From NCBI GenBank assembly GCA_041657885.1, contig JBBABB010000001.1, forward strand, positions 65,094 through 129,093: DNA of 64,000 nucleotides, written 5' to 3'. Origin of the DNA: Minisyncoccota bacterium. GTDB lineage: Bacteria > Patescibacteriota > Minisyncoccia > Phycocordibacterales > UBA9973. The notes beneath the pieces are model-generated. The model was not told where the DNA came from and made no database searches. It was given only the letters and a program-made list of their open reading frames with translations. The translations under genes were made by a program, and so were the position numbers. This document shows positions 1 through 64,000 of this stretch, piece by piece; position 1 is the stretch's first letter, and each line of letters opens with the position of its first letter.

Positions 1-5
1 AGGCG

Positions 6-659
6 ATGAATTATTTATATACAGAAAATATTGAAAAACTCGGTGTTGATTTAATGTCTTTCAATAGTTCAAAAATCTATGGTCCAAAAGGAATTGGTGT
101 TTTATATAAAAAGCGGGGAGTAAAGCTTTCCCCGCTTTATGCTGGCGGTGGACAAGAATTTGGTTTACATTCAGGGACAGAAAGTGTGTCATTGATTGCT
201 GGTTTAGCGGAAGCATTTAGTATTACAAATAAAATAAAACAAAAAGAATCTGAACGACTTACAAAAATTCGTGATTATGGAATTAAAAAATTATTATCGC
301 TCTCAGGTGTATCAGGTTATAAAATAATTCTAAATGGTGACAAGACAAATCGTTTGCCGAACAATATTAATATTTCTGTTTTAGGAATTTCAAGTGAACT
401 TTTAGTTATTGAATTATCTGCCCGTGGAATTTTTGTTTCAGAAAAAAGCGCTTGCAAAAGCGATGACCACAATAAATCATACGTAATTGATGCAATAAGA
501 AAAATTTGCCTGAAAGATGGAAGTGAGGTTGGGGGGTCTCTTCGTATTTCTCTTGGAAGGGCGAATAAAATGAGTGATATGGACATATTATATAGAGGAC
601 TAAAAAATATTTTAAAGAAATATAAACAGTGGACCCCGTTAGAGGTAGACCGCCCCTAG
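6..659 (+). CDS. Cysteine desulfurase (class V aminotransferase, IscS/NifS family), C-terminal fragment; the 5' end lies outside the window
   Basis: Translation shows a PLP-dependent class V C-terminal domain (GVDLMSF..KIYGPKGIGVLY..GGGQE..HSGTE). The frame is open from the window edge. Confidence 0.7.
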   Translation: MNYLYTENIEKLGVDLMSFNSSKIYGPKGIGVLYKKRGVKLSPLYAGGGQEFGLHSGTESVSLIAGLAEAFSITNKIKQKESERLTKIRDYGIKKLLSLSGVSGYKIILNGDKTNRLPNNINISVLGISSELLVIELSARGIFVSEKSACKSDDHNKSYVIDAIRKICLKDGSEVGGSLRISLGRANKMSDMDILYRGLKNILKKYKQWTPLEVDRP

Positions 660-706
660 GTGGTCGAAGCACTCAGATTGGTATCTGAGGGCAACCTCTA
701 ACGGGG
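640..706. terminator. Long inverted repeat (13-bp arms ccccgttagaggt / acctctaacgggg, 41-nt loop with an inner hairpin) spanning the stop codon of the desulfurase gene
   Basis: Perfect 13-bp inverted repeat read directly. It is followed by a small palindrome (aaatagaat/ctattt) and a TGTGCTATAAT box for the next gene. Confidence 0.35.
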
Positions 707-734
707 TGGAAATAGAATCTATTTTTGTGCTATA

Positions 735-1382
735 ATGTCCTTGTATATGGATATTAAAGAATTAGACAAAAAACAGCTCGTTTTATTGACTTTGCTCATT
801 ACTTTTGTGGTGTCTATTGCTACGGGTATTGTGACAGTTTCTCTTATGAACCAAATGCCTAAAAGTGTTCCACAGACCATAAATAATGTCATTCAACGAA
901 CAATAGAGAAAGTTACAACAGTGCAAGTTCCTGTTCCTGTTCCCGCTACCAATAATAAATTAACTGATGAGGCAACAACCCCCAAAGATGATTCATTACT
1001 ATTATTTAGTAATAGCGATGCGCTTGTATCTATTTATTTAAATAATACAAATTTAACTTCAACCGATCCTTCTATGCCTTCTCCTACTACCACCAATGGT
1101 GTAAATGAAGATGGCAGTGTTATTAGTAATGAACCATTGGCTATTGGTCAGGGAATAATTATTTCTGATATCGGGTTGATTCTCGTTGATTCAAGTTTGA
1201 TAAAAGAGCAGGAATTATACAAAGTTATTTTAGACAAGACAGATTTCAATGTTTCTGTTTTGAAAAAGTTTGACAATGGATTTACCATTTTAAAAATTTC
1301 ACCAATAACAGTAGATAACGTTACTAAACCAAAAACTGGGTTAGAAGCTAGCGCTATAGATAGCAGTAGCACCAGTAATTAA
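735..1382 (+). CDS. Hypothetical membrane-anchored protein with an N-terminal TM helix and a Thr/Ser/Pro-rich linker; the true start may be the ATG at 747
   Basis: ORF with a hydrophobic N-terminus. An extended -10 (tgtgctataat, 721-736) overlaps the first ATG, so a leaderless start at 747 is plausible. Confidence 0.5.
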   Translation: MSLYMDIKELDKKQLVLLTLLITFVVSIATGIVTVSLMNQMPKSVPQTINNVIQRTIEKVTTVQVPVPVPATNNKLTDEATTPKDDSLLLFSNSDALVSIYLNNTNLTSTDPSMPSPTTTNGVNEDGSVISNEPLAIGQGIIISDIGLILVDSSLIKEQELYKVILDKTDFNVSVLKKFDNGFTILKISPITVDNVTKPKTGLEASAIDSSSTSN

Positions 1383-1391
1383 TTATTTTTT

Positions 1392-4085
1392 ATGCCCCCA
1401 TTCAACAATTTTACAACTAAAGCAAAAGAAGTAATACGAAAGGCTCACGAGCTGGCCATTGAACGTGGCCAAAACCATGTGAATTCTCTACATCTTTTGA
1501 CTGCGCTTTTAGTGCAAGAAGATTCTTTGATTATTTCTATATTAGATAAAATGGAAGTTGATACCATGCTTCTAACAGATAATTTGGTTGAGATGATAGA
1601 GTCACCAGAGAACCGTAATACACTTTCACCTTCATATCAAATTTATCTTACCCCAGATTTAGCCCAGATTATAGAGAATTCTACTAAAGTAGCTATCACA
1701 ATTAAAGATGAATTTGTCTCTACTGAACACTTATTCGTTTCTCTTCTTGAAGTTCCAGGTGAAGCTCGTGAATTGTTAGGACGCTTTAAAATAGACAAAG
1801 ATAAAGTTATCGATGTTCTTAAATTGCTTCGTAATGAGAATGTAGCAGAATCAGGTTCCTCTAAGAAACCAAAACTTCTCGTTAAGTTTACCCGAAATCT
1901 CACAACCCTAGCTCGAGAAGATAAACTTGATCCAGTCATTGGGCGTGAAGGAGAAATTATGCGAATGATGCAGATTCTCTCTCGTCGTACTAAGAACAAT
2001 CCTATTTTAATAGGAGAAGCGGGTACTGGGAAAACAGCCGTGGCTGAAGCGCTCGCAATTCGTATTGCCAAAAACGATGTTCCTGAAAGTTTAAAAGATA
2101 AAGAAGTCGTGTCTCTTGATCTTGGATTATTATTGTCGGGAACAAAATACCGTGGAGAATTTGAGGAAAGATTACGTGGTATTATAAAAGAAATAGAAAG
2201 GTCCAATGGTAAAATAATTCTCTTCATAGACGAGATACATACTATAGTAGGAGCAGGAAGTTCAGAAGGGTCCCTTGATGCATCAAACATGCTAAAGCCG
2301 GCACTTGCCCGCGGTGAGCTTCATGCTATAGGCGCAACAACTTTAAAAGAATATCAGAAACATATTGAGAAAGATCCAGCTCTTGCTCGAAGGTTTCAGC
2401 CGGTTTATATAGACGAGCCAAGTATTGATGATGCAGTTGCAATTTTACGTGGACTAAAAGAAAAATATGAGCTTTTCCATGGAGTTCGAATTACAGATGA
2501 TGCTATTATCTCAGCGGTAAACTTGAGTTCAAGATATATTACAAATAGATATTTACCCGACAAAGCTGTTGACCTTATCGATGAGGCTTCATCATCTCTA
2601 CGACTTGCACTTGAAAATAAACCACCAATTTTAGAAGATGCAGACCGCAAAATTATGCGTTTTGAAGTTGAGAAAGAAGCACTCACAAAAGAAATCAAAA
2701 GAGAAAGTAAATCGGAAAGCAAAGTTGCTAAAGACCGATTAAAAGACATTGAGAAAGAGATTGCTAATTTGAAAGAGAAAACCCACGAACTTGAACTTAA
2801 ATGGAAAAATGAAAAAGAAACAGTTCAGGAAATCCGCGCGCTAAAGAAAGAATTAGAATTACTCCGAATTGAAGCCGAAAATGCTGAAATGCGTGCGGAT
2901 TTGGGCAGAGCTGCAGAAATACGATACGGGAGAATTCCTGATTTACAAAATAAATTAGAGACCAAACTTTCTCGTTTGAAAAAACTTCAAAAATCACGTC
3001 GCATACTTAAAGAAGAAATAACCACAGAAGATATTGCTTCTGTTGTTGCTCGTTGGACAGGGATACCGCTTGAAAAGATGCTTGAAGAGGAATTAAAAAA
3101 ATTGTCTCACATAGAAAATGAACTTCATTTACGTGTGGTTGGTCAGAATGTAGCGATTAAAAAGATTGCTGATGTTGTCCGCCGAAGCCGGGCTGGAATT
3201 TCTGACCCAAATAAACCGATTGGTTCTTTCATTTTCCTTGGTCCAACAGGAGTGGGAAAGACAGAACTCACAAAAGCATTAGCTCAATTTATGTTTGATG
3301 ATGACAAGGCACTTATTCGAGTAGATATGAGTGAATACACAGAGCGACATAGTGTGTCAAAGCTTATTGGCTCACCACCTGGATATGTTGGTTATGATGA
3401 ATCAGGTAATCTTACCGAAGCAGTTAGGCACCGTCCTTACTCTGTCGTATTATTTGATGAAATAGAAAAAGCACATCCTGAAGTTTTAAACATTTTACTT
3501 CAAGTACTTGACGAAGGTCGTCTTACTGATGCGAAGGGGCGTGTGGTAAATTTCAAAAATACAATTATTATTCTCACCTCAAATATAGGTTCTAACTTTA
3601 TAGAAAAAATGGAATCATTAGGATTTACAAATAATTCCAAAAAAGATGAATATGCTCAGACCAAAGACAAAGTACTTGATTCTTTGAAAGATTATTTCCG
3701 TCCGGAATTCTTAAATAGATTGGATGATATTATTATCTTTGATATTTTGTCACCTGAAGTTATCCGTCATATTGTTGATATTAAAATTAAAATTATTCGC
3801 GAACGTTTACTTGGAAAGGGAATTGAAATTGAGATTTCCGATGAAGCTCTTTTGTATTTAGCAAAAGAAGGGTATAACCCACATTATGGAGCTCGACCAC
3901 TTGGACGGCTAATACAAGATAAGATTCTAAATCCAGTCGCTAATTTTATTATCTCAAAAGGTGTAAAAAAGGGAGATACTGTCTATGTGACAATGAAAGA
4001 AGGAGAACTCTTGATAGAAATGAAAAAAAAGAAAATTAAATCTGATATTTTAGTTCCAAGATCTCAATTGCATAGTGTGAAATAA
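1392..4085 (+). CDS. clpB: ATP-dependent chaperone ClpB (Clp N-domain, two AAA+ modules, coiled-coil middle domain)
   Basis: 897 aa. Two Walker A motifs (GEAGTGKT, GPTGVGKT) and a long coiled-coil insert between NBD1 and NBD2. The N-terminus is typical (NFTTKAKEVIRKAHELA). Confidence 0.95.
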   Translation: MPPFNNFTTKAKEVIRKAHELAIERGQNHVNSLHLLTALLVQEDSLIISILDKMEVDTMLLTDNLVEMIESPENRNTLSPSYQIYLTPDLAQIIENSTKVAITIKDEFVSTEHLFVSLLEVPGEARELLGRFKIDKDKVIDVLKLLRNENVAESGSSKKPKLLVKFTRNLTTLAREDKLDPVIGREGEIMRMMQILSRRTKNNPILIGEAGTGKTAVAEALAIRIAKNDVPESLKDKEVVSLDLGLLLSGTKYRGEFEERLRGIIKEIERSNGKIILFIDEIHTIVGAGSSEGSLDASNMLKPALARGELHAIGATTLKEYQKHIEKDPALARRFQPVYIDEPSIDDAVAILRGLKEKYELFHGVRITDDAIISAVNLSSRYITNRYLPDKAVDLIDEASSSLRLALENKPPILEDADRKIMRFEVEKEALTKEIKRESKSESKVAKDRLKDIEKEIANLKEKTHELELKWKNEKETVQEIRALKKELELLRIEAENAEMRADLGRAAEIRYGRIPDLQNKLETKLSRLKKLQKSRRILKEEITTEDIASVVARWTGIPLEKMLEEELKKLSHIENELHLRVVGQNVAIKKIADVVRRSRAGISDPNKPIGSFIFLGPTGVGKTELTKALAQFMFDDDKALIRVDMSEYTERHSVSKLIGSPPGYVGYDESGNLTEAVRHRPYSVVLFDEIEKAHPEVLNILLQVLDEGRLTDAKGRVVNFKNTIIILTSNIGSNFIEKMESLGFTNNSKKDEYAQTKDKVLDSLKDYFRPEFLNRLDDIIIFDILSPEVIRHIVDIKIKIIRERLLGKGIEIEISDEALLYLAKEGYNPHYGARPLGRLIQDKILNPVANFIISKGVKKGDTVYVTMKEGELLIEMKKKKIKSDILVPRSQLHSVK

Positions 4086-4090
4086 AAAGA

Positions 4091-4125
4091 AAAAATCATA
4101 GAGCCCTAAGGGTTATGATTTTCTT
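4091..4125. terminator. Hairpin (aaatcata..gagccctaagggtt..tatgattt) after clpB
   Basis: Inverted repeat with a GC-containing inner stem, followed by a T-run. Confidence 0.5.
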
Positions 4126-4428
4126 TATTGCCAGTGTACTTTATTAGCATACTTAGGATTTTTCCAATTGGAAGTTTAATATCTTCCAAAATTGGTTTTG
4201 TCGCTGAAGCCTCGTCATAAGCCTCAATTTCTTCTGGATTTGATAGTCCTCGTACCACTGCTTGTTCTTCGTTTAGTTCTATAAGAAAATTGATCATTTT
4301 CTTATCAATTCTTTTTTCGTATTCTGGGAACATATTCTTTTTTATTAATTTACTTGCATTATATCCGCATTTTGTGAAAATGCAAGGAATTGTAAAAATA
4401 AGTAAAATTATGTATACTAGCGAGTAAT

Positions 4429-4511
4429 GCGTCGGTGGCAGAGTGGTCAATTGCATTTGACTGTAAATCAAACGCCTTCGGGCTACGTAGGTTCGAATCC
4501 TACCCGGCGCA
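4429..4511 (+). tRNA. tRNA-Tyr (anticodon GTA) with a long variable arm
   Basis: Cloverleaf folded by hand. Acceptor is GCGTCGG/CCGGCGC, anticodon loop CTGTAAA, long variable arm, T-loop TTCGAAT, discriminator A. CCA is not encoded. Confidence 0.9.
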
Positions 4512-4549
4512 CATTTTTTATTTAAATAATATATGATAAAATAATCTAT

Positions 4550-5578
4550 ATGGCTCAACTTTATAGTAATTCAATTTTTTGGGTGGATATAGAAAAAATT
4601 AAATCAAATCCATTTCAACCACGTCGTGAGTTTGATGAAGATCGACTGCGTGATTTAGCTGATTCTATTCGTCAGTATGGTGTGCTTCAGCCACTTGTCG
4701 TATCACGAGAAGAAATTCAAAAAGAAGATGGAGGTATTTCTGTAGAATATGAACTTATCGCGGGTGAGCGTAGATTACGAGCATCAAAACTTGCTGGGCT
4801 AGAACAGATTCCAGTTATTATCAGAGTGGGTGACGATAATATGGCCAAGCTTGAGCTTTCTATCATTGAGAATTTGCAACGTGAAGACCTCAATGCTGTT
4901 GAACGGGCCCGTGCTTTTATGCGACTTGTTGAAGAATTCAAATTCACCCACACTCAAATAGGAGCAAAGGTTGGGAAAAGTCGTGAGTATGTATCAAATA
5001 CACTTCGACTTCTTGCATTACCTCAAGAAATGCTGGATGCACTTTCTGCAAAAAAGATAAGTGAAGGTCATACTCGCCCTATCTTAATGCTTACAGACAG
5101 GCCAGAACAGCAGATGGTTCTATTTAAAGAAATAATCTTTAAAAAAATGACAGTGCGAGACGCAGAAAAAGCAGCACGTAAAATTGCTTTTGATCGTGTT
5201 CGTAAAAAAGAATATCTTATAGACCCAGAGATAGCGGAAATGGAAGAGAAATTACAAGAGTCCCTCGGCACGCGTGTTCATATAGAAAAGAAAGAGAATG
5301 GCGGTTATATTACTATTGATTTCTTCACAAATGATGACTTACACACTATTCTCGGCCTAATTAAATCAAGTGAAGATAAAAATCCAAATAGCATGCTGGA
5401 TAAATTTATAGCAAGTCAAGAATCACAAATTAAAGCTGTGATTTCTGTAGAGGACAATCCATCTAATGATACAAATGGAGATGACGATACCCATCTTATT
5501 GATGACAGAACAAAACAAGAAATAAAAAAAACAGAAGAAGATATTGACCTTTATAATATCAAAAATTTCTCAATTTAA
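4550..5578 (+). CDS. parB: Chromosome partitioning protein ParB/Spo0J with a long acidic C-terminal extension
   Basis: ParB box II motif (LIAGERRLRASKLAGLEQIPVII) and HTH region (HTQIGAKVGKSREYVSNTLRLL). Confidence 0.9.
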   Translation: MAQLYSNSIFWVDIEKIKSNPFQPRREFDEDRLRDLADSIRQYGVLQPLVVSREEIQKEDGGISVEYELIAGERRLRASKLAGLEQIPVIIRVGDDNMAKLELSIIENLQREDLNAVERARAFMRLVEEFKFTHTQIGAKVGKSREYVSNTLRLLALPQEMLDALSAKKISEGHTRPILMLTDRPEQQMVLFKEIIFKKMTVRDAEKAARKIAFDRVRKKEYLIDPEIAEMEEKLQESLGTRVHIEKKENGGYITIDFFTNDDLHTILGLIKSSEDKNPNSMLDKFIASQESQIKAVISVEDNPSNDTNGDDDTHLIDDRTKQEIKKTEEDIDLYNIKNFSI

Positions 5579-7041
5579 TTTTTCCCGAACGATAAAAATT
5601 TAGAAAGTAAACTATTTGATTTCAAGTAGAGATTTATTTGCTTGCGGGCAAGAGTAGTTTTGGCATAGTCAAGCCATTTTGAAGATGGATTAGCTTTTTT
5701 GTTTACTTGTATTTCAACTATGTCATTGTTTTTTAATTTAGTATTAAGGGCTGAATTTTTGCCATTTACTATTGCTCCTTGGACATGGTTGCCAATATCA
5801 GTATGTATCACATAAGCAAAATCAATAACAGAAGAATCTTCTGGTAGATCTATAATATCTCCCTTGGGAGTAAAAACGAAAACTCGGTTTTTGAAGAAAT
5901 CCATTTTTATTGTTTTTAAGAAATTTTCTGGATTATCTTCATGTTGATTAAGTTCGTGAAGTTGTTGCACCCATTCAAATTGTTTCGGTATTGTTTTTTC
6001 TTTACTACCTTTTTCTTTATATATATAGTGTGCTGCAATACCGTTCTCAGCCTTTTCATGCATTTCATGTGTACGAATTTGTATTTCTACTATTCCTCCA
6101 GTCCCTGTAAATATAGTTGTATGTAAACTCTGGTATCCATTTGCTTTTGGGGTAGCGATATAATCTTTTATGCGATTAGGCACTGGAGTCCATTCTCCGT
6201 GAATTAATCCGAGGACATGGTAACAATCAGCAACGGAATCAACCATAACTCGGAGAGCTATTATGTCGTATATTTTACCCATATCCATATCACATTTTTG
6301 GAGTTTCTTCCAGAGTGAATATAAGTGTTTTTGCCTGTAATCTATCAGAGCGCCCTTTATTTTTACTTCTTTTATTTTTTGAGTAATTATATTTTTTACT
6401 TCAATCAAATATTTTTTATCAACATCTTTTTTATCTAAAAGTAATTTTTTAACTTCTTCATATTCTTTGGGATATGCAAATTTAAATGCTGCATCTTCCA
6501 ATTTACCCTTAAGTCGCCCCATAGACAAACGATCTGCGAGAGGAGCATATATTTCTAGAGTTTCTAGCGCTATGCGTTTCTGTTTGTCTGGGCGAACATG
6601 CTCTAAAGTCTCCATATTGTGAAGTCGATCTGCCAATTTAATAACAAGAACACGCAAATCTTTTGCCACAGATATAAAAAACTTTCTCAAGTTTTCTACG
6701 TTGCGTTCTACACCTTTATATTTAACTTTACCAAGTTTTGTAACTCCTTTTATTAGTTCTACTATTTCATTGCCAAATTCTTTTTTTAATTCTTCTTCGG
6801 TAATAAGTGTATCTTCCATAACATCATGAAGTAATCCTGCTGATATTGTTTTTGACTTCATTCCAAGATCGGCTAAATTTTTCGCTGTTGCAAATACATG
6901 ATTGAAATATGGATCACCACTTTTACGCAACTGCCCCTTATGAGCAGTACGTGCGAAATCATAGGCTTTTTGTATAAGATCTTTATCCTCTTTTTTTAAA
7001 TTTTGTGCTAAAGAAAATATTTCTTCTACCTTAGGTTCCAT
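5575..7041 (-). CDS. rel: Bifunctional (p)ppGpp synthetase/hydrolase of the RelA/SpoT family, short form (HD, synthetase and TGS domains; no ACT domain)
   Basis: HD motif (HDVMEDT), synthetase domain (YQSLHTTI..GIVEIQIRT), TGS domain (VFVFTPKGDIIDLP). Its 3' end overlaps parB convergently by 4 nt. Confidence 0.9.
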   Translation of the reverse strand: MEPKVEEIFSLAQNLKKEDKDLIQKAYDFARTAHKGQLRKSGDPYFNHVFATAKNLADLGMKSKTISAGLLHDVMEDTLITEEELKKEFGNEIVELIKGVTKLGKVKYKGVERNVENLRKFFISVAKDLRVLVIKLADRLHNMETLEHVRPDKQKRIALETLEIYAPLADRLSMGRLKGKLEDAAFKFAYPKEYEEVKKLLLDKKDVDKKYLIEVKNIITQKIKEVKIKGALIDYRQKHLYSLWKKLQKCDMDMGKIYDIIALRVMVDSVADCYHVLGLIHGEWTPVPNRIKDYIATPKANGYQSLHTTIFTGTGGIVEIQIRTHEMHEKAENGIAAHYIYKEKGSKEKTIPKQFEWVQQLHELNQHEDNPENFLKTIKMDFFKNRVFVFTPKGDIIDLPEDSSVIDFAYVIHTDIGNHVQGAIVNGKNSALNTKLKNNDIVEIQVNKKANPSSKWLDYAKTTLARKQINLYLKSNSLLSKFLSFGKN

Positions 7042-7102
7042 TTAGGTATTATACCAAAAAAATTAATAACTAGCTTTAAAACTAGTTTTTAATTTTATTA
7101 TT

Positions 7103-9406
7103 TTATTTCTTTAATTTTATATTATCACCATGCTTGTGCGGATTGTGATTCTTACACATCTTGTTGCTACAACGTTCTGGAATTGTCTTAGTTCCTTCCA
7201 TCATAAGAAAACCACACATGTCACAAATATTTCCAGTTGGTTTTGCCTTAATAGCGTTTTTACAATCAGGATAATCACTGCATGAATAGAATATTCCAAA
7301 TCGTCCTCGACGTTCCATCATTTTCCCTTTATGGCACATTGGGCAAGTAATATCGGTCATTTTCTTTTTTATTTCTTCCTCATCTTGTTTTATAAATTTA
7401 CATTTTGGGTAACGAGAACAAGAAATAAAAGTTCCAAAGCGTCCTTCTCGAATGACTAATTTTCCGCCACCATTTTTACCTCCGCCTTGCATCGAGGCAG
7501 GTTTTTTATCCCCACAAAGAGGACACATTTCTCCAGTTTCTTTTGGACCTTCTAATATGTTACCCTCCATTGTACGAGCTCCATCACAATCTGGGTAGTT
7601 ACTGCAAGAATAGAATTTACCATTACGTGAAAGTTTTACAATCATACTTTTGCCACATTTTGGGCACATGATATCGAGAGGAGCCTCTCCCATATTTGTC
7701 GCTTTGGCCAACTTATCTTTTTCTTTTATTTCTTTTTGGAATGGTGTATAGAAATCACTCAATGTTTTTACATAATCTCTTGTGCCATTGGATATATCAT
7801 CGAGCTCATCTTCCATCTCGGCGGTGAAAGTATCACTAATATAATTTGCAAAATTATTCTCTAGAAAACTAGAAACAACATCTCCAGTATCAGTAGGGAA
7901 AAGTGTTCGCCCCTCTTTTCGGACATAACCTCTGTCCTCAATTGTTTTCATAATTGAAGCATAAGTAGAAGGTCGGCCAATATCTCGGGCTTCAAGCTCC
8001 TTGATGAGCCCTGCTTCAGTATAACGATTTGGTGGTTCTGTAAATTTTTCTGTACTTGTGAGGTCTATCAGTTTTAATTCTTCACCAGTCTCAACTTTTG
8101 GTAATTCAACATCTTCTCCACGAGCTCCAATATCACACATGAGCCAGCCGAGGAATAATACTTGCGAACCATTGGCAACAAAATCAGGGATAGACCCCTC
8201 CTCAGTCCTCCCCTTAGCAGGGGAGGAGGAAGAAATATTTGCAGTTATCTTTGTTTTTAATAATTTTGCATCAGACATTTGAGAAGAGACAGTTCTTTCC
8301 CAGATGAGATTGTAAAGTTTTTTCTGGTCTTCAGTTGCTCCAGCGTGTTCCTCTTCTATGTGTGTAGGGCGAATAGCTTCGTGGGCTTCTTGGGCATTTT
8401 TAGATTTAGTTTTATAAATGTGTAATTCAGCATATTCCTTGCCGTATTTTTTCTCAACAAGTTTGAGTATTTGATTCTGAGCTTGCACAGACAAATTTGT
8501 GCTATCAGTACGCATGTACGTGATGAACCCTGCCTCATAAAGTTTCTGAGCAGTTTGCATTGTTCTTGATGGTGAAAATCCAAAACGAGTGCTTGCTGTT
8601 TGTTGAAGGGTTGAAGTGGTGAAAGGTGCACGAGGGGAACGTTTTTGCTCGCTTGTTTTAACATCTGTGACAAACCACTTTTCTTGTTTGCCAAGTTCTA
8701 ATATTTTTTCTACCAGTTTCTCGTCGCGAGGTTCTTCTACACATGACAGACGCAAAACCTCTCCCCCCGCCCTCTCCTTATCAGGCGAGGGAGCTTTCGG
8801 TGAGGTTTTAAAAGTTCCTTCTATTGTCCAATATTGCTCTGGAATAAATGCGCGAATTTCACGTTCGCGTTCCATGATTATACGTAGTGCAGGGGATTGA
8901 ACTCGCCCAGCGGAAAGTCCATAACGCACTTTTTTCCAGATTATTCCAGATAAATCATATCCTACGAGACGGTCAAGAACTCTTCGTGCTTCTTGGGCTT
9001 TAACCAAATTTTGGTCAATATCACGAGGATTTTGAAGTGCTTCCTCTACTGCTTCTTTGGTAATCTCGTGAAAAGTTACTCTTTTAATCGGTGCTTTGAT
9101 TTTCTTATCAGCATCGAGGAGTTCTTTTAGATGCCAAGATATTGCTTCTCCTTCACGGTCCGGGTCAGTCGCAAGCATTATCTCCTCTGCTTTTTCTGAA
9201 AGAGATTTTAATTCGCTGACAACTTTTTCTTTCCCTTTTGATATTTCATAACGAGGCACAAATCCGGCAGGAATATCTATCGCATCTTTGTTTGATTTTG
9301 GTAAGTCCCTGATATGCCCAACAGACGCACGCACTGTGTATGCGCCCGCTAAATATTTCTCAATAGTTTTTGCTTTCGATGGTGATTCAACAATTAAAAG
9401 TTTCAT
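7103..9406 (-). CDS. topA: DNA topoisomerase I with three C-terminal C4 zinc ribbons
   Basis: TOPRIM N-terminus (MKLLIVESPSKAKTIEKYL) and three Zn-ribbon repeats (CPKCG, CPLCG, CPMC). The start was moved to the MKLL methionine. Confidence 0.95.
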   Translation of the reverse strand: MKLLIVESPSKAKTIEKYLAGAYTVRASVGHIRDLPKSNKDAIDIPAGFVPRYEISKGKEKVVSELKSLSEKAEEIMLATDPDREGEAISWHLKELLDADKKIKAPIKRVTFHEITKEAVEEALQNPRDIDQNLVKAQEARRVLDRLVGYDLSGIIWKKVRYGLSAGRVQSPALRIIMEREREIRAFIPEQYWTIEGTFKTSPKAPSPDKERAGGEVLRLSCVEEPRDEKLVEKILELGKQEKWFVTDVKTSEQKRSPRAPFTTSTLQQTASTRFGFSPSRTMQTAQKLYEAGFITYMRTDSTNLSVQAQNQILKLVEKKYGKEYAELHIYKTKSKNAQEAHEAIRPTHIEEEHAGATEDQKKLYNLIWERTVSSQMSDAKLLKTKITANISSSSPAKGRTEEGSIPDFVANGSQVLFLGWLMCDIGARGEDVELPKVETGEELKLIDLTSTEKFTEPPNRYTEAGLIKELEARDIGRPSTYASIMKTIEDRGYVRKEGRTLFPTDTGDVVSSFLENNFANYISDTFTAEMEDELDDISNGTRDYVKTLSDFYTPFQKEIKEKDKLAKATNMGEAPLDIMCPKCGKSMIVKLSRNGKFYSCSNYPDCDGARTMEGNILEGPKETGEMCPLCGDKKPASMQGGGKNGGGKLVIREGRFGTFISCSRYPKCKFIKQDEEEIKKKMTDITCPMCHKGKMMERRGRFGIFYSCSDYPDCKNAIKAKPTGNICDMCGFLMMEGTKTIPERCSNKMCKNHNPHKHGDNIKLKK

Positions 9407-9453
9407 ATTGCCATAAGTATTACATGAAATCACATTTTTATGCAAATGTAATT

Positions 9454-10317
9454 TTACATTCTCCTAATCTCCCCTAATTCTTCTTTAATTAAATCTTTTA
9501 TTTCCATGATGGAGAGGAGGGCGTTGGCTTCGGCTATTTTCATTCCTGAAATTCGGACGAGTTCGTCACGTTCGATTGGCTCTCGGAGAAGCTCAATGAT
9601 TTTCATTTCTTCTTTTGAACAGTCGGCGTACTTTTCGGCGTCGGTTTGGGTAGGCTTTTCAATTTCAAATCCGAGTGCGATTAATACATCCTCACTTTTT
9701 GTTACAGGGGTAGCTCCTTGCTTAATAAGAGAATTCGTTCCATTGGAATTTGAAGAAAATGCAGAACCGGGGACGGCAAGGACATCGCGATTATAATCAA
9801 GTGCCAAGCGAGCGGTAATGAGTGTGCCAGATTTTTCTTCAGCTTCTATGATAAGTACGGCTTTTGAAATTCCAGCCATCAGGCGATTCCTTTGAGGAAA
9901 AGAATAAAGTTGTGATATGAAGCTCGGTTCAAATTCTGAAAGTAAACAACCTCCCTTATCCACAATTTCTTGGGCGAGTTTAATATTTGCCCTTGGGTAT
10001 AAAACACTATTATCAAGTCCTGAGCCCGGGAAAGATATTGTTATGAGCCCGACTTCAAGAGCAGTCCTATGCGCAATACTATCTATCCCCATCGCAAGAC
10101 CGGAGACAATGACGATAGGGTAACCTTTTAATCCACGAATTAATTTTTCGCAAATATCTTTTCCATAAGAAGTATATTTGCGAGAACCAACGACAGCCAG
10201 ATATATCAAATCTGGGTCTGGAAGTTTGCCACGTATATATAGTGTCTTCGGTGGTTGAGGGATTTCAAGTAATGGTTTCGGGAATTGCTCTGGTTTTAAT
10301 TTATAAATATCTTTCAT
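9454..10317 (-). CDS. dprA: DNA processing protein DprA (Smf)
   Basis: DprA Rossmann-like core (LAVVGSRKYTSYG..IVSGLAMGIDSIAHRTAL). It sits immediately upstream of topA, the classic dprA-topA arrangement. Confidence 0.9.
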   Translation of the reverse strand: MKDIYKLKPEQFPKPLLEIPQPPKTLYIRGKLPDPDLIYLAVVGSRKYTSYGKDICEKLIRGLKGYPIVIVSGLAMGIDSIAHRTALEVGLITISFPGSGLDNSVLYPRANIKLAQEIVDKGGCLLSEFEPSFISQLYSFPQRNRLMAGISKAVLIIEAEEKSGTLITARLALDYNRDVLAVPGSAFSSNSNGTNSLIKQGATPVTKSEDVLIALGFEIEKPTQTDAEKYADCSKEEMKIIELLREPIERDELVRISGMKIAEANALLSIMEIKDLIKEELGEIRRM

Positions 10318-10328
10318 ATTAATTTTTT

Positions 10329-10422
10329 ATAAGCAAGATTGCATAATTCAATTTTTATTCGCGCTTTACCCTAAAGGGCTCCGACGCGGCTCATAAAATT
10401 TGAATTATGCAACCTTGCTTAT
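10329..10422. repeat. Copy A of the conserved-core-in-hairpin element: 23-bp inverted-repeat arms (one mismatch) enclosing the core gcgctttaccctaaagggctccgacgcg (10,361-10,388)
   Basis: The core is identical to copy B (20,893-20,920) and near-identical to copy C (36,080-36,102). The arms ataagcaagattgcataattcaa / ttgaattatgcaaccttgcttat are specific to this copy. Confidence 0.6.
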
Positions 10423-10464
10423 TAATTTGTGTATTATATCATTTTTTTATATAATATATTTATT

Positions 10465-11772
10465 ATGCTAGATATTAAGTTTATACGGGAAAATAAAGAT
10501 ATAGTTAAAGAAGGAGCTAAGAAGAAACACATCGAAGTTGATATTGATGGGCTTATTTCTATTGATGAAAAAAGATTGGAATTACTCTCTCGCGTTGAAT
10601 TTTTACGTGGCGAACAAAATAAATGTAGTGTTTCCATGGGTGGAACATTGAGCAAAGAAGCTCGTGAGCAATTAATTCAAGAAATGAGTTTAGTTAAAGA
10701 AGAATTGAAAGAAAAGGAAGAAGAACTTCGTGAGGTTATGAAAACATGGCAATCACTTATGTTAAAAATACCCAACATTCCTTCTGTAGATACTCCAGAT
10801 GGCCTTGATGAAACAGGTAATCAAATAATACGTCAATGGGGGGGAAAACCAGAATTTTCTTTTACTCCCAAAGAACATTTTGAACTAGGAAAAGCGTTAG
10901 GGATTATTGATACAGAAACAGCAGGCGAGGTTGCTTCGTCACGGTTTTCTTATTTGAAAGGAGATTTAGTCCTTTTACATTTTGCTCTAATCCAAATGTG
11001 TTGGGAAATTTTAACAAACGAAGAAATATTAAAAAAAATAGCGGAGGAATCTAATATTTCTATAAATATTTCTAAATTCATACCTGTTTTACCTCCAGTT
11101 TTTATTAGACCGTTAGTACAAGTAAAAATGGCACGATATATGACACCTGAGGAACATTATATTTTCCCCAACGATGACCTTATGCTTATCGGAAGTGCCG
11201 AGCATACACTTGGATCTATGCACATGAATAAAATTTTTGAAGAAAGTGAATTACCAATTAGATATGCAGGATATTCAACTGCCTTTAGGAGAGAAGCTGG
11301 TGCAGCTGGAAAAGATACTAATGGAATTTTACGTCAACATCAGTTTGATAAATTAGAAATGGAAGTTTTTTCTTTACCTGAAAATTCTATGCAGGAACAA
11401 AATTTTCTTGTTGCTATTCAGGAATATATATTACAAACTTTAAAATTACCATATCAAATAGTAATAATTTGCACAGGGGATATGGGTTTTCCAGATACAA
11501 GACAAATTGATATTGAAACATGGATGCCTGGACAAAATAAATATAGAGAAACTCATAGTGCAGATTTGACAGGGGGTTTTCAGTCTCGTCGTTTGAATAC
11601 TCGGGTACGAAGAAAAGATGGGAAGATAGAACCCGTCCACATGAATGATGCTACTGTTATTGCTCTTGGACGTACTCTCATAGCCATTATGGAAAATTAT
11701 CAACAAGCTGACGGTACTATCAAAATCCCTGAAGTTTTACAGAAATATTTAGGAAAAGATATTATTTCATAA
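10465..11772 (+). CDS. serS: Seryl-tRNA synthetase
   Basis: N-terminal coiled-coil arm (MLDIKFIREN..), class II core motifs (FRREAG, GxGxGxxR-like region), and a C-terminal ADGT motif. Confidence 0.9.
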   Translation: MLDIKFIRENKDIVKEGAKKKHIEVDIDGLISIDEKRLELLSRVEFLRGEQNKCSVSMGGTLSKEAREQLIQEMSLVKEELKEKEEELREVMKTWQSLMLKIPNIPSVDTPDGLDETGNQIIRQWGGKPEFSFTPKEHFELGKALGIIDTETAGEVASSRFSYLKGDLVLLHFALIQMCWEILTNEEILKKIAEESNISINISKFIPVLPPVFIRPLVQVKMARYMTPEEHYIFPNDDLMLIGSAEHTLGSMHMNKIFEESELPIRYAGYSTAFRREAGAAGKDTNGILRQHQFDKLEMEVFSLPENSMQEQNFLVAIQEYILQTLKLPYQIVIICTGDMGFPDTRQIDIETWMPGQNKYRETHSADLTGGFQSRRLNTRVRRKDGKIEPVHMNDATVIALGRTLIAIMENYQQADGTIKIPEVLQKYLGKDIIS

Positions 11773-11779
11773 ATAAAAA

Positions 11780-12646
11780 ATGAAAGACATACCTACATCT
11801 CCGCGTATTATACAAATTAGGCGTAATCGTCGAGCGCGACGATTACGCCTGCTTATTCTTTTTTTTATACTTTTTGTTTCTATAACATGGGCTCTTGCTT
11901 TTTTTTCAGAAGATAGACACGTAATAATAGATAAAGTTGTAATAACGGGGACTCATATTATAGACCAAGACGAAGTAGAGAAAGAAGTTCGCGCAGATAT
12001 TTCTGGTAAATATGTTTATCTTTTTTCTAGGGCGAATAGTTTTATATACCCACGCAAACAAATTTATAATAATTTAATTTTAAATTTTCCAAGGATAGAG
12101 TCGCTTTCAGTTTCGCGTGAGGGATTAAAAACTTTGAAAATAAATATAAAGGAAAGAGTAGGCTCATTTTTGTATTGTGGAGTGATAATACCAGAAAATA
12201 AAGATGATGTTGGAGAAAATTGTTACTTCATAAATAATGATGGTTTTATTTTTGATAAAGCGCCATATTTCTCTGGAAATGTTTATTTTAAATATTATAT
12301 GGACCTTTCTGGTGGTGGCGAAAATCCATTGGGAAAGCAGATGACTAATGTTGAACGTTTCCACGCACTTGAAAGATTTATTGATGGGGTTACATCTTTA
12401 GGCTTTAAACCGATTTACCTAACTGTAGATCCAGATGGTACACATTCTTTGTATTTGAATCATGGGATAAATAATACTATACCTAAAATTATTTTTAAAA
12501 GTGATAATGATTTAGAGGTTATATTAGATAACCTAACTCTTTCTATGAGAAAAAAAGAATTTGCCGGTGAGATAAATTCAAAGTATAATACACTCCTATA
12601 TATAGACCTACGATTTAGTAACAAGGTCTTGTATAAGTTTCAGTAA
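11780..12646 (+). CDS. Cell division protein FtsQ/DivIB-like (single TM helix followed by a POTRA domain)
   Basis: Basic cytoplasmic N-terminus, one TM helix, then a POTRA-like segment (VIIDKVVITGTHIIDQDEVEKEV...). Confidence 0.55.
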   Translation: MKDIPTSPRIIQIRRNRRARRLRLLILFFILFVSITWALAFFSEDRHVIIDKVVITGTHIIDQDEVEKEVRADISGKYVYLFSRANSFIYPRKQIYNNLILNFPRIESLSVSREGLKTLKINIKERVGSFLYCGVIIPENKDDVGENCYFINNDGFIFDKAPYFSGNVYFKYYMDLSGGGENPLGKQMTNVERFHALERFIDGVTSLGFKPIYLTVDPDGTHSLYLNHGINNTIPKIIFKSDNDLEVILDNLTLSMRKKEFAGEINSKYNTLLYIDLRFSNKVLYKFQ

Positions 12647-12788
12647 AAGGAATCTTTTAAAAATCATAAAATAGCTCTTCTCGAAATGCACGGATATTTT
12701 TCTGCTGAAAAATTCCTCGTGCTCGCGCCGTCGCGCTCCCAAGTCATTTCTCAAAGACTATTTTATTAATTTTAAAAGATTAGATATT

Positions 12789-13751
12789 ATGAAAAATTTC
12801 TGGGAAAAGTTACCGAAACCGTTTTTTTGTTTAGCGCCGATGGCCGATGTCACCGATGCGGCTTTTCGTAGTATTATTTGTAAATATGGAAAACCTGATG
12901 TTTTGTGGACAGAATTCATTTCTGCCGATGGGCTTATAAGTGCTGGTAGAGAAATTCTAAAAAATAATTTAATTTATTCAAAAAAAGAAAAGCCAATTGT
13001 CGCTCAACTTTTTTCTTCTAATCCAGTGAAGATGCGTCAAGCTGTAAAGTATGTCGCCTCACTTGGTTTTGATGGTATTGATATCAATATGGGATGCCCA
13101 GATAAATCTATTGAGAGACAAGGTGCAGGAGCGGCGATGATGAAAGATATGAAAAAAGCAAGAGAAATAATTCAGGCAGTCAAAGATGGAATAAAGGACT
13201 CTAAAAAGAATGTTTCAATATCAGTTAAAACTCGTGTCGGTTACAACAAAAGCCAGCTGGAAGAATGGATTCCTTTTTTGTTGTCACAGAATATTGATGC
13301 TCTCACTATTCATGCTCGTACCAGAAAGGAAATGTCAAAAGCTCCTGCAAACTGGGATTATGTAAAAAGGGTAGTGGAGATTAGAAATCAAATGATGGTC
13401 AAAACTAAAATAATTGGTAATGGTGATGTGAGAGATATAAAAGATGGTATAAAAAAAGCAAAAGAAACAGGTTGTGATGGTATTATGCTCGGCCGAGCAA
13501 TTTTTGGGAATCCATGGCTATTCTCTGGAAAAATTCCAACGACCAAAGAAAAATTAAAAGTTATGGTTGAACACACAAAACTATTTGAGAAAATTCTCGG
13601 CAAACATAAGAATTTTGCTGTGATGAAAAAACATTTCAAGGCATATGTAAATGGTTTTGACGGAGCTAAAGAATTACGAGTAGAATTGATGGAAACAAAA
13701 ACCACCAAAGAGGTAGAAAATGTAGTTAATGATTTTATCAAAAATCATTAA
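12789..13751 (+). CDS. tRNA-dihydrouridine synthase (Dus family)
   Basis: Dus signature (FCLAPMADVTDAAFR) with the FMN-binding TIM-barrel pattern and a catalytic Cys (INMGCP). Confidence 0.85.
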   Translation: MKNFWEKLPKPFFCLAPMADVTDAAFRSIICKYGKPDVLWTEFISADGLISAGREILKNNLIYSKKEKPIVAQLFSSNPVKMRQAVKYVASLGFDGIDINMGCPDKSIERQGAGAAMMKDMKKAREIIQAVKDGIKDSKKNVSISVKTRVGYNKSQLEEWIPFLLSQNIDALTIHARTRKEMSKAPANWDYVKRVVEIRNQMMVKTKIIGNGDVRDIKDGIKKAKETGCDGIMLGRAIFGNPWLFSGKIPTTKEKLKVMVEHTKLFEKILGKHKNFAVMKKHFKAYVNGFDGAKELRVELMETKTTKEVENVVNDFIKNH

Positions 13752-13768
13752 TTTGGTATAATGTCCAC

Positions 13769-14845
13769 ATGAAAGATTCCAATATTGCACTATATAGGAA
13801 ATATCGCCCAGAGAGCTTTGATGAGGTTATTGGCCAAGACCACATTGTAAAGGCCATTTCAGGCAGTTTAAAGGCAGGTCGTGTGGCTCATGCCTATCTT
13901 TTTTGTGGTCCTCGTGGTATAGGAAAGACAAGTGTTGCTCGCATAATAGCAAAAGAACTAGGTACATCTGTTAATGATATTTATGAAATGGATGCAGCTA
14001 GTAATCGTGGAATAGATGATATAAGAGATATCAATGAAAATGTTCGTACTCTACCTTTTGATTCAAAATACAAAATTTACATTTTAGATGAAGTACATAT
14101 GTTTACAAAGGAAGCCTGGAATGCACTTTTAAAAACTATTGAAGAACCACCAGAGCATGTGATTTTTATTCTCGCCACAACCGAGCTGGAAAAGGTGCCT
14201 GAAACAATAATTTCTCGTTGCCAAAGTTTCGTTTTTAAGAAACCCAATGATGCAATTTTATCACAACACATTAAAAATATTGCAAAGAAAGAAGAATACA
14301 AACTTGAAGACGGTGGAGCCGAACTCATCGCGCTCCTTGCTGATGGTGCATTTCGTGACGCGCTTGGAACTTTGCAGAAAGTTATTTCTTTTTCAAAAGA
14401 TAAAATAATAAATATAACTGAAATTGAAGAAATTACAGGCGCTCCGAATACTACATTGGTAGATAGTTTCCTAGATGCACTTGCTACAAATGATATTGAT
14501 AAAGGATTTGCGTCTATTGAAAAAGCCGTCAATCAAAACATTGATATGGGAGTTTATATTAAAATGATTCTTTACAAACTTCGTTATGCCCTTATGCTTC
14601 GCTATGTACCAAATACAAAAAAATCTATTGAGGCAACAGTTAGTGAACGCGATTTAGAGTATCTCACAAAACTTGTATCAACAAAACCTGAACATATCTC
14701 GTCTGCAACTCTTTCAATCCTGCTCGAAACATATCAATCCCTTCGCACGGCCGTGATAAGTGAATTACCACTTGAGCTTGCACTAATCAAAATCCTTAAT
14801 GCTGAAAAACCAAATAAAAAAACAGAAGAATCCACCCACACATAA
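13769..14845 (+). CDS. dnaX: DNA polymerase III subunit gamma/tau, short form
   Basis: YRKYRP..F..VIGQ motif, Walker A (GPRGIGKTS), DEVHM box, and Zn-module cysteines (SRCQ). Confidence 0.9.
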   Translation: MKDSNIALYRKYRPESFDEVIGQDHIVKAISGSLKAGRVAHAYLFCGPRGIGKTSVARIIAKELGTSVNDIYEMDAASNRGIDDIRDINENVRTLPFDSKYKIYILDEVHMFTKEAWNALLKTIEEPPEHVIFILATTELEKVPETIISRCQSFVFKKPNDAILSQHIKNIAKKEEYKLEDGGAELIALLADGAFRDALGTLQKVISFSKDKIINITEIEEITGAPNTTLVDSFLDALATNDIDKGFASIEKAVNQNIDMGVYIKMILYKLRYALMLRYVPNTKKSIEATVSERDLEYLTKLVSTKPEHISSATLSILLETYQSLRTAVISELPLELALIKILNAEKPNKKTEESTHT

Positions 14846-14849
14846 AGTT

Positions 14850-16100
14850 ATGGTGAGACAAAGTAAAATTTGGGATGTAATCATCATAGGTGGCGGTGCC
14901 TCTGGTCTTATGGCAGGAGCTGTGGCTTCGGCGCGTGGTAAATCGTGCCTTGTGATAGATAAAAATAAAACTCCAGGGGAGAAATTAAAAATCACCGGTG
15001 GCGGTAGATGCAATATTACCAACAATGAACCTGATATTCACAAATTACTAAAAGTTTATGGCGAAGGAGCCCCGTATTTATATTCACCATTTTCTATTTT
15101 TGGAGTTAAAGATACGTTCAATTATTTTGAGTCGCGCGGTTTGCCACTTGTTGTCCAGGCGCGTAATCGTGTTTTCCCAGTAACAGAAAAAGCTTCTGAT
15201 GTTTTTAGGGTTTTAGAAAAAGAATTAGAGAAAAATAATGTTTCTGTAAAAAGTAATTGCACCGTTAAGAAAATAAATGTGTGTGATAATTTAATAGAAA
15301 GTGTAGGGACAAACAATGGGCTTTTATATGCGAAATCATTTATTCTTGCGACTGGTGGGATGTCACATCCTGAGACTGGCTCAACGGGAGATGGATTAAA
15401 ATGGCTTAAAGATATAGGGCATACTGTGAAAGATTCAAGTCCAGATATTGTGCCATTAGCTGTGAGTGATAAATGGGTAAAGAGTTTGGCTGGTGTGTCA
15501 TTATCTTTTATGAAAATAACTTTCTTTCTTGAGGGTAAAAAGCAATTTTCTAAACTTGGCAAAATATTATTTACACATTTTGGTCTTTCTGGTCCTCTTA
15601 TTTTAAATAGTTCTAAAAAGGTAGATGATTTATTACAACAGGAAGGTAGGGTTACTGCTCATATTGATGCATACCCAGATACAAATGAAGGTAAGCTTGA
15701 AGAATTTATCATTAAAGTTTTTGATGCTAATAAAAATAAAATATGGAGAACTGTTTTGAAAGATATTGTTCCAGAAGGAATAACAAAGGCTATTGAATTA
15801 ATAGAGACAGGGTTAGATTTTAATACTAAAGTTCACAGTATCAGTAAAGAAGATAGGAAAAAGTTTGTAAAATTATTAAAGAATCTTCCAGTAGAAATTA
15901 CAAATCTTATGGGTTACGATAGGTCTATAGTAGCAGATGGTGGAGTATCATTAAAAGAATTAGACATGAAAAATATGTCTTCAAAATTATACAAGAATTT
16001 ATTTATTACAGGAGATTTACTAAATATAAGTAGAAACTCCGGAGGTTATTCTCTCCAGATTTGTTGGACGACGGGTTATGTGGCGGGAATTTCAGTTTAA
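14850..16100 (+). CDS. HI0933-family FAD-dependent flavoprotein (aminoacetone oxidase-like)
   Basis: GxGxxG FAD fold (DVIIIGGGASGLMAG) and the ITGGGRCN motif typical of the HI0933 family. The start was moved to the ATG at 14,850, just after the dnaX stop. Confidence 0.75.
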   Translation: MVRQSKIWDVIIIGGGASGLMAGAVASARGKSCLVIDKNKTPGEKLKITGGGRCNITNNEPDIHKLLKVYGEGAPYLYSPFSIFGVKDTFNYFESRGLPLVVQARNRVFPVTEKASDVFRVLEKELEKNNVSVKSNCTVKKINVCDNLIESVGTNNGLLYAKSFILATGGMSHPETGSTGDGLKWLKDIGHTVKDSSPDIVPLAVSDKWVKSLAGVSLSFMKITFFLEGKKQFSKLGKILFTHFGLSGPLILNSSKKVDDLLQQEGRVTAHIDAYPDTNEGKLEEFIIKVFDANKNKIWRTVLKDIVPEGITKAIELIETGLDFNTKVHSISKEDRKKFVKLLKNLPVEITNLMGYDRSIVADGGVSLKELDMKNMSSKLYKNLFITGDLLNISRNSGGYSLQICWTTGYVAGISV

Positions 16101-17113
16101 TTCTGTATCTCTTTTTTATAAATAGAAACTAAACTATATAGTAAACTCAAAACGAGTGGGCCAATAAGGATTCCTAAGGGACCTATCAATGATACCGCGC
16201 CTAAGATTGCAAAAAGAATAAATAGAGAAGGAATCTCAGTATCTTTTGAAATAATGTATGGACTTAATATGTTATCTATTGTTCCAACAATAATAATTGA
16301 CCAAATAAGAAGTCCAAGAGCTTGTAATTGCATTCCTGTGAAGAATAAGAACAATATTGCTGGCACTGTAACTACAGAGGTTCCAATTGTCGGAATAAAT
16401 GATGCGATAGCTGCGACTATTGCCCAAATAATAGCGTTCGGGACACCGAAAACTGTAAATCCAATCCAAGCTAGAATCCCTTGAGCGATCGCGATAATAA
16501 ATGACCCCTTAAATATTCGATTAATTGATTTTTTAAGATTTGTAAGAATTTCGCTTGTATTATTATCTCTAAGTGGGAGAATTTTCATAAAACCCTTTTC
16601 CCATTTTTCGCCATCTTTTAATAAATAGAAGAGAGTAAATATCATCAAGACGAACATCACGATAGAGTTGATAGTTGATGAGAAAAATTTAGTCAAGTTG
16701 TTTGATAGGGAAGAAACTAACTGTGTTATTTTTGAATGAATATCAAAACTAAAACCTTCTGGTAGTAGTTTATTAATAGAAGAATTAATTGATTCTATGA
16801 AGTGACTAGAATTTCCTGAACTAATTACGTTGAGGTATAAGTCTTGTGTTTGATTAAAAACCGCTTTACCGATGAAAAATAAGGGAACACATAAAAACAC
16901 AAGAAATATTATTACAGTTAATAAAGATGCGAGCCATGCGATATTTTTGACTAAGTGTTTTTTGATCCACAAATAAATTGGATTAAGTACTACAGCAAAA
17001 GCTGTTGCTAGCACAAGCATAGCAAGAAAAGGATAAAAAATTAAAAGGGTAATTACTACTGTTATTAATAATAATACAAACAAAAAATATTTTTCTGTTG
17101 AAGTTATTTGCAT
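16097..17113 (-). CDS. AI-2E family transporter (PerM/UPF0118) membrane protein
   Basis: Eight predicted TM helices and a conserved C-terminal core (IAQGILAWIGFTVFGVPNAIIWA...IPTIG). Confidence 0.7.
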   Translation of the reverse strand: MQITSTEKYFLFVLLLITVVITLLIFYPFLAMLVLATAFAVVLNPIYLWIKKHLVKNIAWLASLLTVIIFLVFLCVPLFFIGKAVFNQTQDLYLNVISSGNSSHFIESINSSINKLLPEGFSFDIHSKITQLVSSLSNNLTKFFSSTINSIVMFVLMIFTLFYLLKDGEKWEKGFMKILPLRDNNTSEILTNLKKSINRIFKGSFIIAIAQGILAWIGFTVFGVPNAIIWAIVAAIASFIPTIGTSVVTVPAILFLFFTGMQLQALGLLIWSIIIVGTIDNILSPYIISKDTEIPSLFILFAILGAVSLIGPLGILIGPLVLSLLYSLVSIYKKEIQN

Positions 17114-17189
17114 GGGTATATTATAACATAATATATAGATAGTTGAAAAATAGTTGTTTTTAGGGTATTCTTATAAATGTTTAAATATT

Positions 17190-17260
17190 TGGGGGATCGT
17201 CTAACGGTAGGACGTCTGCCTTTGAAGCAGAAAATTTAGGTCCGATTCCTAGTCCCCCAG
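17190..17260 (+). tRNA. tRNA-Gln (anticodon TTG)
   Basis: Hand-folded cloverleaf. U1-A72 acceptor (TGGGGGA/TCCCCCA), anticodon loop CTTTGAA, discriminator G. It resembles the E. coli tRNA-Gln architecture. Confidence 0.85.
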
Positions 17261-17279
17261 CAATTTTTTATTCAGCATT

Positions 17280-18326
17280 TTAATTTTCTTCTTGGGGTTT
17301 CTCTATAGAAAGAGTTTCAATCTCTATTGTCTCTCCGGTAATTCGCATGACGTCTTTATCTATTTTTCTGAATTCGTGATTTGATTTATTAAAATGATTT
17401 ACTGTTGTTTCAATAGATTTGCCAAGTTTTTGGTGAACTTCTTCGTAACTTCGTAAATGTGTTCCCAGCTCTCCAACTCTTTTAATAATATCTTTTGCCC
17501 CTTCTTCTATTTGCATGGCTTTGAGGCCCTGAAGCACTGTTTGCAGATATGCAAGGAATGAAGTAGGGGATACTATTATAACTTTATATTTACTAGCAGC
17601 TCTTTGAATCAAGTTATCTGTCTCTTCACTACTTCCACCAATTTTATTTACCAACAAATCATAATAGATTGCTTCGTGAGGGATGAACATAAAAGCGAAA
17701 TCCATGGTGTTTTCTTTTGGTTGGATATATTTAGATGTTTCAACTATTCTATTCTTTAAATCACCCACAAAAAGTTTCTCAAGGCGGTCCTTTTCTCCCT
17801 TATCATTTGTCTCTGAAATACGATTGTAATTTTCAAGTGAGAACTTTGAATCAATAGGAATAATTTTATCTTTAACAAAAACCACCGCATCAACTATAGT
17901 CCCATCAGGAAATGGATACTGCATTTGATAACTTCCCGGGGGCATAACATTTTTGAGTAATGTCTCAAGGTAATATTCTCCCAAAACTCCTCGTTGCTTT
18001 GGGTTCTTCAATATGTCTTGCAAGTTTTTAAGCTGGTCAGCAAAGGAAACAACTTGTTTATTTGTCTCATCTAGACGGGTAATTTTCTCAGTAATATCAG
18101 CGATAATTCGCGATGTTTCTGTTGATTGGTATCGCATGGATTGGCTTATTTCTTTTTGGGATTCACCAAGCTTGTTGTCTATAGTGCGAGATAATTCATT
18201 TATTTGAGTCAAAAGAAGTTGTACCCCATTATCACTCTTCTCAACTGGTCCCTTTTTCAGAAAGAAAAATAACCCTATGACAAGGACAATGAGAACTCCC
18301 AGAAAAATAATGATAAGTAAATTCAT
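17280..18326 (-). CDS. rmuC: DNA recombination protein RmuC
   Basis: N-terminal TM helix, coiled coil, and RmuC core (DAVVFVKDKIIPIDSKF..FAFMFIPHEAIYYDL). Confidence 0.75.
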   Translation of the reverse strand: MNLLIIIFLGVLIVLVIGLFFFLKKGPVEKSDNGVQLLLTQINELSRTIDNKLGESQKEISQSMRYQSTETSRIIADITEKITRLDETNKQVVSFADQLKNLQDILKNPKQRGVLGEYYLETLLKNVMPPGSYQMQYPFPDGTIVDAVVFVKDKIIPIDSKFSLENYNRISETNDKGEKDRLEKLFVGDLKNRIVETSKYIQPKENTMDFAFMFIPHEAIYYDLLVNKIGGSSEETDNLIQRAASKYKVIIVSPTSFLAYLQTVLQGLKAMQIEEGAKDIIKRVGELGTHLRSYEEVHQKLGKSIETTVNHFNKSNHEFRKIDKDVMRITGETIEIETLSIEKPQEEN

Positions 18327-18346
18327 ATTCTTATTCTATCATATTT

Positions 18347-19108
18347 TTATTGTAATTTCCCTAGGTGATATTTAAGTGTATAAATCCAATCTTCTTCGGC
18401 TTCAGCGTTATTTTGTTCTTTTTGAGTAAGCATCCAATCTAGGTATCCTCGGTCTATGTTTGAAACTTCTTCCACCGTCTTTCCGTTATATTTTCCAAAA
18501 TTAAACATATTCATAAGTGAAGGACGGGATGATATATCTATCATTTTCTCAATAGCTTTTTCTTCACTCACGCTTTCCTCCTTCATTATCTTATCAAGTA
18601 ATCGCTCATACAATTTCTCAAGAACCAATACATCGCCAAGGGCATCGTGTGCTTCTGCCTCAATCTCAATATCTAAATAGTATCGCAAATATTGAAGGCG
18701 GTATTGCGGAATAACATTGTTTTTATCAAGAGCACGTGCGACACGAAGTGTGCAAATAGTATTTGCTGGAATAATTCCTTCATTTTTTATTATTTCAGAA
18801 TCAAACTTATTGTTATGAGCCACCATGATAGAGTCAGGAGATTCAAGTAAAATTTTTATTTTTCCATACTCACCACTTTCTTTAAAAGCTTTTTTATCTA
18901 TTACCATTTTATTAGTAATATGATGAACAGCTGAAGCCTCAGGGGGGATAGGAATTGGTGGTTTATAAAGTTCACAAAAAGTCTCTTCCTTCGGCTCGCC
19001 AGAGCCTTGTGTGGAGGCGGCTTTGGTCTTATAAGCCAACTGGCAGAGGAAATCCTTTTTGGGTTCATTGCCCGTTGTTTCAGTATCAAAAAATATAATT
19101 TTTTTCAT
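18347..19108 (-). CDS. DEDDh 3'-5' exonuclease (DnaQ-like) with a C-terminal Exo-X-C/Qsr-like domain
   Basis: Exo I (FFDTETTG), Exo II (VAHNNKFD) and Exo III (HDALGD) motifs. Confidence 0.75.
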   Translation of the reverse strand: MKKIIFFDTETTGNEPKKDFLCQLAYKTKAASTQGSGEPKEETFCELYKPPIPIPPEASAVHHITNKMVIDKKAFKESGEYGKIKILLESPDSIMVAHNNKFDSEIIKNEGIIPANTICTLRVARALDKNNVIPQYRLQYLRYYLDIEIEAEAHDALGDVLVLEKLYERLLDKIMKEESVSEEKAIEKMIDISSRPSLMNMFNFGKYNGKTVEEVSNIDRGYLDWMLTQKEQNNAEAEEDWIYTLKYHLGKLQ

Positions 19109-19144
19109 AATTGTATTTTAACATAAATTTGATATAATAATAGT

Positions 19145-19597
19145 ATGTTACACGAACAAATTAAGAATAGTATAAAAGATTGTATGAAATCAGGGGACAA
19201 GGTTCGCCTTGAGGTTATGAGGGGATTAGTCACAGCTTTTACCAATGAACTTGTAGCAACCAATAGAACTCCACAAGATATGCTTACTGATGAAGAAGCT
19301 ATTAAAGTTATAACACGAGCTTCCAAACAACATAAGGATTCAATAGAGCAATTTACAAAGGGTGGACGTATGGATTTGGTAGATATAGAGACAGACCAAC
19401 TTCATATTTTAGAAGAATTTTTACCAAAATTGATGGAAATAGGTGAGATAGAAGAATTTGTAAAAAATAAGATTGATGAGCTAACTATTAAGGATTTAAC
19501 TAAAAAGGGTATGTTTATGTCTTCTATTATGAAAGAACTTAAGGGCAAGGCTGATGGTTCACAGGTTAAAGAGGTCGTTGATAAATTATTTGTTTAA
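19145..19597 (+). CDS. GatB/YqeY domain protein
   Basis: Collinear with the YqeY family over the full 150 aa. Confidence 0.8.
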   Translation: MLHEQIKNSIKDCMKSGDKVRLEVMRGLVTAFTNELVATNRTPQDMLTDEEAIKVITRASKQHKDSIEQFTKGGRMDLVDIETDQLHILEEFLPKLMEIGEIEEFVKNKIDELTIKDLTKKGMFMSSIMKELKGKADGSQVKEVVDKLFV

Positions 19598-19607
19598 TTT
19601 TTAAATT

Positions 19608-19952
19608 ATGAAATTAATTTTACATTGGATTATTCTTTCTATCGCAGTTTTTGCAACTTCTAAAATTATTGAGGGAATCGCAATAGACCCTATCTGGGTT
19701 ACTCTTATCGTCGGGGCATGTCTCACACTTTTCAATATGTTTGTAAAGCCGATTATTAAAATTCTAACTTTACCAATAAACTTGATAACCTTAGGACTTT
19801 TTTCTCTCGTTATAAATGGGGCAGTATTTTGGTATATGGGAACTTTCATTCAAGGCTTTTCCGTTTCCACTTTCTACGCTGCTTTTATAGGGGCATTACT
19901 TGTCTCAATAATCAACTGGATATTAAGTAAAGTATTCCATTTTGATAATTAA
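19608..19952 (+). CDS. Phage-holin-4-2 (DUF360) family small membrane protein
   Basis: 114 aa with three to four TM helices and the DUF360-like pattern. Confidence 0.55.
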   Translation: MKLILHWIILSIAVFATSKIIEGIAIDPIWVTLIVGACLTLFNMFVKPIIKILTLPINLITLGLFSLVINGAVFWYMGTFIQGFSVSTFYAAFIGALLVSIINWILSKVFHFDN

Positions 19953-20853
19953 GTGTATGTCAATCTTTACAAAAAAGAAAATATTAGTTACTCACAATGG
20001 TTCTTTCCATGCAGATGACCTTTTTGCTACAGCAACTTTGTCAATTTTAAATAATGGAAATATAAAAATAATTCGCACACGTGATCCGAAAGTAATTGAG
20101 AGGGGAGATTATGTTTATGATGTTGGTGGAATTTATGATCCGAGAAAAGATCGTTTTGATCACCACCAAAAGGGTGGCGCAGGTGTTAGAGAAAATGGCA
20201 TCCTGTATTCGTCATTTGGTCTTGTTTGGAATAAATATGGAGAGAAAATTTGCGGGTCCAAAGAATTAGCAAAAATAGTTGATGATAAGCTCGTAGCTCC
20301 TATTGATGCTGGTGATAACGGTTTTGATTTGATTGAAAAAAAACATAAAATTTTTCCTTACTTAATTCAAGACGCTTTATCCATTTTTCGTCCCACATCA
20401 TTGGAAAAGATGGACAATGATGAACAATTTAAAAAAGCTCTTATTTGGGTAAAAGAAATTTTAAAGAGGGAAATAAAAAAATCCAGCGATCAAATAGAAA
20501 TTACAAAAATTATTCAGACTTTTTATAAAAATAGCACAGATAAAAGATTGATAGTAATAGAAATGCCGAATGTTTCTAGATATGAAATATGGGATGCATT
20601 ACAAGATTTTCCGGAACCTCTTTTTGTAGTTTATAAAACTGATGAATGGCGAATTATAGCAATGCGTTCAGATATTAATTCTTTCGGAAATAGAAAAGAT
20701 TTTCCGGAGAGTTGGGCTGGTCTTAGAGATGAAGAATTTCAAAAAATTTCCGGAGTAATAGATGCTGTTTTTTGTCACAAAAATTTGTTTCTTGTTGGTG
20801 TCAAAAGTAAAGAAGGAGCCATTGAACTTGCTGAAAGAGCTTTAGTAGCGTAA
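19942..20853 (+). CDS. MYG1/UPF0160 family metal-dependent hydrolase
   Basis: HNGSFHADD hallmark near the N-terminus. Confidence 0.75.
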   Translation: MIIKCMSIFTKKKILVTHNGSFHADDLFATATLSILNNGNIKIIRTRDPKVIERGDYVYDVGGIYDPRKDRFDHHQKGGAGVRENGILYSSFGLVWNKYGEKICGSKELAKIVDDKLVAPIDAGDNGFDLIEKKHKIFPYLIQDALSIFRPTSLEKMDNDEQFKKALIWVKEILKREIKKSSDQIEITKIIQTFYKNSTDKRLIVIEMPNVSRYEIWDALQDFPEPLFVVYKTDEWRIIAMRSDINSFGNRKDFPESWAGLRDEEFQKISGVIDAVFCHKNLFLVGVKSKEGAIELAERALVA

Positions 20854-20869
20854 GTTGGAGTATAGCTTC

Positions 20870-20946
20870 GCACAAAATAATTTAATTTTCTTGCGCTTTA
20901 CCCTAAAGGGCTCCGACGCGACAGCGAAAATCAATTTATTTTGTGC
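20870..20946. repeat. Copy B of the conserved-core-in-hairpin element: core 20,893-20,920 flanked by 13-14 bp inverted arms (gcacaaaataattt / aatttattttgtgc). The right arm overlaps the obg start region
   Basis: The core is a 28/28 match to copy A. The arms are unrelated to those of copies A and C. Confidence 0.6.
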
Positions 20947-20960
20947 TCGCTAGAATACAT

Positions 20961-21944
20961 ATGTTCATAGATGAAATAAAATTTTTTGCAAAAGCTGGCC
21001 GTGGAGGAAACGGGGTTGTTCGTTGGCGTCGCGAGAAGTTTATAGACAAAGGAGGTCCAAATGGTGGTGACGGTGGCAAGGGTGGATCTATTTACGCTGT
21101 TGCCGTTTCTGATATCAACTTACTTGCAAAATACAAACATAAAAAAGAATTTAGAGGAAATGATGGGGCTGAAGGAGCGGGTGGAAGTAAACACGGAAAA
21201 GATGGGAAAGATTTAATTATTGAATTACCGATAGGTTCTATCATTACTAATGTGGAAAGTGGTGGGTCTGTTTCTTTGGACTACGCTGGGCAAAAAGAAC
21301 TATTACTCAAAGGTGGTATGGGTGGATATGGAAACGAACAATTTAAGACCTCTATCAACACTACTCCTACACAAGCGACCAAGGGTAAAATAGGAGAACA
21401 AGGTAATTTTAAAATTGAGCTTGAGCTTTTTGCTGATGTCGGGTTGATTGGATTACCAAACGCTGGGAAATCATCCCTTTTGAATGCGATTACCAATGCC
21501 TCGGCCAAGATTGGTAGTTATCAATTCACGACTCTAGACCCAAATCTTGGGGATTTCTTTGGTTATACTCTTGCCGATATCCCAGGGCTTATTGAAGGGG
21601 CCTCAGAAGGGAAAGGTTTGGGTACAAAATTCTTAAAACATATCAAAAGAACTAGAATGTTGGCTCATCTTGTGTCTTTAGAGAACAATGAGCCATTAAA
21701 AGTTTACAAACAAATTCGCAAAGAATTGGGGACTTATGATAAAACCCTTTTGGAAAAAGAGGAAGTAATTATTTTGACTAAGACTGATGTTCTAGATTTT
21801 AGTAGTTCAACTACTAAAAAAAGTTTTGAAAAAATTAAGAAAGATTTCGAGAAATTAGGAAAACCCGTCTTTACTCTTTCACTTTATGATGATGCATCTG
21901 TTAAAAAATTAACAGATGGGCTTGTAAAATTGTTGAGAAAATAA
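20961..21944 (+). CDS. obg: GTPase Obg/CgtA
   Basis: Obg-fold glycine-rich N-domain (GRGGNGVVRWRREKF..GGDGGKGGS) and G-domain (GLPNAGKSS). The start was set at the ATG at 20,961. Confidence 0.9.
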   Translation: MFIDEIKFFAKAGRGGNGVVRWRREKFIDKGGPNGGDGGKGGSIYAVAVSDINLLAKYKHKKEFRGNDGAEGAGGSKHGKDGKDLIIELPIGSIITNVESGGSVSLDYAGQKELLLKGGMGGYGNEQFKTSINTTPTQATKGKIGEQGNFKIELELFADVGLIGLPNAGKSSLLNAITNASAKIGSYQFTTLDPNLGDFFGYTLADIPGLIEGASEGKGLGTKFLKHIKRTRMLAHLVSLENNEPLKVYKQIRKELGTYDKTLLEKEEVIILTKTDVLDFSSSTTKKSFEKIKKDFEKLGKPVFTLSLYDDASVKKLTDGLVKLLRK

Positions 21945-21948
21945 AAAA

Positions 21949-21978
21949 TATGGAAGTCCGACTTCCATTTTTACTTCC
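21949..21978. terminator. Rho-independent terminator after obg (atggaagtc..gacttccat followed by T-run)
   Basis: Perfect 9-bp stem followed by ttttt. Confidence 0.6.
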
Positions 21979-22108
21979 ATATTTATTTTACCCAGCTTCT
22001 GCTATCGCGCGTTTCGGGTAAAATTGAGAAATTTTATAAAGTATTGGAAAAAGAGTAAAAGGTGTATAATTAGTTTGTAATTGATTATTAATCTAATCTA
22101 TTAAAATA

Positions 22109-22981
22109 ATGAAAACAAACAAAGGTTTTGCGTTGATAGCACTTTTAGCAATTATTGTTGGTGTTTTGGTAGTGGGTGGTGGGGCGTATTTTTTGGGAAA
22201 GAGTAAGGGGGAAGATAAAAAGGTTGAAGAGATTCCTAAAACAGAGAATCAGATAAAGGGGCAAAATAAATTTGTTTTCAATAAAAACCAAGATCGAACC
22301 AATAAACTATATTTTGCCTCTGTAGATGGCGAGAAAATCTTATTGGGTACAGAAGTTAAGGTGAAAAGAGAAAAATTGGAAAGTAGTAAAGATTACTCAT
22401 ATAGTTTTATGCCTAAAGATGTTTTAGGAAGTATGAAGTTATCTGAAGGCATGACTTTCTATTCCGCGGTCCAATCAATGGATGATGATAATCTTTGGAT
22501 ATTTGTTGAGAGAGACATGAATAATCTTAACTACAGTTTATATTTTTATAATCATCAAACAAAAATGAAAGAATTTATTTTTTCTCAAAATAAAACTCCA
22601 GATCCACGATATTCATTTATTCCTTTTACTTGGAATGGTGATATTGTCTATTTGGAAGCAAAAGAATTTGGAAGTGCAACTGAAAATGAAGGAATATGGT
22701 CATATAACATTAAAACGAAACAATTTTCTAAAATACCAATAAATCCTTTATATCTAGCAACACCAATTATTTCTCCTGATGGTAAATACTTTATTTATAT
22801 AGGAACAACAGAAGATAAGGGAGAATATTCATCTCCTGATATAATATATATCTATGATTTAGCGACTAACCAGGAGAAAATAATCGAGAAAGATAATAAT
22901 GACATTAATTCAAGTTATATGATCTGGGGATGGGTAAATGGTGAAATTAATAATTCGGAGTTGATTGATATAAATCAATAA
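22109..22981 (+). CDS. Hypothetical exported or membrane-anchored protein, possibly a beta-propeller
   Basis: Hydrophobic N-terminus (KGFALIALLAIIVG) resembling a prepilin leader but lacking the conserved Glu. The remainder is Tyr/Asp-rich repeat-like sequence. Confidence 0.45.
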   Translation: MKTNKGFALIALLAIIVGVLVVGGGAYFLGKSKGEDKKVEEIPKTENQIKGQNKFVFNKNQDRTNKLYFASVDGEKILLGTEVKVKREKLESSKDYSYSFMPKDVLGSMKLSEGMTFYSAVQSMDDDNLWIFVERDMNNLNYSLYFYNHQTKMKEFIFSQNKTPDPRYSFIPFTWNGDIVYLEAKEFGSATENEGIWSYNIKTKQFSKIPINPLYLATPIISPDGKYFIYIGTTEDKGEYSSPDIIYIYDLATNQEKIIEKDNNDINSSYMIWGWVNGEINNSELIDINQ

Positions 22982-23122
22982 GAGTAATGAATTAATTATA
23001 TGTTTAATCCTGGAAAAGGAGAGTTTTAATGATTTGTGTTTCTATAAAAAATTAATAGATGAGCTTGTAAAATTGTCTAAAAAATAATATAGTATAGAAG
23101 TTATTTTATTTTTAAAGTTTTT

Positions 23123-23195
23123 GCCCTGTTAGCTCAGCTGGTAGAGCAGCTCCCTCTTAAGGAGATGGTCGGGGGTTCGATTCCCTCACGGGGCA
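23123..23195 (+). tRNA. tRNA-Lys (anticodon CTT)
   Basis: Hand-folded cloverleaf. D-arm TAGCTCAGCTGGTAGAGC, anticodon loop CTCTTAA, T-loop TTCGATT, discriminator A. Confidence 0.9.
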
Positions 23196-23197
23196 CA

Positions 23198-23529
23198 ATA
23201 ATAAAAACCGTTGTAAAATGGTTTTTATTATTGTGCCCCGTAGCGAGACAACTGCTTGTCTCGCGTGAGGGAATCGAAAGACTTTTCCATACGAGCGAAG
23301 CGAGACGGAAAAGTACCTGCCTATGTAATAGGCGAAAGCGTACCCGCGTTTCCCTCACGGGGCACAAATTTTTGCGAAGCACAAAATTTGTGATTCTTAA
23401 ACATATCTAAATATATGTTTAAGAAAATCGAAAGACGAAGGCTGACGAGCCGAGTCGGGGTCGCGAGATTTTTCAGTAGAAAAATACTTGTGACCGAAAA
23501 CGTAATCGCGATTCCCTCACGGGGCACAA
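23198..23529. repeat. Array of tRNA-Lys 3'-end copies. Direct 18-mers ttccctcacggggcacaa at 23,350-23,367 and 23,512-23,529 match tRNA residues 23,181-23,197. A split inverted copy lies at 23,232-23,273 with a 23-nt palindromic insert. Intervening segments are rich in GNRA-type loops (gcgaaagc, tcgaaaga, gcgaagc)
   Basis: Exact string matches read on both strands. A terminator-like hairpin (aataaaaacc..ggtttttatt) follows the tRNA at 23,198-23,230. A perfect 11-bp hairpin lies at 23,390-23,417. Confidence 0.5.
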
Positions 23530-23578
23530 AAATTTGTAAATGTATTTGATTTTTTATTTTTAGGAGTATAATTAGAAT

Positions 23579-23959
23579 ATGGAAAAATTTAATCTTGAAA
23601 ATAATAAAGATTTAAAAATAGGAAAAAATGGGCAAATTGATATTGATTTCGAGGGAGCAGAAAAAAGAGAAAGATTAGAAATAGCTGAAAAATATCATGT
23701 TCTTCATCCTGAAAAATTAGAAAAAAAGGAAGATAGTAAGTGGTATATAGATAATATGGAAGTTGAATACTGGGATAGTTTGTTTAGTGAGAAAGATAAT
23801 CCTTATAAAATTGTTAAAGATAACAACCAAGAAATCAAAAAAGAATTTCAGTTGAAAGTTGACCAGCAAACACAAAAACAAAAACCTACAAAAATAAAGC
23901 ATGGACATAAGCATCATAGAAAAACTCCTGATTCGATGGGTTTTGATCGTTATCATTAG
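23579..23959 (+). CDS. Hypothetical Lys/Glu-rich protein with a His-rich C-terminus (HGHKHHRK)
   Basis: ORF only; no recognisable domain. Confidence 0.4.
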   Translation: MEKFNLENNKDLKIGKNGQIDIDFEGAEKRERLEIAEKYHVLHPEKLEKKEDSKWYIDNMEVEYWDSLFSEKDNPYKIVKDNNQEIKKEFQLKVDQQTQKQKPTKIKHGHKHHRKTPDSMGFDRYH

Positions 23960-24020
23960 CCCTACATTTTAAAGCCTTTTATGTCTATTTATAGCTTTCC
24001 ACGTCCATATATCAAAACGC

Positions 24021-24048
24021 TTGACTTATATAGCTGTTTGTATATAAT
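24021..24048 (+). promoter_or_regulatory. Candidate rRNA promoter (TTGACT, 16-nt spacer, TATAAT) about 200 nt upstream of 16S
   Basis: -35 ttgact at 24,021-24,026 and -10 tataat at 24,043-24,048. Confidence 0.4.
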
Positions 24049-24244
24049 AGAGCCCACAGTCTGTTTATTCGGGCTGTTTTAATTTCTTTGAAATTTAAAT
24101 AGGTATGTAAGAATCAAAGCCCGCCAAACTTTATCCAAGTTGGCGAGGCAAGCAAGTAAATAATCAGTATAGGAATATAAAGTATTTTTTCTTTTGTTCC
24201 GTTCTATTCGTCACGTGATTAGTGTAAACTAATTTTACGTGATT

Positions 24245-25830
<1,586 letters not shown>

Positions 25831-26133
25831 TTTGAAACCGTTGTGCTTTGCACATGAACTCGACACAAATTACGAATGGTTACGAATGTACGAATTAAAT
25901 TCGTGTCATTCGCATAAATTCGTGTATTAGTATCGTGTTAGCGAAGCGTAACTTATTGAGTCGATATTATGTGCCTCAATTGAGCACATAATGGACATTG
26001 ATTTTAAGTCCTAAAAGAAATCTGACAACAAGGGAAAGACCTGATAGGACGGAACAATAGAAAAAATATTTTTCTTGATTGATTTGATTATGAAAAAATA
26101 CCTCATTAAAGTTTAAATAAAATTAAACAAAAA

Positions 26134-26162
26134 ATCTTCCGATTAATCGGAAGATTTTTTGT
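26134..26162. terminator. Rho-independent terminator downstream of 16S (atcttccgat taa tcggaagat + T6)
   Basis: Perfect 9-10 bp stem plus T-run. A second similar hairpin lies near 26,280-26,315. Confidence 0.6.
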
Positions 26163-26430
26163 TATGTGCTTGAGCCAGCGGGCGCAAAACTCCAACACAA
26201 TTGCATATGTGAGTGCAGCCGCTGGCTAAAACACACAACGGCTACCGCATAAAGTATATAATATTTTTTATATAATACAAAATCCCTCCGATTGCTCGAA
26301 GGGGTTTTGCTATGCAATTGTTTCAATAAAATAATTCTCTATTAATTGTTGGAATTATTTACTCACTAAGTAAAGTATATCAAAATGAAACGATATTGTC
26401 AAGTTTGTGTGTTCTTGCTATAATCCTTAT

Positions 26431-26766
26431 GGTTTGTATTGGATGGATACGCTCCGACCCAGGTCAGAGTGAGGAAAGTCCGGGCACATATTTCGACCTT
26501 GTGTTGAAAAAACGTAGCGGGTAACACCCGTCGTCCCCGCCCGAACGGCTGACTAGTTCAGTCGGGCAGGCGCAAGGACAGAGTTGAGAACAGTGACGAA
26601 TCCCGACCTAGGTCGGGGGTGAAACGGCAAAATACTTACGCGTGTGCAAGATCGTGTTCCGATTTCGGTCGGAAAGAATCGCTTGAGGTGTAGAGTAATT
26701 TACATCCTAGATAAATATCTATCGCTTTAGCAATAGAGTACAGAACCCGGCTTATAGATACAAACC
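26431..26766 (+). ncRNA. rnpB: RNase P RNA (bacterial type A, compact)
   Basis: P4 signature gaggaaagtccgggc near the 5' end and acagaacccggcttata near the 3' end. The P1 pairing ggtttgtat/atacaaacc closes the molecule. A TTGTCA..TATAAT promoter lies just upstream. Confidence 0.85.
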
Positions 26767-26774
26767 AAATACAT

Positions 26775-26808
26775 GAAAAACACCTTGTCCAAAGCATGGT
26801 GTTTTTCA
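26775..26808. terminator. Terminator after rnpB (aaaaacacc..ggtgttttt)
   Basis: 9-bp stem with flanking T-run. Confidence 0.5.
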
Positions 26809-26820
26809 TATGGATTGCAT

Positions 26821-26914
26821 TTCCTCCCCTCCTTACCAAGGAGGGGAATGAGGGGAGGTTCTTAATTAATTAGGAACCTCTCCCCAGCCCTCCCCTTGGT
26901 AAGGGGAGGGGGAA
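26821..26914. repeat. Compound GC-rich palindrome: two hairpins (cccctcctt-acc-aaggagggg; ccctcccctt-ggt-aaggggaggg) mirrored around the AT palindrome ggttcttaattaattaggaacc
   Basis: Read directly. The CCTCCCC/GGGGAGG motif class also occurs inside topA at 8,206-8,227 and 8,759-8,798. Confidence 0.5.
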
Positions 26915-27163
26915 TCCAAATTCAGAAATTTCTTTTTTGTTTTTTAAATTAGAAAATTTTTTTTCAAAAAATTTCCACTTTTCTTAAAATAAAAAATAAA
27001 AAAGTTATCCACAGTTTTTTAGTAAAAAGTATTGCAGTATTCTTGTATATGTTAGATAATATATATGTGAGTGTGATAAATTTTTTTACAAATAATTTTT
27101 TATAAATTTTTTGTAAGGTCGTGAAATCATACATCCTTTAAAAATAATTTTTTTAATAAATAT

Positions 27164-27226
27164 ATGGCAGCAAAAAAGAAGGCTAAAAAAGTAGCTAAGA
27201 AAGGAAAGAAGAAAGGAAAGAAGTAA
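27164..27226 (+). CDS. Candidate 20-aa poly-lysine micro-protein ([20 protein letters not shown]) with its own terminator
   Basis: ATG..TAA ORF read by hand. A hairpin terminator follows at 27,248-27,278. The ORF is absent from the ORF track because of its size. Confidence 0.3.
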
Positions 27227-27247
27227 TATTCTTACTTTTAAAAAAAG

Positions 27248-27278
27248 AAATCCCCTCTCTATCGGGGATTTTCTTTTT
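27248..27278. terminator. Hairpin terminator (aaatcccc tctctatc ggggattt + T-run) between the micro-ORF and secA
   Basis: 8-bp GC-containing stem plus T-run. Confidence 0.5.
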
Positions 27279-27297
27279 GTGTTACAATAGGGAATAT

Positions 27298-29778
27298 ATG
27301 GGAATAATAAAGAACATAATAGGAAATGAGAGTGGTCGCCTTATAAAGAAATGGAGACCTCTTGTTGATAAGATAAACAGTCTAGAATTTCAGATGCAGA
27401 AGCTATCTGATCATGATTTTAAGGTAAGGACTGATGAATTACGATTGAGGATTAAAGAAGATATAAGTCTTGATGATTTACTTCCTGAAGTATTCGCGAT
27501 GGTTCGTGAAGCATCAGTTCGTGCATTTGGTCTGAGGCCTTTTGATGTTCAACTTATTGGAGGCGTTGCACTACACAAAGGAAATATTACTGAGATGCGA
27601 ACGGGTGAAGGTAAAACTTTAGTTGCGACGCTACCCGCTTATTTGAATTCTCTCATAGGTCTTGGTGTACATATTGTCACGGTGAATGATTATCTTTCAC
27701 GACGTGATGCGGTTTGGATGGGTCCATTATTTGCGATGTTGGGAGTTAGCGTCGGAGTTGTTAATTCACAGAATACATCATACATCTATGATCTCTCTCA
27801 TCAAGACAAAGAAGAAGTAGAAGGTAGTGAATTGGGGTCTTTTAAAGTTCAATACGAATTCCTCAGGCCTTGTTCCCGGACTGAAGCTTATGCTTGTGAT
27901 ATAACTTATGGTACAAATAATGAATTTGGTTTTGATTATCTCCGAGACAATCTAGCTCATAATGTCAATGAAGTTGTTCAAAGGGGTCATTATTACGCTA
28001 TTGTGGACGAGGTTGACTCTATATTGATAGACGAATCTCGTACGCCTTTAATTATCTCATCACAAGCAGAAGACAGTGAGGATTTGTATTATACTTTTGC
28101 TGATATTGCGAAGAAATTAAAACCGGAGGAAGATTATACTGTAGATGAAAAACTACGTGCCATATCTCTGACTGACCATGGTATAACATTGGCTGAGGAT
28201 TTGCTTGGTATCCACGATATATATACAGAAAAAGGAATTAAATATGTTCACCACTTAGAGACGGCAGTTAAAGCTCGTGCTCTGTATGAGAACAATAAAG
28301 ATTATGTTGTCAAAGATGGAGAGGTAATAATAGTTGATTCTTTTACTGGGCGCTTGCAACCGGGGCGTCGTTGGAGTGAAGGTTTGCACCAAGCCATAGA
28401 AGCTAAAGAGGGAGTAAAGATTGAAAAAGAAACGATAGCTGTTGCCTCTATTACTTTCCAAAATTATTTTAGATTTTATAAAAAACTCTCAGGTATGACG
28501 GGAACAGCTGAGACATCTCGCGAAGAATTTCTCAAGGTTTATGGTCTTGATGTAGTCGTTGTACCTACTCATCGTCCTATTAATAGACACGATTATAATG
28601 ATCTGATTTATCAGACAGAAAAAAATAAATTATTGGCGGTCTCTATTAAGGTCAAAGAGCTTCACGAGAAAGGTCAGCCAGTACTCATAGGAACTGTTTC
28701 AATTGAAAAGAACGAACTCCTTTCGGCTTATCTAACCCAAGCAGGAATTCCTCATACTATACTTAATGCCAAAAATCATGAACGAGAAGGAGAAATTATT
28801 GCCAATGCCGGACGACTAAGCGCAGTTACAGTTGCGACAAATATGGCTGGGCGTGGAGTTGATATTAAGTTGGGAGGTGTCCCATTTGATAAAGAAAAAT
28901 ATGAAGAAGTAAAAAATCTTGGTGGTTTGTTTGTAATAGGTACAGAGCGGCATGAAGCTCGTCGTATAGACAATCAGCTTCGAGGGCGTTCAGGGCGTCA
29001 AGGTGATCCAGGAGCGACTCTGTTTTATGTCTCTCTTGAGGATGACCTAATGCGTATCTTTGGATCAGATCGTATCAAATCAATGATGGCAAAGCTAGGG
29101 GTACCCGAAGACCAACCAATAGAAAACAAATTTATTTCCAATACCCTAGAGAATGCTCAGGCCAAAATTGAAGGATTCCATTTTGATTCTCGAAAACATA
29201 CTCTTGAATATGACAATGTGATGAATCATCAGCGTAAGGTTGTCTATGAGCGTCGTCGTATAATGCTTTCAGGAAATTTTGATGAAATACAAAATTTCCT
29301 TAATTCTTTGGTTGTTGATTACCCAGCACTTCTAGAGGTTATCAAACAAAAGAGTTTGGCGTTAGGTGATTCATTGTTTTTTGAAACTATCCGTCGTATT
29401 GCTTTGTATACTACCGATACTCTATGGGTAGAGCATCTAGAGACAATGGAATATACAAGGTCGTCAGTGAACTTACGTGCTTATGGACAGAGGGAACCTT
29501 TGATTGAATACACGAAAGAGGGTCTACGTTTATTTAGAGAGATGGAAGCCAACTTCAAGGAACAGGTATTTTCTTTAATTAATACTATAAATGCCGATGT
29601 TAAAGACAATAGGCAAACTGAGGTGGTTGAAGAACGACCTGAACTCATATTAAGCTCTTCCGATGGTAATGATAACCCTGGAACTATAAAAAGAGAGACC
29701 CCAAAAATCGGTCGTAATGACCCATGTTCGTGTGGAAGTGGCAAGAAGTATAAGCATTGTCACGGAAAAGATATATAG
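27298..29778 (+). CDS. secA: Preprotein translocase ATPase SecA with a C-terminal zinc-binding tail ([14 protein letters not shown])
   Basis: DEAD-like motor domains ([33 protein letters not shown]). The start was set at the second ATG. Confidence 0.9.
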
Positions 29779-29905
29779 CAAATATACTTATAAAATAAGG
29801 ACATCTATAGGACAAAAGGGGATTATTGTCAAAAGTAGCCGGATGCCCTTGTTTTTAGGGCTTATTTTGACACAGTAATCATATGACTGTCAAGGGATAA
29901 AACAT

Positions 29906-29934
29906 AAAAAATCCTTATTATATAAGGATTTTTT
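29906..29934. terminator. Terminator hairpin after secA (aaaaaatcctta..taaggatttttt)
   Basis: Inverted repeat plus T-run. Confidence 0.5.
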
Positions 29935-30129
29935 ATGTTTGACGAGAGCAAGAACTATGTTATAACTATTGACTTTTAGGAGCCGTTGTGCTACTATATA
30001 AGAAGTTCCAAGTATATCGTTACAGTGATGGTATATAAGGAATTTTTTCGTTTAATCTATTTATTTGATTATTCAATAAATGTTTAGACGATCCTTGGCA
30101 CGGCGTTTGGTGAAGCGTAATCACCACCT

Positions 30130-30732
30130 ATGAATAAACAAGAAATTATACGTTATTTGCAGTCAATTATCGCGATTCCTATACTTGCGATAGCGATGCC
30201 CCTCTCTGGAGTTGCATCTATCCCAAATTTGACTGCAGTTAATAGTACTCTTACGGAAGAAAATTCTGTGATAATAACACAAGAAGAAGTAATACGTAAA
30301 GAACAAGTTGATTTAGAAGTAATACGTAAAGAAAAAGCAGAAGCCATAGATGCATATTTTGCAAAATATGACGCTCCGCTTGAAGGTTATGGAATGAAGT
30401 TTGTGATTGAAGCGGAAAAGAATGACATTGATTGGCGTTTACTTCCAGCCATTGCAATGCGTGAAAGTACTGGAGGAATATGGGATTGTGATAAAGCCAC
30501 TAATAGTGTTTTTGGGTGGGGTTCATGTAAAATAAGTTTTAAGTCAATTGATGAGTCCATAGAAATTGTTACCCGAAATCTTGGTGGTAATAATCCAAAT
30601 ACAGCTCGTCATTATGATGGAAAAACTACTTTACAAATCCTAAGAAAATACAATTCTTATATTAAGAATTATCCTGCTCAAGTCGTGAAAATCATGAAAA
30701 AGATTAGTGATGATGGGAAAGAAATAATTTAA
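30130..30732 (+). CDS. Hypothetical secreted protein with a possible lytic transglycosylase (SLT-like) fold. Contains an internal 18-bp direct DNA repeat (gaagtaatacgtaaagaa x2)
   Basis: Signal-like N-terminus. AIAMRESTGG resembles the SLT catalytic Glu-Ser motif. The duplicated coding repeat gives EEVIRKE..EVIRKE. Confidence 0.4.
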   Translation: MNKQEIIRYLQSIIAIPILAIAMPLSGVASIPNLTAVNSTLTEENSVIITQEEVIRKEQVDLEVIRKEKAEAIDAYFAKYDAPLEGYGMKFVIEAEKNDIDWRLLPAIAMRESTGGIWDCDKATNSVFGWGSCKISFKSIDESIEIVTRNLGGNNPNTARHYDGKTTLQILRKYNSYIKNYPAQVVKIMKKISDDGKEII

Positions 30733-30779
30733 TATAATATAAAAATGCCCCGCCGACTTTGTCGGCGGGGCATTTTGCT

Positions 30780-33700
30780 TTATATCTTTTTAAAGGCATT
30801 AATCATTATACTTTTCTCTCCATTTCTTTCTGTCACTTTGCCTTGTAGCGCGATGATTGTATCAGGAATTAATATATCTTTGTTTTTTTCAAAAAGACCA
30901 CTAAAAACGACTGCCTCTATACTATCTGAAAAGTCAGATATTCGTATAAAGGCCATACGATTGTTGTTTTTGGTTGTGACAATTTTCACAGTATCTATTA
31001 TTGCAGCTATTGTGATTGGAACACCAATCTTTACGTCTTTCTTGACACTTTTTATTAAGGTTCCAAACTTTTCTATTTTTTCCTTATATTCACTAAGAGG
31101 ATGACCAGAAACATAAAGACCAAGTAATTCTTTTTCCCAAATAAGTTTTTCTTTCATCGTTACTTTTGGTTGTTCAACGAGAGAGAGGTTTGTCTTTATT
31201 CCTCCGATAGAACCAAAGAGTGAATCCTGACTTCCACCACCACGTGATTCTTTGTTGAAGGATATTAAAGTCTCAAGATTTCCAATTATCATATTACGCT
31301 CAGCAAGCTCATCCATTGAACCCGATTTAGCCAGTGCTTCTACTGATTTCTTATTTAAATTTTTATGATTTATTCTTTCAAAAAAATCTTCTAGCGATTT
31401 AAATTTTCCATTTGTTTTACGTTCCTCAATTATTGAATCAGCAATATCAGTCCCCAAATTTTTTATATTATAAAGTCCAAATCTTATAGCACGACCTGTT
31501 AATTTATCAGAGCCACTTATCACAGTAAAACCCCCGAAACTTTCATTTACATTTGGAGGAAAAACCTCTATCTTCATTTTTTTACATTCGCCGATAATCT
31601 CGGCAACTTTTTCAATATCTCCCGATTCAGCGGTCATAATTGCTGTCATGTATTCGACAGGGAAATTTGCTTTCATATAGGCTGTTTGATAAGCAACCAA
31701 TCCATAACTTGCAGCATGGGCTTTGTTGAACCCATAAGCGGCAAAAGGTTCAATGAGTGCCCATAATTCTTGGGCCATTTTAGGGGTTATTCCATTTTCC
31801 ACAAATCCTTCTAGAAGTTTTGTCCTTTGAGCTTCCATTTCTCTCGGAATTTTTTTACCCATCGCTTTACGAAGTTTATCCGCTTCAAGCCAAGAATAAC
31901 CACCAAGCTTAATAGCAATCATCATAACGTCATCTTGATAAGTTATCACCCCGTATGATTGGTCAAGAATATCTTTCATTCTTGGGTCAAGATATGAAAC
32001 AAGATTAGAATTGTGCTTACGTTTAATGTATTCTGGAATTGACTCCATCGGTCCAGGACGATAAAGAGCTACCATTGCATTGATGTCGTGGATTGTAGTA
32101 GCTTTTAATTCTTTTAGATAATGTGTCATTCCAGAACCATTTAATTGGAAGAGTCCCATTGTCTCTCCTCGCGCTAGTATTTCAAAAGTCAACTTGTCAT
32201 CAAGTGGTATCTTATCTATATCAACATCTATGTTGTGGATTCTCTTAACGAGCTTAACTGCATCAGCTAAAATCGCAAGATTACGAATTCCCAAGAAATC
32301 AAACTTTGGTAATCCAGCATCTTCAATACTATACATATCGTATTGGGTGATTATATTTCCGCCCTTAGGGTCGTATTGAACAGGGGAGAATTCATAAAGT
32401 GGACGTGGAGCCATGACAACTCCAGCAGCATGGACAGAAATATGTCGGACACAACCTTCCATTTTTTTTGCTAAATCAATAATTTCTTTCGTCTCTCTTT
32501 CTTCTTTGTAAGCTATTTTTAATTCCGGAACTATTTTCATTGCATGCTCAATGGTCATAGGTGTACCTTGAGAGCCAAGTGGAATCATTGAAGAAAGTCG
32601 GTCACCAACACTATATGGGTGTCCAAGTGCACGTGCAACGTCTCTCACTGATCCTTTCGCCATCATTGTTCCAAACGTTCCAATCTGCGCGACTTTATCT
32701 TCGCCGTATTTTCTTTTTGCGTATGCGATGATTTCATCTCGACGATTATCGGCGTAATCCATATCTATATCGGGAAGTGATGGTCTTTCTGGATTAAGAA
32801 AACGTTCAAAAGGAAGTTTGTAAGCGATAGGGTCTACTTTTGTAATACCTACAAGATAAGTAGTAAGCGACCCCGCGACTGACCCCCGGATGTTTGTATA
32901 TATTTTATTTTCTCGCGCGTATTTGAGCAGATCTCCAACCACCAAGAAATATGTCGGATAACCTTTTTGTTTAATAATACCAAGCTCATATTCCAATCGG
33001 TCAGTATAAATGCTTGTTTGTTCTAACTCTCTGAAAGCAAATCCCTCATAAGCTAATTTACGAAGAATTTCATCGGCAGTTGTTCCCTCTGGAATTGGGA
33101 AATCTGGGAAATATGCTTTCCCAAGCTCAAGATCATATTCTTCGCACAAGTCAGCAACCATCTTTGTATTGTCAATTGCCTCTGGTGAATCACTAAAATA
33201 TAGACGAGCAGTTTCCTCATCTATCAAAGAGAAATCATCTTCTGAAAATTCAAATTTAGTTCCTTCTTTTCCATCTGTACCGGTGTTTACTTGCAAAAGT
33301 GTAAAGTGAGCTTGATGATCTTCTTGACATAAATAGTGAGAATCCTGTCCGGCGACAATTGGAATATTAAATTTTTTACCTAAAGCTTTAATCCCTTCAC
33401 GAAGCCTCGCATCATTCTCTACATGAGGATGAGTGTGTATTTCTAAAAAATAATTTTCTTTGCCAAAAATTTCTTGATGTTCTTTTATTAGAGCTTCTGC
33501 TTTTTCATTATTATTTGCTAGGACTGCTTGAGAAAGTTGACTGCTCATACAACCAGATAAACAAATAATACCATCATGAAATTCTTGGAGAATTTCTTTA
33601 TCCATGCGAGGTTTATAATAATAACCTTCAAGATTTGCGATTGTCACTAATCGCATTAGATTTTTATAACCTTGTCTATTTTTCGCAAGAAGTGTCAGAT

Positions 33701-33980
33701 GGTATCTTTTATTATCCACTCCGGGTTCTTTATCTTTTCGTCCGCGTAGAGCTATATAAGCTTCTACTCCAATTATTGGTTTAATATCGGCTTTTCTAGC
33801 TTCTTTGTATAATTCAATAGCTCCATACATATTGCCGTGGTCAGTAATAGCCAAGGCATTCATACCATTTTCCTTGCATTTCTTGACCATATCAGGGATT
33901 TTAGATAATCCATCCAATAGGGAATAGTGAGAGTGGGTGTGTAGGTGTATAAACTTTGCATTGAGTTCCAGTTTCTCCAT
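30780..33980 (-). CDS. dnaE: DNA polymerase III alpha subunit (PHP domain, polymerase core, OB fold)
   Basis: PHP motif (FIHLHTHSHYSLLDG), catalytic aspartates region, C-terminal OB fold. The start was moved to MEKLELN. Confidence 0.9.
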   Translation of the reverse strand: MEKLELNAKFIHLHTHSHYSLLDGLSKIPDMVKKCKENGMNALAITDHGNMYGAIELYKEARKADIKPIIGVEAYIALRGRKDKEPGVDNKRYHLTLLAKNRQGYKNLMRLVTIANLEGYYYKPRMDKEILQEFHDGIICLSGCMSSQLSQAVLANNNEKAEALIKEHQEIFGKENYFLEIHTHPHVENDARLREGIKALGKKFNIPIVAGQDSHYLCQEDHQAHFTLLQVNTGTDGKEGTKFEFSEDDFSLIDEETARLYFSDSPEAIDNTKMVADLCEEYDLELGKAYFPDFPIPEGTTADEILRKLAYEGFAFRELEQTSIYTDRLEYELGIIKQKGYPTYFLVVGDLLKYARENKIYTNIRGSVAGSLTTYLVGITKVDPIAYKLPFERFLNPERPSLPDIDMDYADNRRDEIIAYAKRKYGEDKVAQIGTFGTMMAKGSVRDVARALGHPYSVGDRLSSMIPLGSQGTPMTIEHAMKIVPELKIAYKEERETKEIIDLAKKMEGCVRHISVHAAGVVMAPRPLYEFSPVQYDPKGGNIITQYDMYSIEDAGLPKFDFLGIRNLAILADAVKLVKRIHNIDVDIDKIPLDDKLTFEILARGETMGLFQLNGSGMTHYLKELKATTIHDINAMVALYRPGPMESIPEYIKRKHNSNLVSYLDPRMKDILDQSYGVITYQDDVMMIAIKLGGYSWLEADKLRKAMGKKIPREMEAQRTKLLEGFVENGITPKMAQELWALIEPFAAYGFNKAHAASYGLVAYQTAYMKANFPVEYMTAIMTAESGDIEKVAEIIGECKKMKIEVFPPNVNESFGGFTVISGSDKLTGRAIRFGLYNIKNLGTDIADSIIEERKTNGKFKSLEDFFERINHKNLNKKSVEALAKSGSMDELAERNMIIGNLETLISFNKESRGGGSQDSLFGSIGGIKTNLSLVEQPKVTMKEKLIWEKELLGLYVSGHPLSEYKEKIEKFGTLIKSVKKDVKIGVPITIAAIIDTVKIVTTKNNNRMAFIRISDFSDSIEAVVFSGLFEKNKDILIPDTIIALQGKVTERNGEKSIMINAFKKI

Positions 33981-34015
33981 TTTTTCAGTATAGCAAATAA
34001 TGATATAATTTATAA

Positions 34016-35737
34016 ATGGACAAAACTCCAAAGTTTACTGCGAGGATAAATGAAATATTAAAGAATTTGGTTCCTCATAGGGTCAATTGTTTGCAGTGCA
34101 AATCAGATTTTGAAATATTAGAAAATGATATTGAGTTTTTTAAGAAATTTCAAGTTCCTCCACCCAAAATGTGTCCAGATTGTCGCAGGCAAAGACGATA
34201 TGCTTTTGCAAATTACACAACTCTTTTTAAGAGAGACTGTAATGTCTCTAATCATAATGAAAAGATGATTTCTTCAATACCAGAAGGAACAGAATTTCCA
34301 GTTTATGATTTTGATTATTATTGGCATGGCGATAGGGATTTGTATATAAATGGTAGAGATTTTGATTTTAATAAAAATTTTATAGAACAATTTAAAAAAT
34401 TATTTTTAGTTTCTCCACAACCAGCCCTTACTCGTGACCCTACTAGTGTTAACAGTGATTATACAAATTATGGGATACAACTAAAGAATTGCTATTATAC
34501 TTTTGGTGGAATAAACTCAGAAGAAATTATGTTTAGTGTGTGGCCTTTATGGGCTAAAAATTCTCTAGATATGCTCATTTCTCAAAATACAGATTTATCT
34601 TATGAAGGAGTTTTTCCGAATGGGTGCTATAACTGTAATTATGTTTATTTCTCAAAAGATTGTTTAGATTGTAATTTTATATATGATTGCCGAAATTGTT
34701 CAAATTGTTTTGGTTGTGTAAACCTTAGAAATAAAAAATATTGTATTTGGAATACTCAATATAACAAAGAGGATTATCTTGAAAAAATAAAAGAGTTTAA
34801 TTTAGGGGATAAGAAAGAATTAAAAAATTATAGAGATAAATTAGAAAAAATAATACATGATTTACCCATTAGAGCTACTAGAAATGAACATTCTAAAAAT
34901 TATAGTGGTAATTATATTATTAATTCAAAAAATACTATAAATTCATTTTGGTGTTTAGATTCTGAAAATAATGATTATACAGACTTTGCAGCTCAATCAT
35001 CTGACAATTATGATTGTTCAGTGGGAAGTTGGACAAGTAATGCTTATAGCACTATTTGTGTCGGTGTTCATTCTTCGAATGTTAAATTTTCTTCCTTAGG
35101 TAGAGAATTAAGAGATTGTGAATATATTATGAATTGCAAGAATTGTCAATACTGTTTTGGTTGCATTGGCCTTTATAATGCTAAATTTTGTATTTTTAAT
35201 AAGCAATATACAGAAGAAGAGTATTGGAAATTAGTAGATGATATTAAGGTCAAGATGTTAGAAAGTGGAGAATATGGAGAATTCTTCCCGTTATCTATAA
35301 GCCCTTTTCCTTATAGTGCTTCACTTTCAAATATTATTTATAATATTTCAAAAGAAAAAGTTTTAGAACTAGGTGGGTGGTGGTATGATGAAAAGATAAA
35401 CTTACCAAAGAATATAAAATTAATAAAAGCAAATAACATAGAACCAGATATAAAAAATATTACAGATGAAATTCTAGATATTGGAATTATAAGTGAAGGG
35501 AATGGAAAACCATTTAGAATAGTTAAGGAAGAACTTGAATTTTATAGAAAGAAGAATATTGCAATTCCAAATTTGACTCCTTATGAAAGGATTATAGATC
35601 GTTTTAAATATGTGAATAATTTTAAAGTTTTTAAAGATAAATGTTTTAAGTGTGGAATAGAAATTTTGAGTAGTTATGCGACAAATAATGGATTTAAACC
35701 TTATTGTGATGAATGTTATAAACAAGAAATTTATTAA
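34016..35737 (+). CDS. Large cysteine-cluster protein (N- and C-terminal Zn ribbons plus two internal C-x2-C-rich modules). Function unknown
   Basis: Repeated CxNCxxCxxCxxC..C blocks (CYNCNYVYFSKDCLDCNFIYDCRNCSNCFGC and CEYIMNCKNCQYCFGC). Terminal CxxC pairs. Confidence 0.5.
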   Translation: MDKTPKFTARINEILKNLVPHRVNCLQCKSDFEILENDIEFFKKFQVPPPKMCPDCRRQRRYAFANYTTLFKRDCNVSNHNEKMISSIPEGTEFPVYDFDYYWHGDRDLYINGRDFDFNKNFIEQFKKLFLVSPQPALTRDPTSVNSDYTNYGIQLKNCYYTFGGINSEEIMFSVWPLWAKNSLDMLISQNTDLSYEGVFPNGCYNCNYVYFSKDCLDCNFIYDCRNCSNCFGCVNLRNKKYCIWNTQYNKEDYLEKIKEFNLGDKKELKNYRDKLEKIIHDLPIRATRNEHSKNYSGNYIINSKNTINSFWCLDSENNDYTDFAAQSSDNYDCSVGSWTSNAYSTICVGVHSSNVKFSSLGRELRDCEYIMNCKNCQYCFGCIGLYNAKFCIFNKQYTEEEYWKLVDDIKVKMLESGEYGEFFPLSISPFPYSASLSNIIYNISKEKVLELGGWWYDEKINLPKNIKLIKANNIEPDIKNITDEILDIGIISEGNGKPFRIVKEELEFYRKKNIAIPNLTPYERIIDRFKYVNNFKVFKDKCFKCGIEILSSYATNNGFKPYCDECYKQEIY

Positions 35738-36444
35738 TGAATAAAGATATTAAATATATTGTGGGAATAGATGAAGTAGGGAGAGGACCGATAGCAGGAC
35801 CGGTAGCTGTCTGCGCTTTCTTAATTAAAGATAATTCTTTTTGCATAGGTCAGACCTATGCGAAGTTGCCTAAACTTCGAGATTCCAAGAAACTTTCTAA
35901 AAAGCAGAGAGAAAAATGGTTTGAGTATTTGAAAGTCGCAAAAACCGAAGGTTTTTGCGATTACGTTGTATCTTTTGTCTCTCCAGAAAATATTGATAAA
36001 TTTGGAATTGTAAAATGTATTCAAAAAGCTTTGAATGAATCTCTTTCCAAAGTCGCTTCACAGAATCTTCCAAATTTTTCCCGCTTTACCCTAAAGGGCT
36101 CCCTGCCCGACAATGCCAGCTATAGGCAGGCGGGCGACACGGATAAAAATTTGGAAGATTCTGTTTCGCTTTCCTCACTTCACGTTTATCTGGACGGTGG
36201 ACTTCATGCACCAATTGAATACATAAATCAAGAGACAATTATAAGAGGGGATGAACTTCATCCAGTTATTTCTATGGCATCAATTATGGCAAAAGTTTCG
36301 CGAGACAGAATTATGATAAATTATGCAAAAGTTTATCCAAAATATGGTTTTGAGCGTCATGTTGGCTATGGTACAAAAGCTCATTACGACGCCATCAAAA
36401 AACACGGCCAAACGCCAATTCATCGCAAAACTTTTATTCACTAA
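35737..36444 (+). CDS. rnhB: Ribonuclease HII, carrying a 26-aa in-frame insertion derived from the core-in-hairpin repeat
   Basis: RNase HII N-terminus (VGIDEVGRGPIAGPVAVCA). The insertion encodes ..SRFTLKGSLPDNASYRQAGDTDKN... Confidence 0.85.
   Translation: MNKDIKYIVGIDEVGRGPIAGPVAVCAFLIKDNSFCIGQTYAKLPKLRDSKKLSKKQREKWFEYLKVAKTEGFCDYVVSFVSPENIDKFGIVKCIQKALNESLSKVASQNLPNFSRFTLKGSLPDNASYRQAGDTDKNLEDSVSLSSLHVYLDGGLHAPIEYINQETIIRGDELHPVISMASIMAKVSRDRIMINYAKVYPKYGFERHVGYGTKAHYDAIKKHGQTPIHRKTFIH
36067..36157. repeat. Copy C of the conserved-core-in-hairpin element inside rnhB. Perfect 13-bp arms cttccaaattttt / aaaaatttggaag enclose a 65-nt GC-rich insert that begins with the core ccgctttaccctaaagggctcc
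   Basis: Core match to copies A and B. Insert plus one arm is 78 nt (26 codons), so the rnhB frame is preserved. Confidence 0.6.
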
Positions 36445-36450
36445 TAATTT

Positions 36451-36488
36451 ACATTTAAGAAACGGCCGTTCGTTAAATGTAATGTAAA
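36451..36488. terminator. Terminator hairpin after rnhB (acatttaa..cggccg..ttaaatgt)
   Basis: Inverted repeat read directly. Confidence 0.4.
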
Positions 36489-36585
36489 ATATATTACACC
36501 ACGAAATAAAAATAGTGAGGCCTTGCCTAGCGATTTTTTTACCTTGCTTAATACATTTTAAGTGTATATAATCAAATATATTTGT

Positions 36586-37962
36586 ATGAAAATAAATTTT
36601 AAAAAACCGATAAATAAAAAAGATGTTTTATTTGTGAATGTTAGTTCTAAAAATAACGATGAGGTTGTTAGGGAAAATGGCGTAAAAACTTTATATTTAA
36701 AATGTGACGAAAAAATGACTTTACGTAAGTTTTTTTTACTTGTTCGAAAAATGATAATGATGGCAAAAAGTGTCAAAGCTGAAAAAGTTGCTTTTAATTT
36801 TTCTGATTTTAAATTTGATTTTATAGGGATTTCTAAAAATGAACTAGCAGAAATTATTGGCACTCAGCTTGATTTTGCTAATTATGAATTTAATGAATAT
36901 AAAACCAAAACCAAGGAAGGCTTTCCTGAAGTAAAAGAAATTTTTATTTTAGGTACTACAAAAGAAATAGAAAAAAATATTCTAAAGGGTAATATAATTG
37001 CAAAAGAAGTAAACAAGACTCGATCTCTTTCAAATACTCCTGGTGGTGATATGACTCCAAAAATTTTAGCGCAAAAAGCTAAAGAAGCAGTAAAGGGTTT
37101 ACCTGTGAAGATTACTGTTTTAGGTGAAAAAGAAATGAAAAAAGAAAATATGCTTGCAATATTTTCTGTTGGTCGTGGGTCAGATGAAGAATCAAAATTT
37201 ATTATTATGGAATATTGGGGGATAGATAAGAAAAATAAGCCAATCGTTCTAGTTGGTAAAGGTGTTACCTTTGATACTGGTGGAATAAATTTAAAACCTT
37301 CTTCTTCACTCTTAGGTATGAATATGGATATGTCAGGTGGAGCATCGGTGATACACACTATAGCTCTCGTAGCAAAAATGAAATTAAAAAAGAATGTCAT
37401 TGGACTTATTCCCTCGGTTGAAAATATGCCGTCAGGAAAAAGTTATCGCCCAGGTGATGTTATTCGTTCAATGTCTGGTAAGACAATTGAAATATTAAAT
37501 ACTGATGCTGAGGGTCGTGTAATTTTAGCAGATGCGCTTACTTATGCGCAAAAATACAAACCAGAAGTTGTTATAGATATCGCCACTTTAACTGGTGCCG
37601 CGTGCGTGGCTCTTGGTGAACGTGCTTCTGCGATTTTTACAGAAGATGATGAATTATCAAAATCTTTTGAAAAAATAAGTGAAAGGACAGGGGATTACGT
37701 TTGGCGATTACCATTATGGGAAGAATATGAAAATGAAATAAAGGGGAGTTTAGGTGATTGGACAAATATACATAATAAGGATTCTCGTTATGGCGGAGCA
37801 ATTTATGCTGCAAGCTTCCTGCATCAATTTATTAAAGGTACAAAATGGCTTCACATAGACATGGCACCCCGCATAGTCTCAATATCTGGTGAAAATCTAG
37901 CCATAGGAGCTTTAGGTACCCCAGTTAGAGCCTTATTTAAATTTATAGAGGATAGTAAATAA
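36586..37962 (+). CDS. pepA: Leucyl aminopeptidase (M17 family)
   Basis: NTDAEGRVILADALTYA signature and metal-binding Lys/Asp/Glu pattern. The start was set at MKINF. Confidence 0.85.
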   Translation: MKINFKKPINKKDVLFVNVSSKNNDEVVRENGVKTLYLKCDEKMTLRKFFLLVRKMIMMAKSVKAEKVAFNFSDFKFDFIGISKNELAEIIGTQLDFANYEFNEYKTKTKEGFPEVKEIFILGTTKEIEKNILKGNIIAKEVNKTRSLSNTPGGDMTPKILAQKAKEAVKGLPVKITVLGEKEMKKENMLAIFSVGRGSDEESKFIIMEYWGIDKKNKPIVLVGKGVTFDTGGINLKPSSSLLGMNMDMSGGASVIHTIALVAKMKLKKNVIGLIPSVENMPSGKSYRPGDVIRSMSGKTIEILNTDAEGRVILADALTYAQKYKPEVVIDIATLTGAACVALGERASAIFTEDDELSKSFEKISERTGDYVWRLPLWEEYENEIKGSLGDWTNIHNKDSRYGGAIYAASFLHQFIKGTKWLHIDMAPRIVSISGENLAIGALGTPVRALFKFIEDSK

Positions 37963-38029
37963 TCAAGCATAATATACCTTATTATTAATTGTTTTTTTCA
38001 TCCTAGTGTTTGAAATTTAAATATTAATT

Positions 38030-39250
38030 TTATTTTGATGCATGTTCTATTCTTTCAAGCGCTACTACAAAGGCCGTACGGCGAATATCTGTGTTCAATT
38101 CTTTTGACCTATTCCAGATAATTTTAGTTTCCTCTTCCATAATTTTTTTCAACTTTTCAAAAACAGCTACCTCTGTCCAATGTTCCTTTTTTAGATTTTG
38201 TTCCCATTCAAAAGTAGAGACAGTAACTCCTCCTGCGTTTGCAAGTATGTCTGGTATAATAGGAATCCCTCTAGCAAATAATATATCATCCGCTTCTGGG
38301 GTTGTTGGGCCATTTGCGAGTTCAACGATTAGCTTTGCTTTTATATCTTTCGCGTTTTTTTCTGTAATCTGGTTTTCTAGTGCAGCTGGAATTAAAACAT
38401 CACATTCAATAACGAGAAGTTCCTCGTTTGTAATGTTTTTTGACCCAGGGAAATTAGCGATTTGCCCATTTACTTTTTTGTATTCGTTGAGCTCTTTTAT
38501 ATTTATCCCATCTTCTTTAAGGATTGCTCCTTTTGAATCTGAGATTGCGATAATCTTATGTCCGTGTGCCGATAGAATCTCTGCAGCATTGCCTCCGACA
38601 TTTCCAAAACCTTGAATAACAATATTGCATGATTCGGGTAAATTTAATTTCTTTCTTATCACATCAAAAACATAAAAACCACCAAGCCCTGTCGCAGTGC
38701 CTCGTCCTTCTGAGCCTCCCATATTAATTGGTTTACCTGTTATAACAGCGTTCGTTGTATCTCCAGTAATTTTCGCATATTCATCTACCATCCAAGACAT
38801 TATTTCTGGAGTTGTATTTACATCAGGAGCAGGAACATCTAATTTTGGTCCGATAACAGGGGCCATGAGTTTGATCCATCCACGGGATAATTTTTCAAGT
38901 TCAATTTTTGATAATTTTTTGGGGTCAACCGTTATTCCACCTTTTCCTCCTCCCATCGGAATATTTGCTACCGCGCATTTTAAAGTCATCCAAAAAGCAA
39001 GAGCTTTCACTTCATCTATATCTGTATCTTGATGATAACGTATTCCACCTTTATATGGACCACGAGCATTATTGTATTGAACTCTATATCCTTCAAATAT
39101 TTCAATTCTCCCATCGTCCATTGTGACTGGTATTGCAATACGGATTTCTCTATTAGGTTGCCTTAAAAGTTTGAGAAACTTTTCATCAAACTTTTTTACT
39201 TTTGTAGCTCTTTCAAGCTGTAACATCGCATTTTGAAATGGATTATTCAT
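38030..39250 (-). CDS. gdhA: Glu/Leu/Phe/Val-family glutamate dehydrogenase
   Basis: Catalytic glycine loop (IPMGGGKGGITVDP) and Rossmann NAD(P) fold (GFGNVGGNAA). Confidence 0.9.
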   Translation of the reverse strand: MNNPFQNAMLQLERATKVKKFDEKFLKLLRQPNREIRIAIPVTMDDGRIEIFEGYRVQYNNARGPYKGGIRYHQDTDIDEVKALAFWMTLKCAVANIPMGGGKGGITVDPKKLSKIELEKLSRGWIKLMAPVIGPKLDVPAPDVNTTPEIMSWMVDEYAKITGDTTNAVITGKPINMGGSEGRGTATGLGGFYVFDVIRKKLNLPESCNIVIQGFGNVGGNAAEILSAHGHKIIAISDSKGAILKEDGINIKELNEYKKVNGQIANFPGSKNITNEELLVIECDVLIPAALENQITEKNAKDIKAKLIVELANGPTTPEADDILFARGIPIIPDILANAGGVTVSTFEWEQNLKKEHWTEVAVFEKLKKIMEEETKIIWNRSKELNTDIRRTAFVVALERIEHASK

Positions 39251-39358
39251 GTCTTTTTATTTATTTATATTAATATTTTTCTATTATACTCTTTTTGTTT
39301 GTTTATCTATAATTTCATTTTTTTAGCCTTATTTATTAACAGTTTTGGGGGATAGTGA

Positions 39359-39946
39359 ATGCACTTGACAAAGTACAACCTTATATGCTATAATATACAA
39401 ATGAAAAATAAAATAACAAAAAATCTAATAATCCTTGGAATAATCATTTTTTCTTTTGCTTTGGCAAATAATGCTTCTGCTGTTACAAATAATTATTATT
39501 ACTATTATTATAATACTGTACCAGTTGGATCAACTCAAACAAATCCAAATTTAAATTCAAATATACCTAGTTCGTCTACATCTTCAACTTCAGCAAATTC
39601 GACTTATGATAACTCTAGATTTTTTATTCCGAATCCAATTCCAGTTCCAAAAGTTGTTACAAAACCTACACCTACTTATAATCCAAATGCAGTTTATGAA
39701 AATAGTTCTTATAATTACAATAATAGTTTAGGAGCTTCCGCATACAGTGGTTATAACCAAGCGAATGATAATGGTAGTGGAATAACTGCACTTTCACTTC
39801 GCGGGTCTGGTAGTTTTATGCCGAGCTCAATCTGGCAATGGTTAATAGTAATTATTTTAATATTAACCATTATTGTCATCTCTCGAATTTTTATTCGCAA
39901 AAAAATATTAGTCCAAGAATTTCATACTGCCACACATACTCATTAA
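39359..39946 (+). CDS. Hypothetical secreted low-complexity protein (Tyr/Asn/Ser-rich) with a C-terminal TM anchor
   Basis: Signal-like N-terminus (second ATG at 39,403), a YYYYYYN tract and a C-terminal hydrophobic helix. A terminator hairpin lies at 39,978-40,012. Confidence 0.45.
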   Translation: MHLTKYNLICYNIQMKNKITKNLIILGIIIFSFALANNASAVTNNYYYYYYNTVPVGSTQTNPNLNSNIPSSSTSSTSANSTYDNSRFFIPNPIPVPKVVTKPTPTYNPNAVYENSSYNYNNSLGASAYSGYNQANDNGSGITALSLRGSGSFMPSSIWQWLIVIILILTIIVISRIFIRKKILVQEFHTATHTH

Positions 39947-40018
39947 TTTACTGTTAAGTATCTACATTTATAAAACTAAAAACCTCTCTGGCTCACGTCA
40001 GAGAGGTTTTTAGTTTTG

Positions 40019-40045
40019 GCTCCGAACTTGGGAGGATGTTCGAAT
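40019..40045. repeat. Hairpin/mini-ORF element copy 1 (gctccgaacttgggaggATGTTCGAATAA)
   Basis: The same 27-mer recurs at 41,216-41,242 (+), 54,013-54,039 (-) and 58,215-58,241 (-, variant). A degenerate copy lies at 56,114-56,130. Confidence 0.6.
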
Positions 40046-40128
40046 AAGTATTGCAGAGAATTAAAAAAGAGCTTGCCATAAAGACAAGCCCAGTTTTTTT
40101 GTTGAATTTTTCATTAACTACTTTCTAT

Positions 40129-40458
40129 TCAGGAAAACAAATCAGCTGAACGAAATATCATGGAATCAATCTCTTCCAAATATTCCTGGTTTTCAGGATT
40201 AATCCTAAATTTACTTAAAAGAACATCGTGCTTTTTCTGCATTTCTTTTATCCCATAAAGGAAACAAAATGAAATGATTCGCCGATCTGGCTCTTCCGCT
40301 TCAAGAAATGAAAGCAAAGCTTTCTCACTCTCGCTATCTTTTTGCTCAAAGCACATTATTCCAATTTCATTAATGAGCATGCAACTTGGATAGGTAGAAT
40401 TCGGATTTTCAAGTAGCTCAAGAATTTGATCCAGGGTAAACTTCGTCTGTCTTAACAT
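40129..40458 (-). CDS. Hypothetical protein
   Basis: ORF only. Confidence 0.35.
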   Translation of the reverse strand: MLRQTKFTLDQILELLENPNSTYPSCMLINEIGIMCFEQKDSESEKALLSFLEAEEPDRRIISFCFLYGIKEMQKKHDVLLSKFRINPENQEYLEEIDSMIFRSADLFS

Positions 40459-40508
40459 GATTTCGAGGATTTAATGTTTAGAAATTTGAATTGAATTACC
40501 ATTTTTAC

Positions 40509-41063
40509 TTATAAGACTTTATACTCATACTCCTTAAGATAAAGACTGTCCAGGTATAGGGCAGTATTATTAAATATACCCTCGTACTTATTAGTATAGT
40601 GAGGAATAATCTTAATAGGCAAAATCCCCAACCCCTCGTATATGCCATCCGCACTTGGGCTATAGAAAAGTGTGCATAGTGCATTTGCACCCGCTGATTC
40701 ACCAGCTACAGTTTTTCCTTCTACGAGTAAATCTTTTAATCCATGGAACTTTTTGAAAACACCCATTAACTTTAGGGTATTTCCACCTTGAATATAGATA
40801 ACGTTTGATGATTTTACCTGTTCTGTAAAAGATTCTTTATTTGCAATTTCAAAAGACAAATTTTTAGAACCTTTCACTTTGTTAAATTCATCCATAACTC
40901 GTTCCGTGGTTTGAACTACTCTTTCAGGGTCTTTAGCAAAAGGTACAATTAGTACTTTGGAGTTGTCACCGACATCTTTTAATATCTCTGAGTAGAATAG
41001 AGTATTGTCTTCATTAGTATTACCTTTTTGAAAACCGCCATTAAGTATAAATTTTGATTTCAT
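40509..41063 (-). CDS. Peptidase S51 (dipeptidase E)-like class I glutamine amidotransferase-fold protein
   Basis: YIQGGNT..G..ESAGA pattern of the S51/DJ-1 superfamily. Confidence 0.55.
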   Translation of the reverse strand: MKSKFILNGGFQKGNTNEDNTLFYSEILKDVGDNSKVLIVPFAKDPERVVQTTERVMDEFNKVKGSKNLSFEIANKESFTEQVKSSNVIYIQGGNTLKLMGVFKKFHGLKDLLVEGKTVAGESAGANALCTLFYSPSADGIYEGLGILPIKIIPHYTNKYEGIFNNTALYLDSLYLKEYEYKVL

Positions 41064-41215
41064 CTTTTTTTAATTTAATTGTTAGAAATATATTTATTAG
41101 GTCTTCTTAATTCCCATAAAGAAACTAGGAGAACCTAATAAAAATTAACAATTAAATAAAATATCAAAGAACTACTATGGTTTATATAGTAGCATAATTA
41201 TAGAGTTATGTCAAT

Positions 41216-41242
41216 GCTCCGAACTTGGGAGGATGTTCGAAT
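41216..41242. repeat. Hairpin/mini-ORF element copy 2 (gctccgaacttgggaggATGTTCGAATGA)
   Basis: Exact match to the element core. A bidirectional terminator hairpin follows at 41,265-41,300. Confidence 0.6.
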
Positions 41243-41308
41243 GAGTATTATTAAGTAAATATAAAAGCCCATCAGTGAAGATGAGCTTCTACAGATGGGC
41301 TTAGTTTT

Positions 41309-41803
41309 TTATTCGTCCTGATTATAATAGTATCCAGGACATTGATATGCCTTATCACGCTGTTCACGAACACATCCCATACGATCATCACATGAATTAC
41401 ATAACACTTCTGGGACGGTAATAGTTCCCTTGCGAGTTTTAGTGGAGTAATAAACTTTTACTCTTACTAAATCTTTGCGTAATTCAGGTATGGGATATCC
41501 CTCCTCGATAAGTTGCCTAAAATAATTAAAGTCAACTTTTTTTGCTATAACATGTTCCTCTTTTTTTGCTTTTTCAACAAAAAATTCATCAGAAAGGTAT
41601 TTACTGTTTACTGAAAAAATAAGGTTCCATGATTGGCCACTTCTATCTTCAGCTTCAATAGAATGAATAATTACAGCAAAGTACTTTTCCTTTTCATTTT
41701 TGATGACTTGAAAAGGGACCAACCTTTTTTCGGTGCAAAGGCGTAAGCCATCAAACAATTCCTCTCTTGAGGGACCATTTGTAATTTCAATCGTTTTTTC
41801 CAT
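41309..41803 (-). CDS. Hypothetical protein with a C-terminal Cys cluster (CNSCDD..C..CPG)
   Basis: ORF only. Confidence 0.4.
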   Translation of the reverse strand: MEKTIEITNGPSREELFDGLRLCTEKRLVPFQVIKNEKEKYFAVIIHSIEAEDRSGQSWNLIFSVNSKYLSDEFFVEKAKKEEHVIAKKVDFNYFRQLIEEGYPIPELRKDLVRVKVYYSTKTRKGTITVPEVLCNSCDDRMGCVREQRDKAYQCPGYYYNQDE

Positions 41804-42056
41804 CGTACAATGAATTTAAAAAGAACTTTTTCCTTATACATTTTACAGAGGATAAAGATAACTCTGGAGCCATAAGGCAATCTTTCCGTACAGAAAGAAC
41901 TGCTTATATGATATCACAATAACTTGACATTGTCAAGCAGTTATGCTATACTATCCAGAGTAATAAGTTCTTTTTATAAACCAGAGGTAGATCATACGAA
42001 AACCAATGACTTTTGTCTTTGCTTGACCTGTCGTCTATCTCAAAAAACTCAAAATT

Positions 42057-42386
42057 ATGGTTGCTTTAACTGTTTTCGCTTTGTTCTTCGGTACCTTTAT
42101 TGGCTACTGTTGGGGAAATTCTAAAAGAGGAAAATTGGTAGAATATACCAATGAACTCCCTAATGGGTTTCTGAGAATCCTAAGTACTGATAAGACGTCT
42201 TCTGTCTTAGAAGAAGTTGATTACAAGAAAAGAAGATTCTTGGTTTCCACTGATGTTTTTGGAGGAAAGCCAATCAGACCAAAAGATGTCGTAAGAAAAA
42301 TCAAAAGCGACAGAGAAAGAAAAGATTTCGGAATCCCAGTATTGGGATATCCCCCTCTCATTAAAGTAGAGGAAGAAGATCTTTAA
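42057..42386 (+). CDS. Hypothetical protein with an N-terminal TM helix
   Basis: ORF only. Confidence 0.35.
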   Translation: MVALTVFALFFGTFIGYCWGNSKRGKLVEYTNELPNGFLRILSTDKTSSVLEEVDYKKRRFLVSTDVFGGKPIRPKDVVRKIKSDRERKDFGIPVLGYPPLIKVEEEDL

Positions 42387-42599
42387 AGAAATTTGCTGGT
42401 TTCTCTCCAGTGATTGGTAGTAGCCAAGAGAAAATATAACTCAAGACCCTTATCTTTACAGATGAGGGCTTGTTTATTTTTACCCCACACTCACTACCAC
42501 TATATATCCCCTATAAAGTTCACAACGTGCATATGTTCACAAAAACAAAAGGCCGTTTCCGATAAATCGGGCGTGCCTTACTATTTTAAAATAATACCT

Positions 42600-43013
42600 T
42601 CAGAATCTATCCTTGGTTATGAGTAACACAATAGAAACAATAGCGAGTAAAAAACCAAGTATTTTCTGAAAAGAAATTCCGCCTGCCATAATTGATTGAT
42701 ATACAGCAGGAATAGCTGTTTGTGCAATAAGCATGATCACAAACAATAAACCGACATTTTGTACTGTTGCTTTGGCGATAACACCATTAAAGAGCAATAG
42801 CCCAATTGCGCCAATAACTCCCGCGCTAATCGCAAATATCCAATGGGCCGATGATATTTCCATGGGTTGTGTTAATGAAAAAAGAAAAACACAGATTAGC
42901 ACTACAAAAGCAAAGACAAAAGAAGCTACGCTACCACTTAAACCGCTTCGGTTCATAAGTAGTGGCCAAATGCCAAATAGCATTCCAGCAATAACGATTT
43001 TTATTACATTCAT
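42600..43013 (-). CDS. Small integral membrane protein (4 TM helices)
   Basis: Hydrophobicity pattern only. Confidence 0.45.
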   Translation of the reverse strand: MNVIKIVIAGMLFGIWPLLMNRSGLSGSVASFVFAFVVLICVFLFSLTQPMEISSAHWIFAISAGVIGAIGLLLFNGVIAKATVQNVGLLFVIMLIAQTAIPAVYQSIMAGGISFQKILGFLLAIVSIVLLITKDRF

Positions 43014-43279
43014 ATTGTTGAGTTTTAATAGTTTGTATTTTTTTCTTTCACATTACTTCTAAGAGCTTGTAAAGTCAATAGGAATAAAAAAACCGCCTTT
43101 CAAGTATTTCTCCTGAAAGACGGTTAGTCATTGCTACTAAAGAGTATGCTTAATAGACAATGCGTTCGCCTCCCTACGTCGGAAAAGATAAAAACGACGA
43201 GTTCATAGGTTCAGCATCCTACCACCAAACCCTGACATCTTTCTACTTTGGGTCTCTTTAATAGAAAAGAAGTTAGTTT

Positions 43280-43720
43280 TTAATAAATTGTAAATGACCC
43301 ACAAACAGCTTCACCTGAGACATCATTGTGGTTAAGAAATCGCATGTGCTCCCCATCGTGGAATATATATTCCGTATAACTCGAGGGGGATTCAAGAAAA
43401 TGTGTGGGATATTTCCCTGGTCCTCCACAATTTGCAGTCACAACTTTCCACGTTTTCCCGTACTTGTCTCGTAATTCAGAACCTTCTTGTAATTTCTGAA
43501 ACTCTGTTTGACTAATAATACAGCCAGTTTGATTATTACTTGAAGTGACCTGAATTTTGCAAACTGTCTCATCTTCATAGTGAAAAACAAGTTCATGTTT
43601 TTCACTATCGTATGTTATTGCAGTTATTCTTTGGCTTTTAAAGGCGCACATTCTCAAGAGGGCATCACCAACAAATTCGTTGTATTCCTTGCCGAAAGGA
43701 ATTTCTACTTGTGTTATCAT
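43280..43720 (-). CDS. Hypothetical protein, driven by an inverted copy of the shared promoter module
   Basis: ORF. A promoter-module copy lies upstream at 43,780-43,817 on the minus strand. Confidence 0.4.
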   Translation of the reverse strand: MITQVEIPFGKEYNEFVGDALLRMCAFKSQRITAITYDSEKHELVFHYEDETVCKIQVTSSNNQTGCIISQTEFQKLQEGSELRDKYGKTWKVVTANCGGPGKYPTHFLESPSSYTEYIFHDGEHMRFLNHNDVSGEAVCGSFTIY

Positions 43721-43779
43721 CTTATTTATTTTTAAAGGTTTTTACTATTTTCTTTACATTACTACTTTCGCAATGAATT

Positions 43780-43817
43780 ATCAATCTAGGTTCGAACTTC
43801 TACTAAGGTAGGAAAAA
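43780..43817 (-). promoter_or_regulatory. Shared promoter module, copy 1 (reverse complement of tttttcctaccttagtagaagttcgaacctagattgat)
   Basis: Matches copies at 53,338-53,381, 56,177-56,222 and 59,961-60,005. Confidence 0.45.
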
Positions 43818-44258
43818 TAACCATTATAAAATATGGTTCAAAATTTTGCTCCACGTAGTATACCAGGTTAGAACCTATTTTCAAGCTAATCCAGGATATG
43901 TTTTTATACCAAAGCTATCCCTAGAGTCAGTACAGATAGCATAGTATTTTCAGTTCTATCCCGTACAGTCCCGTTACGTACATACCAACAGTAGCACCCT
44001 TGCAACTTTTGACATAGGCGTGGCTTGTTTTGTCAGCCCGATAATTTTTAATACTACACAGGGCTGTATATAATTCTGTTAGCTTCTGGATAACAGTATC
44101 GCTAATTTCAAACAGTATCATTATCGCAACTGTCCTAAAGGGGTGTACCCTTGTCTTTCTTGTACCCATTTTTATGAAAAACTGAAAATAGGTGGTGGGT
44201 ATATTACAGCCGAGTTTTTCGCGCGGCGGGGGGACACCCTCTCCCAGTTGAGGTTTTT

Positions 44259-45527
44259 CTAGGAATCTTTTTTGGGCTCTGGGTTTACTTCGTCTTCTTT
44301 TTTCTTTGTGCCCATTGGAGGCAAAGGCTCCCTTTTTACTTTTGGGAATTTTTTTGGAAAGTGTTTAATACGTAACTTTTCGTGCTTGTCATAAATTGTG
44401 TGTGAAGAACCCCAGTTATCATCTGGTCTTAAGAAACTCTCTCCGTATTCAAACCAAGAGCCATTCTTTGCGCTCCTTATATCAACAAAGATATGGGGAC
44501 ATTGAGCTAGTGGGTCACCGAGATTATCTATCTCAATAATTCTCTCATATGGGATAACCGCTTCGGTTTCAAAGTATGCCCTGTTGGCCTTATCAATCTT
44601 TTGAGAAAACATATATCCTCGATAATGAACGTCGGTTTCATCCTTGGGGTTATTCCAGTAGTCGTCGTGAATGAGTGCCATATTATATTCATTGCTATAG
44701 TCCCATTTCAAAAGCTCCCCAGTTTGAGGGTCAACTTCCTTGTAGGCGTGATATTTGCGAGTAAGAAGTCGAATGCCGTTGTGGTCGTGTCCAACAAACT
44801 GATACTGTTTCCATCTCGGCTTCTTTCTGAAATCCTCTATCTTTTCGCCCATTTTTATATATGGATAACTTTCGGCGTTTATGTCTCTTACCAGTACGGT
44901 AGTGTAACTCTTTTGACCAATTGCACCCAAGTACTTAACGGTCTTCCTCTTCATTGCTAGTCGAGCCGATATTTCTGACTTTATCGTGCGACGACGTATG
45001 ATTAATGAGATACCAAAGTAGGCAAAGAGCAGATGGTCATTCTTCGGAAGAACGAGCATATCTTCCAAATCAGCTCTGCCCCACAAGTAAAATTCTTGCA
45101 CCCCTTTTTGGCTTAATTTCTCTCGAAACAAGTCTCGTGTCTGTTTTGAAAACTCACAAGGTGCAGCAAAGAGTACGCCGTAAGGTACGTCTGCGCCTTT
45201 TGGTATCATTTCTTCAAGATATTTTTCTAACTTGGCAGGAGTAATTGTTTTCTCACGTTTGCACTGTATCTGCCAAAGCCTATCTGGACTGGTTTTCTTT
45301 GCGCTATCTTTCTCTTCCTGTTCATCATCTTCACTTTCTGACTCTTGGTCACCCACAATTTCAAAACCACGAGCATCATAACCATCGTCTGTGCCAAGAC
45401 GTCCTGTCGGCTCCAACAAGCGCCAAGTGCGAAAATCATAAGCTAATTGGCGCACCAAATCTTCAAACCTATGTGGCTCAAGGTCTTGGAAAGGGAGAGG
45501 GTTTAATGTTCGGGTTGTTTTTGCCAT
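44259..45527 (-). CDS. Mrr-like PD-(D/E)xK nuclease-fold protein (N-terminal about 140 aa) with a 280-aa C-terminal region of unknown fold. Partner of the OLD nuclease
   Basis: GTDDGYDARG ... WQIQCKREK resembles the Mrr catalytic-domain D..(E/Q)xK arrangement. Its start sits 1 nt after the OLD stop (TGAaATG). Confidence 0.55.
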   Translation of the reverse strand: MAKTTRTLNPLPFQDLEPHRFEDLVRQLAYDFRTWRLLEPTGRLGTDDGYDARGFEIVGDQESESEDDEQEEKDSAKKTSPDRLWQIQCKREKTITPAKLEKYLEEMIPKGADVPYGVLFAAPCEFSKQTRDLFREKLSQKGVQEFYLWGRADLEDMLVLPKNDHLLFAYFGISLIIRRRTIKSEISARLAMKRKTVKYLGAIGQKSYTTVLVRDINAESYPYIKMGEKIEDFRKKPRWKQYQFVGHDHNGIRLLTRKYHAYKEVDPQTGELLKWDYSNEYNMALIHDDYWNNPKDETDVHYRGYMFSQKIDKANRAYFETEAVIPYERIIEIDNLGDPLAQCPHIFVDIRSAKNGSWFEYGESFLRPDDNWGSSHTIYDKHEKLRIKHFPKKFPKVKREPLPPMGTKKKEDEVNPEPKKDS

Positions 45528-45528
45528 T

Positions 45529-47379
45529 TCAGGTTATTTTCTTTTTTATCAACTTAACAATGTCATAAAGCCCCTTCAATTCTCCTTTTAGTATTGAGGC
45601 ATCTATGTTTAGCTTTTTGAAAGAATCAGCAATTTTAACAGAGAGATTGTGCTTTACGTCATCGGTAAAACTAATACCCTCGGCTTCATAGTGTTTTACA
45701 ACCTGTTGCATTACTGGAGTTTTGAGACTAAGTATTTTTGAAAAAGATGATTTATACTGCCTGCCAATCTCGTTAGCAGCATCTTCTACAAGTTTGAGCG
45801 GTAATAAATCTTCCATCGTTTCTGCGCCACTTTTTACAGCAACACTTAAAATCTCTTTATTTACAAGTACTTTCTTCTTTTTGTTGGCCACGATTGCGTT
45901 TTTCCCTTCGGTGTCGTTGTCGAACAATGCTATCACATCTAAGCCGTTGTTTTTTAACATATTAGCGTAGTATAGGATTTTCGATGCACCGTGAGCTGGA
46001 ATAAACACTGATGAGTTGAGATTTATTGAAAACTTGAAACTTTTGAGTTTGTTTATGAACTCAAGCAATACCATTTTATCGAGTAAGCCCTCAACAAGGA
46101 TATTTTTCTCTGCAATAGGAGCGACATCAGATAATGCAAAACCAAGAGAGTTTCGCAAAAGTTCGTCTTGAAAAATATCTTTTTTACTTAATCTATTCAC
46201 TATATCAGTATCGTCGTCTGGTCTTCGAATAAGGCGCACACGCTCTGGATATTCTTTGCTAATCATAAAAGGCGTGTGTGTCGAATAAACTATTTGATTA
46301 TGTTCCGATAGTTCTTCCAGTCGTTCTAGCAAATCTTTTTGTCCACCAGGGTGTAGCTTATCGCCTGGCTGGTCAAAAAGAATGATATTATTTTTTAGCG
46401 TTTGTAATTTCGAGCGAAAATTTATTAGAAACGTGAGATACCACTGCAAACCTTCACTACGCTTTTTGGGGTCAATCTGATAACCTTTTTCCTCAACCAG
46501 AATTTCTATAAATGCCTCTTTGTAATGCATCGTTAATTTTATATTCTTTCTCTGTTTCCAGGTATTATTTATAACCTTTGTTACTTTACGAGAAATGTCA
46601 GTAAGAAAGTTGTGTATATAAACGCTGTCTCTATTAGTAAAGTGTGAAGCAATTTTATCTTCTTCAATACCTCCTAAGCGAAAAAGATTTACAACGGATG
46701 AATACTGTTCTTTGATTACGTGAAAAGAAATCGGTACATCTTTGGGAATGTAATACTCATCTGAATATTTCCACAGAAAAACACTTGGAAGAGCATCAAA
46801 AATTATTTCTGATATCTTTTTGTATAGCAGGTCATCTCGTTCTTTTTTTTCTACCTTCTGCAACTTTTTATCTCGGAAGAGCTTTGTATTTTTATGATAT
46901 GTTATTGGCGAAGATGTCCAGTTATTAGGCGCGAGCGATATTGTATTCCCATTCTTTGTCTGTAATTTTTGCTCTACTTCTGAAATGTTTTTATAAATCT
47001 CAACATATTGAAAACCCTGTCCGTTTGGCGTGTCGAGGTAGGTTTCGTCCTCATCGTTACCTTCACGCGTTATTGTGATTCGGTTGTGTTTTTCAAAAAA
47101 ACGAGCGTAACGTTTAAGTTTATCTAGAAGCTCTTCCGACAGCTCAAACTCGTAAATGACATTTGGGAGATAGTTTTTGCGTGAGTATTCGGAGTTTATT
47201 TTTGTGTCAGACTCCGTAAGTTCTTTGTCGGCATCAAGAAACTCAATAGCCTCAAGTAAATTAGTCTTGCCACTCTCATTTGCTCCTACAAGAACAGTTA
47301 TTTTTTCGTCAACATCTAAGCTGTCATCATTGATGGTTCTAAAACTCTGGCATCGGATTGATTTTAATGTTAGTTGCAT
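45529..47379 (-). CDS. OLD-family nuclease: N-terminal ABC/AAA15-type ATPase fused to a C-terminal TOPRIM domain
   Basis: Walker A (VLVGANESGKTNLLEAIEFL), an ABC signature region with Walker B (ILFDQPGDKLHP), and a C-terminal TOPRIM (ILVEGLLDK..IALFDNDTEGKN). Confidence 0.8.
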   Translation of the reverse strand: MQLTLKSIRCQSFRTINDDSLDVDEKITVLVGANESGKTNLLEAIEFLDADKELTESDTKINSEYSRKNYLPNVIYEFELSEELLDKLKRYARFFEKHNRITITREGNDEDETYLDTPNGQGFQYVEIYKNISEVEQKLQTKNGNTISLAPNNWTSSPITYHKNTKLFRDKKLQKVEKKERDDLLYKKISEIIFDALPSVFLWKYSDEYYIPKDVPISFHVIKEQYSSVVNLFRLGGIEEDKIASHFTNRDSVYIHNFLTDISRKVTKVINNTWKQRKNIKLTMHYKEAFIEILVEEKGYQIDPKKRSEGLQWYLTFLINFRSKLQTLKNNIILFDQPGDKLHPGGQKDLLERLEELSEHNQIVYSTHTPFMISKEYPERVRLIRRPDDDTDIVNRLSKKDIFQDELLRNSLGFALSDVAPIAEKNILVEGLLDKMVLLEFINKLKSFKFSINLNSSVFIPAHGASKILYYANMLKNNGLDVIALFDNDTEGKNAIVANKKKKVLVNKEILSVAVKSGAETMEDLLPLKLVEDAANEIGRQYKSSFSKILSLKTPVMQQVVKHYEAEGISFTDDVKHNLSVKIADSFKKLNIDASILKGELKGLYDIVKLIKKKIT

Positions 47380-47410
47380 ATCATTATCATTGTTATTTTA
47401 TTACGACTCA

Positions 47411-47593
47411 CTACTTATGTTTGGATTTTTCTGCGAGTCTTCCGCGCTTGAGGAAATCTTTTATATCCTTATCAGTGAATCGCCACTTGCCCTGTTTCGA
47501 CCCGCTTAATTTTTTATCTTTCAAATAGCGGAAGATTTGCCGTTCAGAACATTTTAGAAGTTTTGCCACTTCTTCGATGGTGTATATTTTCAT
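47411..47593 (-). CDS. Excisionase/HTH_17-family DNA-binding protein, about 60 aa. The first gene of the OLD operon
   Basis: MKIYTIEEVAKLLKCSERQIFRYLKDKKL..GKWRFTDKDIKDFL matches the Xis/MerR-type winged HTH. It lies 31 nt upstream of the OLD start. Confidence 0.6.
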   Translation of the reverse strand: MKIYTIEEVAKLLKCSERQIFRYLKDKKLSGSKQGKWRFTDKDIKDFLKRGRLAEKSKHK

Positions 47594-47918
47594 AAATTTA
47601 ATTGTATCTCTTTTGCGCAAATTGGTCAACTTTTGTCATACTGAATTTTTAACTGTGGATAACGTTTTTGTCTTTGCATAACTCTAAATAACACGACATA
47701 ACGCAACTCCTTATAATTTTCATTGACTAAAAACTCTGATAAATTATAATTAAATTAGCTCTTGAAAAATTAAAGCAAAAAGCAACAAATTGTTTGAGGT
47801 ACAAGTCGCTGGGGCTCTTCTAGAGGAGACTAGAGATATTTCTTAAATAGTTTAGCGCAGTAGTATCTCTGCCCATAAGGTAAAGAGGAACTACCATTTC
47901 AGAATCCAGTTTTATTTT

Positions 47919-48275
47919 GTGGATTTTGAAATGGGAGCTATCTCTTACAACAAAGAACCGCAAAATAAAAAGTGCGATTTTTTGCTTTTTAATGGCGGTA
48001 ATCTACTGGGTTTGACGAAGTCCGTTGTTGACTTCGTGGGTCGCCATCCCAGTGGAACCTGCGAGGTCAAGAGCGGACTTTTTATGTTATCGCAAAAAGC
48101 GCTCGAAGAATTTAAGACTATCTGGAGCAAAGAATTCGGAGAAGAAATCTCCGACGAATTTGCGACTGAGCAAGCAATAAATTTGCTAGTGCTTTTTAAT
48201 GCGACGTATAAGTCCATTAAAAACGAATGGATAAAACAATACGACGATGAAAAATCAAAAAATACCACCATATAA
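47919..48275 (+). CDS. Hypothetical protein (element cargo)
   Basis: ORF only. Confidence 0.35.
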   Translation: MDFEMGAISYNKEPQNKKCDFLLFNGGNLLGLTKSVVDFVGRHPSGTCEVKSGLFMLSQKALEEFKTIWSKEFGEEISDEFATEQAINLLVLFNATYKSIKNEWIKQYDDEKSKNTTI

Positions 48276-49077
48276 CACAATTCCGCACTATATTGTGTCG
48301 GATTATCGTAGCGGGAAATTGAATATCAACCAGCTTCGCTTGCTTCAGTGGATACGTGCGATAGGGACACCATACGGGATTGCCATTACGAGCTTGGTTG
48401 ATTTGAACAACGATGTCTTTCCCGACTTGGAGTTGAAAATTAACACAATCAACTCATACCTTATCAAACTCCGTCAGGAGCAATATATCTTTTTTGAACC
48501 ACGACAGGGCAAAATAGGAACTTTTGAAATACATCTCAATCATTGGTTGACACCTAAGATGGGCTATAAAACGCTTGATAAGTTCTTCCCCGAACCAAAA
48601 CGATGGGTAGGCGCGGACGGAGAACCAATAGGGGTCAATTCTTTTCCACAAGCAAATCCATCAGAAGTCAGTCAGAAGTTGGGGGAGGAAAATCAGAAGT
48701 TGGAAGATATAAAAAACAAGTTAGCAAAACAATTTTCTGGCTACACACCAGAAGACAAAATCAGAAGTCCCCACAACGAACACGATACCGAACATCACAT
48801 TGAAAATCACGATACGTTAATAAAATCTTCTTTTAAGGGAACGTTGGTGAGAGAATTCAATCCGAAGAACTACGAAGAACAGCGATGTAAAGAAATAGTT
48901 TCAGAACTCGGGGATAAGTTTATGAATTCAATCTTAAGTGTCTTGCGAAAAGACGGATTCCGACGTATAGAACAAGCGTGGGGTATTTTTCGAGAGCATA
49001 GAGAGGAAGGTAAAAAAATGGATAATCCCGCAGGATATTTTCAGGGCATTATTAAGAAACTACGAGAAAACCGATGA
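48247..49077 (+). CDS. Hypothetical protein, possibly a winged-helix replication-initiator-like protein
   Basis: Weak resemblance only (QLRLLQWIRAIGTPYGIAITSLVDL). Confidence 0.3.
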   Translation: MKNQKIPPYNTIPHYIVSDYRSGKLNINQLRLLQWIRAIGTPYGIAITSLVDLNNDVFPDLELKINTINSYLIKLRQEQYIFFEPRQGKIGTFEIHLNHWLTPKMGYKTLDKFFPEPKRWVGADGEPIGVNSFPQANPSEVSQKLGEENQKLEDIKNKLAKQFSGYTPEDKIRSPHNEHDTEHHIENHDTLIKSSFKGTLVREFNPKNYEEQRCKEIVSELGDKFMNSILSVLRKDGFRRIEQAWGIFREHREEGKKMDNPAGYFQGIIKKLRENR

Positions 49078-49292
49078 AAACGACACATTCACAATTTAGC
49101 ACTTTTACACTTGTCAGGGATTGTCAGGGTGCTATAATGATAGCGTACCCCAATATGTTTGCTTTTCAGTGGAAAGCGGCACCTTGCTGCCAATTGCTGA
49201 AAAGCGTATTGGGGTACCAGCGGGTGTCGCTTTGCGTTTTGTATAAATTATTTATTAAAAGGTCGCGAGTAAGATTAAATTAGCCAAAATTT

Positions 49293-49847
49293 ATGAAGAA
49301 AATTATTTCAATCGTTTCTATCATTGTAATTATTACCGTTCTTTCGTTTGCATTACCAAGTCAAACTTACGCAGTGTGGTGGAATCCATTTTCGTGGTCT
49401 TCTGAAAACAAACAAGCGGAAGAACAAGAACAGCCGCCAACAACTGACCAGAATACCGAGGAAACGGAGAAGCAAAACACGATTGCTCCATTTAATAATA
49501 TTCCATCGTCTGATGCAGAGACAATCGAGGCGTTGAAAATAGAAGTCGCAACACTCAAGACCAGTTTGGATAATTTATATAAAGCTCATAACAGCCTAGT
49601 GGAAGACCACAATGTTCTACTTAAATACGTAAATGCAACGGTTTCGCCCAGCAAGAGTGTTAGTGTAATAACCGATAATTCTAGTCTTGAGAAAAAAGTT
49701 ACCGATTTAGAAAATAAACTCTACAATGTTTGTCGACGGACATTCAGTTCCCTGGGTGGGCTTGGTAGAGACAACTGTCCGTCGTCTGGACTTCTTGGAA
49801 CGGAAGCTCTTGAGAGTAGAATCAAAAAACTTGAAGGAGGATATTAA
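49293..49847 (+). CDS. Hypothetical secreted coiled-coil protein
   Basis: Signal peptide (MKKIISIVSIIVIITVLSFALPSQTYA) and heptad-like repeats. Confidence 0.4.
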   Translation: MKKIISIVSIIVIITVLSFALPSQTYAVWWNPFSWSSENKQAEEQEQPPTTDQNTEETEKQNTIAPFNNIPSSDAETIEALKIEVATLKTSLDNLYKAHNSLVEDHNVLLKYVNATVSPSKSVSVITDNSSLEKKVTDLENKLYNVCRRTFSSLGGLGRDNCPSSGLLGTEALESRIKKLEGGY

Positions 49848-49864
49848 AATTAGCAAACTACTAT

Positions 49865-50749
49865 ATGAACCAATTTTTAATCTTAATAGGAATCCTTGTA
49901 GGATTAGGGATAATTGTCTCTGTATTGGAAAGTAAAAATAAATATATAAAACGGACTGGTGAAATCGTGTTTGGAACGATAGCGACTGTGATTTTAAGTG
50001 GTATGGTGACTTTGCTTGTTATGGGGGCGCTTATTTTAACCCTTGGGGCATTCGTTTGGATTTTGGCTTTCGTATTTGATTTGCTAAATTTGCCTCCTGG
50101 ATTCGAGGATGGGGTATTTTCTCTGCTCCGCCCTGCTTTTTTCTGGGCGAACGATGACTATATTAAGCCGACTCTCTTCGTTCTGTGGGTAATTATCCTT
50201 TTCGTTGGTTTCAAGGGAGATTGGGTGAAAAAGAAACTCGCTTGGGTACTATATCGGAAAAGGGCGACACCCGAACCAGAAAAATCACAGCAAGAATTAC
50301 CAAAAATGAAAAAGGAGGAAACTGTGTTGGATTATTTTCATCGCATACAATCAATAAAAAATAAAGATAGTAAAGACCGAGAGAAAAAACCACGGAAGGA
50401 GCCATCTTCATCACCAAAGAGATTATTGATTCCCTTGAGCAACTCGGCAGAGGAAGCTTTGGCGGCGGTAAAAGCTCATTTGTTAGACAACCATAAAACA
50501 AAGGGGAACGAAGAAGAATTTGAAGTCCAGGTACGGCTACCACGGGAGACGTATGAACCACAGGAGAAACAGCAGCAGTCGTCTTCGAATCTGTTATCGG
50601 AGAGTTCGGACGAAGAAATAGAATTAGTAGAAGGAGATTCGAAAATCAAAGCGTTTCAATTAGGCTCTCCATTTCAAAAGACCAAAGAGGAAAAAGAACT
50701 ACCCACAAAAAATAATAATCAACCATCACAAAACAATGAAAAAAATTGA
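49865..50749 (+). CDS. Hypothetical membrane protein with a charged low-complexity C-terminal tail
   Basis: Four TM helices followed by a Lys/Glu/Ser-rich region. Confidence 0.4.
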   Translation: MNQFLILIGILVGLGIIVSVLESKNKYIKRTGEIVFGTIATVILSGMVTLLVMGALILTLGAFVWILAFVFDLLNLPPGFEDGVFSLLRPAFFWANDDYIKPTLFVLWVIILFVGFKGDWVKKKLAWVLYRKRATPEPEKSQQELPKMKKEETVLDYFHRIQSIKNKDSKDREKKPRKEPSSSPKRLLIPLSNSAEEALAAVKAHLLDNHKTKGNEEEFEVQVRLPRETYEPQEKQQQSSSNLLSESSDEEIELVEGDSKIKAFQLGSPFQKTKEEKELPTKNNNQPSQNNEKN

Positions 50750-52364
50750 AGACAAAAAAATTAAATACTTTTTGTATGCACGAAAATCGAGTGAGTCGGA
50801 AGAGCGCCAAGCGGCATCGATTGAAGACCAAATCAAAGAATTAACGAGAATTGCGAAAGATTTTAATTTGGAGATTATAGAAATATTTACAGAGTCGCAG
50901 TCAGCTAAAGCGCCTGGTCGCACAGTGTTCAACGAAATGATTAGACGTCTCTATGCTGGAGAAGCAAATGGCGTTTTGTGTTGGAAGCTGGATAGACTTG
51001 CTAGAAATTTTATAGATGGCGGTGCCATCATTGACCTGCTTCAAAGCGGAAAGATGCAAAGTATCCGAACCCACGAGAAATTTTATCTTCCATCAGACAA
51101 TGTGCTAATGATGGCGATGGAGTTTGGAATGGCAAATCAATTTGTTCGAGACCTTTCGGTGAATGTGAAGCGCGGTCTTAAAAACAAAGCAGAGAAGGGT
51201 TGGCTACCTGGCATTGCTCCAATTGGATATCAAAGCACTCCTGACCGAGAAAAAGGATTCAAGGAAATAGAAATTGACCCTGAGCGCTTTCCGCTTGTTC
51301 GTCGAATCTTTGATTTAATGCTCACGGGAAATTATACTGCTCCGCAGATATGGAAGATGACAAAAGAATGGAATCTAACAACCATCAAGCGAAAGAAAAT
51401 CGGCGGTCATCATCTCTCAAAGAGTGGAATCTACGCTCTTCTCGCAAATCCTTTCTATTATGGACGCTTCGAATATCCTGTCGGTAGCGGAAATTGGATA
51501 CAAGGAAAACACAAGCCGATGATTGAGGAAGAAGAATTTAATCATATTCAGAGAATGCTAGGAAAGAAAGGTAAGCCGTGTCCCAAGACTCACCTTTTCG
51601 CTTTTACAGGAATGATGCGTTGCGGTTTTTGTGGAAGTTCTATTACTGCTGAAACAAAAACGAAGAGACAGAAAAATGGAAATGTTCACGAATACATTTA
51701 TTATCATTGCACTAAAAGAAAAAATGAAGCTTGTGTAGAAAAATCTGTGGAAGTAAAAAACCTTAATGCGCAAATAGATGAACTTTTATCTCGCATCACT
51801 ATTTCCGAGGGGTTCAAGGAATGGGCAATAAAATATCTACACGAAATAAGAGAAAGCGAAGCTGAAAGCCAGGAAACAATTCTTAAAAACAAAAATAAGG
51901 AACTCGAGTCGGTAAATACCCATTTATCTAAGCTCATACTCGACTACACTTCTGCTGAAAATACTGATGGAGGTATTATGTCTGCTGACGAACTCAAAGC
52001 AGTAAAGGGAGGCTTGCAGAAGCGTAAAATTGCCCTTGAGGAAGAATTAACGAAAGTAAATATAGAAAAGGACAAGTGGTTAGAATTGAGCGAGAAAACA
52101 TTTAATTTTGCAAGATACGCTCGTAGTTGGTTTGAACAAGGCAATAACGATACCAAAAAATCTATACTAAACTGTCTTGGTTCGAACCTCATCATAAAAG
52201 ACCAAAAACTCAATGTTTTACTGCATCCTTTCTTCTTGAGTATCTTTGAAGAGAAAGATAAGGTGGAAGCAAATTTTGCTTCTGCTCGAACCTCCAAAAA
52301 CCTTTTATCTGAAAGACAAAAAGTTAATTTAGACCCAAAATACAAAACATTGCTCCGTGGGTAG
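50736..52364 (+). CDS. Large serine recombinase (resolvase-type catalytic domain, recombinase domain, zinc ribbon, C-terminal coiled coil)
   Basis: Catalytic region (YARKSSESEERQAASIEDQ), recombinase domain, and Zn ribbon (CGFCGSS..YYHCTKRK). The stop codon overlaps the 3' end of the tRNA-Asn on the opposite strand. Confidence 0.9.
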   Translation: MKKIEDKKIKYFLYARKSSESEERQAASIEDQIKELTRIAKDFNLEIIEIFTESQSAKAPGRTVFNEMIRRLYAGEANGVLCWKLDRLARNFIDGGAIIDLLQSGKMQSIRTHEKFYLPSDNVLMMAMEFGMANQFVRDLSVNVKRGLKNKAEKGWLPGIAPIGYQSTPDREKGFKEIEIDPERFPLVRRIFDLMLTGNYTAPQIWKMTKEWNLTTIKRKKIGGHHLSKSGIYALLANPFYYGRFEYPVGSGNWIQGKHKPMIEEEEFNHIQRMLGKKGKPCPKTHLFAFTGMMRCGFCGSSITAETKTKRQKNGNVHEYIYYHCTKRKNEACVEKSVEVKNLNAQIDELLSRITISEGFKEWAIKYLHEIRESEAESQETILKNKNKELESVNTHLSKLILDYTSAENTDGGIMSADELKAVKGGLQKRKIALEEELTKVNIEKDKWLELSEKTFNFARYARSWFEQGNNDTKKSILNCLGSNLIIKDQKLNVLLHPFFLSIFEEKDKVEANFASARTSKNLLSERQKVNLDPKYKTLLRG

Positions 52365-52720
52365 GGATCGAACCTACGACCAATCGCTTACACTTTATCT
52401 CCTATTACTAGAAGTGTGGACTATATCATCTCCATGTTCATAATTTTATGAATTTAGGAGCAAGGCGCTTCCCATCCGATTATTACCGGAAAGTACTCCC
52501 CGAAAGGATAGTCTCTACACCTTCCTCGATTTTGTGTCGAGGCTTGGCTCGGGATTACCCTAGGCTAAATCAATTATAAATAATTGATCGCCCGAACTTT
52601 TGTTTTCAAAAGTTTTTAGGGGCTTCCCCGAATTCACCTTGTTTTTCATCCTACTTTTCAATAGAAAGCTGCGTAAATTTTCTTTCCACAGGCGATCGCT
52701 CTACCGCTGAGCTACCACGG
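52353..52720 (-). tRNA. tRNA-Asn (anticodon GTT) interrupted in the anticodon loop by a 296-nt group I intron
   Basis: Exon 1 is 52,687-52,720 (TCCGTGGTAGCTCAGCGGTAGAGCGATCGCCTGT). Exon 2 is 52,353-52,390 (TAAGCGATTGGTCGTAGGTTCGATCCCTACCCACGGAG). The joined anticodon loop is CTGTTAA. U1-A72 and discriminator G are as in E. coli tRNA-Asn. A tRNA-Thr alternative (splice after CT) is not fully excluded. Confidence 0.75.
52391..52686 (-). ncRNA. Group I intron of the cyanobacterial tRNA-Leu intron type (about 300 nt, no ORF)
   Basis: P7 halves AGACTA and TAGTC (ggtgtagagacta ... gatatagtcc). P3/P4 block aatcccgagccaagcc. Exon CTGT pairs with internal guide GCAG with a U-G at the 5' splice site. 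The intron ends in G. Confidence 0.75.
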
Positions 52721-52928
52721 AATGTATCTACTTATAAAGTAGATGTGGTTATAATATCAAAAAAATATCCAAAAAGCAAAGTAAAATGATAATATAAATA
52801 TGGAAAGATAACCTACCCACAAAAATTGCTTTTTTTTATAAATAGTTGTATAGTTAGAACATTAACAATAAGCCTATATATTAATTATATGTTTTGTTGA
52901 TATTATTAATAATAAAAAAATAAAAAAT

Positions 52929-53189
52929 ATGTTACAAGAAAAAATTCCTTCAATATTTACTCTTACTCCGGAGTATCAAAGTGCTAATTTAGAATTTACA
53001 GAAGCTATGGAAAATCCAAAGCTTGATTTAGGTGAAAAACTTAAAAAGCTTGAGAATCTTGCAGATCAAATGGGAACGAATCCTCAGAATATTAAACATT
53101 TTAATGATACTATTTTGGAACGCTGGGTTAAAATTAAAAATCCAGAGCTTTATAAAGCTTACCAAAATACTGTATTAGAAGCTGCATAA
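52929..53189 (+). CDS. Hypothetical small protein
   Basis: ORF only. Confidence 0.3.
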   Translation: MLQEKIPSIFTLTPEYQSANLEFTEAMENPKLDLGEKLKKLENLADQMGTNPQNIKHFNDTILERWVKIKNPELYKAYQNTVLEAA

Positions 53190-53265
53190 ACTAAATTAAA
53201 AAACTCACAAGAACCATTCTTGCTAGGTTCAGAAAAGTAGGCAGACCAAAGAATGGTGGCTGACC

Positions 53266-53310
53266 CCAATTCCAATTCCCAATTCCCAATTCTTCCAATT
53301 CTTGATTCTT
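53266..53310. repeat. Heptanucleotide simple-sequence repeat (CCAATTC/CAATTCC, about 4 clean units grading into degenerate ones) just upstream of a promoter module
   Basis: ccaattc caattcc caattcc caattct tccaatt cttgatt read directly. Confidence 0.5.
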
Positions 53311-53337
53311 GGAGCCTGATTTCAAGCCTTATTTTAC

Positions 53338-53381
53338 AAGGCTTATTTTTCCTGCCTTAGTAGAAGTTCGAACCTATTGAC
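53338..53381 (+). promoter_or_regulatory. Shared promoter module, copy 2 (aaggcttatttttcctgccttagtagaagttcgaacctattgac), ending in a -35 TTGACT
   Basis: Matches the other three copies. A -10-like taatgt box lies 17 nt downstream. Drives the ORF at 53,440. Confidence 0.45.
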
Positions 53382-53439
53382 TTTACAAACTGAAAAATGT
53401 AATGTAAAGAAAAATATTCACATATAAATAATTATTAAA

Positions 53440-53907
53440 ATGGAAGAAATTCAGAGCTTTAGACCTTGTGAAATAAATGTTGAAAAACCGACATTAATTC
53501 GCAAAGACCAAAATGGTATTCAGGTTTGGTTACAATGGTTTGGTGAAGCAAGAGAAGAAAATTTGTCTCATAAACAATTTCTCTTTCCAATCAATGCTAA
53601 CATTCAAGACTTTTTCTTCCAGCCAGAAAGTTTTGAAATAATAATGGTTGGTCCTGTAAAAAATTGGCCAGAAAAAAAGATTGTAAATTATTTGGCCGAA
53701 AAACTAGGAGGTGAAAATAAAATAATTATTTATTTCATTTCCTCTAAGTTTGGGGTTGATGATGGTAATGGTGGAACTATTCCTGTCGCGGGGGTTTTGC
53801 CACTGAACATTACTTTGATAGATCCAAATTATGGGATAATAAATCCTAAAGAATTTTTTAAAGACTCAGTTCGCCTTGAAGCTATCAGAAAATTTCAGGA
53901 AAATTAA
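53440..53907 (+). CDS. Hypothetical protein
   Basis: ORF only. Confidence 0.4.
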   Translation: MEEIQSFRPCEINVEKPTLIRKDQNGIQVWLQWFGEAREENLSHKQFLFPINANIQDFFFQPESFEIIMVGPVKNWPEKKIVNYLAEKLGGENKIIIYFISSKFGVDDGNGGTIPVAGVLPLNITLIDPNYGIINPKEFFKDSVRLEAIRKFQEN

Positions 53908-54012
53908 ATTGCCTGCCAAAAGAAGACCCTCCTTCTCTCGGCGGGTTTTTTTTGTGAATATGTGCACATTGTGAACTTCCTAGAAGGGTATGTCTACTTA
54001 GTTAGGATAGTT

Positions 54013-54039
54013 ATTCGAACATCCTCCCAAGTTCGGAGC
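54013..54039. repeat. Hairpin/mini-ORF element copy 3 (minus orientation; reverse complement reads gctccgaacttgggaggATGTTCGAATAA)
   Basis: Exact match to the element core. Confidence 0.6.
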
Positions 54040-54180
54040 TTGACTTTTTAATTAAAATATGCTATCATCATAAAGGTAGTAGTTCTTTGGAATTGGGATT
54101 TTGTGTTGTATTAGTTGGATTATTTTTGTTTCTAAGGTTTAAAGATGGAAATAATTCAATTAATTTAAACTAAATCTTTT

Positions 54181-54585
54181 ATGAAAACAAAAGTAATTGA
54201 CCTCAAGCCAGTGTTTTTAATGAGTAATCAGGATTTTATTAAAAGCATACAAAAATGTTTTGACATCCTTAATGTTGTCTTAAAGATTAAATCTTTGGTT
54301 TCCCATAATCCTCTTTTTATAAAAGAAAAAAATGGAAAAATATATGTCGGCTACAAACCTCTTTCAAAAGGAAAGACCCACTTTTTTTCTAATGAGTTTA
54401 TCAATCCGGAATATGATCTGGCCACTAGAATCGCTATTATACAATTGGCAATTTTTGAGGAATGCAAAGAATATGACTGTTATAAGGAAGTTCCAATGCA
54501 TGGCGCTCCCGAAGAAGGAACAGACACGTTCTTCAAATTTGTTCTCAATAACACTGAATATACATATAAACTCTGGTATGCTTAG
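54181..54585 (+). CDS. Hypothetical protein
   Basis: ORF only. Confidence 0.4.
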   Translation: MKTKVIDLKPVFLMSNQDFIKSIQKCFDILNVVLKIKSLVSHNPLFIKEKNGKIYVGYKPLSKGKTHFFSNEFINPEYDLATRIAIIQLAIFEECKEYDCYKEVPMHGAPEEGTDTFFKFVLNNTEYTYKLWYA

Positions 54586-54691
54586 TGTTTGGTAATTAAA
54601 TTGTTAAACCCACTCTTTTTGATTGATCGGGTTTTCTTTTTATCTAAGTATAGTAAGTTACAAGATAAGATAAAAATGATAGAATGGATTT

Positions 54692-55120
54692 ATGAAAGAT
54701 GATGCATTGTTTTGTATAGGGCAAAAGGCATTTATTGAAAAAGATGGAAAAGTATTAGTTCTAAATGATCCTACTGAGGGGTTAGATTTTCCTGGTGGAA
54801 AAATACAAGAAGGAGAAGCTGTAGATGGTGACAGGACTAGTTTGATAAAATCTTTAAAAAGGGAAGTAAAAGAAGAAACTAGCTTGGAGATAGAAGTTAA
54901 TGATCCTTTTGCTGTTTGGTATCATGAGTTTAGTGATAAAGGTCATAGAAACTATGGAAAAGTAGTTTATCTTGTAGGATTTAAATGTAAATATGTTTCA
55001 GGAGAGATAAAATTAAGTAGTGAGCATGATAATTTTAAGTGGGTAAATAAAAATAATTACAAAGATGTTGATGATGATAGTGATTATTTTGATATATTAG
55101 AAAAATATTTTACTAAATAA
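54692..55120 (+). CDS. NUDIX hydrolase
   Basis: NUDIX box GGKIQEGEAVDGDRTSLIKSLKREVKEETSL (Gx5Ex7REUxEExGU). Confidence 0.75.
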   Translation: MKDDALFCIGQKAFIEKDGKVLVLNDPTEGLDFPGGKIQEGEAVDGDRTSLIKSLKREVKEETSLEIEVNDPFAVWYHEFSDKGHRNYGKVVYLVGFKCKYVSGEIKLSSEHDNFKWVNKNNYKDVDDDSDYFDILEKYFTK

Positions 55121-55382
55121 AATATGGTTATAGACATAGAGCTTACTTTGAATAGGTTTGGGTTTGGAAAAATTTCTGAAAATAAATTTCAATTCTTATT
55201 TTTTAGATTTTCTAAATGGAAAATTCCAAATAAATACTCTATTTCTTTTGAAATAAATTGGCGAAAAAAAGAATAAATTTCCCCAAGAACTTTACTTACA
55301 GCTAGTATAATAACTAGCTTTTTTGTTTGACATTTTTGGTTTTTTGATGTAAAATCTCTTTAAATATTAAAAAACAAAAAAA

Positions 55383-56042
55383 ATGAAAAAATCGGTCAAA
55401 AAGGCCAGTTTTTTCTCTGGCCAGGTTCATAGACTTCTGAATAAAATTTTAAAAGGAATGAAAAGAAGAAAAGAAATTTATTCTTTTACTTCTGTCTTAT
55501 CCCAGTTGGGAGCAAAAAATCTATTGGCTTCTTTCAGGGTTTTTACTTCTGAAAATAGGTTTTTTGAGATTCTATTTAAGGAAGCAATTACTTTCAGCCC
55601 ATCACACGGAGCTGAAGTAGGGGAATGTTATGGATGGAAAGTGGTGATTTTGTTAGGCAAGAATTATACTGCCAAAAAAATCAATTATATTATATTGAAT
55701 GAAATTAAAAGTAGAAGAGTTGGGCAAAAGGTGGAAGAATCATGCCGTAAAGCTATTCAATACCTTATTGATCACGATGAAGAAGTAGGGTCCATTATCT
55801 TCTCTATAAAGATTTCAACCGATACAGAAGACAGGGACTGGAAAATTGACCTTTTTTTGGAAACACAAAAAGGTAATGTTCCGCTCCAAATAAAATCTAG
55901 TCTTATGGGGCAAGTTTCTCATAAGATTAACGACCATAGAGTTACATCACTAGTTTTTAAGGAGAAGATGGAAACTAGTGAATTGAAGGATAAGATTCTT
56001 TTGATTTGCAAATCTTATCCAAAAATTATTGAACATTTGTAA
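55383..56042 (+). CDS. Hypothetical protein
   Basis: ORF only. Confidence 0.4.
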   Translation: MKKSVKKASFFSGQVHRLLNKILKGMKRRKEIYSFTSVLSQLGAKNLLASFRVFTSENRFFEILFKEAITFSPSHGAEVGECYGWKVVILLGKNYTAKKINYIILNEIKSRRVGQKVEESCRKAIQYLIDHDEEVGSIIFSIKISTDTEDRDWKIDLFLETQKGNVPLQIKSSLMGQVSHKINDHRVTSLVFKEKMETSELKDKILLICKSYPKIIEHL

Positions 56043-56113
56043 AGGGGCTTCTTGTATTTTATACAGAAGCCCTTTTTTTTTAATAATTATTTAATCATTT
56101 TAGGTTTCCACTT

Positions 56114-56154
56114 CGTTCCAAGTGCGGAGCCTATGGGCGAGGCAAGTTCTGAGC
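56114..56154. repeat. Degenerate hairpin-element remnant plus 24-nt companion motif (ctatgggcgaggcaagttctgagc)
   Basis: The companion motif is identical to 58,242-58,265. The leading part is a deleted variant of the hairpin element. Confidence 0.5.
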
Positions 56155-56176
56155 CTCAAAATAAACCTTATAAATC

Positions 56177-56246
56177 AAGGCTTATTTTTCCTACCTCAGT
56201 AGAAGTTCGAACCTGATTGACAGATTAGAAAATTTATTGATATAAT
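56177..56246 (+). promoter_or_regulatory. Shared promoter module, copy 3, with -35 TTGACA (56,217-56,222), an 18-nt spacer and -10 TATAAT (56,241-56,246). Candidate promoter of the RiPP-like cluster
   Basis: Module match plus canonical sigma-70-like boxes. Confidence 0.45.
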
Positions 56247-56377
56247 TACCAAAACATTGAAAACAAGTCCTATTTTTGTATTTCTTTTTGGTCAATAAAG
56301 TTAAATTAAAATTTATAGTAAATTTTAAACCATTAAGCAAAATATGAATTTTAGGCAAGAAAGGAGGAAAAGCCATC

Positions 56378-56458
56378 ATGAAACCGGGGATTATAAAAAA
56401 GGTAAAAAAACGCGTCAAAGTACGCATAGGAAAAGGAAGTTGTTGTATCTGCGATTAA
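56378..56458 (+). CDS. Candidate RiPP precursor peptide, 26 aa (MKPGIIKKVKKRVKVRIGKGSCCICD): a cationic body with a C-terminal Cys cluster
   Basis: An ATG 8 nt downstream of a canonical SD (aaaggagg, 56,360-56,367). Immediately upstream of a radical SAM/SPASM gene. A hairpin follows at 56,480-56,510. An alternative 45-aa frame starting at 56,345 lacks an SD. Confidence 0.5.
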   Translation: MKPGIIKKVKKRVKVRIGKGSCCICD

Positions 56459-56479
56459 GTAGAGACGACTGTCAAAAAT

Positions 56480-56510
56480 AGGGGAGAATATTTTTTAAAA
56501 ATTCTCCCCT
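56480..56510. terminator. Hairpin (aggggagaat tatttttaaaa attctcccct) between the precursor and the maturase gene. Possible partial terminator or attenuator
   Basis: Perfect 10-bp stem. Confidence 0.45.
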
Positions 56511-56549
56511 ATAAATATTTTAGTTTATAGATTTAAAAAGGAGGTTAAA

Positions 56550-57629
56550 ATGGAATGTAAATTTGAGACACCTCTTTTGGAAGTAGAGATTAGAGATACC
56601 ATCTATGAAATAGAATTTGGTCAAATCCAACTCGAAATTACAGGAAGGTGTAATATGAATTGCCAACATTGCAGAGCAGATCATCAACTTAGGCGGGATA
56701 TGCCAATTGAGCAAATCATTAAAATTATCAGGTTTGCACGCCAGTTTAGTCCTAACTATAAAGAAATTATTATTTCTGGCGGAGAACCTTTAATTCATAA
56801 AAATATTAATGATGTGCTGAAGCAAGTGCGTACTAATGGGGGTGAGTTTATTACCCTGACGACTAATGGTTCACTATTAACTAAAGAACATTTAAATTTG
56901 ATTCGAGATTTATCTTTTCAACGCTTTGTGCTTTCTGTAAGCCTTGATAGTCTTGATTCAAACCAACACGACAATTTTCGTTGTTATGATGGAGCCTTTT
57001 TAAAGGCTGTTGGCTCTTTACGTTTAGTAGCTGAATATAATTTACCAAACCTTGTTGCTTCAATGAGATCAACAATCCAAGCTTCACAAATTAGTGAAAT
57101 GGAAGAAATGGTAAACTTTGCTAAAAACATTGGATGTAAAAGAGTTAGCTTTTCTGCAATTCATCCATCAGGGAAAGCTATCAAACGCGAAGATCTCTGG
57201 ATGAATAAAGATCAAAAACTAGCTTTTATTAAGGAAGTTTATCGTCTTAAATTATTATTTCCTGAAATAAATGTAACCACAAATGATCCATTAAAATGTT
57301 TAATTCGTGGGAAAAATGATTTAGGTAAAGAGAACGAGATAGTTTTTGATGGTTGTGGTGCTGCGGCTATTACTTTCAATGTGAATTCCGACGGAACAAT
57401 GACCCCATGTGCACTCTTAAACATTCCAATGATGAATGTTTTTCCTTTAAGTATTAAAGAAATTACCAAAAAATATCAAGAAAGTGAAATTGTTAAAAAT
57501 ATGTTAGAAATGAATCTTAAAGGGAAATGTGGAGATTGTAAGATCAAATATCAGTGCGGTGGTTGTCGTGCTCGTGCTTTAATCCAAAATGGAGATTATT
57601 TGGGTGAAGATCCTCATTGTTGGATATAA
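56550..57629 (+). CDS. Radical SAM enzyme with a C-terminal SPASM/twitch-type auxiliary Fe-S cluster domain (peptide-modifying maturase family)
   Basis: CxxxCxxC (CNMNCQHC) at residues 34-41 and a C-terminal Cys-rich region (CGAAAI..CALL..CGDCKIKYQCGGCRARA). A canonical SD (aaaggagg) lies 7 nt upstream. Confidence 0.85.
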   Translation: MECKFETPLLEVEIRDTIYEIEFGQIQLEITGRCNMNCQHCRADHQLRRDMPIEQIIKIIRFARQFSPNYKEIIISGGEPLIHKNINDVLKQVRTNGGEFITLTTNGSLLTKEHLNLIRDLSFQRFVLSVSLDSLDSNQHDNFRCYDGAFLKAVGSLRLVAEYNLPNLVASMRSTIQASQISEMEEMVNFAKNIGCKRVSFSAIHPSGKAIKREDLWMNKDQKLAFIKEVYRLKLLFPEINVTTNDPLKCLIRGKNDLGKENEIVFDGCGAAAITFNVNSDGTMTPCALLNIPMMNVFPLSIKEITKKYQESEIVKNMLEMNLKGKCGDCKIKYQCGGCRARALIQNGDYLGEDPHCWI

Positions 57630-57643
57630 GTTTTATAAAAATA

Positions 57644-57665
57644 TATGGTCGTTTTTAAACGACCA
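57644..57665. terminator. Terminator hairpin after the radical SAM gene (atggtcgttt tt aaacgaccat)
   Basis: Perfect 10-bp stem, T-rich 3' flank. Confidence 0.5.
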
Positions 57666-57694
57666 TTATTTTTTTATATGATATAATATAAAAT

Positions 57695-58165
57695 ATGAAT
57701 ATTTATTTAAAAAAATTTATAGATAAAAAATTTAAAATAGTTGGTAAATCTCTAGATTTAGGTGCTGGTAATTTTTTTGATGTTGCTTGTTTAAAGCAAT
57801 TAGGTTGGAAAAGCAAAGGGGTTGATCTTCGAACAGGAATCGACCTAGAAAAACGCTTTATTTCAAAAAATAAACCATTCGATTTGATTTATTCAAACTA
57901 TGTAATACATAAAATAAAAAATAAAAAACAATTTATTAAAACGATTTATGTTAATTTAAAAGAAAAAGGTTGGCTTTTTATCCACACTTTTGATAAAACT
58001 GATGTCAATAGTACTTCAAATTTATCCAGTGATAATTTGCAAGAACTATTGGAAAAACAAGGATTTAAAAAAATTAAAATAAAGGTTTTTAAATATTATG
58101 ACAATGAAGATGGACATAAGCATTGGCATAAAATCTTGGAAGCAACAGCCCAAAAATTAGTTTAG
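57695..58165 (+). CDS. Class I SAM-dependent methyltransferase (small, 156 aa)
   Basis: Motif I LDLGAGNF and motif post-I DL; Rossmann MTase length. Confidence 0.65.
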   Translation: MNIYLKKFIDKKFKIVGKSLDLGAGNFFDVACLKQLGWKSKGVDLRTGIDLEKRFISKNKPFDLIYSNYVIHKIKNKKQFIKTIYVNLKEKGWLFIHTFDKTDVNSTSNLSSDNLQELLEKQGFKKIKIKVFKYYDNEDGHKHWHKILEATAQKLV

Positions 58166-58214
58166 ATAAAGACTAAGAGTCTGATTTTGATATAGTCAGT
58201 CTTTTTTAATACTC

Positions 58215-58265
58215 ATTTGAACATCCTCCCACGTTCGGAGCCTATGGGCGAGGCAAGTTCTGAGC
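58215..58265. repeat. Hairpin/mini-ORF element copy 4 (variant, minus orientation; reverse complement gives ..gggaggATGTTCAAATGA) fused to the companion motif ctatgggcgaggcaagttctgagc
   Basis: String matches to the 40,019 family and to 56,131-56,154. Confidence 0.55.
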
Positions 58266-58304
58266 ATTTATAGGTATTACGAAATATTGTGGTATAATTT
58301 AAAT

Positions 58305-58760
58305 ATGAAAAATAATAAAATTATATATATTGTTATAGCTGTTTTAGTTATCGGTGGTGGATTGTTTTTCTTTTTAGGTAATAAGGGAAGACAACAAGAA
58401 AATAAAACTAATCAAGAAGCAACAACGACGCCGTCAACTGCATCTCAAGTTTCGCTAGATGATAAAACAATGGTTGATTGTGGTCTGGCAAAAGACCCTA
58501 TGTGTTTTATAAATAGAATGAATGAATGTTTACCGGTAACTGTTAAAATGACAGGGTCAGATAATACAACAAACATAGAAATGATTGTACTAGGAGTAGA
58601 AAATGAAGCATGTCATTTCCAGAGAAAAATAAATAATGTCATAGACCTTGATTGTTTTTTCCCAAAAGGAACTATGAATGGGAATACTCTTGACCAGACC
58701 TTTGGGAATGATAAAGGTCTGCAAAAAGTAGTTGATGATGCTTGTAAGAAGGGGTGGTAA
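58305..58760 (+). CDS. Hypothetical secreted Cys-containing protein. Likely leaderless start 6 nt after TGTGGTATAAT
   Basis: Signal peptide (MKNNKIIYIVIAVLVIGGG). The ORF-track start at 58,287 is a TTG inside the -10 box and was rejected. Confidence 0.45.
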   Translation: MKNNKIIYIVIAVLVIGGGLFFFLGNKGRQQENKTNQEATTTPSTASQVSLDDKTMVDCGLAKDPMCFINRMNECLPVTVKMTGSDNTTNIEMIVLGVENEACHFQRKINNVIDLDCFFPKGTMNGNTLDQTFGNDKGLQKVVDDACKKGW

Positions 58761-58842
58761 TTAAGACCAATATTTTAGCCATATTTTATAATGGTTATTT
58801 TTGGTACCCTATATAGATTACGAACTGTGATATAATTTACAT

Positions 58843-59292
58843 ATGAAAATTGAAAGTGATATTTTTGTAAATAATAGCAGTATTCCTATCGAATATACTT
58901 GTGACGGAAAAGGAATACAACCCCCGCTTAAAATATCTGGTGTGCCAGCAGAAGCAAAAAGTTTAGCGCTTATTGTTGATGACCCTGATGCCCCGAGTGG
59001 AGATTTCGTGCATTGGATAGTTTGGAATATTGACCCTAATATATCTGTTATTGAAAACAGCAATGTTTCCACTGGCGCAGTAGAGGGTTATACAAGTTTA
59101 AATAAGTCGGGCTTCGTTGCCCCTTGCCCTCCGTCTGGCATCCACCATTACAATTTTAAACTTTATGCCCTTGATACTATCCTCTCAATTCCGAAGTCCT
59201 CAAATAAAGCCGACCTTGTTCGGGCTATGGATAAACACATTATTAACAATGCAACCCTTGTCGGTTTATACGAACGGAATAAAACACAATGA
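58843..59292 (+). CDS. YbhB/YbcL (PEBP/RKIP) family protein
   Basis: PEBP signature (DPDAPSG..HW..CPPSGIHHYNFKLYALD). The start is 6 nt after TGTGATATAAT. Confidence 0.75.
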   Translation: MKIESDIFVNNSSIPIEYTCDGKGIQPPLKISGVPAEAKSLALIVDDPDAPSGDFVHWIVWNIDPNISVIENSNVSTGAVEGYTSLNKSGFVAPCPPSGIHHYNFKLYALDTILSIPKSSNKADLVRAMDKHIINNATLVGLYERNKTQ

Positions 59293-59915
59293 ATAAAAAA
59301 GAACTCATTAAAGAACTTGAAGATAGGGGAATCAGAGAAGAAATACTAAAAGTCATAGAAAAAGTTGATAGAAAAGATTTTATTTTGGAGAAAAATTTAA
59401 ATGAAGTTTATGAAGACCACCCTCTTTCCATTGGATACGGGCAAACGATAAGTCAACCATATACTGTAGCTTTCATGTTGCAGGAGCTTGAGCTAAAAAA
59501 GGGTGACAAAGTTTTAGAAATTGGAACGGGTAGTGGATGGAATGCCGCTTTGATTTCCGATATTATCGGAGAAGAAGGAAAAATTTACAGTGTTGAAATT
59601 GTAAAAGAACTTGCTGAAAAGGCGAAAGAAAAATTAAAAAAATATAAAAATATTGTTGTTTTAAATACAGATGCCTCGCATGGGCTTGCCGAATATGCTC
59701 CATATAATAAAATAATTTTAACCGCAGCCCCAAAGAAAATTGCTGAAGAGTTCAAAGAACAACTAGCTGATGAGGGAATTTTACTTGCACCAGTGGGAGA
59801 ACATATCCAAAAACTTATAAAAATAACAAGAGAAAAAAATAATTTTACAGAAACAGAAAATGGAGATTTTGTCTTTGTCCCACTAGTAAGCGGAACAGGG
59901 AACTGTATATATTAA
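59289..59915 (+). CDS. pcm: Protein-L-isoaspartate O-methyltransferase
   Basis: GYGQTISQPYTVAFML and VLEIGTGSGWNAA motifs. Confidence 0.85.
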   Translation: MNKKELIKELEDRGIREEILKVIEKVDRKDFILEKNLNEVYEDHPLSIGYGQTISQPYTVAFMLQELELKKGDKVLEIGTGSGWNAALISDIIGEEGKIYSVEIVKELAEKAKEKLKKYKNIVVLNTDASHGLAEYAPYNKIILTAAPKKIAEEFKEQLADEGILLAPVGEHIQKLIKITREKNNFTETENGDFVFVPLVSGTGNCIY

Positions 59916-59960
59916 ATTTCCACTCCAGACAAAGAGCACCAAAATTAACCTTTATAACAC

Positions 59961-60011
59961 AAGACTTATTTTTTCTACCTTAATAATAGAAGTTCGAATC
60001 TTGTGATATAA
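59961..60011 (+). promoter_or_regulatory. Shared promoter module, copy 4 (aagacttattttttctaccttaataatagaagttcgaatc), running into extended -10 TGTGATATAAT
   Basis: Module match. The ATG of the downstream gene lies 6-10 nt after the -10 box. Confidence 0.45.
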
Positions 60012-60020
60012 TTAAAATGT

Positions 60021-60494
60021 ATGAACAAAAAATTTATTATAGCGATGATTAAGGTTATTACTCTTTGTATTATCATTTTTGCAGTCAGTACTTTTTTTAT
60101 TTATGACGTAAAAATTATTGGCTGGGTTATATTTGCTTTAGGATTATTATGTCTTGTTTCTCTAACTCTTTTTAATATTTTAATAAAAAACGTATGGCCA
60201 GATATTATATTTGGTTTGATTGATAATGGTATTTTAGCTATCTTAGCAGTTATTGGTGGAGCAATAGCGGGTGTAGCTGGTGCAATTATTGGTGGTGTAG
60301 TGGGTAATGCAATTACCGATGGAATTGCTGGTGTCTTTGAAGGCCATATGGCAGAAAGATTAAGAGAAAAGAAAATATCTGAAGAGAGAACGACACTTGG
60401 TTCAGCTATAGGAAAGATGGCTGGTTGCCTTTTAGGAGCTGGAGTAGTATTGATAATAGCAAACTTTATTAACCCTTTATTTATTCTTAGATAA
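60021..60494 (+). CDS. Hypothetical membrane protein with a glycine-zipper segment (GGAIAGVAGAIIGGVVGNAITDGIAGV)
   Basis: Three TM helices plus a Gly-zipper. The start may be the ATG at 60,017. Confidence 0.45.
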   Translation: MNKKFIIAMIKVITLCIIIFAVSTFFIYDVKIIGWVIFALGLLCLVSLTLFNILIKNVWPDIIFGLIDNGILAILAVIGGAIAGVAGAIIGGVVGNAITDGIAGVFEGHMAERLREKKISEERTTLGSAIGKMAGCLLGAGVVLIIANFINPLFILR

Positions 60495-60574
60495 TGTTAT
60501 AATTAGTATTATTAGTTAAACAAAAAATTAGAAGGTTCTCTTTAGTTTTATTTTTAAAGTAGTATAATATAAAT

Positions 60575-60817
60575 ATGAGTAAAAAATATATAATTGTGGG
60601 CTCAGTATTATTAGTTTTGGTTTTGGTCGGAGTGGGTTATTATTATTGGAAAAGCAAGACACAAAAATCGGCCACGGAAGTCGCCGGGGACGTTTCTGTT
60701 GGTGTTTTGCCTGCAATGGATTCAGGTGCAATTAATCCTTTGGAAAGTGCACAGAGCGCGAATCCTTATGATAAAGCCAATCCTTTTTCTAGTATAAAAA
60801 TTAATCCTTTTGAATAA
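60575..60817 (+). CDS. Small membrane-anchored hypothetical protein
   Basis: N-terminal TM helix only. Confidence 0.35.
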   Translation: MSKKYIIVGSVLLVLVLVGVGYYYWKSKTQKSATEVAGDVSVGVLPAMDSGAINPLESAQSANPYDKANPFSSIKINPFE

Positions 60818-62162
60818 TTTTAAAAATATTATGAATAAAAATATATTAAATATATCTATTATAATTATAGGGATTTTAATCTCTGGAGTTATCGCTAGTT
60901 CGTCAATTGTTCAAGCAGAAGTTTCATCTGCTTCAGAAATTTCCTATCCTATTACTGAATTAGGAAATTGTGCGGACAAAGCAACGTGTAAAGTTTATTG
61001 CGACGAACCAGCAAATGTAGATGCTTGTTTGAGTTTTGCTGAAAAGAACAATATGATGTCAGGTGAAGAGGTAACATCAGCTAAAAATTTTAAAAAAGCA
61101 GGAATGATTGGTCCAGGTCAATGTAAAGGTAAAGATGAATGCCAAAAATATTGTAGTGCGCCAGATAATATGGATGAATGCATAACATTTGCTGAAAAAA
61201 ATGGATTAATGTCTAGTGATAAATTGGAAAAGATAAAAGGTCAGGCAAAAAAAGTTAAAGCTGCAATAGCTAAAGGGATAAAGCCACCAGCTTGTTCTAG
61301 TCCAGATGAATGTTCTTCTTACTGTTCAAAGACGGAACACATGGAAGAATGTATCAATTTTTCTATTGAGGCCGGTATTATGGATGAGCAGGAACAGGAA
61401 GATGCGGAGAAAGTTTTATCAGCAATTAAAGAAGGAATTCAACCACCTGCTTGTGCTGGTAAAGATGAATGTGATACTTATTGTTCCGAAACGAAACATA
61501 TGGAGGAATGTTTAACATTTGCGATGAAAGCAGGAATGATGACAGGAGAAGAAAAGGGACAGGCACAAAAAACTATTAATGCCATAAGAAATGGTATTAT
61601 TCCACCTAATTGTAAAGGGGAAGAAGAATGTAAAACTTATTGCGCAGAAGAATCTAATTTGGAAGAATGTATTACGTTTGGAGAAGCGATTGGAAAAATT
61701 AAAAAAGAAGATATTGAAATGATAAGGAATAGTGGTGGTAAAGGTTTTGGTCCTGATGGTCAAAATAATGGAGGTGGTGAAGGACAGGGTGGTCCTGGTA
61801 ATAATGGCGGAGGTGGTGGACAGAGCGGATGGAGTAATGGTACTGGAAATGGTGGTGGAAATGGAGGGCCAGATTCTCTAAATCAAGGCGGTAAAGGTGG
61901 TGGTCAAGGTCCTGGTGGTCAAGGTCCTGGTGGTCAAGGCGGACAAGGAATGGGTGGCCCTAGCGGTCCTAATGGTGGCGGTCCTGGAGGTCAAGGTGGC
62001 CAAGGAGGTCCTGGAAATAATGGCGGGGGTGGGGGACAGAGTGGCTGGAGTAATGGTACTGGAAATGGTGGTGGAAATGGGGGGCCAGGTGGTCAAGGTG
62101 CTGGAGGCCCTAGTGGTGGTGGAGGTGGTGGAGGTTCTGGCGGCGGCGGTGGTGGACGCTAA
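60810..62162 (+). CDS. Secreted repeat protein: six about-45-aa four-Cys modules (C-x3-C-x3-C-x7-EC-x-TFAEKNG) followed by a Gly/Asn/Gln-rich tail containing a 76-bp near-perfect internal DNA repeat (61,795-61,870 vs 62,005-62,080)
   Basis: Signal peptide, six collinear Cys modules, low-complexity tail. The DNA repeat was read directly. Confidence 0.55.
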   Translation: MNNFKNIMNKNILNISIIIIGILISGVIASSSIVQAEVSSASEISYPITELGNCADKATCKVYCDEPANVDACLSFAEKNNMMSGEEVTSAKNFKKAGMIGPGQCKGKDECQKYCSAPDNMDECITFAEKNGLMSSDKLEKIKGQAKKVKAAIAKGIKPPACSSPDECSSYCSKTEHMEECINFSIEAGIMDEQEQEDAEKVLSAIKEGIQPPACAGKDECDTYCSETKHMEECLTFAMKAGMMTGEEKGQAQKTINAIRNGIIPPNCKGEEECKTYCAEESNLEECITFGEAIGKIKKEDIEMIRNSGGKGFGPDGQNNGGGEGQGGPGNNGGGGGQSGWSNGTGNGGGNGGPDSLNQGGKGGGQGPGGQGPGGQGGQGMGGPSGPNGGGPGGQGGQGGPGNNGGGGGQSGWSNGTGNGGGNGGPGGQGAGGPSGGGGGGGSGGGGGGR

Positions 62163-62228
62163 GTAGTAATTAAAACTTTTATATTTAAACTTCTGTTATT
62201 ATAGGATAGATTATTAATTAATTTTTTG

Positions 62229-62270
62229 CCGCCTATGTTACTAACTATGGCGAGCCAAAGTGATATATGA
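62229..62270 (+). promoter_or_regulatory. Conserved leader motif (ccgcctaYgttWMtaactATGGCGAGYCAAAG), copy 1, encoding a 7-codon uORF MASQSDI (62,247-62,270). Its stop overlaps the SPFH gene start (ATGA)
   Basis: 32-nt match to 63,075-63,106 (about 28/32). The uORF was read by hand. Confidence 0.45.
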
Positions 62271-63019
62271 CTCTATACATAATTCTCGCTGTCGTGTTTG
62301 TTATAATTGTTTCTGGTTTGAAAGTTGTAAAGCAATATGAAAGAAGTGTAATATTTTTTCTAGGGAAATGTACAGGGACGAGAGGCCCAGGGCTCATATA
62401 TGTCGTTCCAGTTTTTGAACGTATGGTGAAAGTTACAATGCGTACTGTGACAATGGCTGTGCCTTCTCAGAAAATTATTACTAAAGATAATGTCTCAATA
62501 GATATCGCAGCTGTGGCTTATTATCACGTTGTTGACCCAGAAAAATCAGTTATTGCTATTGAAGATGTTTTTAGTGCTGTAAATCAAATTAGTCAGACAA
62601 CAGTTCGAAACGTAGTTGGACAGTTCAAACTTGACCAGCTTCTTTCTCAAACTGTTGATATAAATATGCAAATTAAAAATGTTATTGATTCTCATACTGA
62701 GCCATGGGGAGCAGAAGTTACTGCTGTTGAAATAAAAGACATTTTTCTTCCAGAAAATATGCAAAGAGCTATGGCGAAAGAAGCTGAAGCCGAAAGGGAA
62801 AGACGTGCAAAGATTGTCGCAGCCGAAGGGGAATTCCAAGCAGCAGAAAAATTAGGCCAAGCAGCAGATTTAATTTCTAAACACCCGGTGGCATTGCAAC
62901 TTCGTACTCTCCAAACGATGGCAGAGATTAGCGTCGAAAAAAATTCCACAATTATTTTCCCAGCTCAATTTATGACGACAGTTGCAGAAGCAGTAAAGAT
63001 GATAAAAGGGGATAGTTAG
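62267..63019 (+). CDS. SPFH/band-7 (stomatin-like) family protein
   Basis: N-terminal TM helix and SPFH core (VVPVFERMVKVTMRTVTM...DNVSIDIAAVAYYHV) with a C-terminal coiled coil. Confidence 0.85.
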   Translation: MTLYIILAVVFVIIVSGLKVVKQYERSVIFFLGKCTGTRGPGLIYVVPVFERMVKVTMRTVTMAVPSQKIITKDNVSIDIAAVAYYHVVDPEKSVIAIEDVFSAVNQISQTTVRNVVGQFKLDQLLSQTVDINMQIKNVIDSHTEPWGAEVTAVEIKDIFLPENMQRAMAKEAEAERERRAKIVAAEGEFQAAEKLGQAADLISKHPVALQLRTLQTMAEISVEKNSTIIFPAQFMTTVAEAVKMIKGDS

Positions 63020-63092
63020 ATAATTTTACAAGTTTAGGGTAGAATAAAAAAGTATTATTAATTAATAAAAAATACCGCCTACGTTTATAACT

Positions 63093-63242
63093 ATGGCGAG
63101 TCAAAGAAATTTTATGGCAAAAAGAGCTACTTCGCTTCATCCACATTTGAAATCAAAGCATTCTCATAAAACAAAAAAACGTCTTGCAGTCAAAAAAGTT
63201 ATGCTTAAGAAAAAAGCAGGGAAGAAAAAAGGTAAAAAATAA
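63093..63242 (+). CDS. Candidate 49-aa highly basic protein (MASQRNFMAKRATSLHPHLKSKHSHKTKKRLAVKKVMLKKKAGKKKGKK), starting within copy 2 of the leader motif
   Basis: ORF read by hand. It is below the ORF-track size cutoff. The real start may be the second ATG at 63,114. Confidence 0.35.
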   Translation: MASQRNFMAKRATSLHPHLKSKHSHKTKKRLAVKKVMLKKKAGKKKGKK

Positions 63243-63413
63243 CTTGACAACAATACCAAAATATTATATACTCTTGATGTAAGTTGTATTCTCATTGGTT
63301 TCGTCGCTATTTAGCGCCTAATATAATGTCTTATCCTTTGTGGTAGTCTTTATGGAAATCAAAGGATAGTTCCAGTCCGTCTTACTTTTATATTTATAGA
63401 TTGGGAAGATATT

Positions 63414-64000
63414 ATGTATAAACAAAATAACCGAAGCACTAGCTCCGGCAGGTCATCTTTTTCTTTTAGTGGTCAAAAAAATAGCTACAGAGGTCATTCA
63501 AATAATCGGTCTCAACCGAAAGGGCGTTTTGGCGGGACATCAATCCATCCATCACGTTTCGTATGCAAAGCTGACCCCATAGTGGAATCTGCTCCGTATG
63601 TTCCAATACACAAATTTGAACAATTTAAAATTAGCGATGCAATAAAAAATAATATTGCGAAGAAGGGTTATGTGACTCCAACTCCAATTCAAGATATTGC
63701 AATCCCTCATGTCCTTTTGGGGCGAGATGTAGTCGGAGTTGCAAATACAGGGACTGGGAAAACGGCAGCGTTTCTTATTCCACTTCTTGATAAAATTGTA
63801 AATAATCCACGCGAAAAAGTTTTAATAATTGTCCCGACTCGAGAATTAGCAATGCAGATTAATGGAGAATTATTTGATTTCAAGGGGAATCTTAGGATTT
63901 TTTCTGTCTGTTGCGTTGGTGGAATGGGAATTTCAAATCAAATTTATGGTTTACGACGACAGCACAATTTTGTGATTGGAACACCTGGGCGTTTGAGAGA
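63414..64000 (+). CDS. DEAD-box RNA helicase, N-terminal part (continues beyond the window)
   Basis: Q-motif region, motif I (ANTGTGKTAAF), motif Ia (PTRELA) and GG motif. It is preceded by a Ser/Arg/Gly-rich N-terminal extension. Confidence 0.85.
   Translation, partial: MYKQNNRSTSSGRSSFSFSGQKNSYRGHSNNRSQPKGRFGGTSIHPSRFVCKADPIVESAPYVPIHKFEQFKISDAIKNNIAKKGYVTPTPIQDIAIPHVLLGRDVVGVANTGTGKTAAFLIPLLDKIVNNPREKVLIIVPTRELAMQINGELFDFKGNLRIFSVCCVGGMGISNQIYGLRRQHNFVIGTPGRLR

Follow-up and report, generated by a model that had tools for sequence, protein, structure and literature searches.

A palindromic repeat family in Parcubacteria genomes, apparently undescribed, found in short spacers and in frame within protein genes

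The 64-kb stretch of DNA analyzed here (hereafter the window) raises the question of why one GC-rich core should recur at the tips of three different AT-rich hairpins, one of them inside the coding sequence of RNase HII, and of whether the core or the entire hairpin is the unit that comes and goes. The recurrence is genuine. In the window, which belongs to a Parcubacteria (Paceibacterota) MAG of 35% G+C, the 20-mer GCTTTACCCTAAAGGGCTCC has three exact matches on the + strand, at 10363, 20895, and 36083 (copies A, B, and C), and the chance expectation is none: 100 dinucleotide shuffles of the window gave zero matches, even with up to three mismatches allowed. As originally noted, the 28-mer gcgctttaccctaaagggctccgacgcg is identical between copies A and B, and in every case the core occupies the tip of a long AT-rich hairpin; the start of copy C, previously placed at 36080, is at 36081. 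The inverted repeats that had been noted around each copy are present, but their lengths had been underestimated. The arms of copy A span 33 nt (10326-10358 / 10393-10425; 91% complementary), those of copy B 21 nt (20870-20890 / 20926-20946; 90% complementary), and those of copy C 20 nt with perfect complementarity (36060-36079 / 36145-36164), where 13 had been given. Folding z-scores of the three copies relative to shuffled sequence range from -3.9 to -8.5, and a scan of the window with the covariance model described below matched only these three copies (Table 1).

Copy A is flanked by the genes for DprA and SerS, and its orthologue in L035 (loci outside the window carry L numbers throughout) has a compensatory change in an arm. 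Copy C has a composite structure. What had been taken for a 43-nt GC-rich extension of its core is a separate GC-rich hairpin of 33 nt, which lies between ...GGGCTCC and GACACGG; the core of copy C is therefore complete, and is split into a 5′ part (36081-36102) and a 3′ part (36136-36142) around the nested hairpin.

Table 1. Positions of the repeat copies, their nested module and host gene, and a second hairpin family (window numbering unless an L number is given)
Feature	Positions	Strand	Context and remarks
Copy A, complete hairpin element	10326..10425	+	Divergent dprA-serS spacer; core 28-mer 10361-10388; covariance model 90.5 bits
Copy B, complete element (gcttcgcac to gtgctcgc)	20865..20950	+	Spacer between a MYG1-family gene and obg; core 20893-20920; covariance model 74.6 bits
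Copy C, in frame in rnhB (gcttcacag to ctgtttcgc)	36055..36169	+	Covariance model 53.5 bits
Nested second GC-rich hairpin (CTGCCCGA...CAGGCGGGC) in the tip of copy C	36103..36135	+	Encodes LPDNASYRQAG; 37-nt insert relative to the covariance model
Host gene rnhB (RNase HII, 235 aa)	35737..36444	+	Intact ORF; PF01351
Second GC-rich family, in the topA ORF	8184-8232 and 8742-8796	-	Family unseen at the obg spacer
Second GC-rich family, intergenic	26821-26914		Pair downstream of RNase P RNA
Second GC-rich family, in other Parcubacteria genomes	L054:1980-1997; L076:7031-7048 and 7930-7947		

Several other structured sequences were observed in the window. Perfect AT-rich hairpins of 19 bp that have no GC core are numerous (29900-29940, 26126-26163, 39972-40017, and 30741-30779) and are probably terminators; they score weakly with the covariance model of the element, through their stems alone. 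A perfect GC-rich palindrome of 14-15 bp (11818-11851) lies in the 5′ coding part of the ORF at 11780-12646, where it encodes an Arg-rich stretch, and was called on both strands by a terminator scan. Upstream of ATG codons, at a distance of ~30-45 nt in each case, a GC-rich motif of ~30 nt (gctcagaaCTTGCCTCGCCCATAGGCTCCG) occurs at 56125-56146 and 58236-58257 (-); it has no Rfam match and is a candidate 5′ leader or regulatory RNA. Positions 52398-52746 (-) hold a group I intron (Rfam, 63 bits) with tRNA-like GC-rich flanks (52352-52381 and 52686-52721), and the locus looks like an intron-split tRNA gene, although ARAGORN made no call there. Finally, downstream of the tRNA-Lys gene there are three repeats of its 3′ end (CCCTCACGGGGCACAA; 23176-23198, 23347-23367, and 23505-23535), the pattern left by elements integrating into a tRNA gene.

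The core recurs well outside the window. A scan of representative genomes recovered the exact 20-mer in 108 stretches, all of which (108/108) belong to Patescibacteria/Parcubacteria genomes (MAGs) labeled Nomurabacteria, Nealsonbacteria, Vogelbacteria, Paceibacterota, Minisyncoccales, or 'Saccharibacteria'; viral contigs scanned for the 20-mer gave no match. Exact-core copies reach a maximum of about 12 per genome (12 in PMDZ01, 10 in CAZQLH01, and 8 on the 704-kb contig LBRL01000001). Nearly all copies of the 20-mer lie in the same type of hairpin, and an alignment of 111 copies is almost without gaps and reveals a single architecture. The element is ~85 nt long, or 100-115 nt when the arms are longer or a module is nested within it. 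Its left terminus, GC-TTC-GCAG, pairs with the right terminus, CTGC-TTC-GC, except for a 3x3 internal loop. Inward of these follows a helix of fixed length in which ~8-10 bp vary between copies yet remain complementary, and then an inner stem that is specific to subfamilies (AAATTnTTCsC ... RAATTT) and has a 4-5-nt bulge on its 3′ side. In the GC-rich tip, a short GC stem is followed by a 4x4 internal loop (TTTA / CTCC) and then by a CCC/GGG mini-hairpin closed by a TAAA loop.

A covariance model built from the 111-copy alignment found just three additional copies, with variant cores, over 450 kb of related loci; the exact-match search was biased in favor of perfect cores. A regex search for further families sharing the termini returned nothing new with a pattern that was too strict. 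Rfam yielded no match at gathering thresholds, and permissive E-values brought up only sub-threshold generic long hairpins (miRNA precursors). Copies A and B were not called in a consensus terminator scan; the stems of the element are AT-rich at the base and continue into gcttcgc rather than a T-run, and the element thus differs from an intrinsic terminator. With three copies in the 64 kb of the window, the element has the character of a short palindromic repeat with many copies per genome. Our search of the literature on Patescibacteria/CPR found no paper linking the phylum to palindromic elements, MITEs, or RPEs. Copies A, B, and C are members of a widespread palindromic repeat family of Parcubacteria (CPR) that is apparently undescribed.

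A family with a conserved loop and covarying stems had been one of the options offered for these repeats, and the stems do covary strongly. In the alignment 88.4% of stem cells are paired, compared with 65.3% in shuffles, and the covariation score of 0.521 (0.132 when shuffled) was reached by 0/500 shuffles; controls in which the register was slid gave scores of at most 0.174. Double-sided changes are present in 582 stem cells. The tip hairpin covaries as well, CCC/GGG being replaced by CCCC/GGGG (CCCCAGAGGGG), by CCCAG/CTGGG (CCCAG-AGTA-CTGGG), or by CCCCC/GGGGG.

The remaining mismatches indicate which strand folds. On the + strand, A.C mismatches occupy 72 stem cells (63 sequence contexts) and G.T mismatches 24 (21 contexts), counts that should be read cautiously given that they cover related copies rather than independent events and that the pairing register near the tip is ambiguous. 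Because an A.C mismatch on the + strand corresponds to G.T or G.U on its complement, this excess points to the strand complementary to the given core. The excess holds for elements that are sense, antisense, or located between divergent genes, and a transcription-driven mutational bias can accordingly be ruled out as its source. The opposite bias would be expected if an exposed coding or leading strand were deaminated, and from this we infer that folding is required of the complementary strand. The minus-strand fold is also the more stable one in 111 of 113 copies. Intergenic copies are mostly co-directional with the flanking genes (31, vs 8 opposed), and GC skew is positive on the + strand of the element at 91/107 loci. 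The orientation thus mostly keeps the stronger-folding strand off the mRNA or the G-rich strand, a bias that would fit selection against very stable hairpins in mRNA or in exposed single strands.

The element is better conserved than the sites next to it. Copy B (85 nt in the window) is identical to its counterparts in L128, L136, and L153 at 83/83, 84/85, and 80/85 positions, respectively, whereas identity in the same comparisons is 73-80% over the first 450 nt of obg and 45-56% at third-codon positions. Likewise, copy C with the nested module removed is 95-96% identical to the elements of L041, L099, and L104, and synonymous third positions in the rnhB flanks are 53-62% identical in these comparisons. 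Lineages of equal host divergence carry quite different arms in rnhB. Element divergence does not track host divergence, and two explanations of the high identity are possible: exchange or re-insertion between lineages at the same sites, or strong selection at the nucleotide level.

The MYG1-obg spacer (window 20854-20960; orthologues L116-L195) is a hot spot at which at least six unrelated hairpin families are found; these have AT arms and GC centers, several occur in both orientations, and some spacers hold AT-rich direct repeats. At the same site upstream of obg, L062 and L087 share their outer arms but differ in that the center is inverted. In L113 the element is inverted inside rnhB, and the TAA expected from this inversion reads TTA; the antisense phase reached by flipping the element carries a TAA stop. 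The composite of element and nested GC hairpin seen in copy C is also present in RecJ of L067, and the nested module stands alone at L019:353-389 and L095:6396-6431. Among rnhB alleles there are also tandem extra arms, half-elements, and cases in which the same termini enclose unrelated central modules. In-place inversion, loss of an arm, tandem duplication of arms, and acceptance of other hairpins into the tip all arise because the element is palindromic. Other GC-centered hairpin families behave likewise, including an in-frame insertion in topA.

Two of these further families are represented in the window. A second GC-rich hairpin family, CTCCCCT-nnnn-AGGGGAG with GGGAGG flanks, is in frame in topA (topoisomerase I; Table 1). 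A third family (AT arms round ...atagctcttctcg...cctcgtgctcgcgccgtcgcgctccc...ctcaaagactatt) lies at 12638-12794, and fills the MYG1-obg spacer, upstream of obg, in L119, L134, and L147.

The explanation that we consider probable, if by no means secure, is that the family is a selfish, non-autonomous palindromic element of an RPE/MITE-like kind that colonizes the AT-rich, streamlined genomes of Parcubacteria (Paceibacteria). Mobility is suggested by the distribution of the copies rather than by a mechanism: neither a linked transposase or mobilizing gene nor a convincing target-site duplication was seen. Copies survive only where they are tolerated, namely in short spacers just after stop codons and in surface loops of housekeeping proteins. 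To judge from the mismatches, propagation may proceed through a folded single strand complementary to the given core, and a trans-acting protein would then recognize the conserved tip and termini. Copies may also move or swap between lineages into the same sites, and such movement would explain why the element is conserved above neighboring synonymous sites.

The main rival to this explanation is that the element is a host-beneficial structured RNA or folded ssDNA under purifying selection (an antisense small RNA, say, a signal for processing or stability, or a site recognized by a protein of replication or recombination), and that the copies in ORFs are tolerated by-products. We regard this as unlikely, although conservation above that of synonymous sites is also what such selection would produce. 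The whole element, including its AT-rich arms, is 95-100% identical where flanking synonymous sites are near saturation, the helix length is fixed and covariation strong, the wobble bias singles out one folded strand, and both the orientation bias (31 vs 8) and the GC skew (91/107 loci) are pronounced; on the folding strand, moreover, the 4x4 loop would read GGAG/UAAA and may resemble a UAA/GAN internal loop. A host function is harder to reconcile with the obg site, which is empty in about half of the relatives and filled with unrelated hairpin families in others, with in-frame copies at no fewer than 14 different ORF sites, with the in-place inversion of copies, and with the decay of rnhB cores through point mutation. 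In addition, no promoter or terminator signal stands out, no Rfam family matches, and the favored folding strand is antisense to host genes. The more specific proposal of a pure RNA motif survives only in part: the covariation fits it, but in-frame occupancy of at least 14 ORF sites, in-place inversion, and wobbles that favor the antisense strand do not.

One may postulate, tentatively and with low confidence, a further scenario in which the element is a recognition module read as a folded single strand, a 'molecular ruler' composed of 9-bp termini, a fixed-length helix of free sequence, and a GC tip, that homes between lineages, or else a domesticated hairpin with a host function. Under the homing version, the element would be the substrate of a parcubacterial enzyme, be it an HUH/Y1-type nuclease, a recombinase, or a reverse transcriptase, and would enter the same few permissive sites, possibly aided by natural competence. 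Either a homing module or a domesticated hairpin would explain both the high conservation of the element and the alternation of at least six families at a single spacer. A DNA uptake sequence was considered separately and is unlikely, as copies arise as ~85-nt indels and their number is low.

A different mechanism had been favored at first, in which mobility is confined to the GC core, alone or together with the inner stem, and the outer arms derive either from inverted duplication of the flank (fold-back synthesis) or from a pre-existing hairpin such as a terminator. This now appears improbable. It would account for paralogues within one genome whose inner stem and core are the same but whose outer arms are unrelated (L087:5995 vs L087:2227; aaaaattcgcc subfamily), it could draw on the generic coreless AT-rich hairpins that are common in the window, and it would find apparent targets in two short rnhB alleles that retain the left arm only (gct tca cag aat ctt | tct tca ...). 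The left arm of these alleles fits the family consensus GCTTCRCAG, however, and so comes from the element rather than the host; for this reason we read the alleles as deletion remnants and not as pristine targets. A truly element-free rnhB allele differs from them, and the gene is thus found with the element, without it, and with remnants of it.

The wider distribution of the arms also speaks against a mobile core. The arms had been described as unique to each copy, which holds within the window, but across genomes they form subfamilies that are common to many loci. The variant ...tattctaaaatttcttcgc / tctcagaaatttcagaata... is present in at least five MAGs at non-orthologous loci, and the variant cgcaRgattattaaaatt... 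recurs at many non-orthologous loci in Nomurabacteria; arms, termini, and inner stems are all common to unrelated loci in different genomes. One clean filled/empty intergenic pair is available, in which L087 is filled and the window empty: the two differ by a single 88-nt indel that coincides exactly with the hairpin, and the empty site contains neither of the arms. The site of copy B gives a similar picture. In the closest relative, L116, whose Obg is 98% identical, the spacer is 9 nt and contains no palindrome. Of 80 obg loci retrieved from metagenomes, 77 could be read far enough upstream, and about half of these 77 relatives have a spacer of 9-17 nt, many of them without a palindrome. Given that the arms are shared by unrelated loci and that the 88-nt indel comprises the whole hairpin, inverted duplication of the flanking target is unsupported; insertion into the loops of existing hairpins is equally unsupported, since the empty sites have no pre-existing hairpin. 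The original prediction had named palindromes standing without the core, or a core confined to the window, as evidence that would tell against it; the core recurs elsewhere and the empty sites lack the palindrome. The whole hairpin, including its arms, is the unit that is gained or lost.

These comparisons have some limits. The filled and empty cases are equally compatible with precise deletion of the hairpin, and the 88-nt indel is bounded by A/T runs that allow a duplication of at most TA. The direct repeat GCTTCGC that flanks copies was considered as a target-site duplication and rejected: it is the 3x3 internal loop of the stem, and some copies are fully paired there (GCGAAGCAG). In several sets of near-identical copies at different loci (L017/L024/L057, L048/L070, and L043/L055), the similarity extends 13-35 nt into the flank, and these copies may be part of larger duplications.

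Copies inside protein genes are frequent. Long ORFs contain 42/117 copies (36%), at 14 or more distinct sites, and 75/117 are non-coding. All 42 are in the sense orientation, free of stops, and read in one shared frame that gives ...SRFTLKGSD...; splicing or bypass of the insert can be rejected, because the frame is kept and the copies are stop-free in 42/42 cases. According to Pfam, the host proteins are RNase HII, UvrA (three sites), UvrC (two sites), TGT, an RluA-type pseudouridine synthase, LeuRS, IleRS, DprA, RecJ, TsaD, and a WecG/TagA glycosyltransferase. One sense phase and all but one of the three antisense phases contain a stop codon within the core, and the second sense phase is closed in many core variants, such that the frame bias of the ORF copies is largely a consequence of stops in the other frames. 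The 42 copies bear out, as far as their reading frames allow it to be judged, the suggestion that this would be an RPE-like structured element tolerated in frame inside proteins. Two of the synthetase genes have further inserts besides the hairpin element: the LeuRS of L018:4637-7651 contains an inserted NUDIX domain, and the IleRS of L040:3959-7477 an inserted histidine-phosphatase domain.

Copy C illustrates this class of insertion. It lies, as noted at first, in frame inside an intact RNase HII ORF of 235 aa. An alignment of rnhB orthologues includes element-free sequences of 201 aa, and relative to these (235 vs 201 aa, P0088) the insertion amounts to 34 codons, not the 26 proposed initially. 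The insert falls in a loop between a helix and the strand that bears LDGG, and alignments to solved RNase HII chains break exactly at query residues 109-142; this placement was made by alignment to the solved chains, the AlphaFold model (mean pLDDT 50.4) being unusable. The FTLKGS peptide is kept in just 31/120 rnhB orthologues, many of which have point variants. It is very improbable that the peptide ...SRFTLKGSD... is itself the selected module and the DNA palindrome incidental. All 42 ORF copies do share frame and peptide, but 75/117 copies are non-coding, synonymous positions of the core are invariant among the copies (an invariance forced by the exact 20-mer matching), the frame bias follows from stops in other frames (TAA in the flipped phase), the insert falls in a loop left unaligned against solved structures, and its arms encode freely varying peptide sequence.

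The reading of the family as a selfish palindromic element invites comparison with known systems. Rickettsia palindromic elements (RPE), reportedly described by Ogata et al. in 2000, are similar in kind: both are short palindromic repeats of a reduced, AT-rich genome, situated between genes and in frame in housekeeping ORFs, where they would be read in one frame as an extra surface peptide, and both lack coding capacity and a known transposase. All copies reported here have Patescibacteria as hosts, as opposed to Rickettsiales, and RPE-like therefore denotes a kind of element and not membership of Rickettsia RPE-1..10. The two also differ in that the termini and GC-rich tip are conserved here in sequence, whereas the middle of the stem is conserved as pairing only, and in-place inversion, nesting, and competition of several families for sites are documented in the Parcubacteria element.

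With MITEs such as Correia/CREE of Neisseria or Nezha, the family shares small size, lack of coding capacity, multiple copies, terminal inverted repeats, the capacity to form hairpins, and presence/absence polymorphism; its length of 85-115 nt and its terminal inverted repeats (GC-NNN-GCAG / CTGC-NNN-GC) are those of a small non-coding element of this type. In contrast to MITEs, no clear target-site duplication was found, and the 8-kb loci revealed no parent IS whose ends match; the family is also most conserved at its center and not just at its ends, and a rough extrapolation gives a low copy number of about 10-40 per genome. The mobile GC clusters of yeast mitochondria and the double-hairpin elements of fungal mitochondria are organellar, shorter, and have no long AT-rich arms. 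They resemble the Parcubacteria family as GC-rich palindromes of very AT-rich genomes that occupy spacers and occasionally coding sequence in frame and that fall into several families, a likeness that implies no homology.

Integron attC sites and ends of the IS200/IS605 type offer a functional analogy only, in that structure and length are conserved, the sequence of the stem is free, and one strand folds better than the other. An attC site has no conserved loop, however, and its R''/R' motifs are absent from the Parcubacteria element; with no integrase or Y1 transposase linked to the copies, the comparison is a lead rather than a classification. REP/BIME sequences (RAYT) are likewise repeated palindromes that often lie just after genes, but they are extragenic, 20-40 nt long, and present in hundreds of copies, with a GTAG or CGTC tag at the base of their stem. 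The Parcubacteria element, at 85-115 nt, with 36% of its copies intragenic, termini of GCTTCGCAG, and no GTAG/CGTC tag, does not belong to the REP/RAYT class.

CPR bacteria have among the smallest and most compact genomes and are usually described as repeat-poor. Parcubacteria carry several families of GC-centered hairpins, repeatedly in the same tiny spacers, and judging from the ORFs that contain them these elements would add 20-35 residues to essential enzymes, including RNase HII, UvrA, UvrC, TGT, and aminoacyl-tRNA synthetases. For annotation, this means that hairpin elements may account for unexplained inserts in CPR proteins and for intergenic "motifs". For genome evolution, the elements are a cause of nested insertions as well as of inversions and deletions, and some observations hint at horizontal spread. 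The family also provides a clean natural data set for compensatory evolution in a DNA or RNA helix. With regard to mobile-element biology, it may point to a mobilization system that recognizes a folded strand, and if it is a homing module it would represent a new class of site-recurrent hairpin mobile element.

Follow-up and report, generated by a model that had tools for sequence, protein, structure and literature searches.

Structured units matched to the adjacent tRNA on the 3′ flank of Patescibacteria tRNA genes

Two structured units behind tRNA-Lys

The 64,000-nucleotide stretch of Minisyncoccota DNA analyzed here (the window) carries a tRNA-Lys(CTT) gene at 23123–23196, identified by ARAGORN and by Rfam (tRNA, 65.2 bits), and a block behind it in which the 3′ end of this tRNA recurs. 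Three direct copies spaced 169 and 162 nt apart, start to start, had been reported in the initial annotation, and they are exact: the + strand copies of TTCCCTCACGGGGCACA, the 17-mer at the tRNA-Lys 3′ end, lie at 23181, 23350, and 23512, and the repeat can be extended to 21–25 nt (CGATTCCCTCACGGGGCACAA). None of 100 shuffles gave four matches to this 17-mer at three or fewer mismatches. An inverted copy is split into TTGTGCCCCGT (23231–23241) and GTGAGGGAATCGAA (23265–23278). The split itself had been described correctly, but the 23-nt perfect palindrome said to cause it is a 9-bp stem (23243–23251/23256–23264) with a CTGC loop. Likewise, the AT-rich hairpin given as a perfect 11-bp stem exists but measures 13 bp (23394–23406/23413–23425), and the recurring block AATCGAAAGAC is indeed present twice, at 23272 and 23426.

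The 340-nt block consists of two intact tandem units, type A (23231–23367) and type B (23368–23529), in which no ORFs were found. Their G+C content of 0.43–0.47 compares with 0.21–0.27 in the flanking spacers, and the block folds with z = −14.4 on the + strand and −12.0 on the − strand relative to shuffles; together with covariation in both types, this bears out the earlier impression that the sequence between the repeats is structured. The two units belong to different structural types, as the type A covariance model (R1) scores only 19.6 bits on unit B and the type B model (R2) 26.1 bits on unit A. Downstream of the last repeat the original flank resumes, with the promoter of a small ORF. 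The features of the locus, and of a related element elsewhere in the window, are as follows.

tRNA and type A unit
23123–23196, + strand: tRNA-Lys(CTT); CCA not encoded, discriminator A at 23195
23176–23198, + strand: X0, the tRNA's own T loop, T-stem 3′ strand, acceptor 3′ strand, and CAA; the segment duplicated downstream in both orientations
23197–23231, + strand: T1, A/T-rich terminator-like hairpin
23231–23241, + strand: X′a, TTGTGCCCCGT, antisense of the acceptor 3′ strand and trailer, with its end opposite tRNA position 66
23243–23264, + strand: P2, 9-bp stem with compensatory variation and conserved apex AA-CTGC-TT
23265–23278, + strand: X′b, GTGAGGGAATCGAA, antisense of the T-stem 3′ strand and the entire T loop; 5′ strand of closing helix P1
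23275–23280, + strand: CGAAAG junction, common to type A and type B units
23281–23314, + strand: P3 (helix 4), ACTTTTCC/GGAAAAGT, variable top
23318–23334, + strand: P4 (helix 5), GCCTAT-GTA-ATAGGC, preceded by a conserved UACC
23338–23347, + strand: H5, GCG-TACC-CGC, an optional small hairpin found in some type A and type B units
23347–23367, + strand: X1, tRNA 3′ segment in sense orientation, at the end of the type A unit; supplies the 3′ strand to both P1 and the acceptor-like helix

Type B unit
23363–23392, + strand: H1, CACAAATTTT/AAAATTTGTG, whose 5′ arm is the end of X1
23394–23425, + strand: H2, 13-bp A/T-rich hairpin
23426–23456, + strand: AATCG (P1 5′ strand), the GAAAG junction, and the stem GAC/GTC (23434–23436/23454–23456)
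23440–23451, + strand: H3, GGCT-GACG-AGCC, enclosed by the GAC/GTC stem; double changes at four of four pairs
23459–23495, + strand: H4, long hairpin (R2, 131 bits)
23501–23508, + strand: H5, CG-TAAT-CG
23509–23529, + strand: X2, tRNA 3′ segment in sense orientation, at the end of the type B unit

Stand-alone type C element
12671–12761, − strand: H3–H4 core as in type B, with its own closing stem ATAGTCTT...AAGAGCTAT and no adjacent tRNA

Pairing between the tRNA 3′ end and X′a lengthens the T1 stem to 25 bp (23188–23212/23217–23241, 96% complementary). A terminator scan gave T1 no score because it contains too few G-C pairs; T1-like sequences also follow tRNA-Lys in genomes that lack the units (L022, L040). 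In the type B unit, the structure of H1 is retained in L021 despite a differing sequence. The type C element is recognized by R2 (34.7 bits, E = 1.6e-7), and related stand-alone forms occupy different intergenic sites in different genomes, a pattern that resembles small structured intergenic repeat families well.

Unit architecture and covariation

Units of the family are about 90–170 nt long, non-coding, and built of four parts: an antisense tRNA segment (X′), a GAAAG junction, two or three covarying hairpins, and a sense segment (X). X′, at the 5′ end, is a perfect antisense of the adjacent tRNA, spanning T-loop position 54 through a few bases beyond the 3′ end, and X, at the 3′ end, is a sense copy of roughly tRNA positions 56–76. 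Together they form the closing helix, so the inverted copy noticed behind tRNA-Lys is no accident but supplies the 5′ strand of this closing helix. The interior hairpins that lie between X′ and X are interchangeable, being P3/P4 in type A and H3/H4 in type B.

In type A, P2 interrupts X′ opposite positions 66|65, the acceptor/T-stem boundary, in 29 of the 30 units that have X′a. With P2 leaving X′ where the complement of position 66 meets that of position 65, the closed unit copies the stacked acceptor and T stems of its own tRNA, with a single side arm. Its tRNA-like features comprise acceptor-like and T-like helices, a discriminator, and a branch point at 7/66|49/65. The unit has no T loop, AATCG/CGATT pairing standing in its place, and X′ complements the tRNA 3′ strand rather than being copied from the 5′ strands. 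The match to the neighboring tRNA is close: an unusual T loop is tracked by X′ (TCCGATT to CGGAAG) at positions that are absent from the unit's own X, and both X and X′ contain CCA where the tRNA gene encodes it.

Covariation supports this fold in both types. In type A, counted on an alignment fitted to the R1 model and hence favoring structure, 94.7% of cells are paired and double changes occur at 29 of 30 pairs (0 of 500 shuffles equal; slid controls 36–51%). P2 (helix 1) shows double changes at all nine pairs and is 98.6% paired across 98 sequences. In type B, 96.9% of cells are paired, 13 pairs show double changes, and G·U pairs are invariant or nearly so. Of the G·U pairs in H4, one is kept in all 14 sequences and another in 10 of the 14, indicating that this hairpin is specific to the + strand. 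Over the stems as a whole, G·T outnumbers A·C by 62 to 26.

Two other structural assignments were discarded for the type B unit. A hammerhead was considered on account of CTGACGAG within H3, yet the covariation there describes a 4-bp stem with a GRCG loop whose sequence is not conserved. Reading GTCGGGG..CGATTCCC as a T arm that has a hairpin inserted in its loop fails as well, the alignment placing GGTC/GACC in H4.

Distribution and tRNA matching

The type A and type B models, some of whose matches overlap, gave about 180 matches in Patescibacteria genomes and metagenomes (98 + 34 for R1, 19 + 26 for R2), and a tRNA-independent pattern found at least 119 metagenome loci. Where a tRNA is adjacent, the unit lies just 3′ of it on the same strand, and at least 28 tRNA species are represented. 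A tRNA stands directly upstream on the same strand at about 68 of the metagenome pattern matches listed and at 69 of the 98 type A model matches; these 69 type A loci cover 28 tRNA species and 39 distinct T-arm 12-mers. X′b matches the complement of positions 54–65 of the adjacent tRNA with no or one mismatch in 56 of the 69. The element is lineage-specific and occurs behind nearly all kinds of tRNA gene in Patescibacteria. This speaks against the suggestion that the locus arose from elements targeting tRNA-Lys, since the type A unit follows at least 28 tRNA species and is matched anew to each.

Units are not present at every possible site. Among 38 Patescibacteria species genomes with this tRNA-Lys, approximately 20 have one to four units behind it and approximately 15 have none.

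Gain, loss, and exchange of units

A comparison of related genomes at the tRNA-Lys site, suggested in the initial annotation, found presence and absence to vary: there is no unit in L012 or L055, a type A unit in L038 and in L067, a type B unit in L001, and one of each type in the window. Relative to L001, the type A unit of the window is a clean, repeat-bounded 169-nt indel, which upholds the view that the extra tRNA 3′ ends delimit discrete inserted units. Elsewhere, inner units of arrays retain only CGATTCCC, decayed unit remnants are found at L006 and L037, and true tandem duplicates occur at L149 and L115.

Interiors are also shared across sites. They can be 93–100% identical behind different tRNAs, as in L161 and L084, where X′b differs, and among three units of L167. 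L082 has an interior like that of the window behind a different tRNA, with X′ and X replaced. Median interior identity is 0.65 both within and between contigs; as interiors of the same contig are not generally more alike than those of different contigs, there is no sign of recent bursts. The units act as dispensable cassettes: they are present or absent between direct copies of X, they stack into arrays and swap interiors, and they decay. For most type A units, the terminator-like hairpin T1 stands upstream and the unit has no promoter-like site to itself.

Neighboring genes and known families

No recurrent mobile-element gene (integrase, transposase, or reverse transcriptase) was found within 4 kb of 93 loci, and the integrase involvement that had been proposed finds no support there. 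The only recurrent neighbors are cca, yraN, ruvX, and smpB, whose recurrence reflects conserved synteny of tRNA clusters without linkage to the units. The sole recombinase in the window, of the large serine type (50736–52364), is 27 kb away beside another tRNA.

The units match no family in Rfam 15, searched with a gathering-threshold scan of the whole window and at E ≤ 10 over 23050–23650 and 12560–12860. In the E ≤ 10 scans the tRNA alone scored at unit loci, and other matches, CRISPR direct-repeat families among them, fell far below the gathering threshold. Group I and group II introns or their fragments are absent from the scan of 23050–23650 at E ≤ 10, and the detection of a genuine group I intron at 52391–52687 in the window indicates that such a scan works. 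BLAST searches against phages and plasmids returned no match to the units. In viral contigs the type B pattern had no matches and the type A pattern seven, all by chance in G+C-rich coding DNA. A tRNA pseudogene or retroviral-type primer-binding site was rejected, as X′ complements the gene and its trailer (CAA) and not mature CCA, and is not a copy of the tRNA 5′ strands. No description of such tRNA-tailing elements was found in the literature searched.

Comparison with known systems

Integrative elements use tRNA genes as att sites, one class of which lies in the T loop, and cis-mobilizable elements with att boundaries lack an integrase. As at tRNA att sites, a sense duplicate that starts in the T loop and ends slightly beyond the tRNA 3′ terminus delimits the insert, the tRNA stays intact, and stacking is possible. 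Direct repeats of the 3′ part of the tRNA gene are present, but no integrase lies within 4 kb of the 93 loci and there is no single target tRNA: the units measure 90–170 nt, lack arm-type sites, and occur at 28 tRNA species. Unlike att-bounded elements, they also carry an antisense copy of the target paired with the sense copy and an RNA-like interior that covaries.

The units resemble REP/BIME, REPIN, BOX (modular A-B-C), Correia, and MITE sequences in being short, non-coding, hairpin-forming, modular, often arrayed, variable, and lineage-specific. The ends of those families, however, are not known to be rewritten to match a neighboring gene. The X′/X ends are inverted repeats as in a MITE, but their sequence depends on the tRNA, the duplication comprises about 20 nt of tRNA, and no transposase was found within 4 kb of the 93 loci; with neither fixed terminal inverted repeats nor short target duplications, the units do not fit the definition of MITEs. 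They share dispersal and between-genome variability with REP/BIME; no associated RAYT was found within 4 kb of those loci.

CRISPR arrays consist of near-identical repeats of 24–48 nt and unique spacers of similar length, usually with cas genes. The block has three 21-nt repeats and structured spacers of 141–148 nt that are themselves conserved elsewhere, and its exclusion as a CRISPR array stands. In E. coli, tyrT is followed by 178-bp repeats, each with the last 19 nt of tRNA-Tyr. The present units are likewise tandem, of similar period, behind a tRNA gene, and end in its 3′ end. The tyrT repeats, in contrast, belong to one locus of one species and are not known to have an antisense copy, a conserved fold, or a spread across tRNAs.

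Plant mitochondrial t-elements, mascRNA (the MALAT1 3′ end), and the tRNA-miRNA transcripts of herpesvirus MHV68 also join a tRNA or tRNA-like helix to further hairpins, and by analogy the acceptor-like helix and discriminator of the units could provide a handle for RNase P or RNase Z. Those RNAs keep the T loop and elbow, whereas in the units a continued helix replaces the T loop and the mimicry is of the specific neighboring tRNA. The literature search led to two records on tRNA-linked RNAs of this group (PMC8457004 and PMC4337559). Finally, two target-complementary segments around a conserved hairpin, in an omega-shaped three-way pairing, recall the H/ACA pocket, the IS110 bridge RNA, and the TIGR-Tas tigRNA (PMC12045711). 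In contrast to these dual-guide RNAs, the units have no associated protein gene that we could find, are much larger, form no short-repeat array, and pair with a "target" that lies in cis inside the unit itself; TIGR-Tas arrays are ruled out by size and architecture.

Interpretation

We favor, with somewhat less than even confidence, an account in which the units are dispensable, recombining, tRNA-matched structured cassettes on the 3′ flank of Patescibacteria tRNA genes. Units would be gained and lost by recombination through the repeated tRNA 3′ segment, and possible routes are unequal crossing-over, deletion between copies of X, and uptake of foreign DNA with the tRNA as left and X as right homology arm. 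They would be transcribed solely as read-through trailers of the tRNA. The X′:X helix would sequester the spare tRNA 3′ end, so that the real tRNA could fold and be processed normally. Two observations sit uneasily with this account. First, recombination through X accounts for units that come and go behind a single tRNA, but does not account for an interior that moves to another tRNA with X′ and X rewritten. Second, the conserved loops and junctions (AACTGCTT, GAAAG, UACC), the invariant G·U pairs, and the exact tRNA-like position of P2 are more suggestive of a selected RNA than of DNA that is neutral or selfish.

In a possible, though rather unlikely, alternative, the units function as small RNAs built around a tRNA "top-half" scaffold, co-transcribed with the tRNA. 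X′a:X and X′b:X would imitate the acceptor/T-stem stack, complete with discriminator, trailer, and CCA where encoded. Excision could be by RNase P and RNase Z, or by RNase III acting on the long X0:T1:X′ hairpin, and the interior hairpins would be the working part, for example a protein-binding domain, by analogy with the plant mitochondrial, MALAT1, and herpesvirus tRNA-linked RNAs. Strong covariation with conserved loops and junctions, G·U pairs peculiar to the tRNA-sense strand, and CCA in X and X′ when the gene encodes it all agree with such a role, as do a G+C content far above that of the spacers, like that of other structural RNAs of this A/T-rich genome, and the P2 branch point, which falls exactly on the acceptor/T boundary in 29 of 30 units regardless of the tRNA. 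The existence of the H3–H4 core as a stand-alone, hairpin-closed element fits as well. However, units are lacking at about 40% of orthologous tRNA-Lys sites, with differences between close relatives; truncated inner units and decayed remnants occur; and most type A units follow the terminator-like T1 and lack a promoter-like site. Moreover, a continued helix replaces the T loop, the elbow used by RNase P, RNase Z, and the CCA-adding enzyme, and units at nearly all tRNA species are hard to tie to a single function.

Conceivably, though we think it unlikely, the units represent a new programmable genetic element or RNA whose X′a-P2-X′b guide reads the T-loop-to-3′-end strand of any tRNA gene or transcript. 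If so, each event would renew X and X′ from the target, and the mimicry of the tRNA top half would be for targeting or for replication, recalling the genomic-tag idea and the retroplasmids whose reverse transcription begins at tRNA-like 3′ ends. Alternatively, each unit would regulate its own tRNA in cis, with X′ switching its pairing from the real tRNA 3′ half to the decoy X and back.

A more improbable proposal is that the units are actively mobile, programmable elements, with X′ pairing as two guide-like segments around a protein-binding hairpin P2 to the T-loop-to-3′-end strand of a tRNA gene or transcript and a trans-acting single-strand DNA transposase, recombinase, or reverse transcriptase inserting or copying the unit and regenerating X and X′ from the target. 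Interiors 93–100% identical at different tRNAs with X′ and X fully replaced would be explained, as would the perfect complementarity of X′ to its target at positions absent from the unit's own X, the dual-guide topology created by a conserved-loop hairpin, and the occupation of at least 28 targets, a range that chance mutation in X′ and X alike would hardly attain. Yet no candidate enzyme is linked to the units within 4 kb of the 93 loci, the window's only recombinase is 27 kb away beside another tRNA, and no viral, phage, or plasmid copies, within-genome burst signature, or intermediate was found.

Classical att scars, with attL/attR and fragments of the arms remaining from kilobase-size integrative elements or prophages and left by a tyrosine integrase crossing over in the tRNA-Lys T loop, are very improbable and already largely refuted. 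The direct repeats do begin in the T loop and end just past the tRNA 3′ end, as at T-loop-class sites, and the tandem layout resembles island accretion, but the units have uniform size, two conserved folds, and compensatory changes over more than 150 copies. They hold no coding remnants, have no integrase near the 93 loci and no similarity to phage or plasmid records, and at 28 tRNA species the type A unit would need as many integrase specificities. The decayed att scars of the initial annotation are instead intact members of two strongly covarying structural types, and of its two alternatives, an att stack or a structured ncRNA, each describes half of what is present. We give almost no credence to local tandem duplication of the tRNA 3′ region as at tyrT, or degenerate tRNA pseudogenes, of no wider significance: the 162–169-nt period, the tRNA 3′ end closing every repeat, and the tandem duplicates at L149 and L115 fit, but this reading is already contradicted by the recurrence of both types behind unrelated tRNAs in other genomes, by the difference between A and B (cross-scores of 19.6 and 26.1 bits), and by an X′ that complements the 3′ strand and not the tRNA 5′ half.

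Significance

For genome annotation, extra tRNA 3′ ends in these genomes should not be taken for integrase scars, and the units offer a marker of strain-level variation. Patescibacteria genomes are very small and have little spare DNA, yet many carry a conserved structured element behind a large share of their tRNA genes. Either a sequence-programmable means of copying or reading tRNA 3′ ends exists, or there is an unstudied per-tRNA RNA device; the covariance models and the tRNA-independent pattern make both questions testable in genomes, in transcriptomes, and in vitro.

The tRNA-Lys Locus and Its Repeats

The window is A/T-rich, Patescibacteria-type sequence that carries genes for tRNA-Tyr, tRNA-Gln and tRNA-Lys, and the best-matching locus recovered belongs to Candidatus Nomurabacteria GW2011_GWE2_34_25. 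The features at and near the tRNA-Lys block are as follows.

23123-23196: tRNA-Lys(CTT)
23231-23367: unit 1, type A, preceded by a T1 hairpin
23368-23529: unit 2, type B
24245-25832: 16S rRNA
26431-26770: RNase P RNA

The 17-mer TTCCCTCACGGGGCACA has exact plus-strand copies at 23181, 23350 and 23512, and four matches to it were obtained in 0 of 100 shuffles. The longer repeat, CGATTCCCTCACGGGGCACAA, is spaced at 169 and 162 nt, and an inverted copy lies in two pieces, TTGTGCCCCGT at 23231-23241 and GTGAGGGAATCGAA at 23265-23278. These positions confirm the direct and split inverted copies of the tRNA-Lys 3' end described in the initial annotation, although the "perfect 23-nt palindrome" reported there is actually the 9-bp hairpin with a CTGC loop that separates the inverted pieces. 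The block has a G+C content of 0.43-0.47 (vs 0.21-0.27 in the adjacent spacers) and folds with z = -14.4, and no ORF was found within the units.

Downstream of the tRNA-Lys lies a 126-aa ORF (23579-23959, +) with no Pfam match, preceded by its own promoter-like site (TTGATT-N17-TATAAT). By eye, its start and -10 box appear to be kept 3' of tRNA-Lys in L001, L012, L038, L055 and L067 (L numbers denote other genomes and metagenome loci carrying comparable sites), at sites with and without modules. Some 600 nt beyond the 16S rRNA (1588 nt) comes the RNase P RNA (24245-26770), in place of spacer tRNAs and 23S; the whole 64 kb of the window holds no 23S, and the rRNA genes therefore seem to be unlinked. 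Elsewhere, a tRNA-Asn(GTT) gene at 52353-52721 (-), missed by ARAGORN, has a group I intron (~52391-52687; Rfam Intron_gpI, 63.3 bits) that splits anticodon positions 35 and 36, with U closing the 5' exon and G closing the intron, and no tail module follows it. A large serine recombinase (50736-52364, +; Resolvase, Recombinase and Zn_ribbon_recom) is convergent with this gene and abuts its 3' end, a junction that may be the edge of an integrated element; its position is unrelated to the tRNA-Lys block.

Conserved Fold and Architecture of the Units

Each unit pairs an antisense copy of the tRNA 3' segment (X', in parts X'a and X'b) with a sense copy (X) through a closing helix, P1. Type A units run in the order tRNA, T1, X'a, A, P2, GU, X'b, GAAAG, P3, UACC, P4, an optional H5, X and often a second terminator, where T1 is a terminator-like hairpin whose stem is lengthened by pairing of the tRNA 3' end with X'a. 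In 29 of the 30 units with a recognizable X'a, this segment ends opposite tRNA position 66, and the commonest starting point of X'b is opposite position 65, so P2 branches off exactly at the point where, in a real tRNA, the D and anticodon arms diverge from the acceptor/T stack. A closed type A unit is thus the top half of its own tRNA, copied, plus one side arm; in place of the T loop the helix runs on (AATCG/CGATT) and leads into the interior domain. Units abutting the tRNA have no X'a and have usually lost the acceptor part of X (L175, L112), and inner units of arrays retain only CGATTCCC and begin within the P2 loop (L072, L064, L158).

Both unit types show compensatory change, which upholds the structured segments proposed initially. 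Ten type A units gave a four-helix consensus with double changes in 18 of 30 pairs. Among 98 metagenome matches to the type A model, in an alignment fitted to that model and so biased toward the structure, 94.7% of cells pair and double changes affect 29 of the 30 pairs (685 cells); this level of pairing was attained in 0 of 500 shuffles, and sliding the partners lowered it to 36-51%. Fourteen type B units show 96.9% pairing and double changes at 13 pairs, with one G.U pair invariant (14/14) and a second position G.U in 10 of 14. Type A stems hold 62 G.T vs 26 A.C pairs, which assigns the fold to the tRNA-sense strand, whether in RNA or in single-stranded DNA. Primary-sequence conservation covers the GAAAG junction, UACC and the apex of P2 (AACTGCTT).

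Matching of Units to Their Own tRNA

Type A units also stand behind tRNA-Cys and tRNA-Gln (L016 and L045), with flanking segments altered to suit. A pattern built from the tRNA-independent parts only, AACTGCTT-N17-CGAAAGNYTTT, occurs at at least 119 metagenome loci; among the matches listed, about 20 are chance occurrences in coding DNA and about 68 have a same-strand tRNA directly upstream, as do 69 of the 98 model matches. The tRNAs upstream of the type A model matches comprise 28 species with 39 distinct T-arm 12-mers. The initial interpretation is supported in part: the spacers are structured, and the units are not restricted to tRNA-Lys.

In 56 of the 69, the 12 nt preceding the AG junction are complementary to positions 54-65 of the unit's own tRNA with 0-1 mismatch, and several of the other cases reflect mis-registration in the analysis. 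X begins at about position 56-59, ends 0 to +3 nt beyond the tRNA (maximum +8) and includes the gene-encoded CCA where present. X' is the complement of the tRNA 3' strand and not a duplicate of the 5' strands, as seen from GCCCTGT and GGGGG (wobble pairs) in tRNA-Lys vs GCCCCGT and GAGGG in X'. An unusual T loop, TCCGATT, is rendered as CGGAAG in X', at positions absent from the unit's own X. Type B has been rematched in the same way: the L082 unit that follows tRNA-Trp shares about 93% identity in the interior with the window's unit and carries X' and X specific to tRNA-Trp.

The X'b base opposite tRNA A58 is recurrently G, not T (AAGCGAAAG; L130, L142, L147, L165, L111, L177, L038 and L067), so that P1 contains a G facing an A in roughly 10 of the 98 units. 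The G may have a structural role, or it may be a trace of copying at a base that is commonly modified. At L037 (6730-6960) the T stem of tRNA-Lys is altered by a compensatory pair (GGAGG/CCTCC) and the module's sense copy retains the commoner CCCTC, so the copy is not continuously homogenized with the tRNA.

Distribution and Turnover

A scan with the 17-mer, taking one genome per species, returned 73 loci, of which 38 are Patescibacteria with the same tRNA-Lys as the window; about 20 of these have between one and four extra units after the tRNA, and about 15 lack them. Type A also occurs in L026, L036, L038, L062, L067 and others, and type B in L001, L007, L014, L019, L025, L037 and others. 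Comparison of orthologous tRNA-Lys loci, as proposed in the initial annotation, shows the block to be variably present. All states occur at one syntenic site, in which tRNA-Lys is followed by a AGTATAAT promoter and a small ORF: L012 and L055 have no unit there, L038 and L067 have A, L001 has B, and the window has A followed by B. When the window is compared with its relative L001, the two B units agree at about 93% identity, and the A unit makes a clean indel of 169 nt with the repeat at its bounds. Decayed type A remnants persist in L006 and L037.

Unit interiors are discrete variants common to units at different tRNAs and on different contigs. Fifteen between-contig pairs have interiors at least 93% identical and different X'b, and three units in L167 have interiors 98-100% identical and different P2 and X'. 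Median interior identity is 0.65 both within and between contigs, with no burst signature seen in this comparison. A stand-alone element, type C (87-94 nt), shares the H3-H4 core of type B; it has its own conserved closing stem and no Rfam match. The window holds one copy, ATAGTCTT...AAGAGCTAT.

12671-12761 (-): type C, 91 nt, between an ftsQ-like gene and dus

Others occur in L016, L022, L025, L027, L030, L061, L067, L147 and L168, at different intergenic sites (MYG1|obg, yqeY|exonuclease) and mostly antisense to the flanking genes.

The recurrent neighbors of the units are cca, yraN, ruvX and smpB, which reflects conserved tRNA-cluster synteny. A conserved Patescibacteria neighborhood of cca, tRNA-Arg(TCG), tRNA-Gly(GCC), yraN, tRNA-Pro(TGG) and tRNA-Gly(TCC) was found in L099, L124, L125, L140, L147, L172, L175, L177, L181, L182 and L188, and several of its tRNAs have tail modules. 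At the block, Rfam 15 matched only the tRNA, and viral contigs, phage genomes and plasmids gave no real match to the units. A literature search found no account of such elements; its coverage of subscription journals was thin, so this absence is no proof.

Interpretation

We show that the block belongs to a large, lineage-specific family of cassettes, structured and non-coding, each matched to its tRNA; the cassettes are dispensable and mosaic, can be stacked, and vary in presence between genomes. We tentatively favor, with somewhat less than even confidence, a reading of the units as recombining dispensable cassettes, in which recombination between copies of the tRNA 3' segment would add and remove units, any expression would arise by read-through from the tRNA, and the spare tRNA 3' end would be sequestered by the X':X helix. 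The main rival, possible but on the unlikely side, is that the units function as small RNAs, released by processing and built on the top half of a tRNA as scaffold; the exact position of P2, the unvarying G.U pairs and the conservation of the junctions suit such RNAs, whereas empty sites, decayed units and T1 hairpins upstream of units do not. It is quite unlikely that the units are a programmable, actively mobile element, which would best account for identical interiors gaining new X' and X but has neither an enzyme nor an intermediate to support it, no integrase, transposase or reverse transcriptase being recurrent near 93 loci. Classical integrase scars, the att alternative of the initial annotation, are highly improbable, contradicted by covarying units at 28 tRNA species and by the lack of a recurrent integrase near the 93 loci, and simple local duplication, also contradicted by the data, is scarcely credible.

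These readings are not fully mutually exclusive, and none accounts for how a unit comes to match a new tRNA. It is unlikely that the matching stems from a programmable mechanism of a categorically new sort. Among known kinds, the units are related to duplications of tRNA 3' ends and to structured repeats of intergenic regions. Because it belongs to a widespread family of elements that we did not find catalogued, the locus is of more interest than either of the alternatives first offered for it.

Follow-up and report, generated by a model that had tools for sequence, protein, structure and literature searches.

The locus described here raises the question of what has interrupted and adjoined a single tRNA gene, where each inserted sequence begins and ends, and whether the two are connected. 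It lies in a window of 64,000 nucleotides (the whole stretch of DNA that was analysed), in which a first-pass annotation had marked a group I intron in the anticodon loop of a tRNA-Asn gene and a large serine recombinase gene at the 3′ end of that gene. According to our analysis, two unrelated selfish elements share a single tRNA-Asn(GUU) gene in a Candidatus Paceibacterota genome, a reading to which we assign a probability of about 0.9; judging from the sequence, the intron would splice and the recombinase would be active.

The tRNA-Asn(GUU) gene is encoded on the minus strand (52721..52353) and is interrupted after anticodon nucleotide 35. The 5′ exon (52688..52721, minus strand, 34 nt) ends in CCTGT and comprises the acceptor, the D arm, the anticodon stem, and loop nucleotides 32–35 (CUGU). 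The 3′ exon (52353..52390, minus strand, 38 nt; TAAGCG...CCACGGAG) comprises loop nucleotides 36–38 (UAA), the anticodon stem, the variable loop, the T arm, the acceptor, and the discriminator G, and CCA is not encoded. Joining the exons in silico produced a canonical cloverleaf that ARAGORN called as tRNA-Asn(gtt), and intron-less alleles read CTGTTAA, which bears out the proposal of a canonical tRNA-Asn(GTT) split in its anticodon loop. The interval first given for the gene, 52353–52720, was one base short, as the acceptor begins with the T at 52721. The window holds a single copy of the 25-nt 3′ end of the tRNA (0 expected by chance), and a tRNA scan found no second tRNA-Asn within the 64 kb.

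The split gene was missed by ARAGORN in its default run, and intron mode (-i) labelled it tRNA-Thr(tgt) and placed a 297-nt intron at position 32–33. Under that call, the gene would encode tRNA-Thr(UGU) and the intron would follow U33 (register CCT|GT...AAAG|TGTAAG), a reading that likewise has a U before the 5′ splice site and a G at the intron end because of the GT/TG repeats at both junctions. We see next to no chance that this register is correct. It has no guide sequence for GCCU, whereas GCAG pairs with CUGU in 29 of 29 introns with the U·G pair invariant; furthermore, it is impossible at 13 of the 38 homologous loci and gives CGU at two others, whereas the register CTGT|...G|TAA is possible at all 38 Asn-type loci, each with U-1 and a terminal G. 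The tRNA body, with U1-A72 and discriminator G73 as in all Asn genes compared, also speaks against a tRNA-Thr, as do the intron-less alleles, whose exons are identical and read CTGTTAA. The same loop is found in 94 intron-less tRNA-Asn genes with an identical 3′ end, and the relative L203 lacks exactly 52687..52391, its exons being contiguous exactly at 52688|52390. The Thr(UGU) call was set aside as a register artefact, refuted in practice by the P1 pairing, the homologues, and the intron-less alleles. The location originally proposed for the intron, after the second anticodon nucleotide, is shared by 38/38 homologues and agrees with the intron-less alleles. Since tRNA finders miss or mislabel the gene, such genomes can seem to be without tRNA-Asn; a test based on the exons and on P1 settles the register.

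The group I intron (52391..52687, minus strand) measures 297 nt, corrected from the 296 nt first stated, contains no ORF, and is of type Asn.4Ug (U-1, terminal G), as supported by Rfam, a manual fold, and covariation. The Infernal search that had been suggested as a check matched Rfam Intron_gpI (RF00028) at 52398..52746(-) over the full model (1–253) with 63.3 bits (E 1e-13), above the gathering score of 50 bits. The boundaries of this match were not retained; the model places P1 in the upstream hairpin at 52722–52746 and reads the 5′ exon as inserted sequence, and the Rfam 5′ boundary is therefore wrong. The covariance model did not fail across P3–P7, and all helices P1–P9 could be drawn manually with standard pairs, including P3–P8 with the P3/P7 pseudoknot. 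The motifs quoted in the first-pass annotation correspond to P4′/P6, J6/7-P7, and P7′ of the core, and the P1 described there (CUGU/GCAG) and the intron-terminal G are both present. Specifically, P1 is formed by CUGU|G paired with CGCAG, where the internal guide sequence GCAG (52669..52672, minus strand) pairs with exon C32–U35 and puts a U35·G wobble, universal in the homologues, at the 5′ splice site. A P5 extension found only in the window intron (52563..52614, minus strand), composed of P5a and P5b hairpins in a three-way junction, falls in gap columns of the other 28 sequences and makes the intron longer than its relatives of 214–260 nt. Extra hairpins of 41 nt are located between P7 and P3′ (52468..52508, minus strand), namely P7.1, closed by a UUCG loop, and P7.2, whose loop contains UAAUAAU. 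A P10 between the 3′ exon (UAAG) and the intron (UUUA) is possible in the window, and its conservation was not evident by eye in the relatives.

The fold was assessed across 29 homologous introns (the window intron and 28 others) aligned with MAFFT. Paired cells amounted to 86.3% in the fold compared with 36–44% when the partners were slid, and the covariation score was 0.352 compared with 0.05–0.11. By helix, paired cells reached 100% in P3, P6, and P7, 99.4% in P4, and 97.4% in P8, and pairs changed on both sides were found in P2 (6/6), P3 (3/7), P4 (4/6), P6a (6/6), and P8 (3/4). Four pairs of P1, including U35·G, were invariant in 29/29 sequences, and the fifth, involving intron nucleotide 1, covaried (AU 15, GC 5, CG 4, GU 2, UA 1). 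Pairing was low (44–74%) in P7.2, P8a, and parts of P9 on this alignment, probably through misalignment of variable hairpins. The persistence of the type in dozens of lineages with compensatory changes indicates selection on the fold. During splicing, the precursor would fold so that P1, including the U35·G wobble, forms between exon C32–U35 and the guide GCAG, an external guanosine would attack after U35, and the terminal G (52391) would enter the same site, with ligation of the exons to CUGUUAA.

An interrupted gene could also be a dead copy whose intron no longer splices, with asparagine decoding provided from another locus. The tRNA has indeed lost its own terminator at the island insertion, and the tRNA-Asn survey covered 64 kb of the genome. 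We nevertheless consider a dead copy very unlikely, since the exons form a perfect cloverleaf, the catalytic core is complete and passes the Rfam threshold, L190 (a strain discussed below) has the same interrupted gene with 99% conservation, dozens of lineages retain the type with compensatory changes, and the window holds no other tRNA-Asn. Paceibacterota genomes are small and usually have single tRNA genes. We favour an intron that would still splice.

The second element was delimited by comparison with L190, which has the intron and lacks the island. Positions 1–3086 of L190 match window positions 55424..52352 at 99.2% and positions 3081–12367 match 40024..30779 at 90%; given this difference between the right and left flanks, the two strains are not isogenic. 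The integrated island occupies 40025..52351 (12,333 bp counting one core copy). At the island/tRNA junction, a right copy of the 6-bp core GCTCCG (52352..52357) is the antisense of tRNA nucleotides 69–73 plus the first trailer base, and a left copy (40019..40024) marks the island/chromosome junction, both defined by the L190 comparison. Just left of the left core, at about 39980–40018, lies the tRNA's original terminator hairpin, displaced by 12.3 kb. The island-side arm of the left junction (40025..40045), composed of 13 nt followed by GTTCGAAT, is a degenerate copy of the tRNA T-loop/acceptor, in which TTCGA is 5 bp further from the core than the 8 nt of the tRNA. Joining window positions 52300–52357 to 40025–40080 reconstructs attP, with the junction AAAACATTGCTCCGAACTTGGGAGG. 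Beyond the 6 bp, no duplicate of the tRNA fragment was detected at the far end of the island using the 25-nt 3′ end at ≤3 mismatches and short BLAST, and the best scores for inverted or direct repeats between the island ends (16–17) were below the shuffled mean of 17.9. Two other placements of the left boundary, at 42550–42576 (breaks between Logan contigs L123 and L121) and at ~43.9 kb (a G+C step), were superseded by L190, which sets it at 40024/40025; the latter survives as an internal junction-like site.

The short sites with few identical bases, together with the occurrence of occupied and empty forms in the population, are those of a serine integrase. Integration would have occurred by recombination within the 6-bp core CGGAGC (tRNA nucleotides 69–73 plus one trailer base), a process that would leave all 73 tRNA nucleotides host-derived and move only the 3′ trailer and the terminator to the far end of the 12.3-kb island. 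The claim that the recombinase marks an element integrated at a tRNA 3′ end is proven by the empty-site strain. Its description as the usual signature of such integration holds for the integration and not for the details: that signature belongs to tyrosine integrases with a duplicated piece of the tRNA, and here the enzyme is of the serine family, the repeat is 6 bp long, and the tRNA body is wholly host-derived.

The recombinase gene (50736..52364, plus strand, 542 aa; NCBI MFA5773158.1, "recombinase family protein") is convergent with the tRNA gene. Its identification as a large serine recombinase was confirmed by a three-domain Pfam match (Resolvase PF00239, 7e-19; Recombinase PF07508, 4e-10; Zn_ribbon_recom PF13408, 1e-8), and the catalytic residues R16 and S18 are invariant in six diverse homologues. 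The overlap with the tRNA, estimated at ~12 nt, is 12 nt (52353–52364): the last three codons and the stop are the antisense of tRNA nucleotides 62–73, the TAG stop (52362–52364) being the antisense of the T-stem CTA. The ORF has no stop of its own before the junction and is closed by the antisense tRNA. Because it crosses the junction, the ORF encodes different C-termini when the element is integrated (542 aa) and when it is excised (553 aa). A recombinase homologue converging on a tRNA in the same reading frame was found at 9 of 120 genome loci, all nine being tRNA-Asn, and C-terminal tails translating antisense tRNA were present in 63 of the 120 closest recombinase homologues, those of L125 and L126 being confirmed on DNA. 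The protein search returned more than 6,700 homologues at E < 1e-30. Many homologues lying against tRNA-Asn in the same frame, from genome and metagenome loci and from protein tails, back the case made by the island. Tails of the form ...PIG stop at the anticodon-loop TAA and those of the form ...PIGYT... run on into the intron; the C-terminal tails of database recombinases show whether the adjoining tRNA-Asn is interrupted.

Regarding the island content, G+C is raised at 43–52 kb of the window, and the cargo includes an OLD-family ATPase-TOPRIM nuclease (45529..47379, minus strand; Pfam AAA_15 and OLD-like_TOPRIM; PADLOC "Old", E 1.5e-31) followed by a gene for a 422-aa protein (44259..45527). 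The internal junction-like site (43848..43879), composed of the core-like GCTCCA, 13 nt, and GTTAGAAC, is situated at the G+C step, and its other side matches sequence directly downstream of tRNA-Asn in L177 and L244. This arrangement suggests that the island is a composite of an 8.5-kb recombinase element and a 3.8-kb segment, and the history of the island is therefore more complex than a single insertion. Additionally, more distant relatives (L203, L225, and others) carry the tRNA segment in the opposite orientation, so some inversion occurred at the locus. Such an inversion, and the fact that no excised circular form was observed, would be in line with a recombinase that is a mere conserved neighbour or a locally acting DNA invertase and not the integrase of the island. 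We hold this to be highly improbable in view of the exact 12,333-bp presence/absence with a 6-bp repeat between near-identical strains, the cargo that varies beside homologous recombinases (the OLD nuclease in the window, an M78 peptidase/HTH in L125 and L126), and the three-domain large-serine-recombinase architecture, which is typical of integrases. The recombinase would accordingly be read as the island's integrase.

The presence of both elements in one gene also admits the idea that the intron travels with the island, which would supply the intron and the 3′ exon at integration. In the first genome sample, which had itself been selected by an intron pattern, the intron was present at all nine loci with an adjacent recombinase. 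When genes were chosen by the tRNA 3′ end alone, the recombinase adjoined 17 of 48 intron-less (35%) and 4 of 12 intron-containing (33%) tRNA-Asn genes (Fisher p = 1.0), an occupancy of about one third that is independent of the intron. Of the recombinase tails that are informative, 20 stop at the TAA of an anticodon loop without interruption and 7 continue into an intron; likewise, L126 has a recombinase adjoining an intron-less tRNA-Asn, L190 carries the same intron and no island, and the junction core at tRNA nucleotides 69–73 is 35 nt from the intron. Joint transfer consequently merits virtually no credence, and the notion that the intron rides on the island is refuted by the empty-site strain, the occupancy sample, and the recombinase tails. 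Neither element depends on the other; since the recombinase target stops short of the anticodon loop, intron and island come and go independently.

When compared to known tRNA introns, the window intron resembles the classical IC3 introns (cyanobacterial/plastid tRNA-Leu(UAA), Azoarcus tRNA-Ile(CAU), tRNA-Arg(CCU), and tRNA-fMet) in its anticodon-loop site, its small size, the lack of an ORF, the formation of P1 from anticodon-loop nucleotides, and a near-identical P4/P6/P7 core. In contrast, it resides in another tRNA and at another position (between nucleotides 35 and 36). The IC3-type core reportedly has no additional helices between P7 and P3′; the window core matches the IC3 tRNA introns, yet the 41-nt P7.1/P7.2-like insert is present. 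The likeness to the cyanobacterial tRNA-Leu intron first noted thus extends to the core (IC3-like P4/P6/P7) and not to the two extra hairpins, which the IC3 examples of the Williams seed alignment lack and which are of a kind common to the seeds Asn.4Ug, Phe.2Ug, Lys.2Ug, and Leu.1Ug. The rarity that had been implied for the Asn position is out of date, as a preprint already lists the Asn.4Ug class (Williams 2020, bioRxiv 10.1101/2020.01.27.920355) and the type is common in public genomes: of 120 sampled genomes that carry this intron subfamily, at least 48 have it, as do about 20% of the metagenomic tRNA-Asn genes whose 3′ end is the same. As in that class, the host is tRNA-Asn(GUU) with the intron after the fourth anticodon-loop nucleotide. 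The Pam37.Asn.4Ug seed and the window intron share the tRNA, the insertion point (CUGU/...g/UAA), U-1, and the terminal G, and their alignment shows all core blocks (GGUGAAUUC, AGAGACUA, AGCGCC, and GAUGAKAUAGUCC), extra hairpin structure between P7 and P3′, and a tail ending in AUAA(A)GUG. The window intron differs in having two P7–P3′ hairpins instead of one, a branched P5 extension, and ~20 nt of additional length, and it is 49–76% identical to 37 further Asn.4Ug members. The type is therefore not new and the intron is ordinary; its value is mainly practical, and its presence/absence polymorphism in near-identical tRNA genes (~20% interrupted) provides a natural system for intron gain and loss.

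The island matters more than the intron, and its less expected part is a serine integrase using a tRNA gene as a target. The locus provides a nucleotide-exact case at a tRNA 3′ end, with attB, attL, attR, and a reconstructed attP; the TTCGA motif is 8 nt away from the core in attB and 13 nt away in attP. The recombinase may be one of a very large clade of large serine integrases, apparently undescribed, whose attB sites are tRNA gene 3′ ends, mostly of tRNA-Asn, with the core CGGAGC in the acceptor stem, the T-loop TTCGA as the probable recognition motif for one half-site, a frame closed by antisense tRNA, and, in some subclades, tails like antisense class II tRNA; this proposal is tentative, and we lean slightly against it. 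If true, it would run counter to the published statement that tRNA genes are targeted by tyrosine integrases only and would provide serine integrases with a natural target present in many bacteria. No description of serine integrases at tRNA genes was found in the literature searched, and an earlier description is possible. Should the class be uncharacterised, it would widen the target range of serine integrases and offer enzymes with a conserved, ubiquitous landing site. The Islander signature describes tRNA-targeting islands with tyrosine integrases (Hudson, Lau & Williams 2015, PMC4383910). Islander islands and the window island have in common a site at a tRNA 3′ end, an integrase gene beside the tRNA, preserved tRNA function, and a defence gene in the cargo. 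In contrast, the island ORFs scanned contained only a serine-family recombinase and no tyrosine-family integrase, and in the searches with the 25-nt 3′ end (≤3 mismatches; short BLAST) the distal tRNA-fragment direct repeat was limited to 6 bp plus the degenerate T-loop-like arm. With the large serine integrases of phages and islands (phiC31, Bxb1, TP901-1, and A118), the window recombinase shares the Resolvase–Recombinase–zinc ribbon organization and the conserved catalytic Ser/Arg; these elements and the island also share short att sites with few identical bases and no long direct repeat, and the phiC31-type elements likewise carry the recombinase gene at the element edge. Unlike them, the window recombinase has a tRNA gene 3′ end as its target in place of a protein-coding gene, and its ORF runs across the junction and stops within antisense tRNA sequence.

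The 5' exon of the interrupted gene lies at 52721..52688 on the minus strand (TCCGTGG TA GCTC AGCGGTA GAGC G ATCGC CTGT) and the 3' exon at 52390..52353 on the same strand (TAA GCGAT TGGTC GTAGG TTCGATC CCTAC CCACGGA G), separated by an intervening sequence of 297 nt (52687..52391, minus). When joined, the exons form a 72-nt cloverleaf identified by ARAGORN as tRNA-Asn(gtt); in default mode on the window, the program did not detect the interrupted gene. The first-pass annotation, which had proposed an intron in tRNA-Asn, was correct in its observation and essentially correct in its interpretation; its span of 52353-52720 located the gene and ended one base short (first T at 52721), and its 296 nt for the intervening sequence should read 297. 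The covariance-model check it suggested was run, and Rfam Intron_gpI matched at 52398..52746 (minus) with 63.3 bits (gathering threshold 50; E 1e-13). These coordinates are not intron boundaries, because the model's P1 was placed on a hairpin that precedes the tRNA, and the 5' exon together with the true P1-P2 was counted as an insertion.

Owing to a GT/TG repeat at both junctions (CCT-GT-GGAAAG...AAAG-TG-TAAGCG), two registers place U before the intron and G at its end: an Asn register (CUGU, intron ending in G, UAA) and a Thr(UGU) register (CU, intron ending in G, UGUAA). The latter, proposed by ARAGORN in intron mode, was ruled out by four independent lines. The intron guide GCAG pairs with C32-U35, with U35 in a U·G wobble, as in the Asn register, while nothing pairs with GCCU. 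In all 38 homologous loci, the Asn register leaves U-1 and a terminal G, while 13 of them do not permit the Thr register and two give CGU in it; all these tRNAs have an Asn-type body (U1-A72, discriminator G). Finally, 94 uninterrupted tRNA genes read CTGTTAA in a metagenome sample chosen by the last 22 nt of the tRNA only, and exactly 52687..52391 is absent from the related locus L203. On these comparisons of guide, homologues, tRNA body, and intron-less alleles, the interrupted gene is assigned to tRNA-Asn.

The intron can be drawn as a full group I fold with standard pairs only, comprising P1 (CUGUG/CGCAG), P2 (UCUAUU-GAAA-AGUAGG), P3 (CAAGGUG/CGCCUUG), P4 (UCGGGG/UCCCGA), P5 with a branched P5a/P5b extension, P6/P6a, P7 (G·AGACUA/UAGUCC, bulged A), two extra hairpins in the P7-P3' interval (P7.1, loop UUCG; P7.2, loop UAAUAAU), P8/P8a, and P9, which has a GUAA loop and precedes the AUAAAGUG tail. 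The fold was tested on a MAFFT alignment of 29 Asn introns representing different phyla, in which 86.3% of cells were paired, versus 36-44% with the 3' partners slid by 1-3 columns, and the covariation score was 0.352 versus 0.05-0.11; the observed values were reached by 0/500 shuffles. Pairs changed on both sides occurred in P2 (6/6), P3 (3/7), P4 (4/6), P6a (6/6), and P8 (3/4), P7 was invariant, and in P1 the four exon-guide pairs were invariant and the fifth covaried. P7.2, P8a, and part of P9 were weakly supported (44-74% paired), in stretches where MAFFT cannot align variable-length hairpins. A P10 between UAAG of the 3' exon and intron UUUA adjoining the guide is possible in the window and is not evidently conserved. 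The intron is predicted to splice. It contains no ORF, and the introns of two relatives, L125 (11850-12275, minus) and L079, carry in the P1 loop an ORF with an HNH-like CANCHREIH motif (Pfam HNH match for L125 at E 0.011, below threshold). Since some Asn introns bear such an ORF, the window intron may derive from a mobile ancestor.

The empty-site comparison, the deciding evidence for the island, was based on L190, a JGI metagenome locus from a near-identical strain. Its positions 1-3086 match window 55424..52352 with 99.2% identity, including the same intron, and positions 3081-12367 resume at window 40024..30779. Because L190 runs from window 52352 straight to 40024, the window carries an island of 12,333 bases absent from L190 (40025..52351), flanked on both sides by GCTCCG (40019-24 and 52352-57). 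This 6-bp core spans tRNA nt 69-73 and the first base of the trailer, which leaves the entire tRNA host-derived. In tRNA sense, attB reads GGTTCGATCCCTACCCA, CGGAGC, and CAAAACTAAAAACCTCTCTG..., the right arm being the tRNA terminator hairpin; attR consists of the attB left arm GGTTCGATCCCTACCCA, CGGAGC, and AATGTTTTGTATTTTGGGTC; and attL reads TTATTCGAACATCCTCCCAAGTT, CGGAGC, and CAAAACTAAAAACC.... The island-side arm of attL resembles a degenerate T-loop/acceptor, with its TTCGA motif 13 nt from the core versus 8 nt in the tRNA. In serine integrases, attP half-sites reportedly carry the zinc-ribbon-domain motif 5 bp further out than attB half-sites do (Rutherford et al. 2013), a difference that the shift in attL would match by analogy.

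The ORF at 50736..52364 (plus; MFA5773158.1) encodes a large serine recombinase that combines Resolvase, Recombinase, and zinc-ribbon domains with conserved R16 and S18 and is predicted to be active in recombination. Its final codons, TTG CTC CGT GGG TAG, are the antisense of tRNA ...CTACCCACGGAG-CAA, an overlap of 12 nt in which the stop codon is read antisense to the T-stem CTA; once the island is excised, the ORF would extend to 553 aa. Among the 120 genome loci listed for the intron subfamily, a homologue (22-33% identity) converged on the tRNA 3' end in nine, in every case a tRNA-Asn and in the same reading frame relative to it. A protein search returned >6,700 homologues at E < 1e-30, and antisense-tRNA C-terminal tails, such as ...LRGQDSNLRPIG, were present in 63 of the best 120. 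Codon 13 of the tail frame is the antisense of nt 35-37, that is, TAA (stop) if the loop is uninterrupted, and with the Asn intron present the frame continues from codon 13 as TAC ACN (Tyr-Thr). Within these best 120, 20 tails stop at codon 13 and seven read through, and DNA confirms one of each kind (L126, intron-less; L125, with intron). The tails of P0064, P0073, P0086, P0091, P0104, P0108, and P0111 resemble antisense tRNAs with long variable arms (e.g., ...RRGWDSNPRSLAGCRISSAVE), so some recombinase subclades may target tRNA-Ser or tRNA-Leu instead of tRNA-Asn. A further DNA motif, T(T/C)CGAAC(C), occurs within the recombinase 3' coding region (52270-52295), at a distance of ~60 nt from the end of the tRNA, and at the equivalent position in L059, L013, L066, L044, L058, and L125; its conservation despite two reading frames, Ala-Arg-Thr-Ser in the window subfamily and Phe-Glu-Pro in others, points to a DNA- or RNA-level constraint outside a minimal attachment site.

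In the sample chosen by tRNA 3' end, a recombinase lay downstream of 17/48 intron-less and 4/12 interrupted genes (Fisher p = 1.0). Because occupancy is alike with and without the intron, intron and island are unrelated tenants of one gene, which fits an attachment site that stops short of the anticodon loop.

The island cargo at 44259-47379 (minus) includes a 616-aa OLD-family ATPase-TOPRIM nuclease (PADLOC Old, E 1.5e-31) and, in translational coupling with it, a 422-aa protein that matches nothing in Pfam or PADLOC; the two are possibly an undescribed two-gene defence pair. A second junction-like site at 43848-43879 (GCTCCA, 13 nt, GTTAGAAC) coincides with a step in G+C from 0.39-0.40 rightward to about 0.33 leftward, and its other side matches what lies immediately downstream of the tRNA-Asn genes of L177 and L244. 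Based on these features, the insertion is probably a composite of an 8.5-kb recombinase element and a 3.8-kb segment mobilised with it. A small protein of 68-114 aa without a family match is conserved on the upstream side of the recombinase across three islands that otherwise differ (window 47931-48275, plus; L125 9084-9341; L126 5637-5843) and is a candidate regulator or directionality factor.

Regarding the surroundings, distant relatives (L203, L225, L177, L158, L145) carry tRNA-Asn after the conserved 27-40 kb block, its 5' side facing the block. Because this orientation is opposite to that in window 40019-52800, a short tRNA-bearing segment appears to have been inverted in the window/L190 lineage. 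L203, with flanks 94-95% identical, is intron-less and lacks window 52.8-59.98 kb. Repeated intergenic modules (43787-43853, 53310-53414, 56151-56254; also 42511-42555 versus 53939-53983), 80-84% alike and each with a hairpin, a GTTCGAAC palindrome, and a TTGAC-type promoter, lie upstream of small genes on either side of tRNA-Asn, with matching terminator-like modules downstream. Elsewhere, the last ~19 nt of tRNA-Lys(CTT) (23123-23196) recur downstream of the gene as two further direct copies (TTCCCTCACGGGGCACAA; ~23350-23368 and ~23511-23529) and, near 23232-23278, as an inverted copy, and the region 23123-23530 looks like remnants of repeated integration at tRNA-Lys; a 47-nt block within it (23449-23495) shares 94-100% identity with a stretch immediately upstream of tRNA-Asn in the relatives L047, L197, L225, and L158. 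The 16S rRNA gene (24245-25832) measures 1,588 nt and contains insertions relative to the model. It is followed not by 23S rRNA but by RNase P RNA (26431-26770), which scores only 107.6 bits (gathering threshold 100); in candidate-phyla-radiation genomes, both rRNA genes that are not linked and RNase P RNA that is difficult to detect have been described (Lui et al. 2021). Public assemblies of this population break at window 42550-42576, 52379-52386, and 52698 (Logan contigs L123/L121/L124; ENA k141_114272, which ends at 52386 within the tRNA), and the breaks in tRNA exons probably reflect exon sequences common to co-occurring species.

When compared to known systems, the overlap that had been read as the usual signature of integration at a tRNA was right in outcome but unusual in mechanism, involving a serine integrase, a 6-bp acceptor-stem core, and an ORF closed by antisense tRNA. 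Our literature search found nothing later that contradicts the published view that only tyrosine integrases target tRNA genes; because such cases may already be on record in large island databases, the island is a credible lead rather than an established novelty. The intron, on the other hand, is not new. Its subfamily pattern matched at least 120 genome records; of those listed, ARAGORN labelled 24 Asn and 13 'Thr(tgt)', and an exon-based test gave 48-60 Asn genes among the 120 matches listed. Hosts among these include Patescibacteria (Paceibacterota, Saccharibacteria, Portnoybacteria, Nomurabacteria), Acidobacteriota, Elusimicrobia, Binatia, Eubacteriales, and the cyanobacteria Phormidium, Hormoscilla, and Floridaenema, the nearest listed intron being that of L047 (76% identity). 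The intron was also present in 22 (+2 truncated) of 119 metagenomic genes with an identical tRNA 3' end. Group I introns in the tRNAs of such genomes are known to hinder detection (Lui et al. 2021), and a preprint raised the number of interrupted bacterial tRNA types from the four classical ones to 21, with Pam37.Asn.4Ug in its seed alignment (Williams 2020; bioRxiv 10.1101/2020.01.27.920355). Pam37.Asn.4Ug, which ends in auaagug, agrees with the window intron in tRNA, site, and P7-P3' insert, and the window intron is a new member of this catalogued, widespread class.
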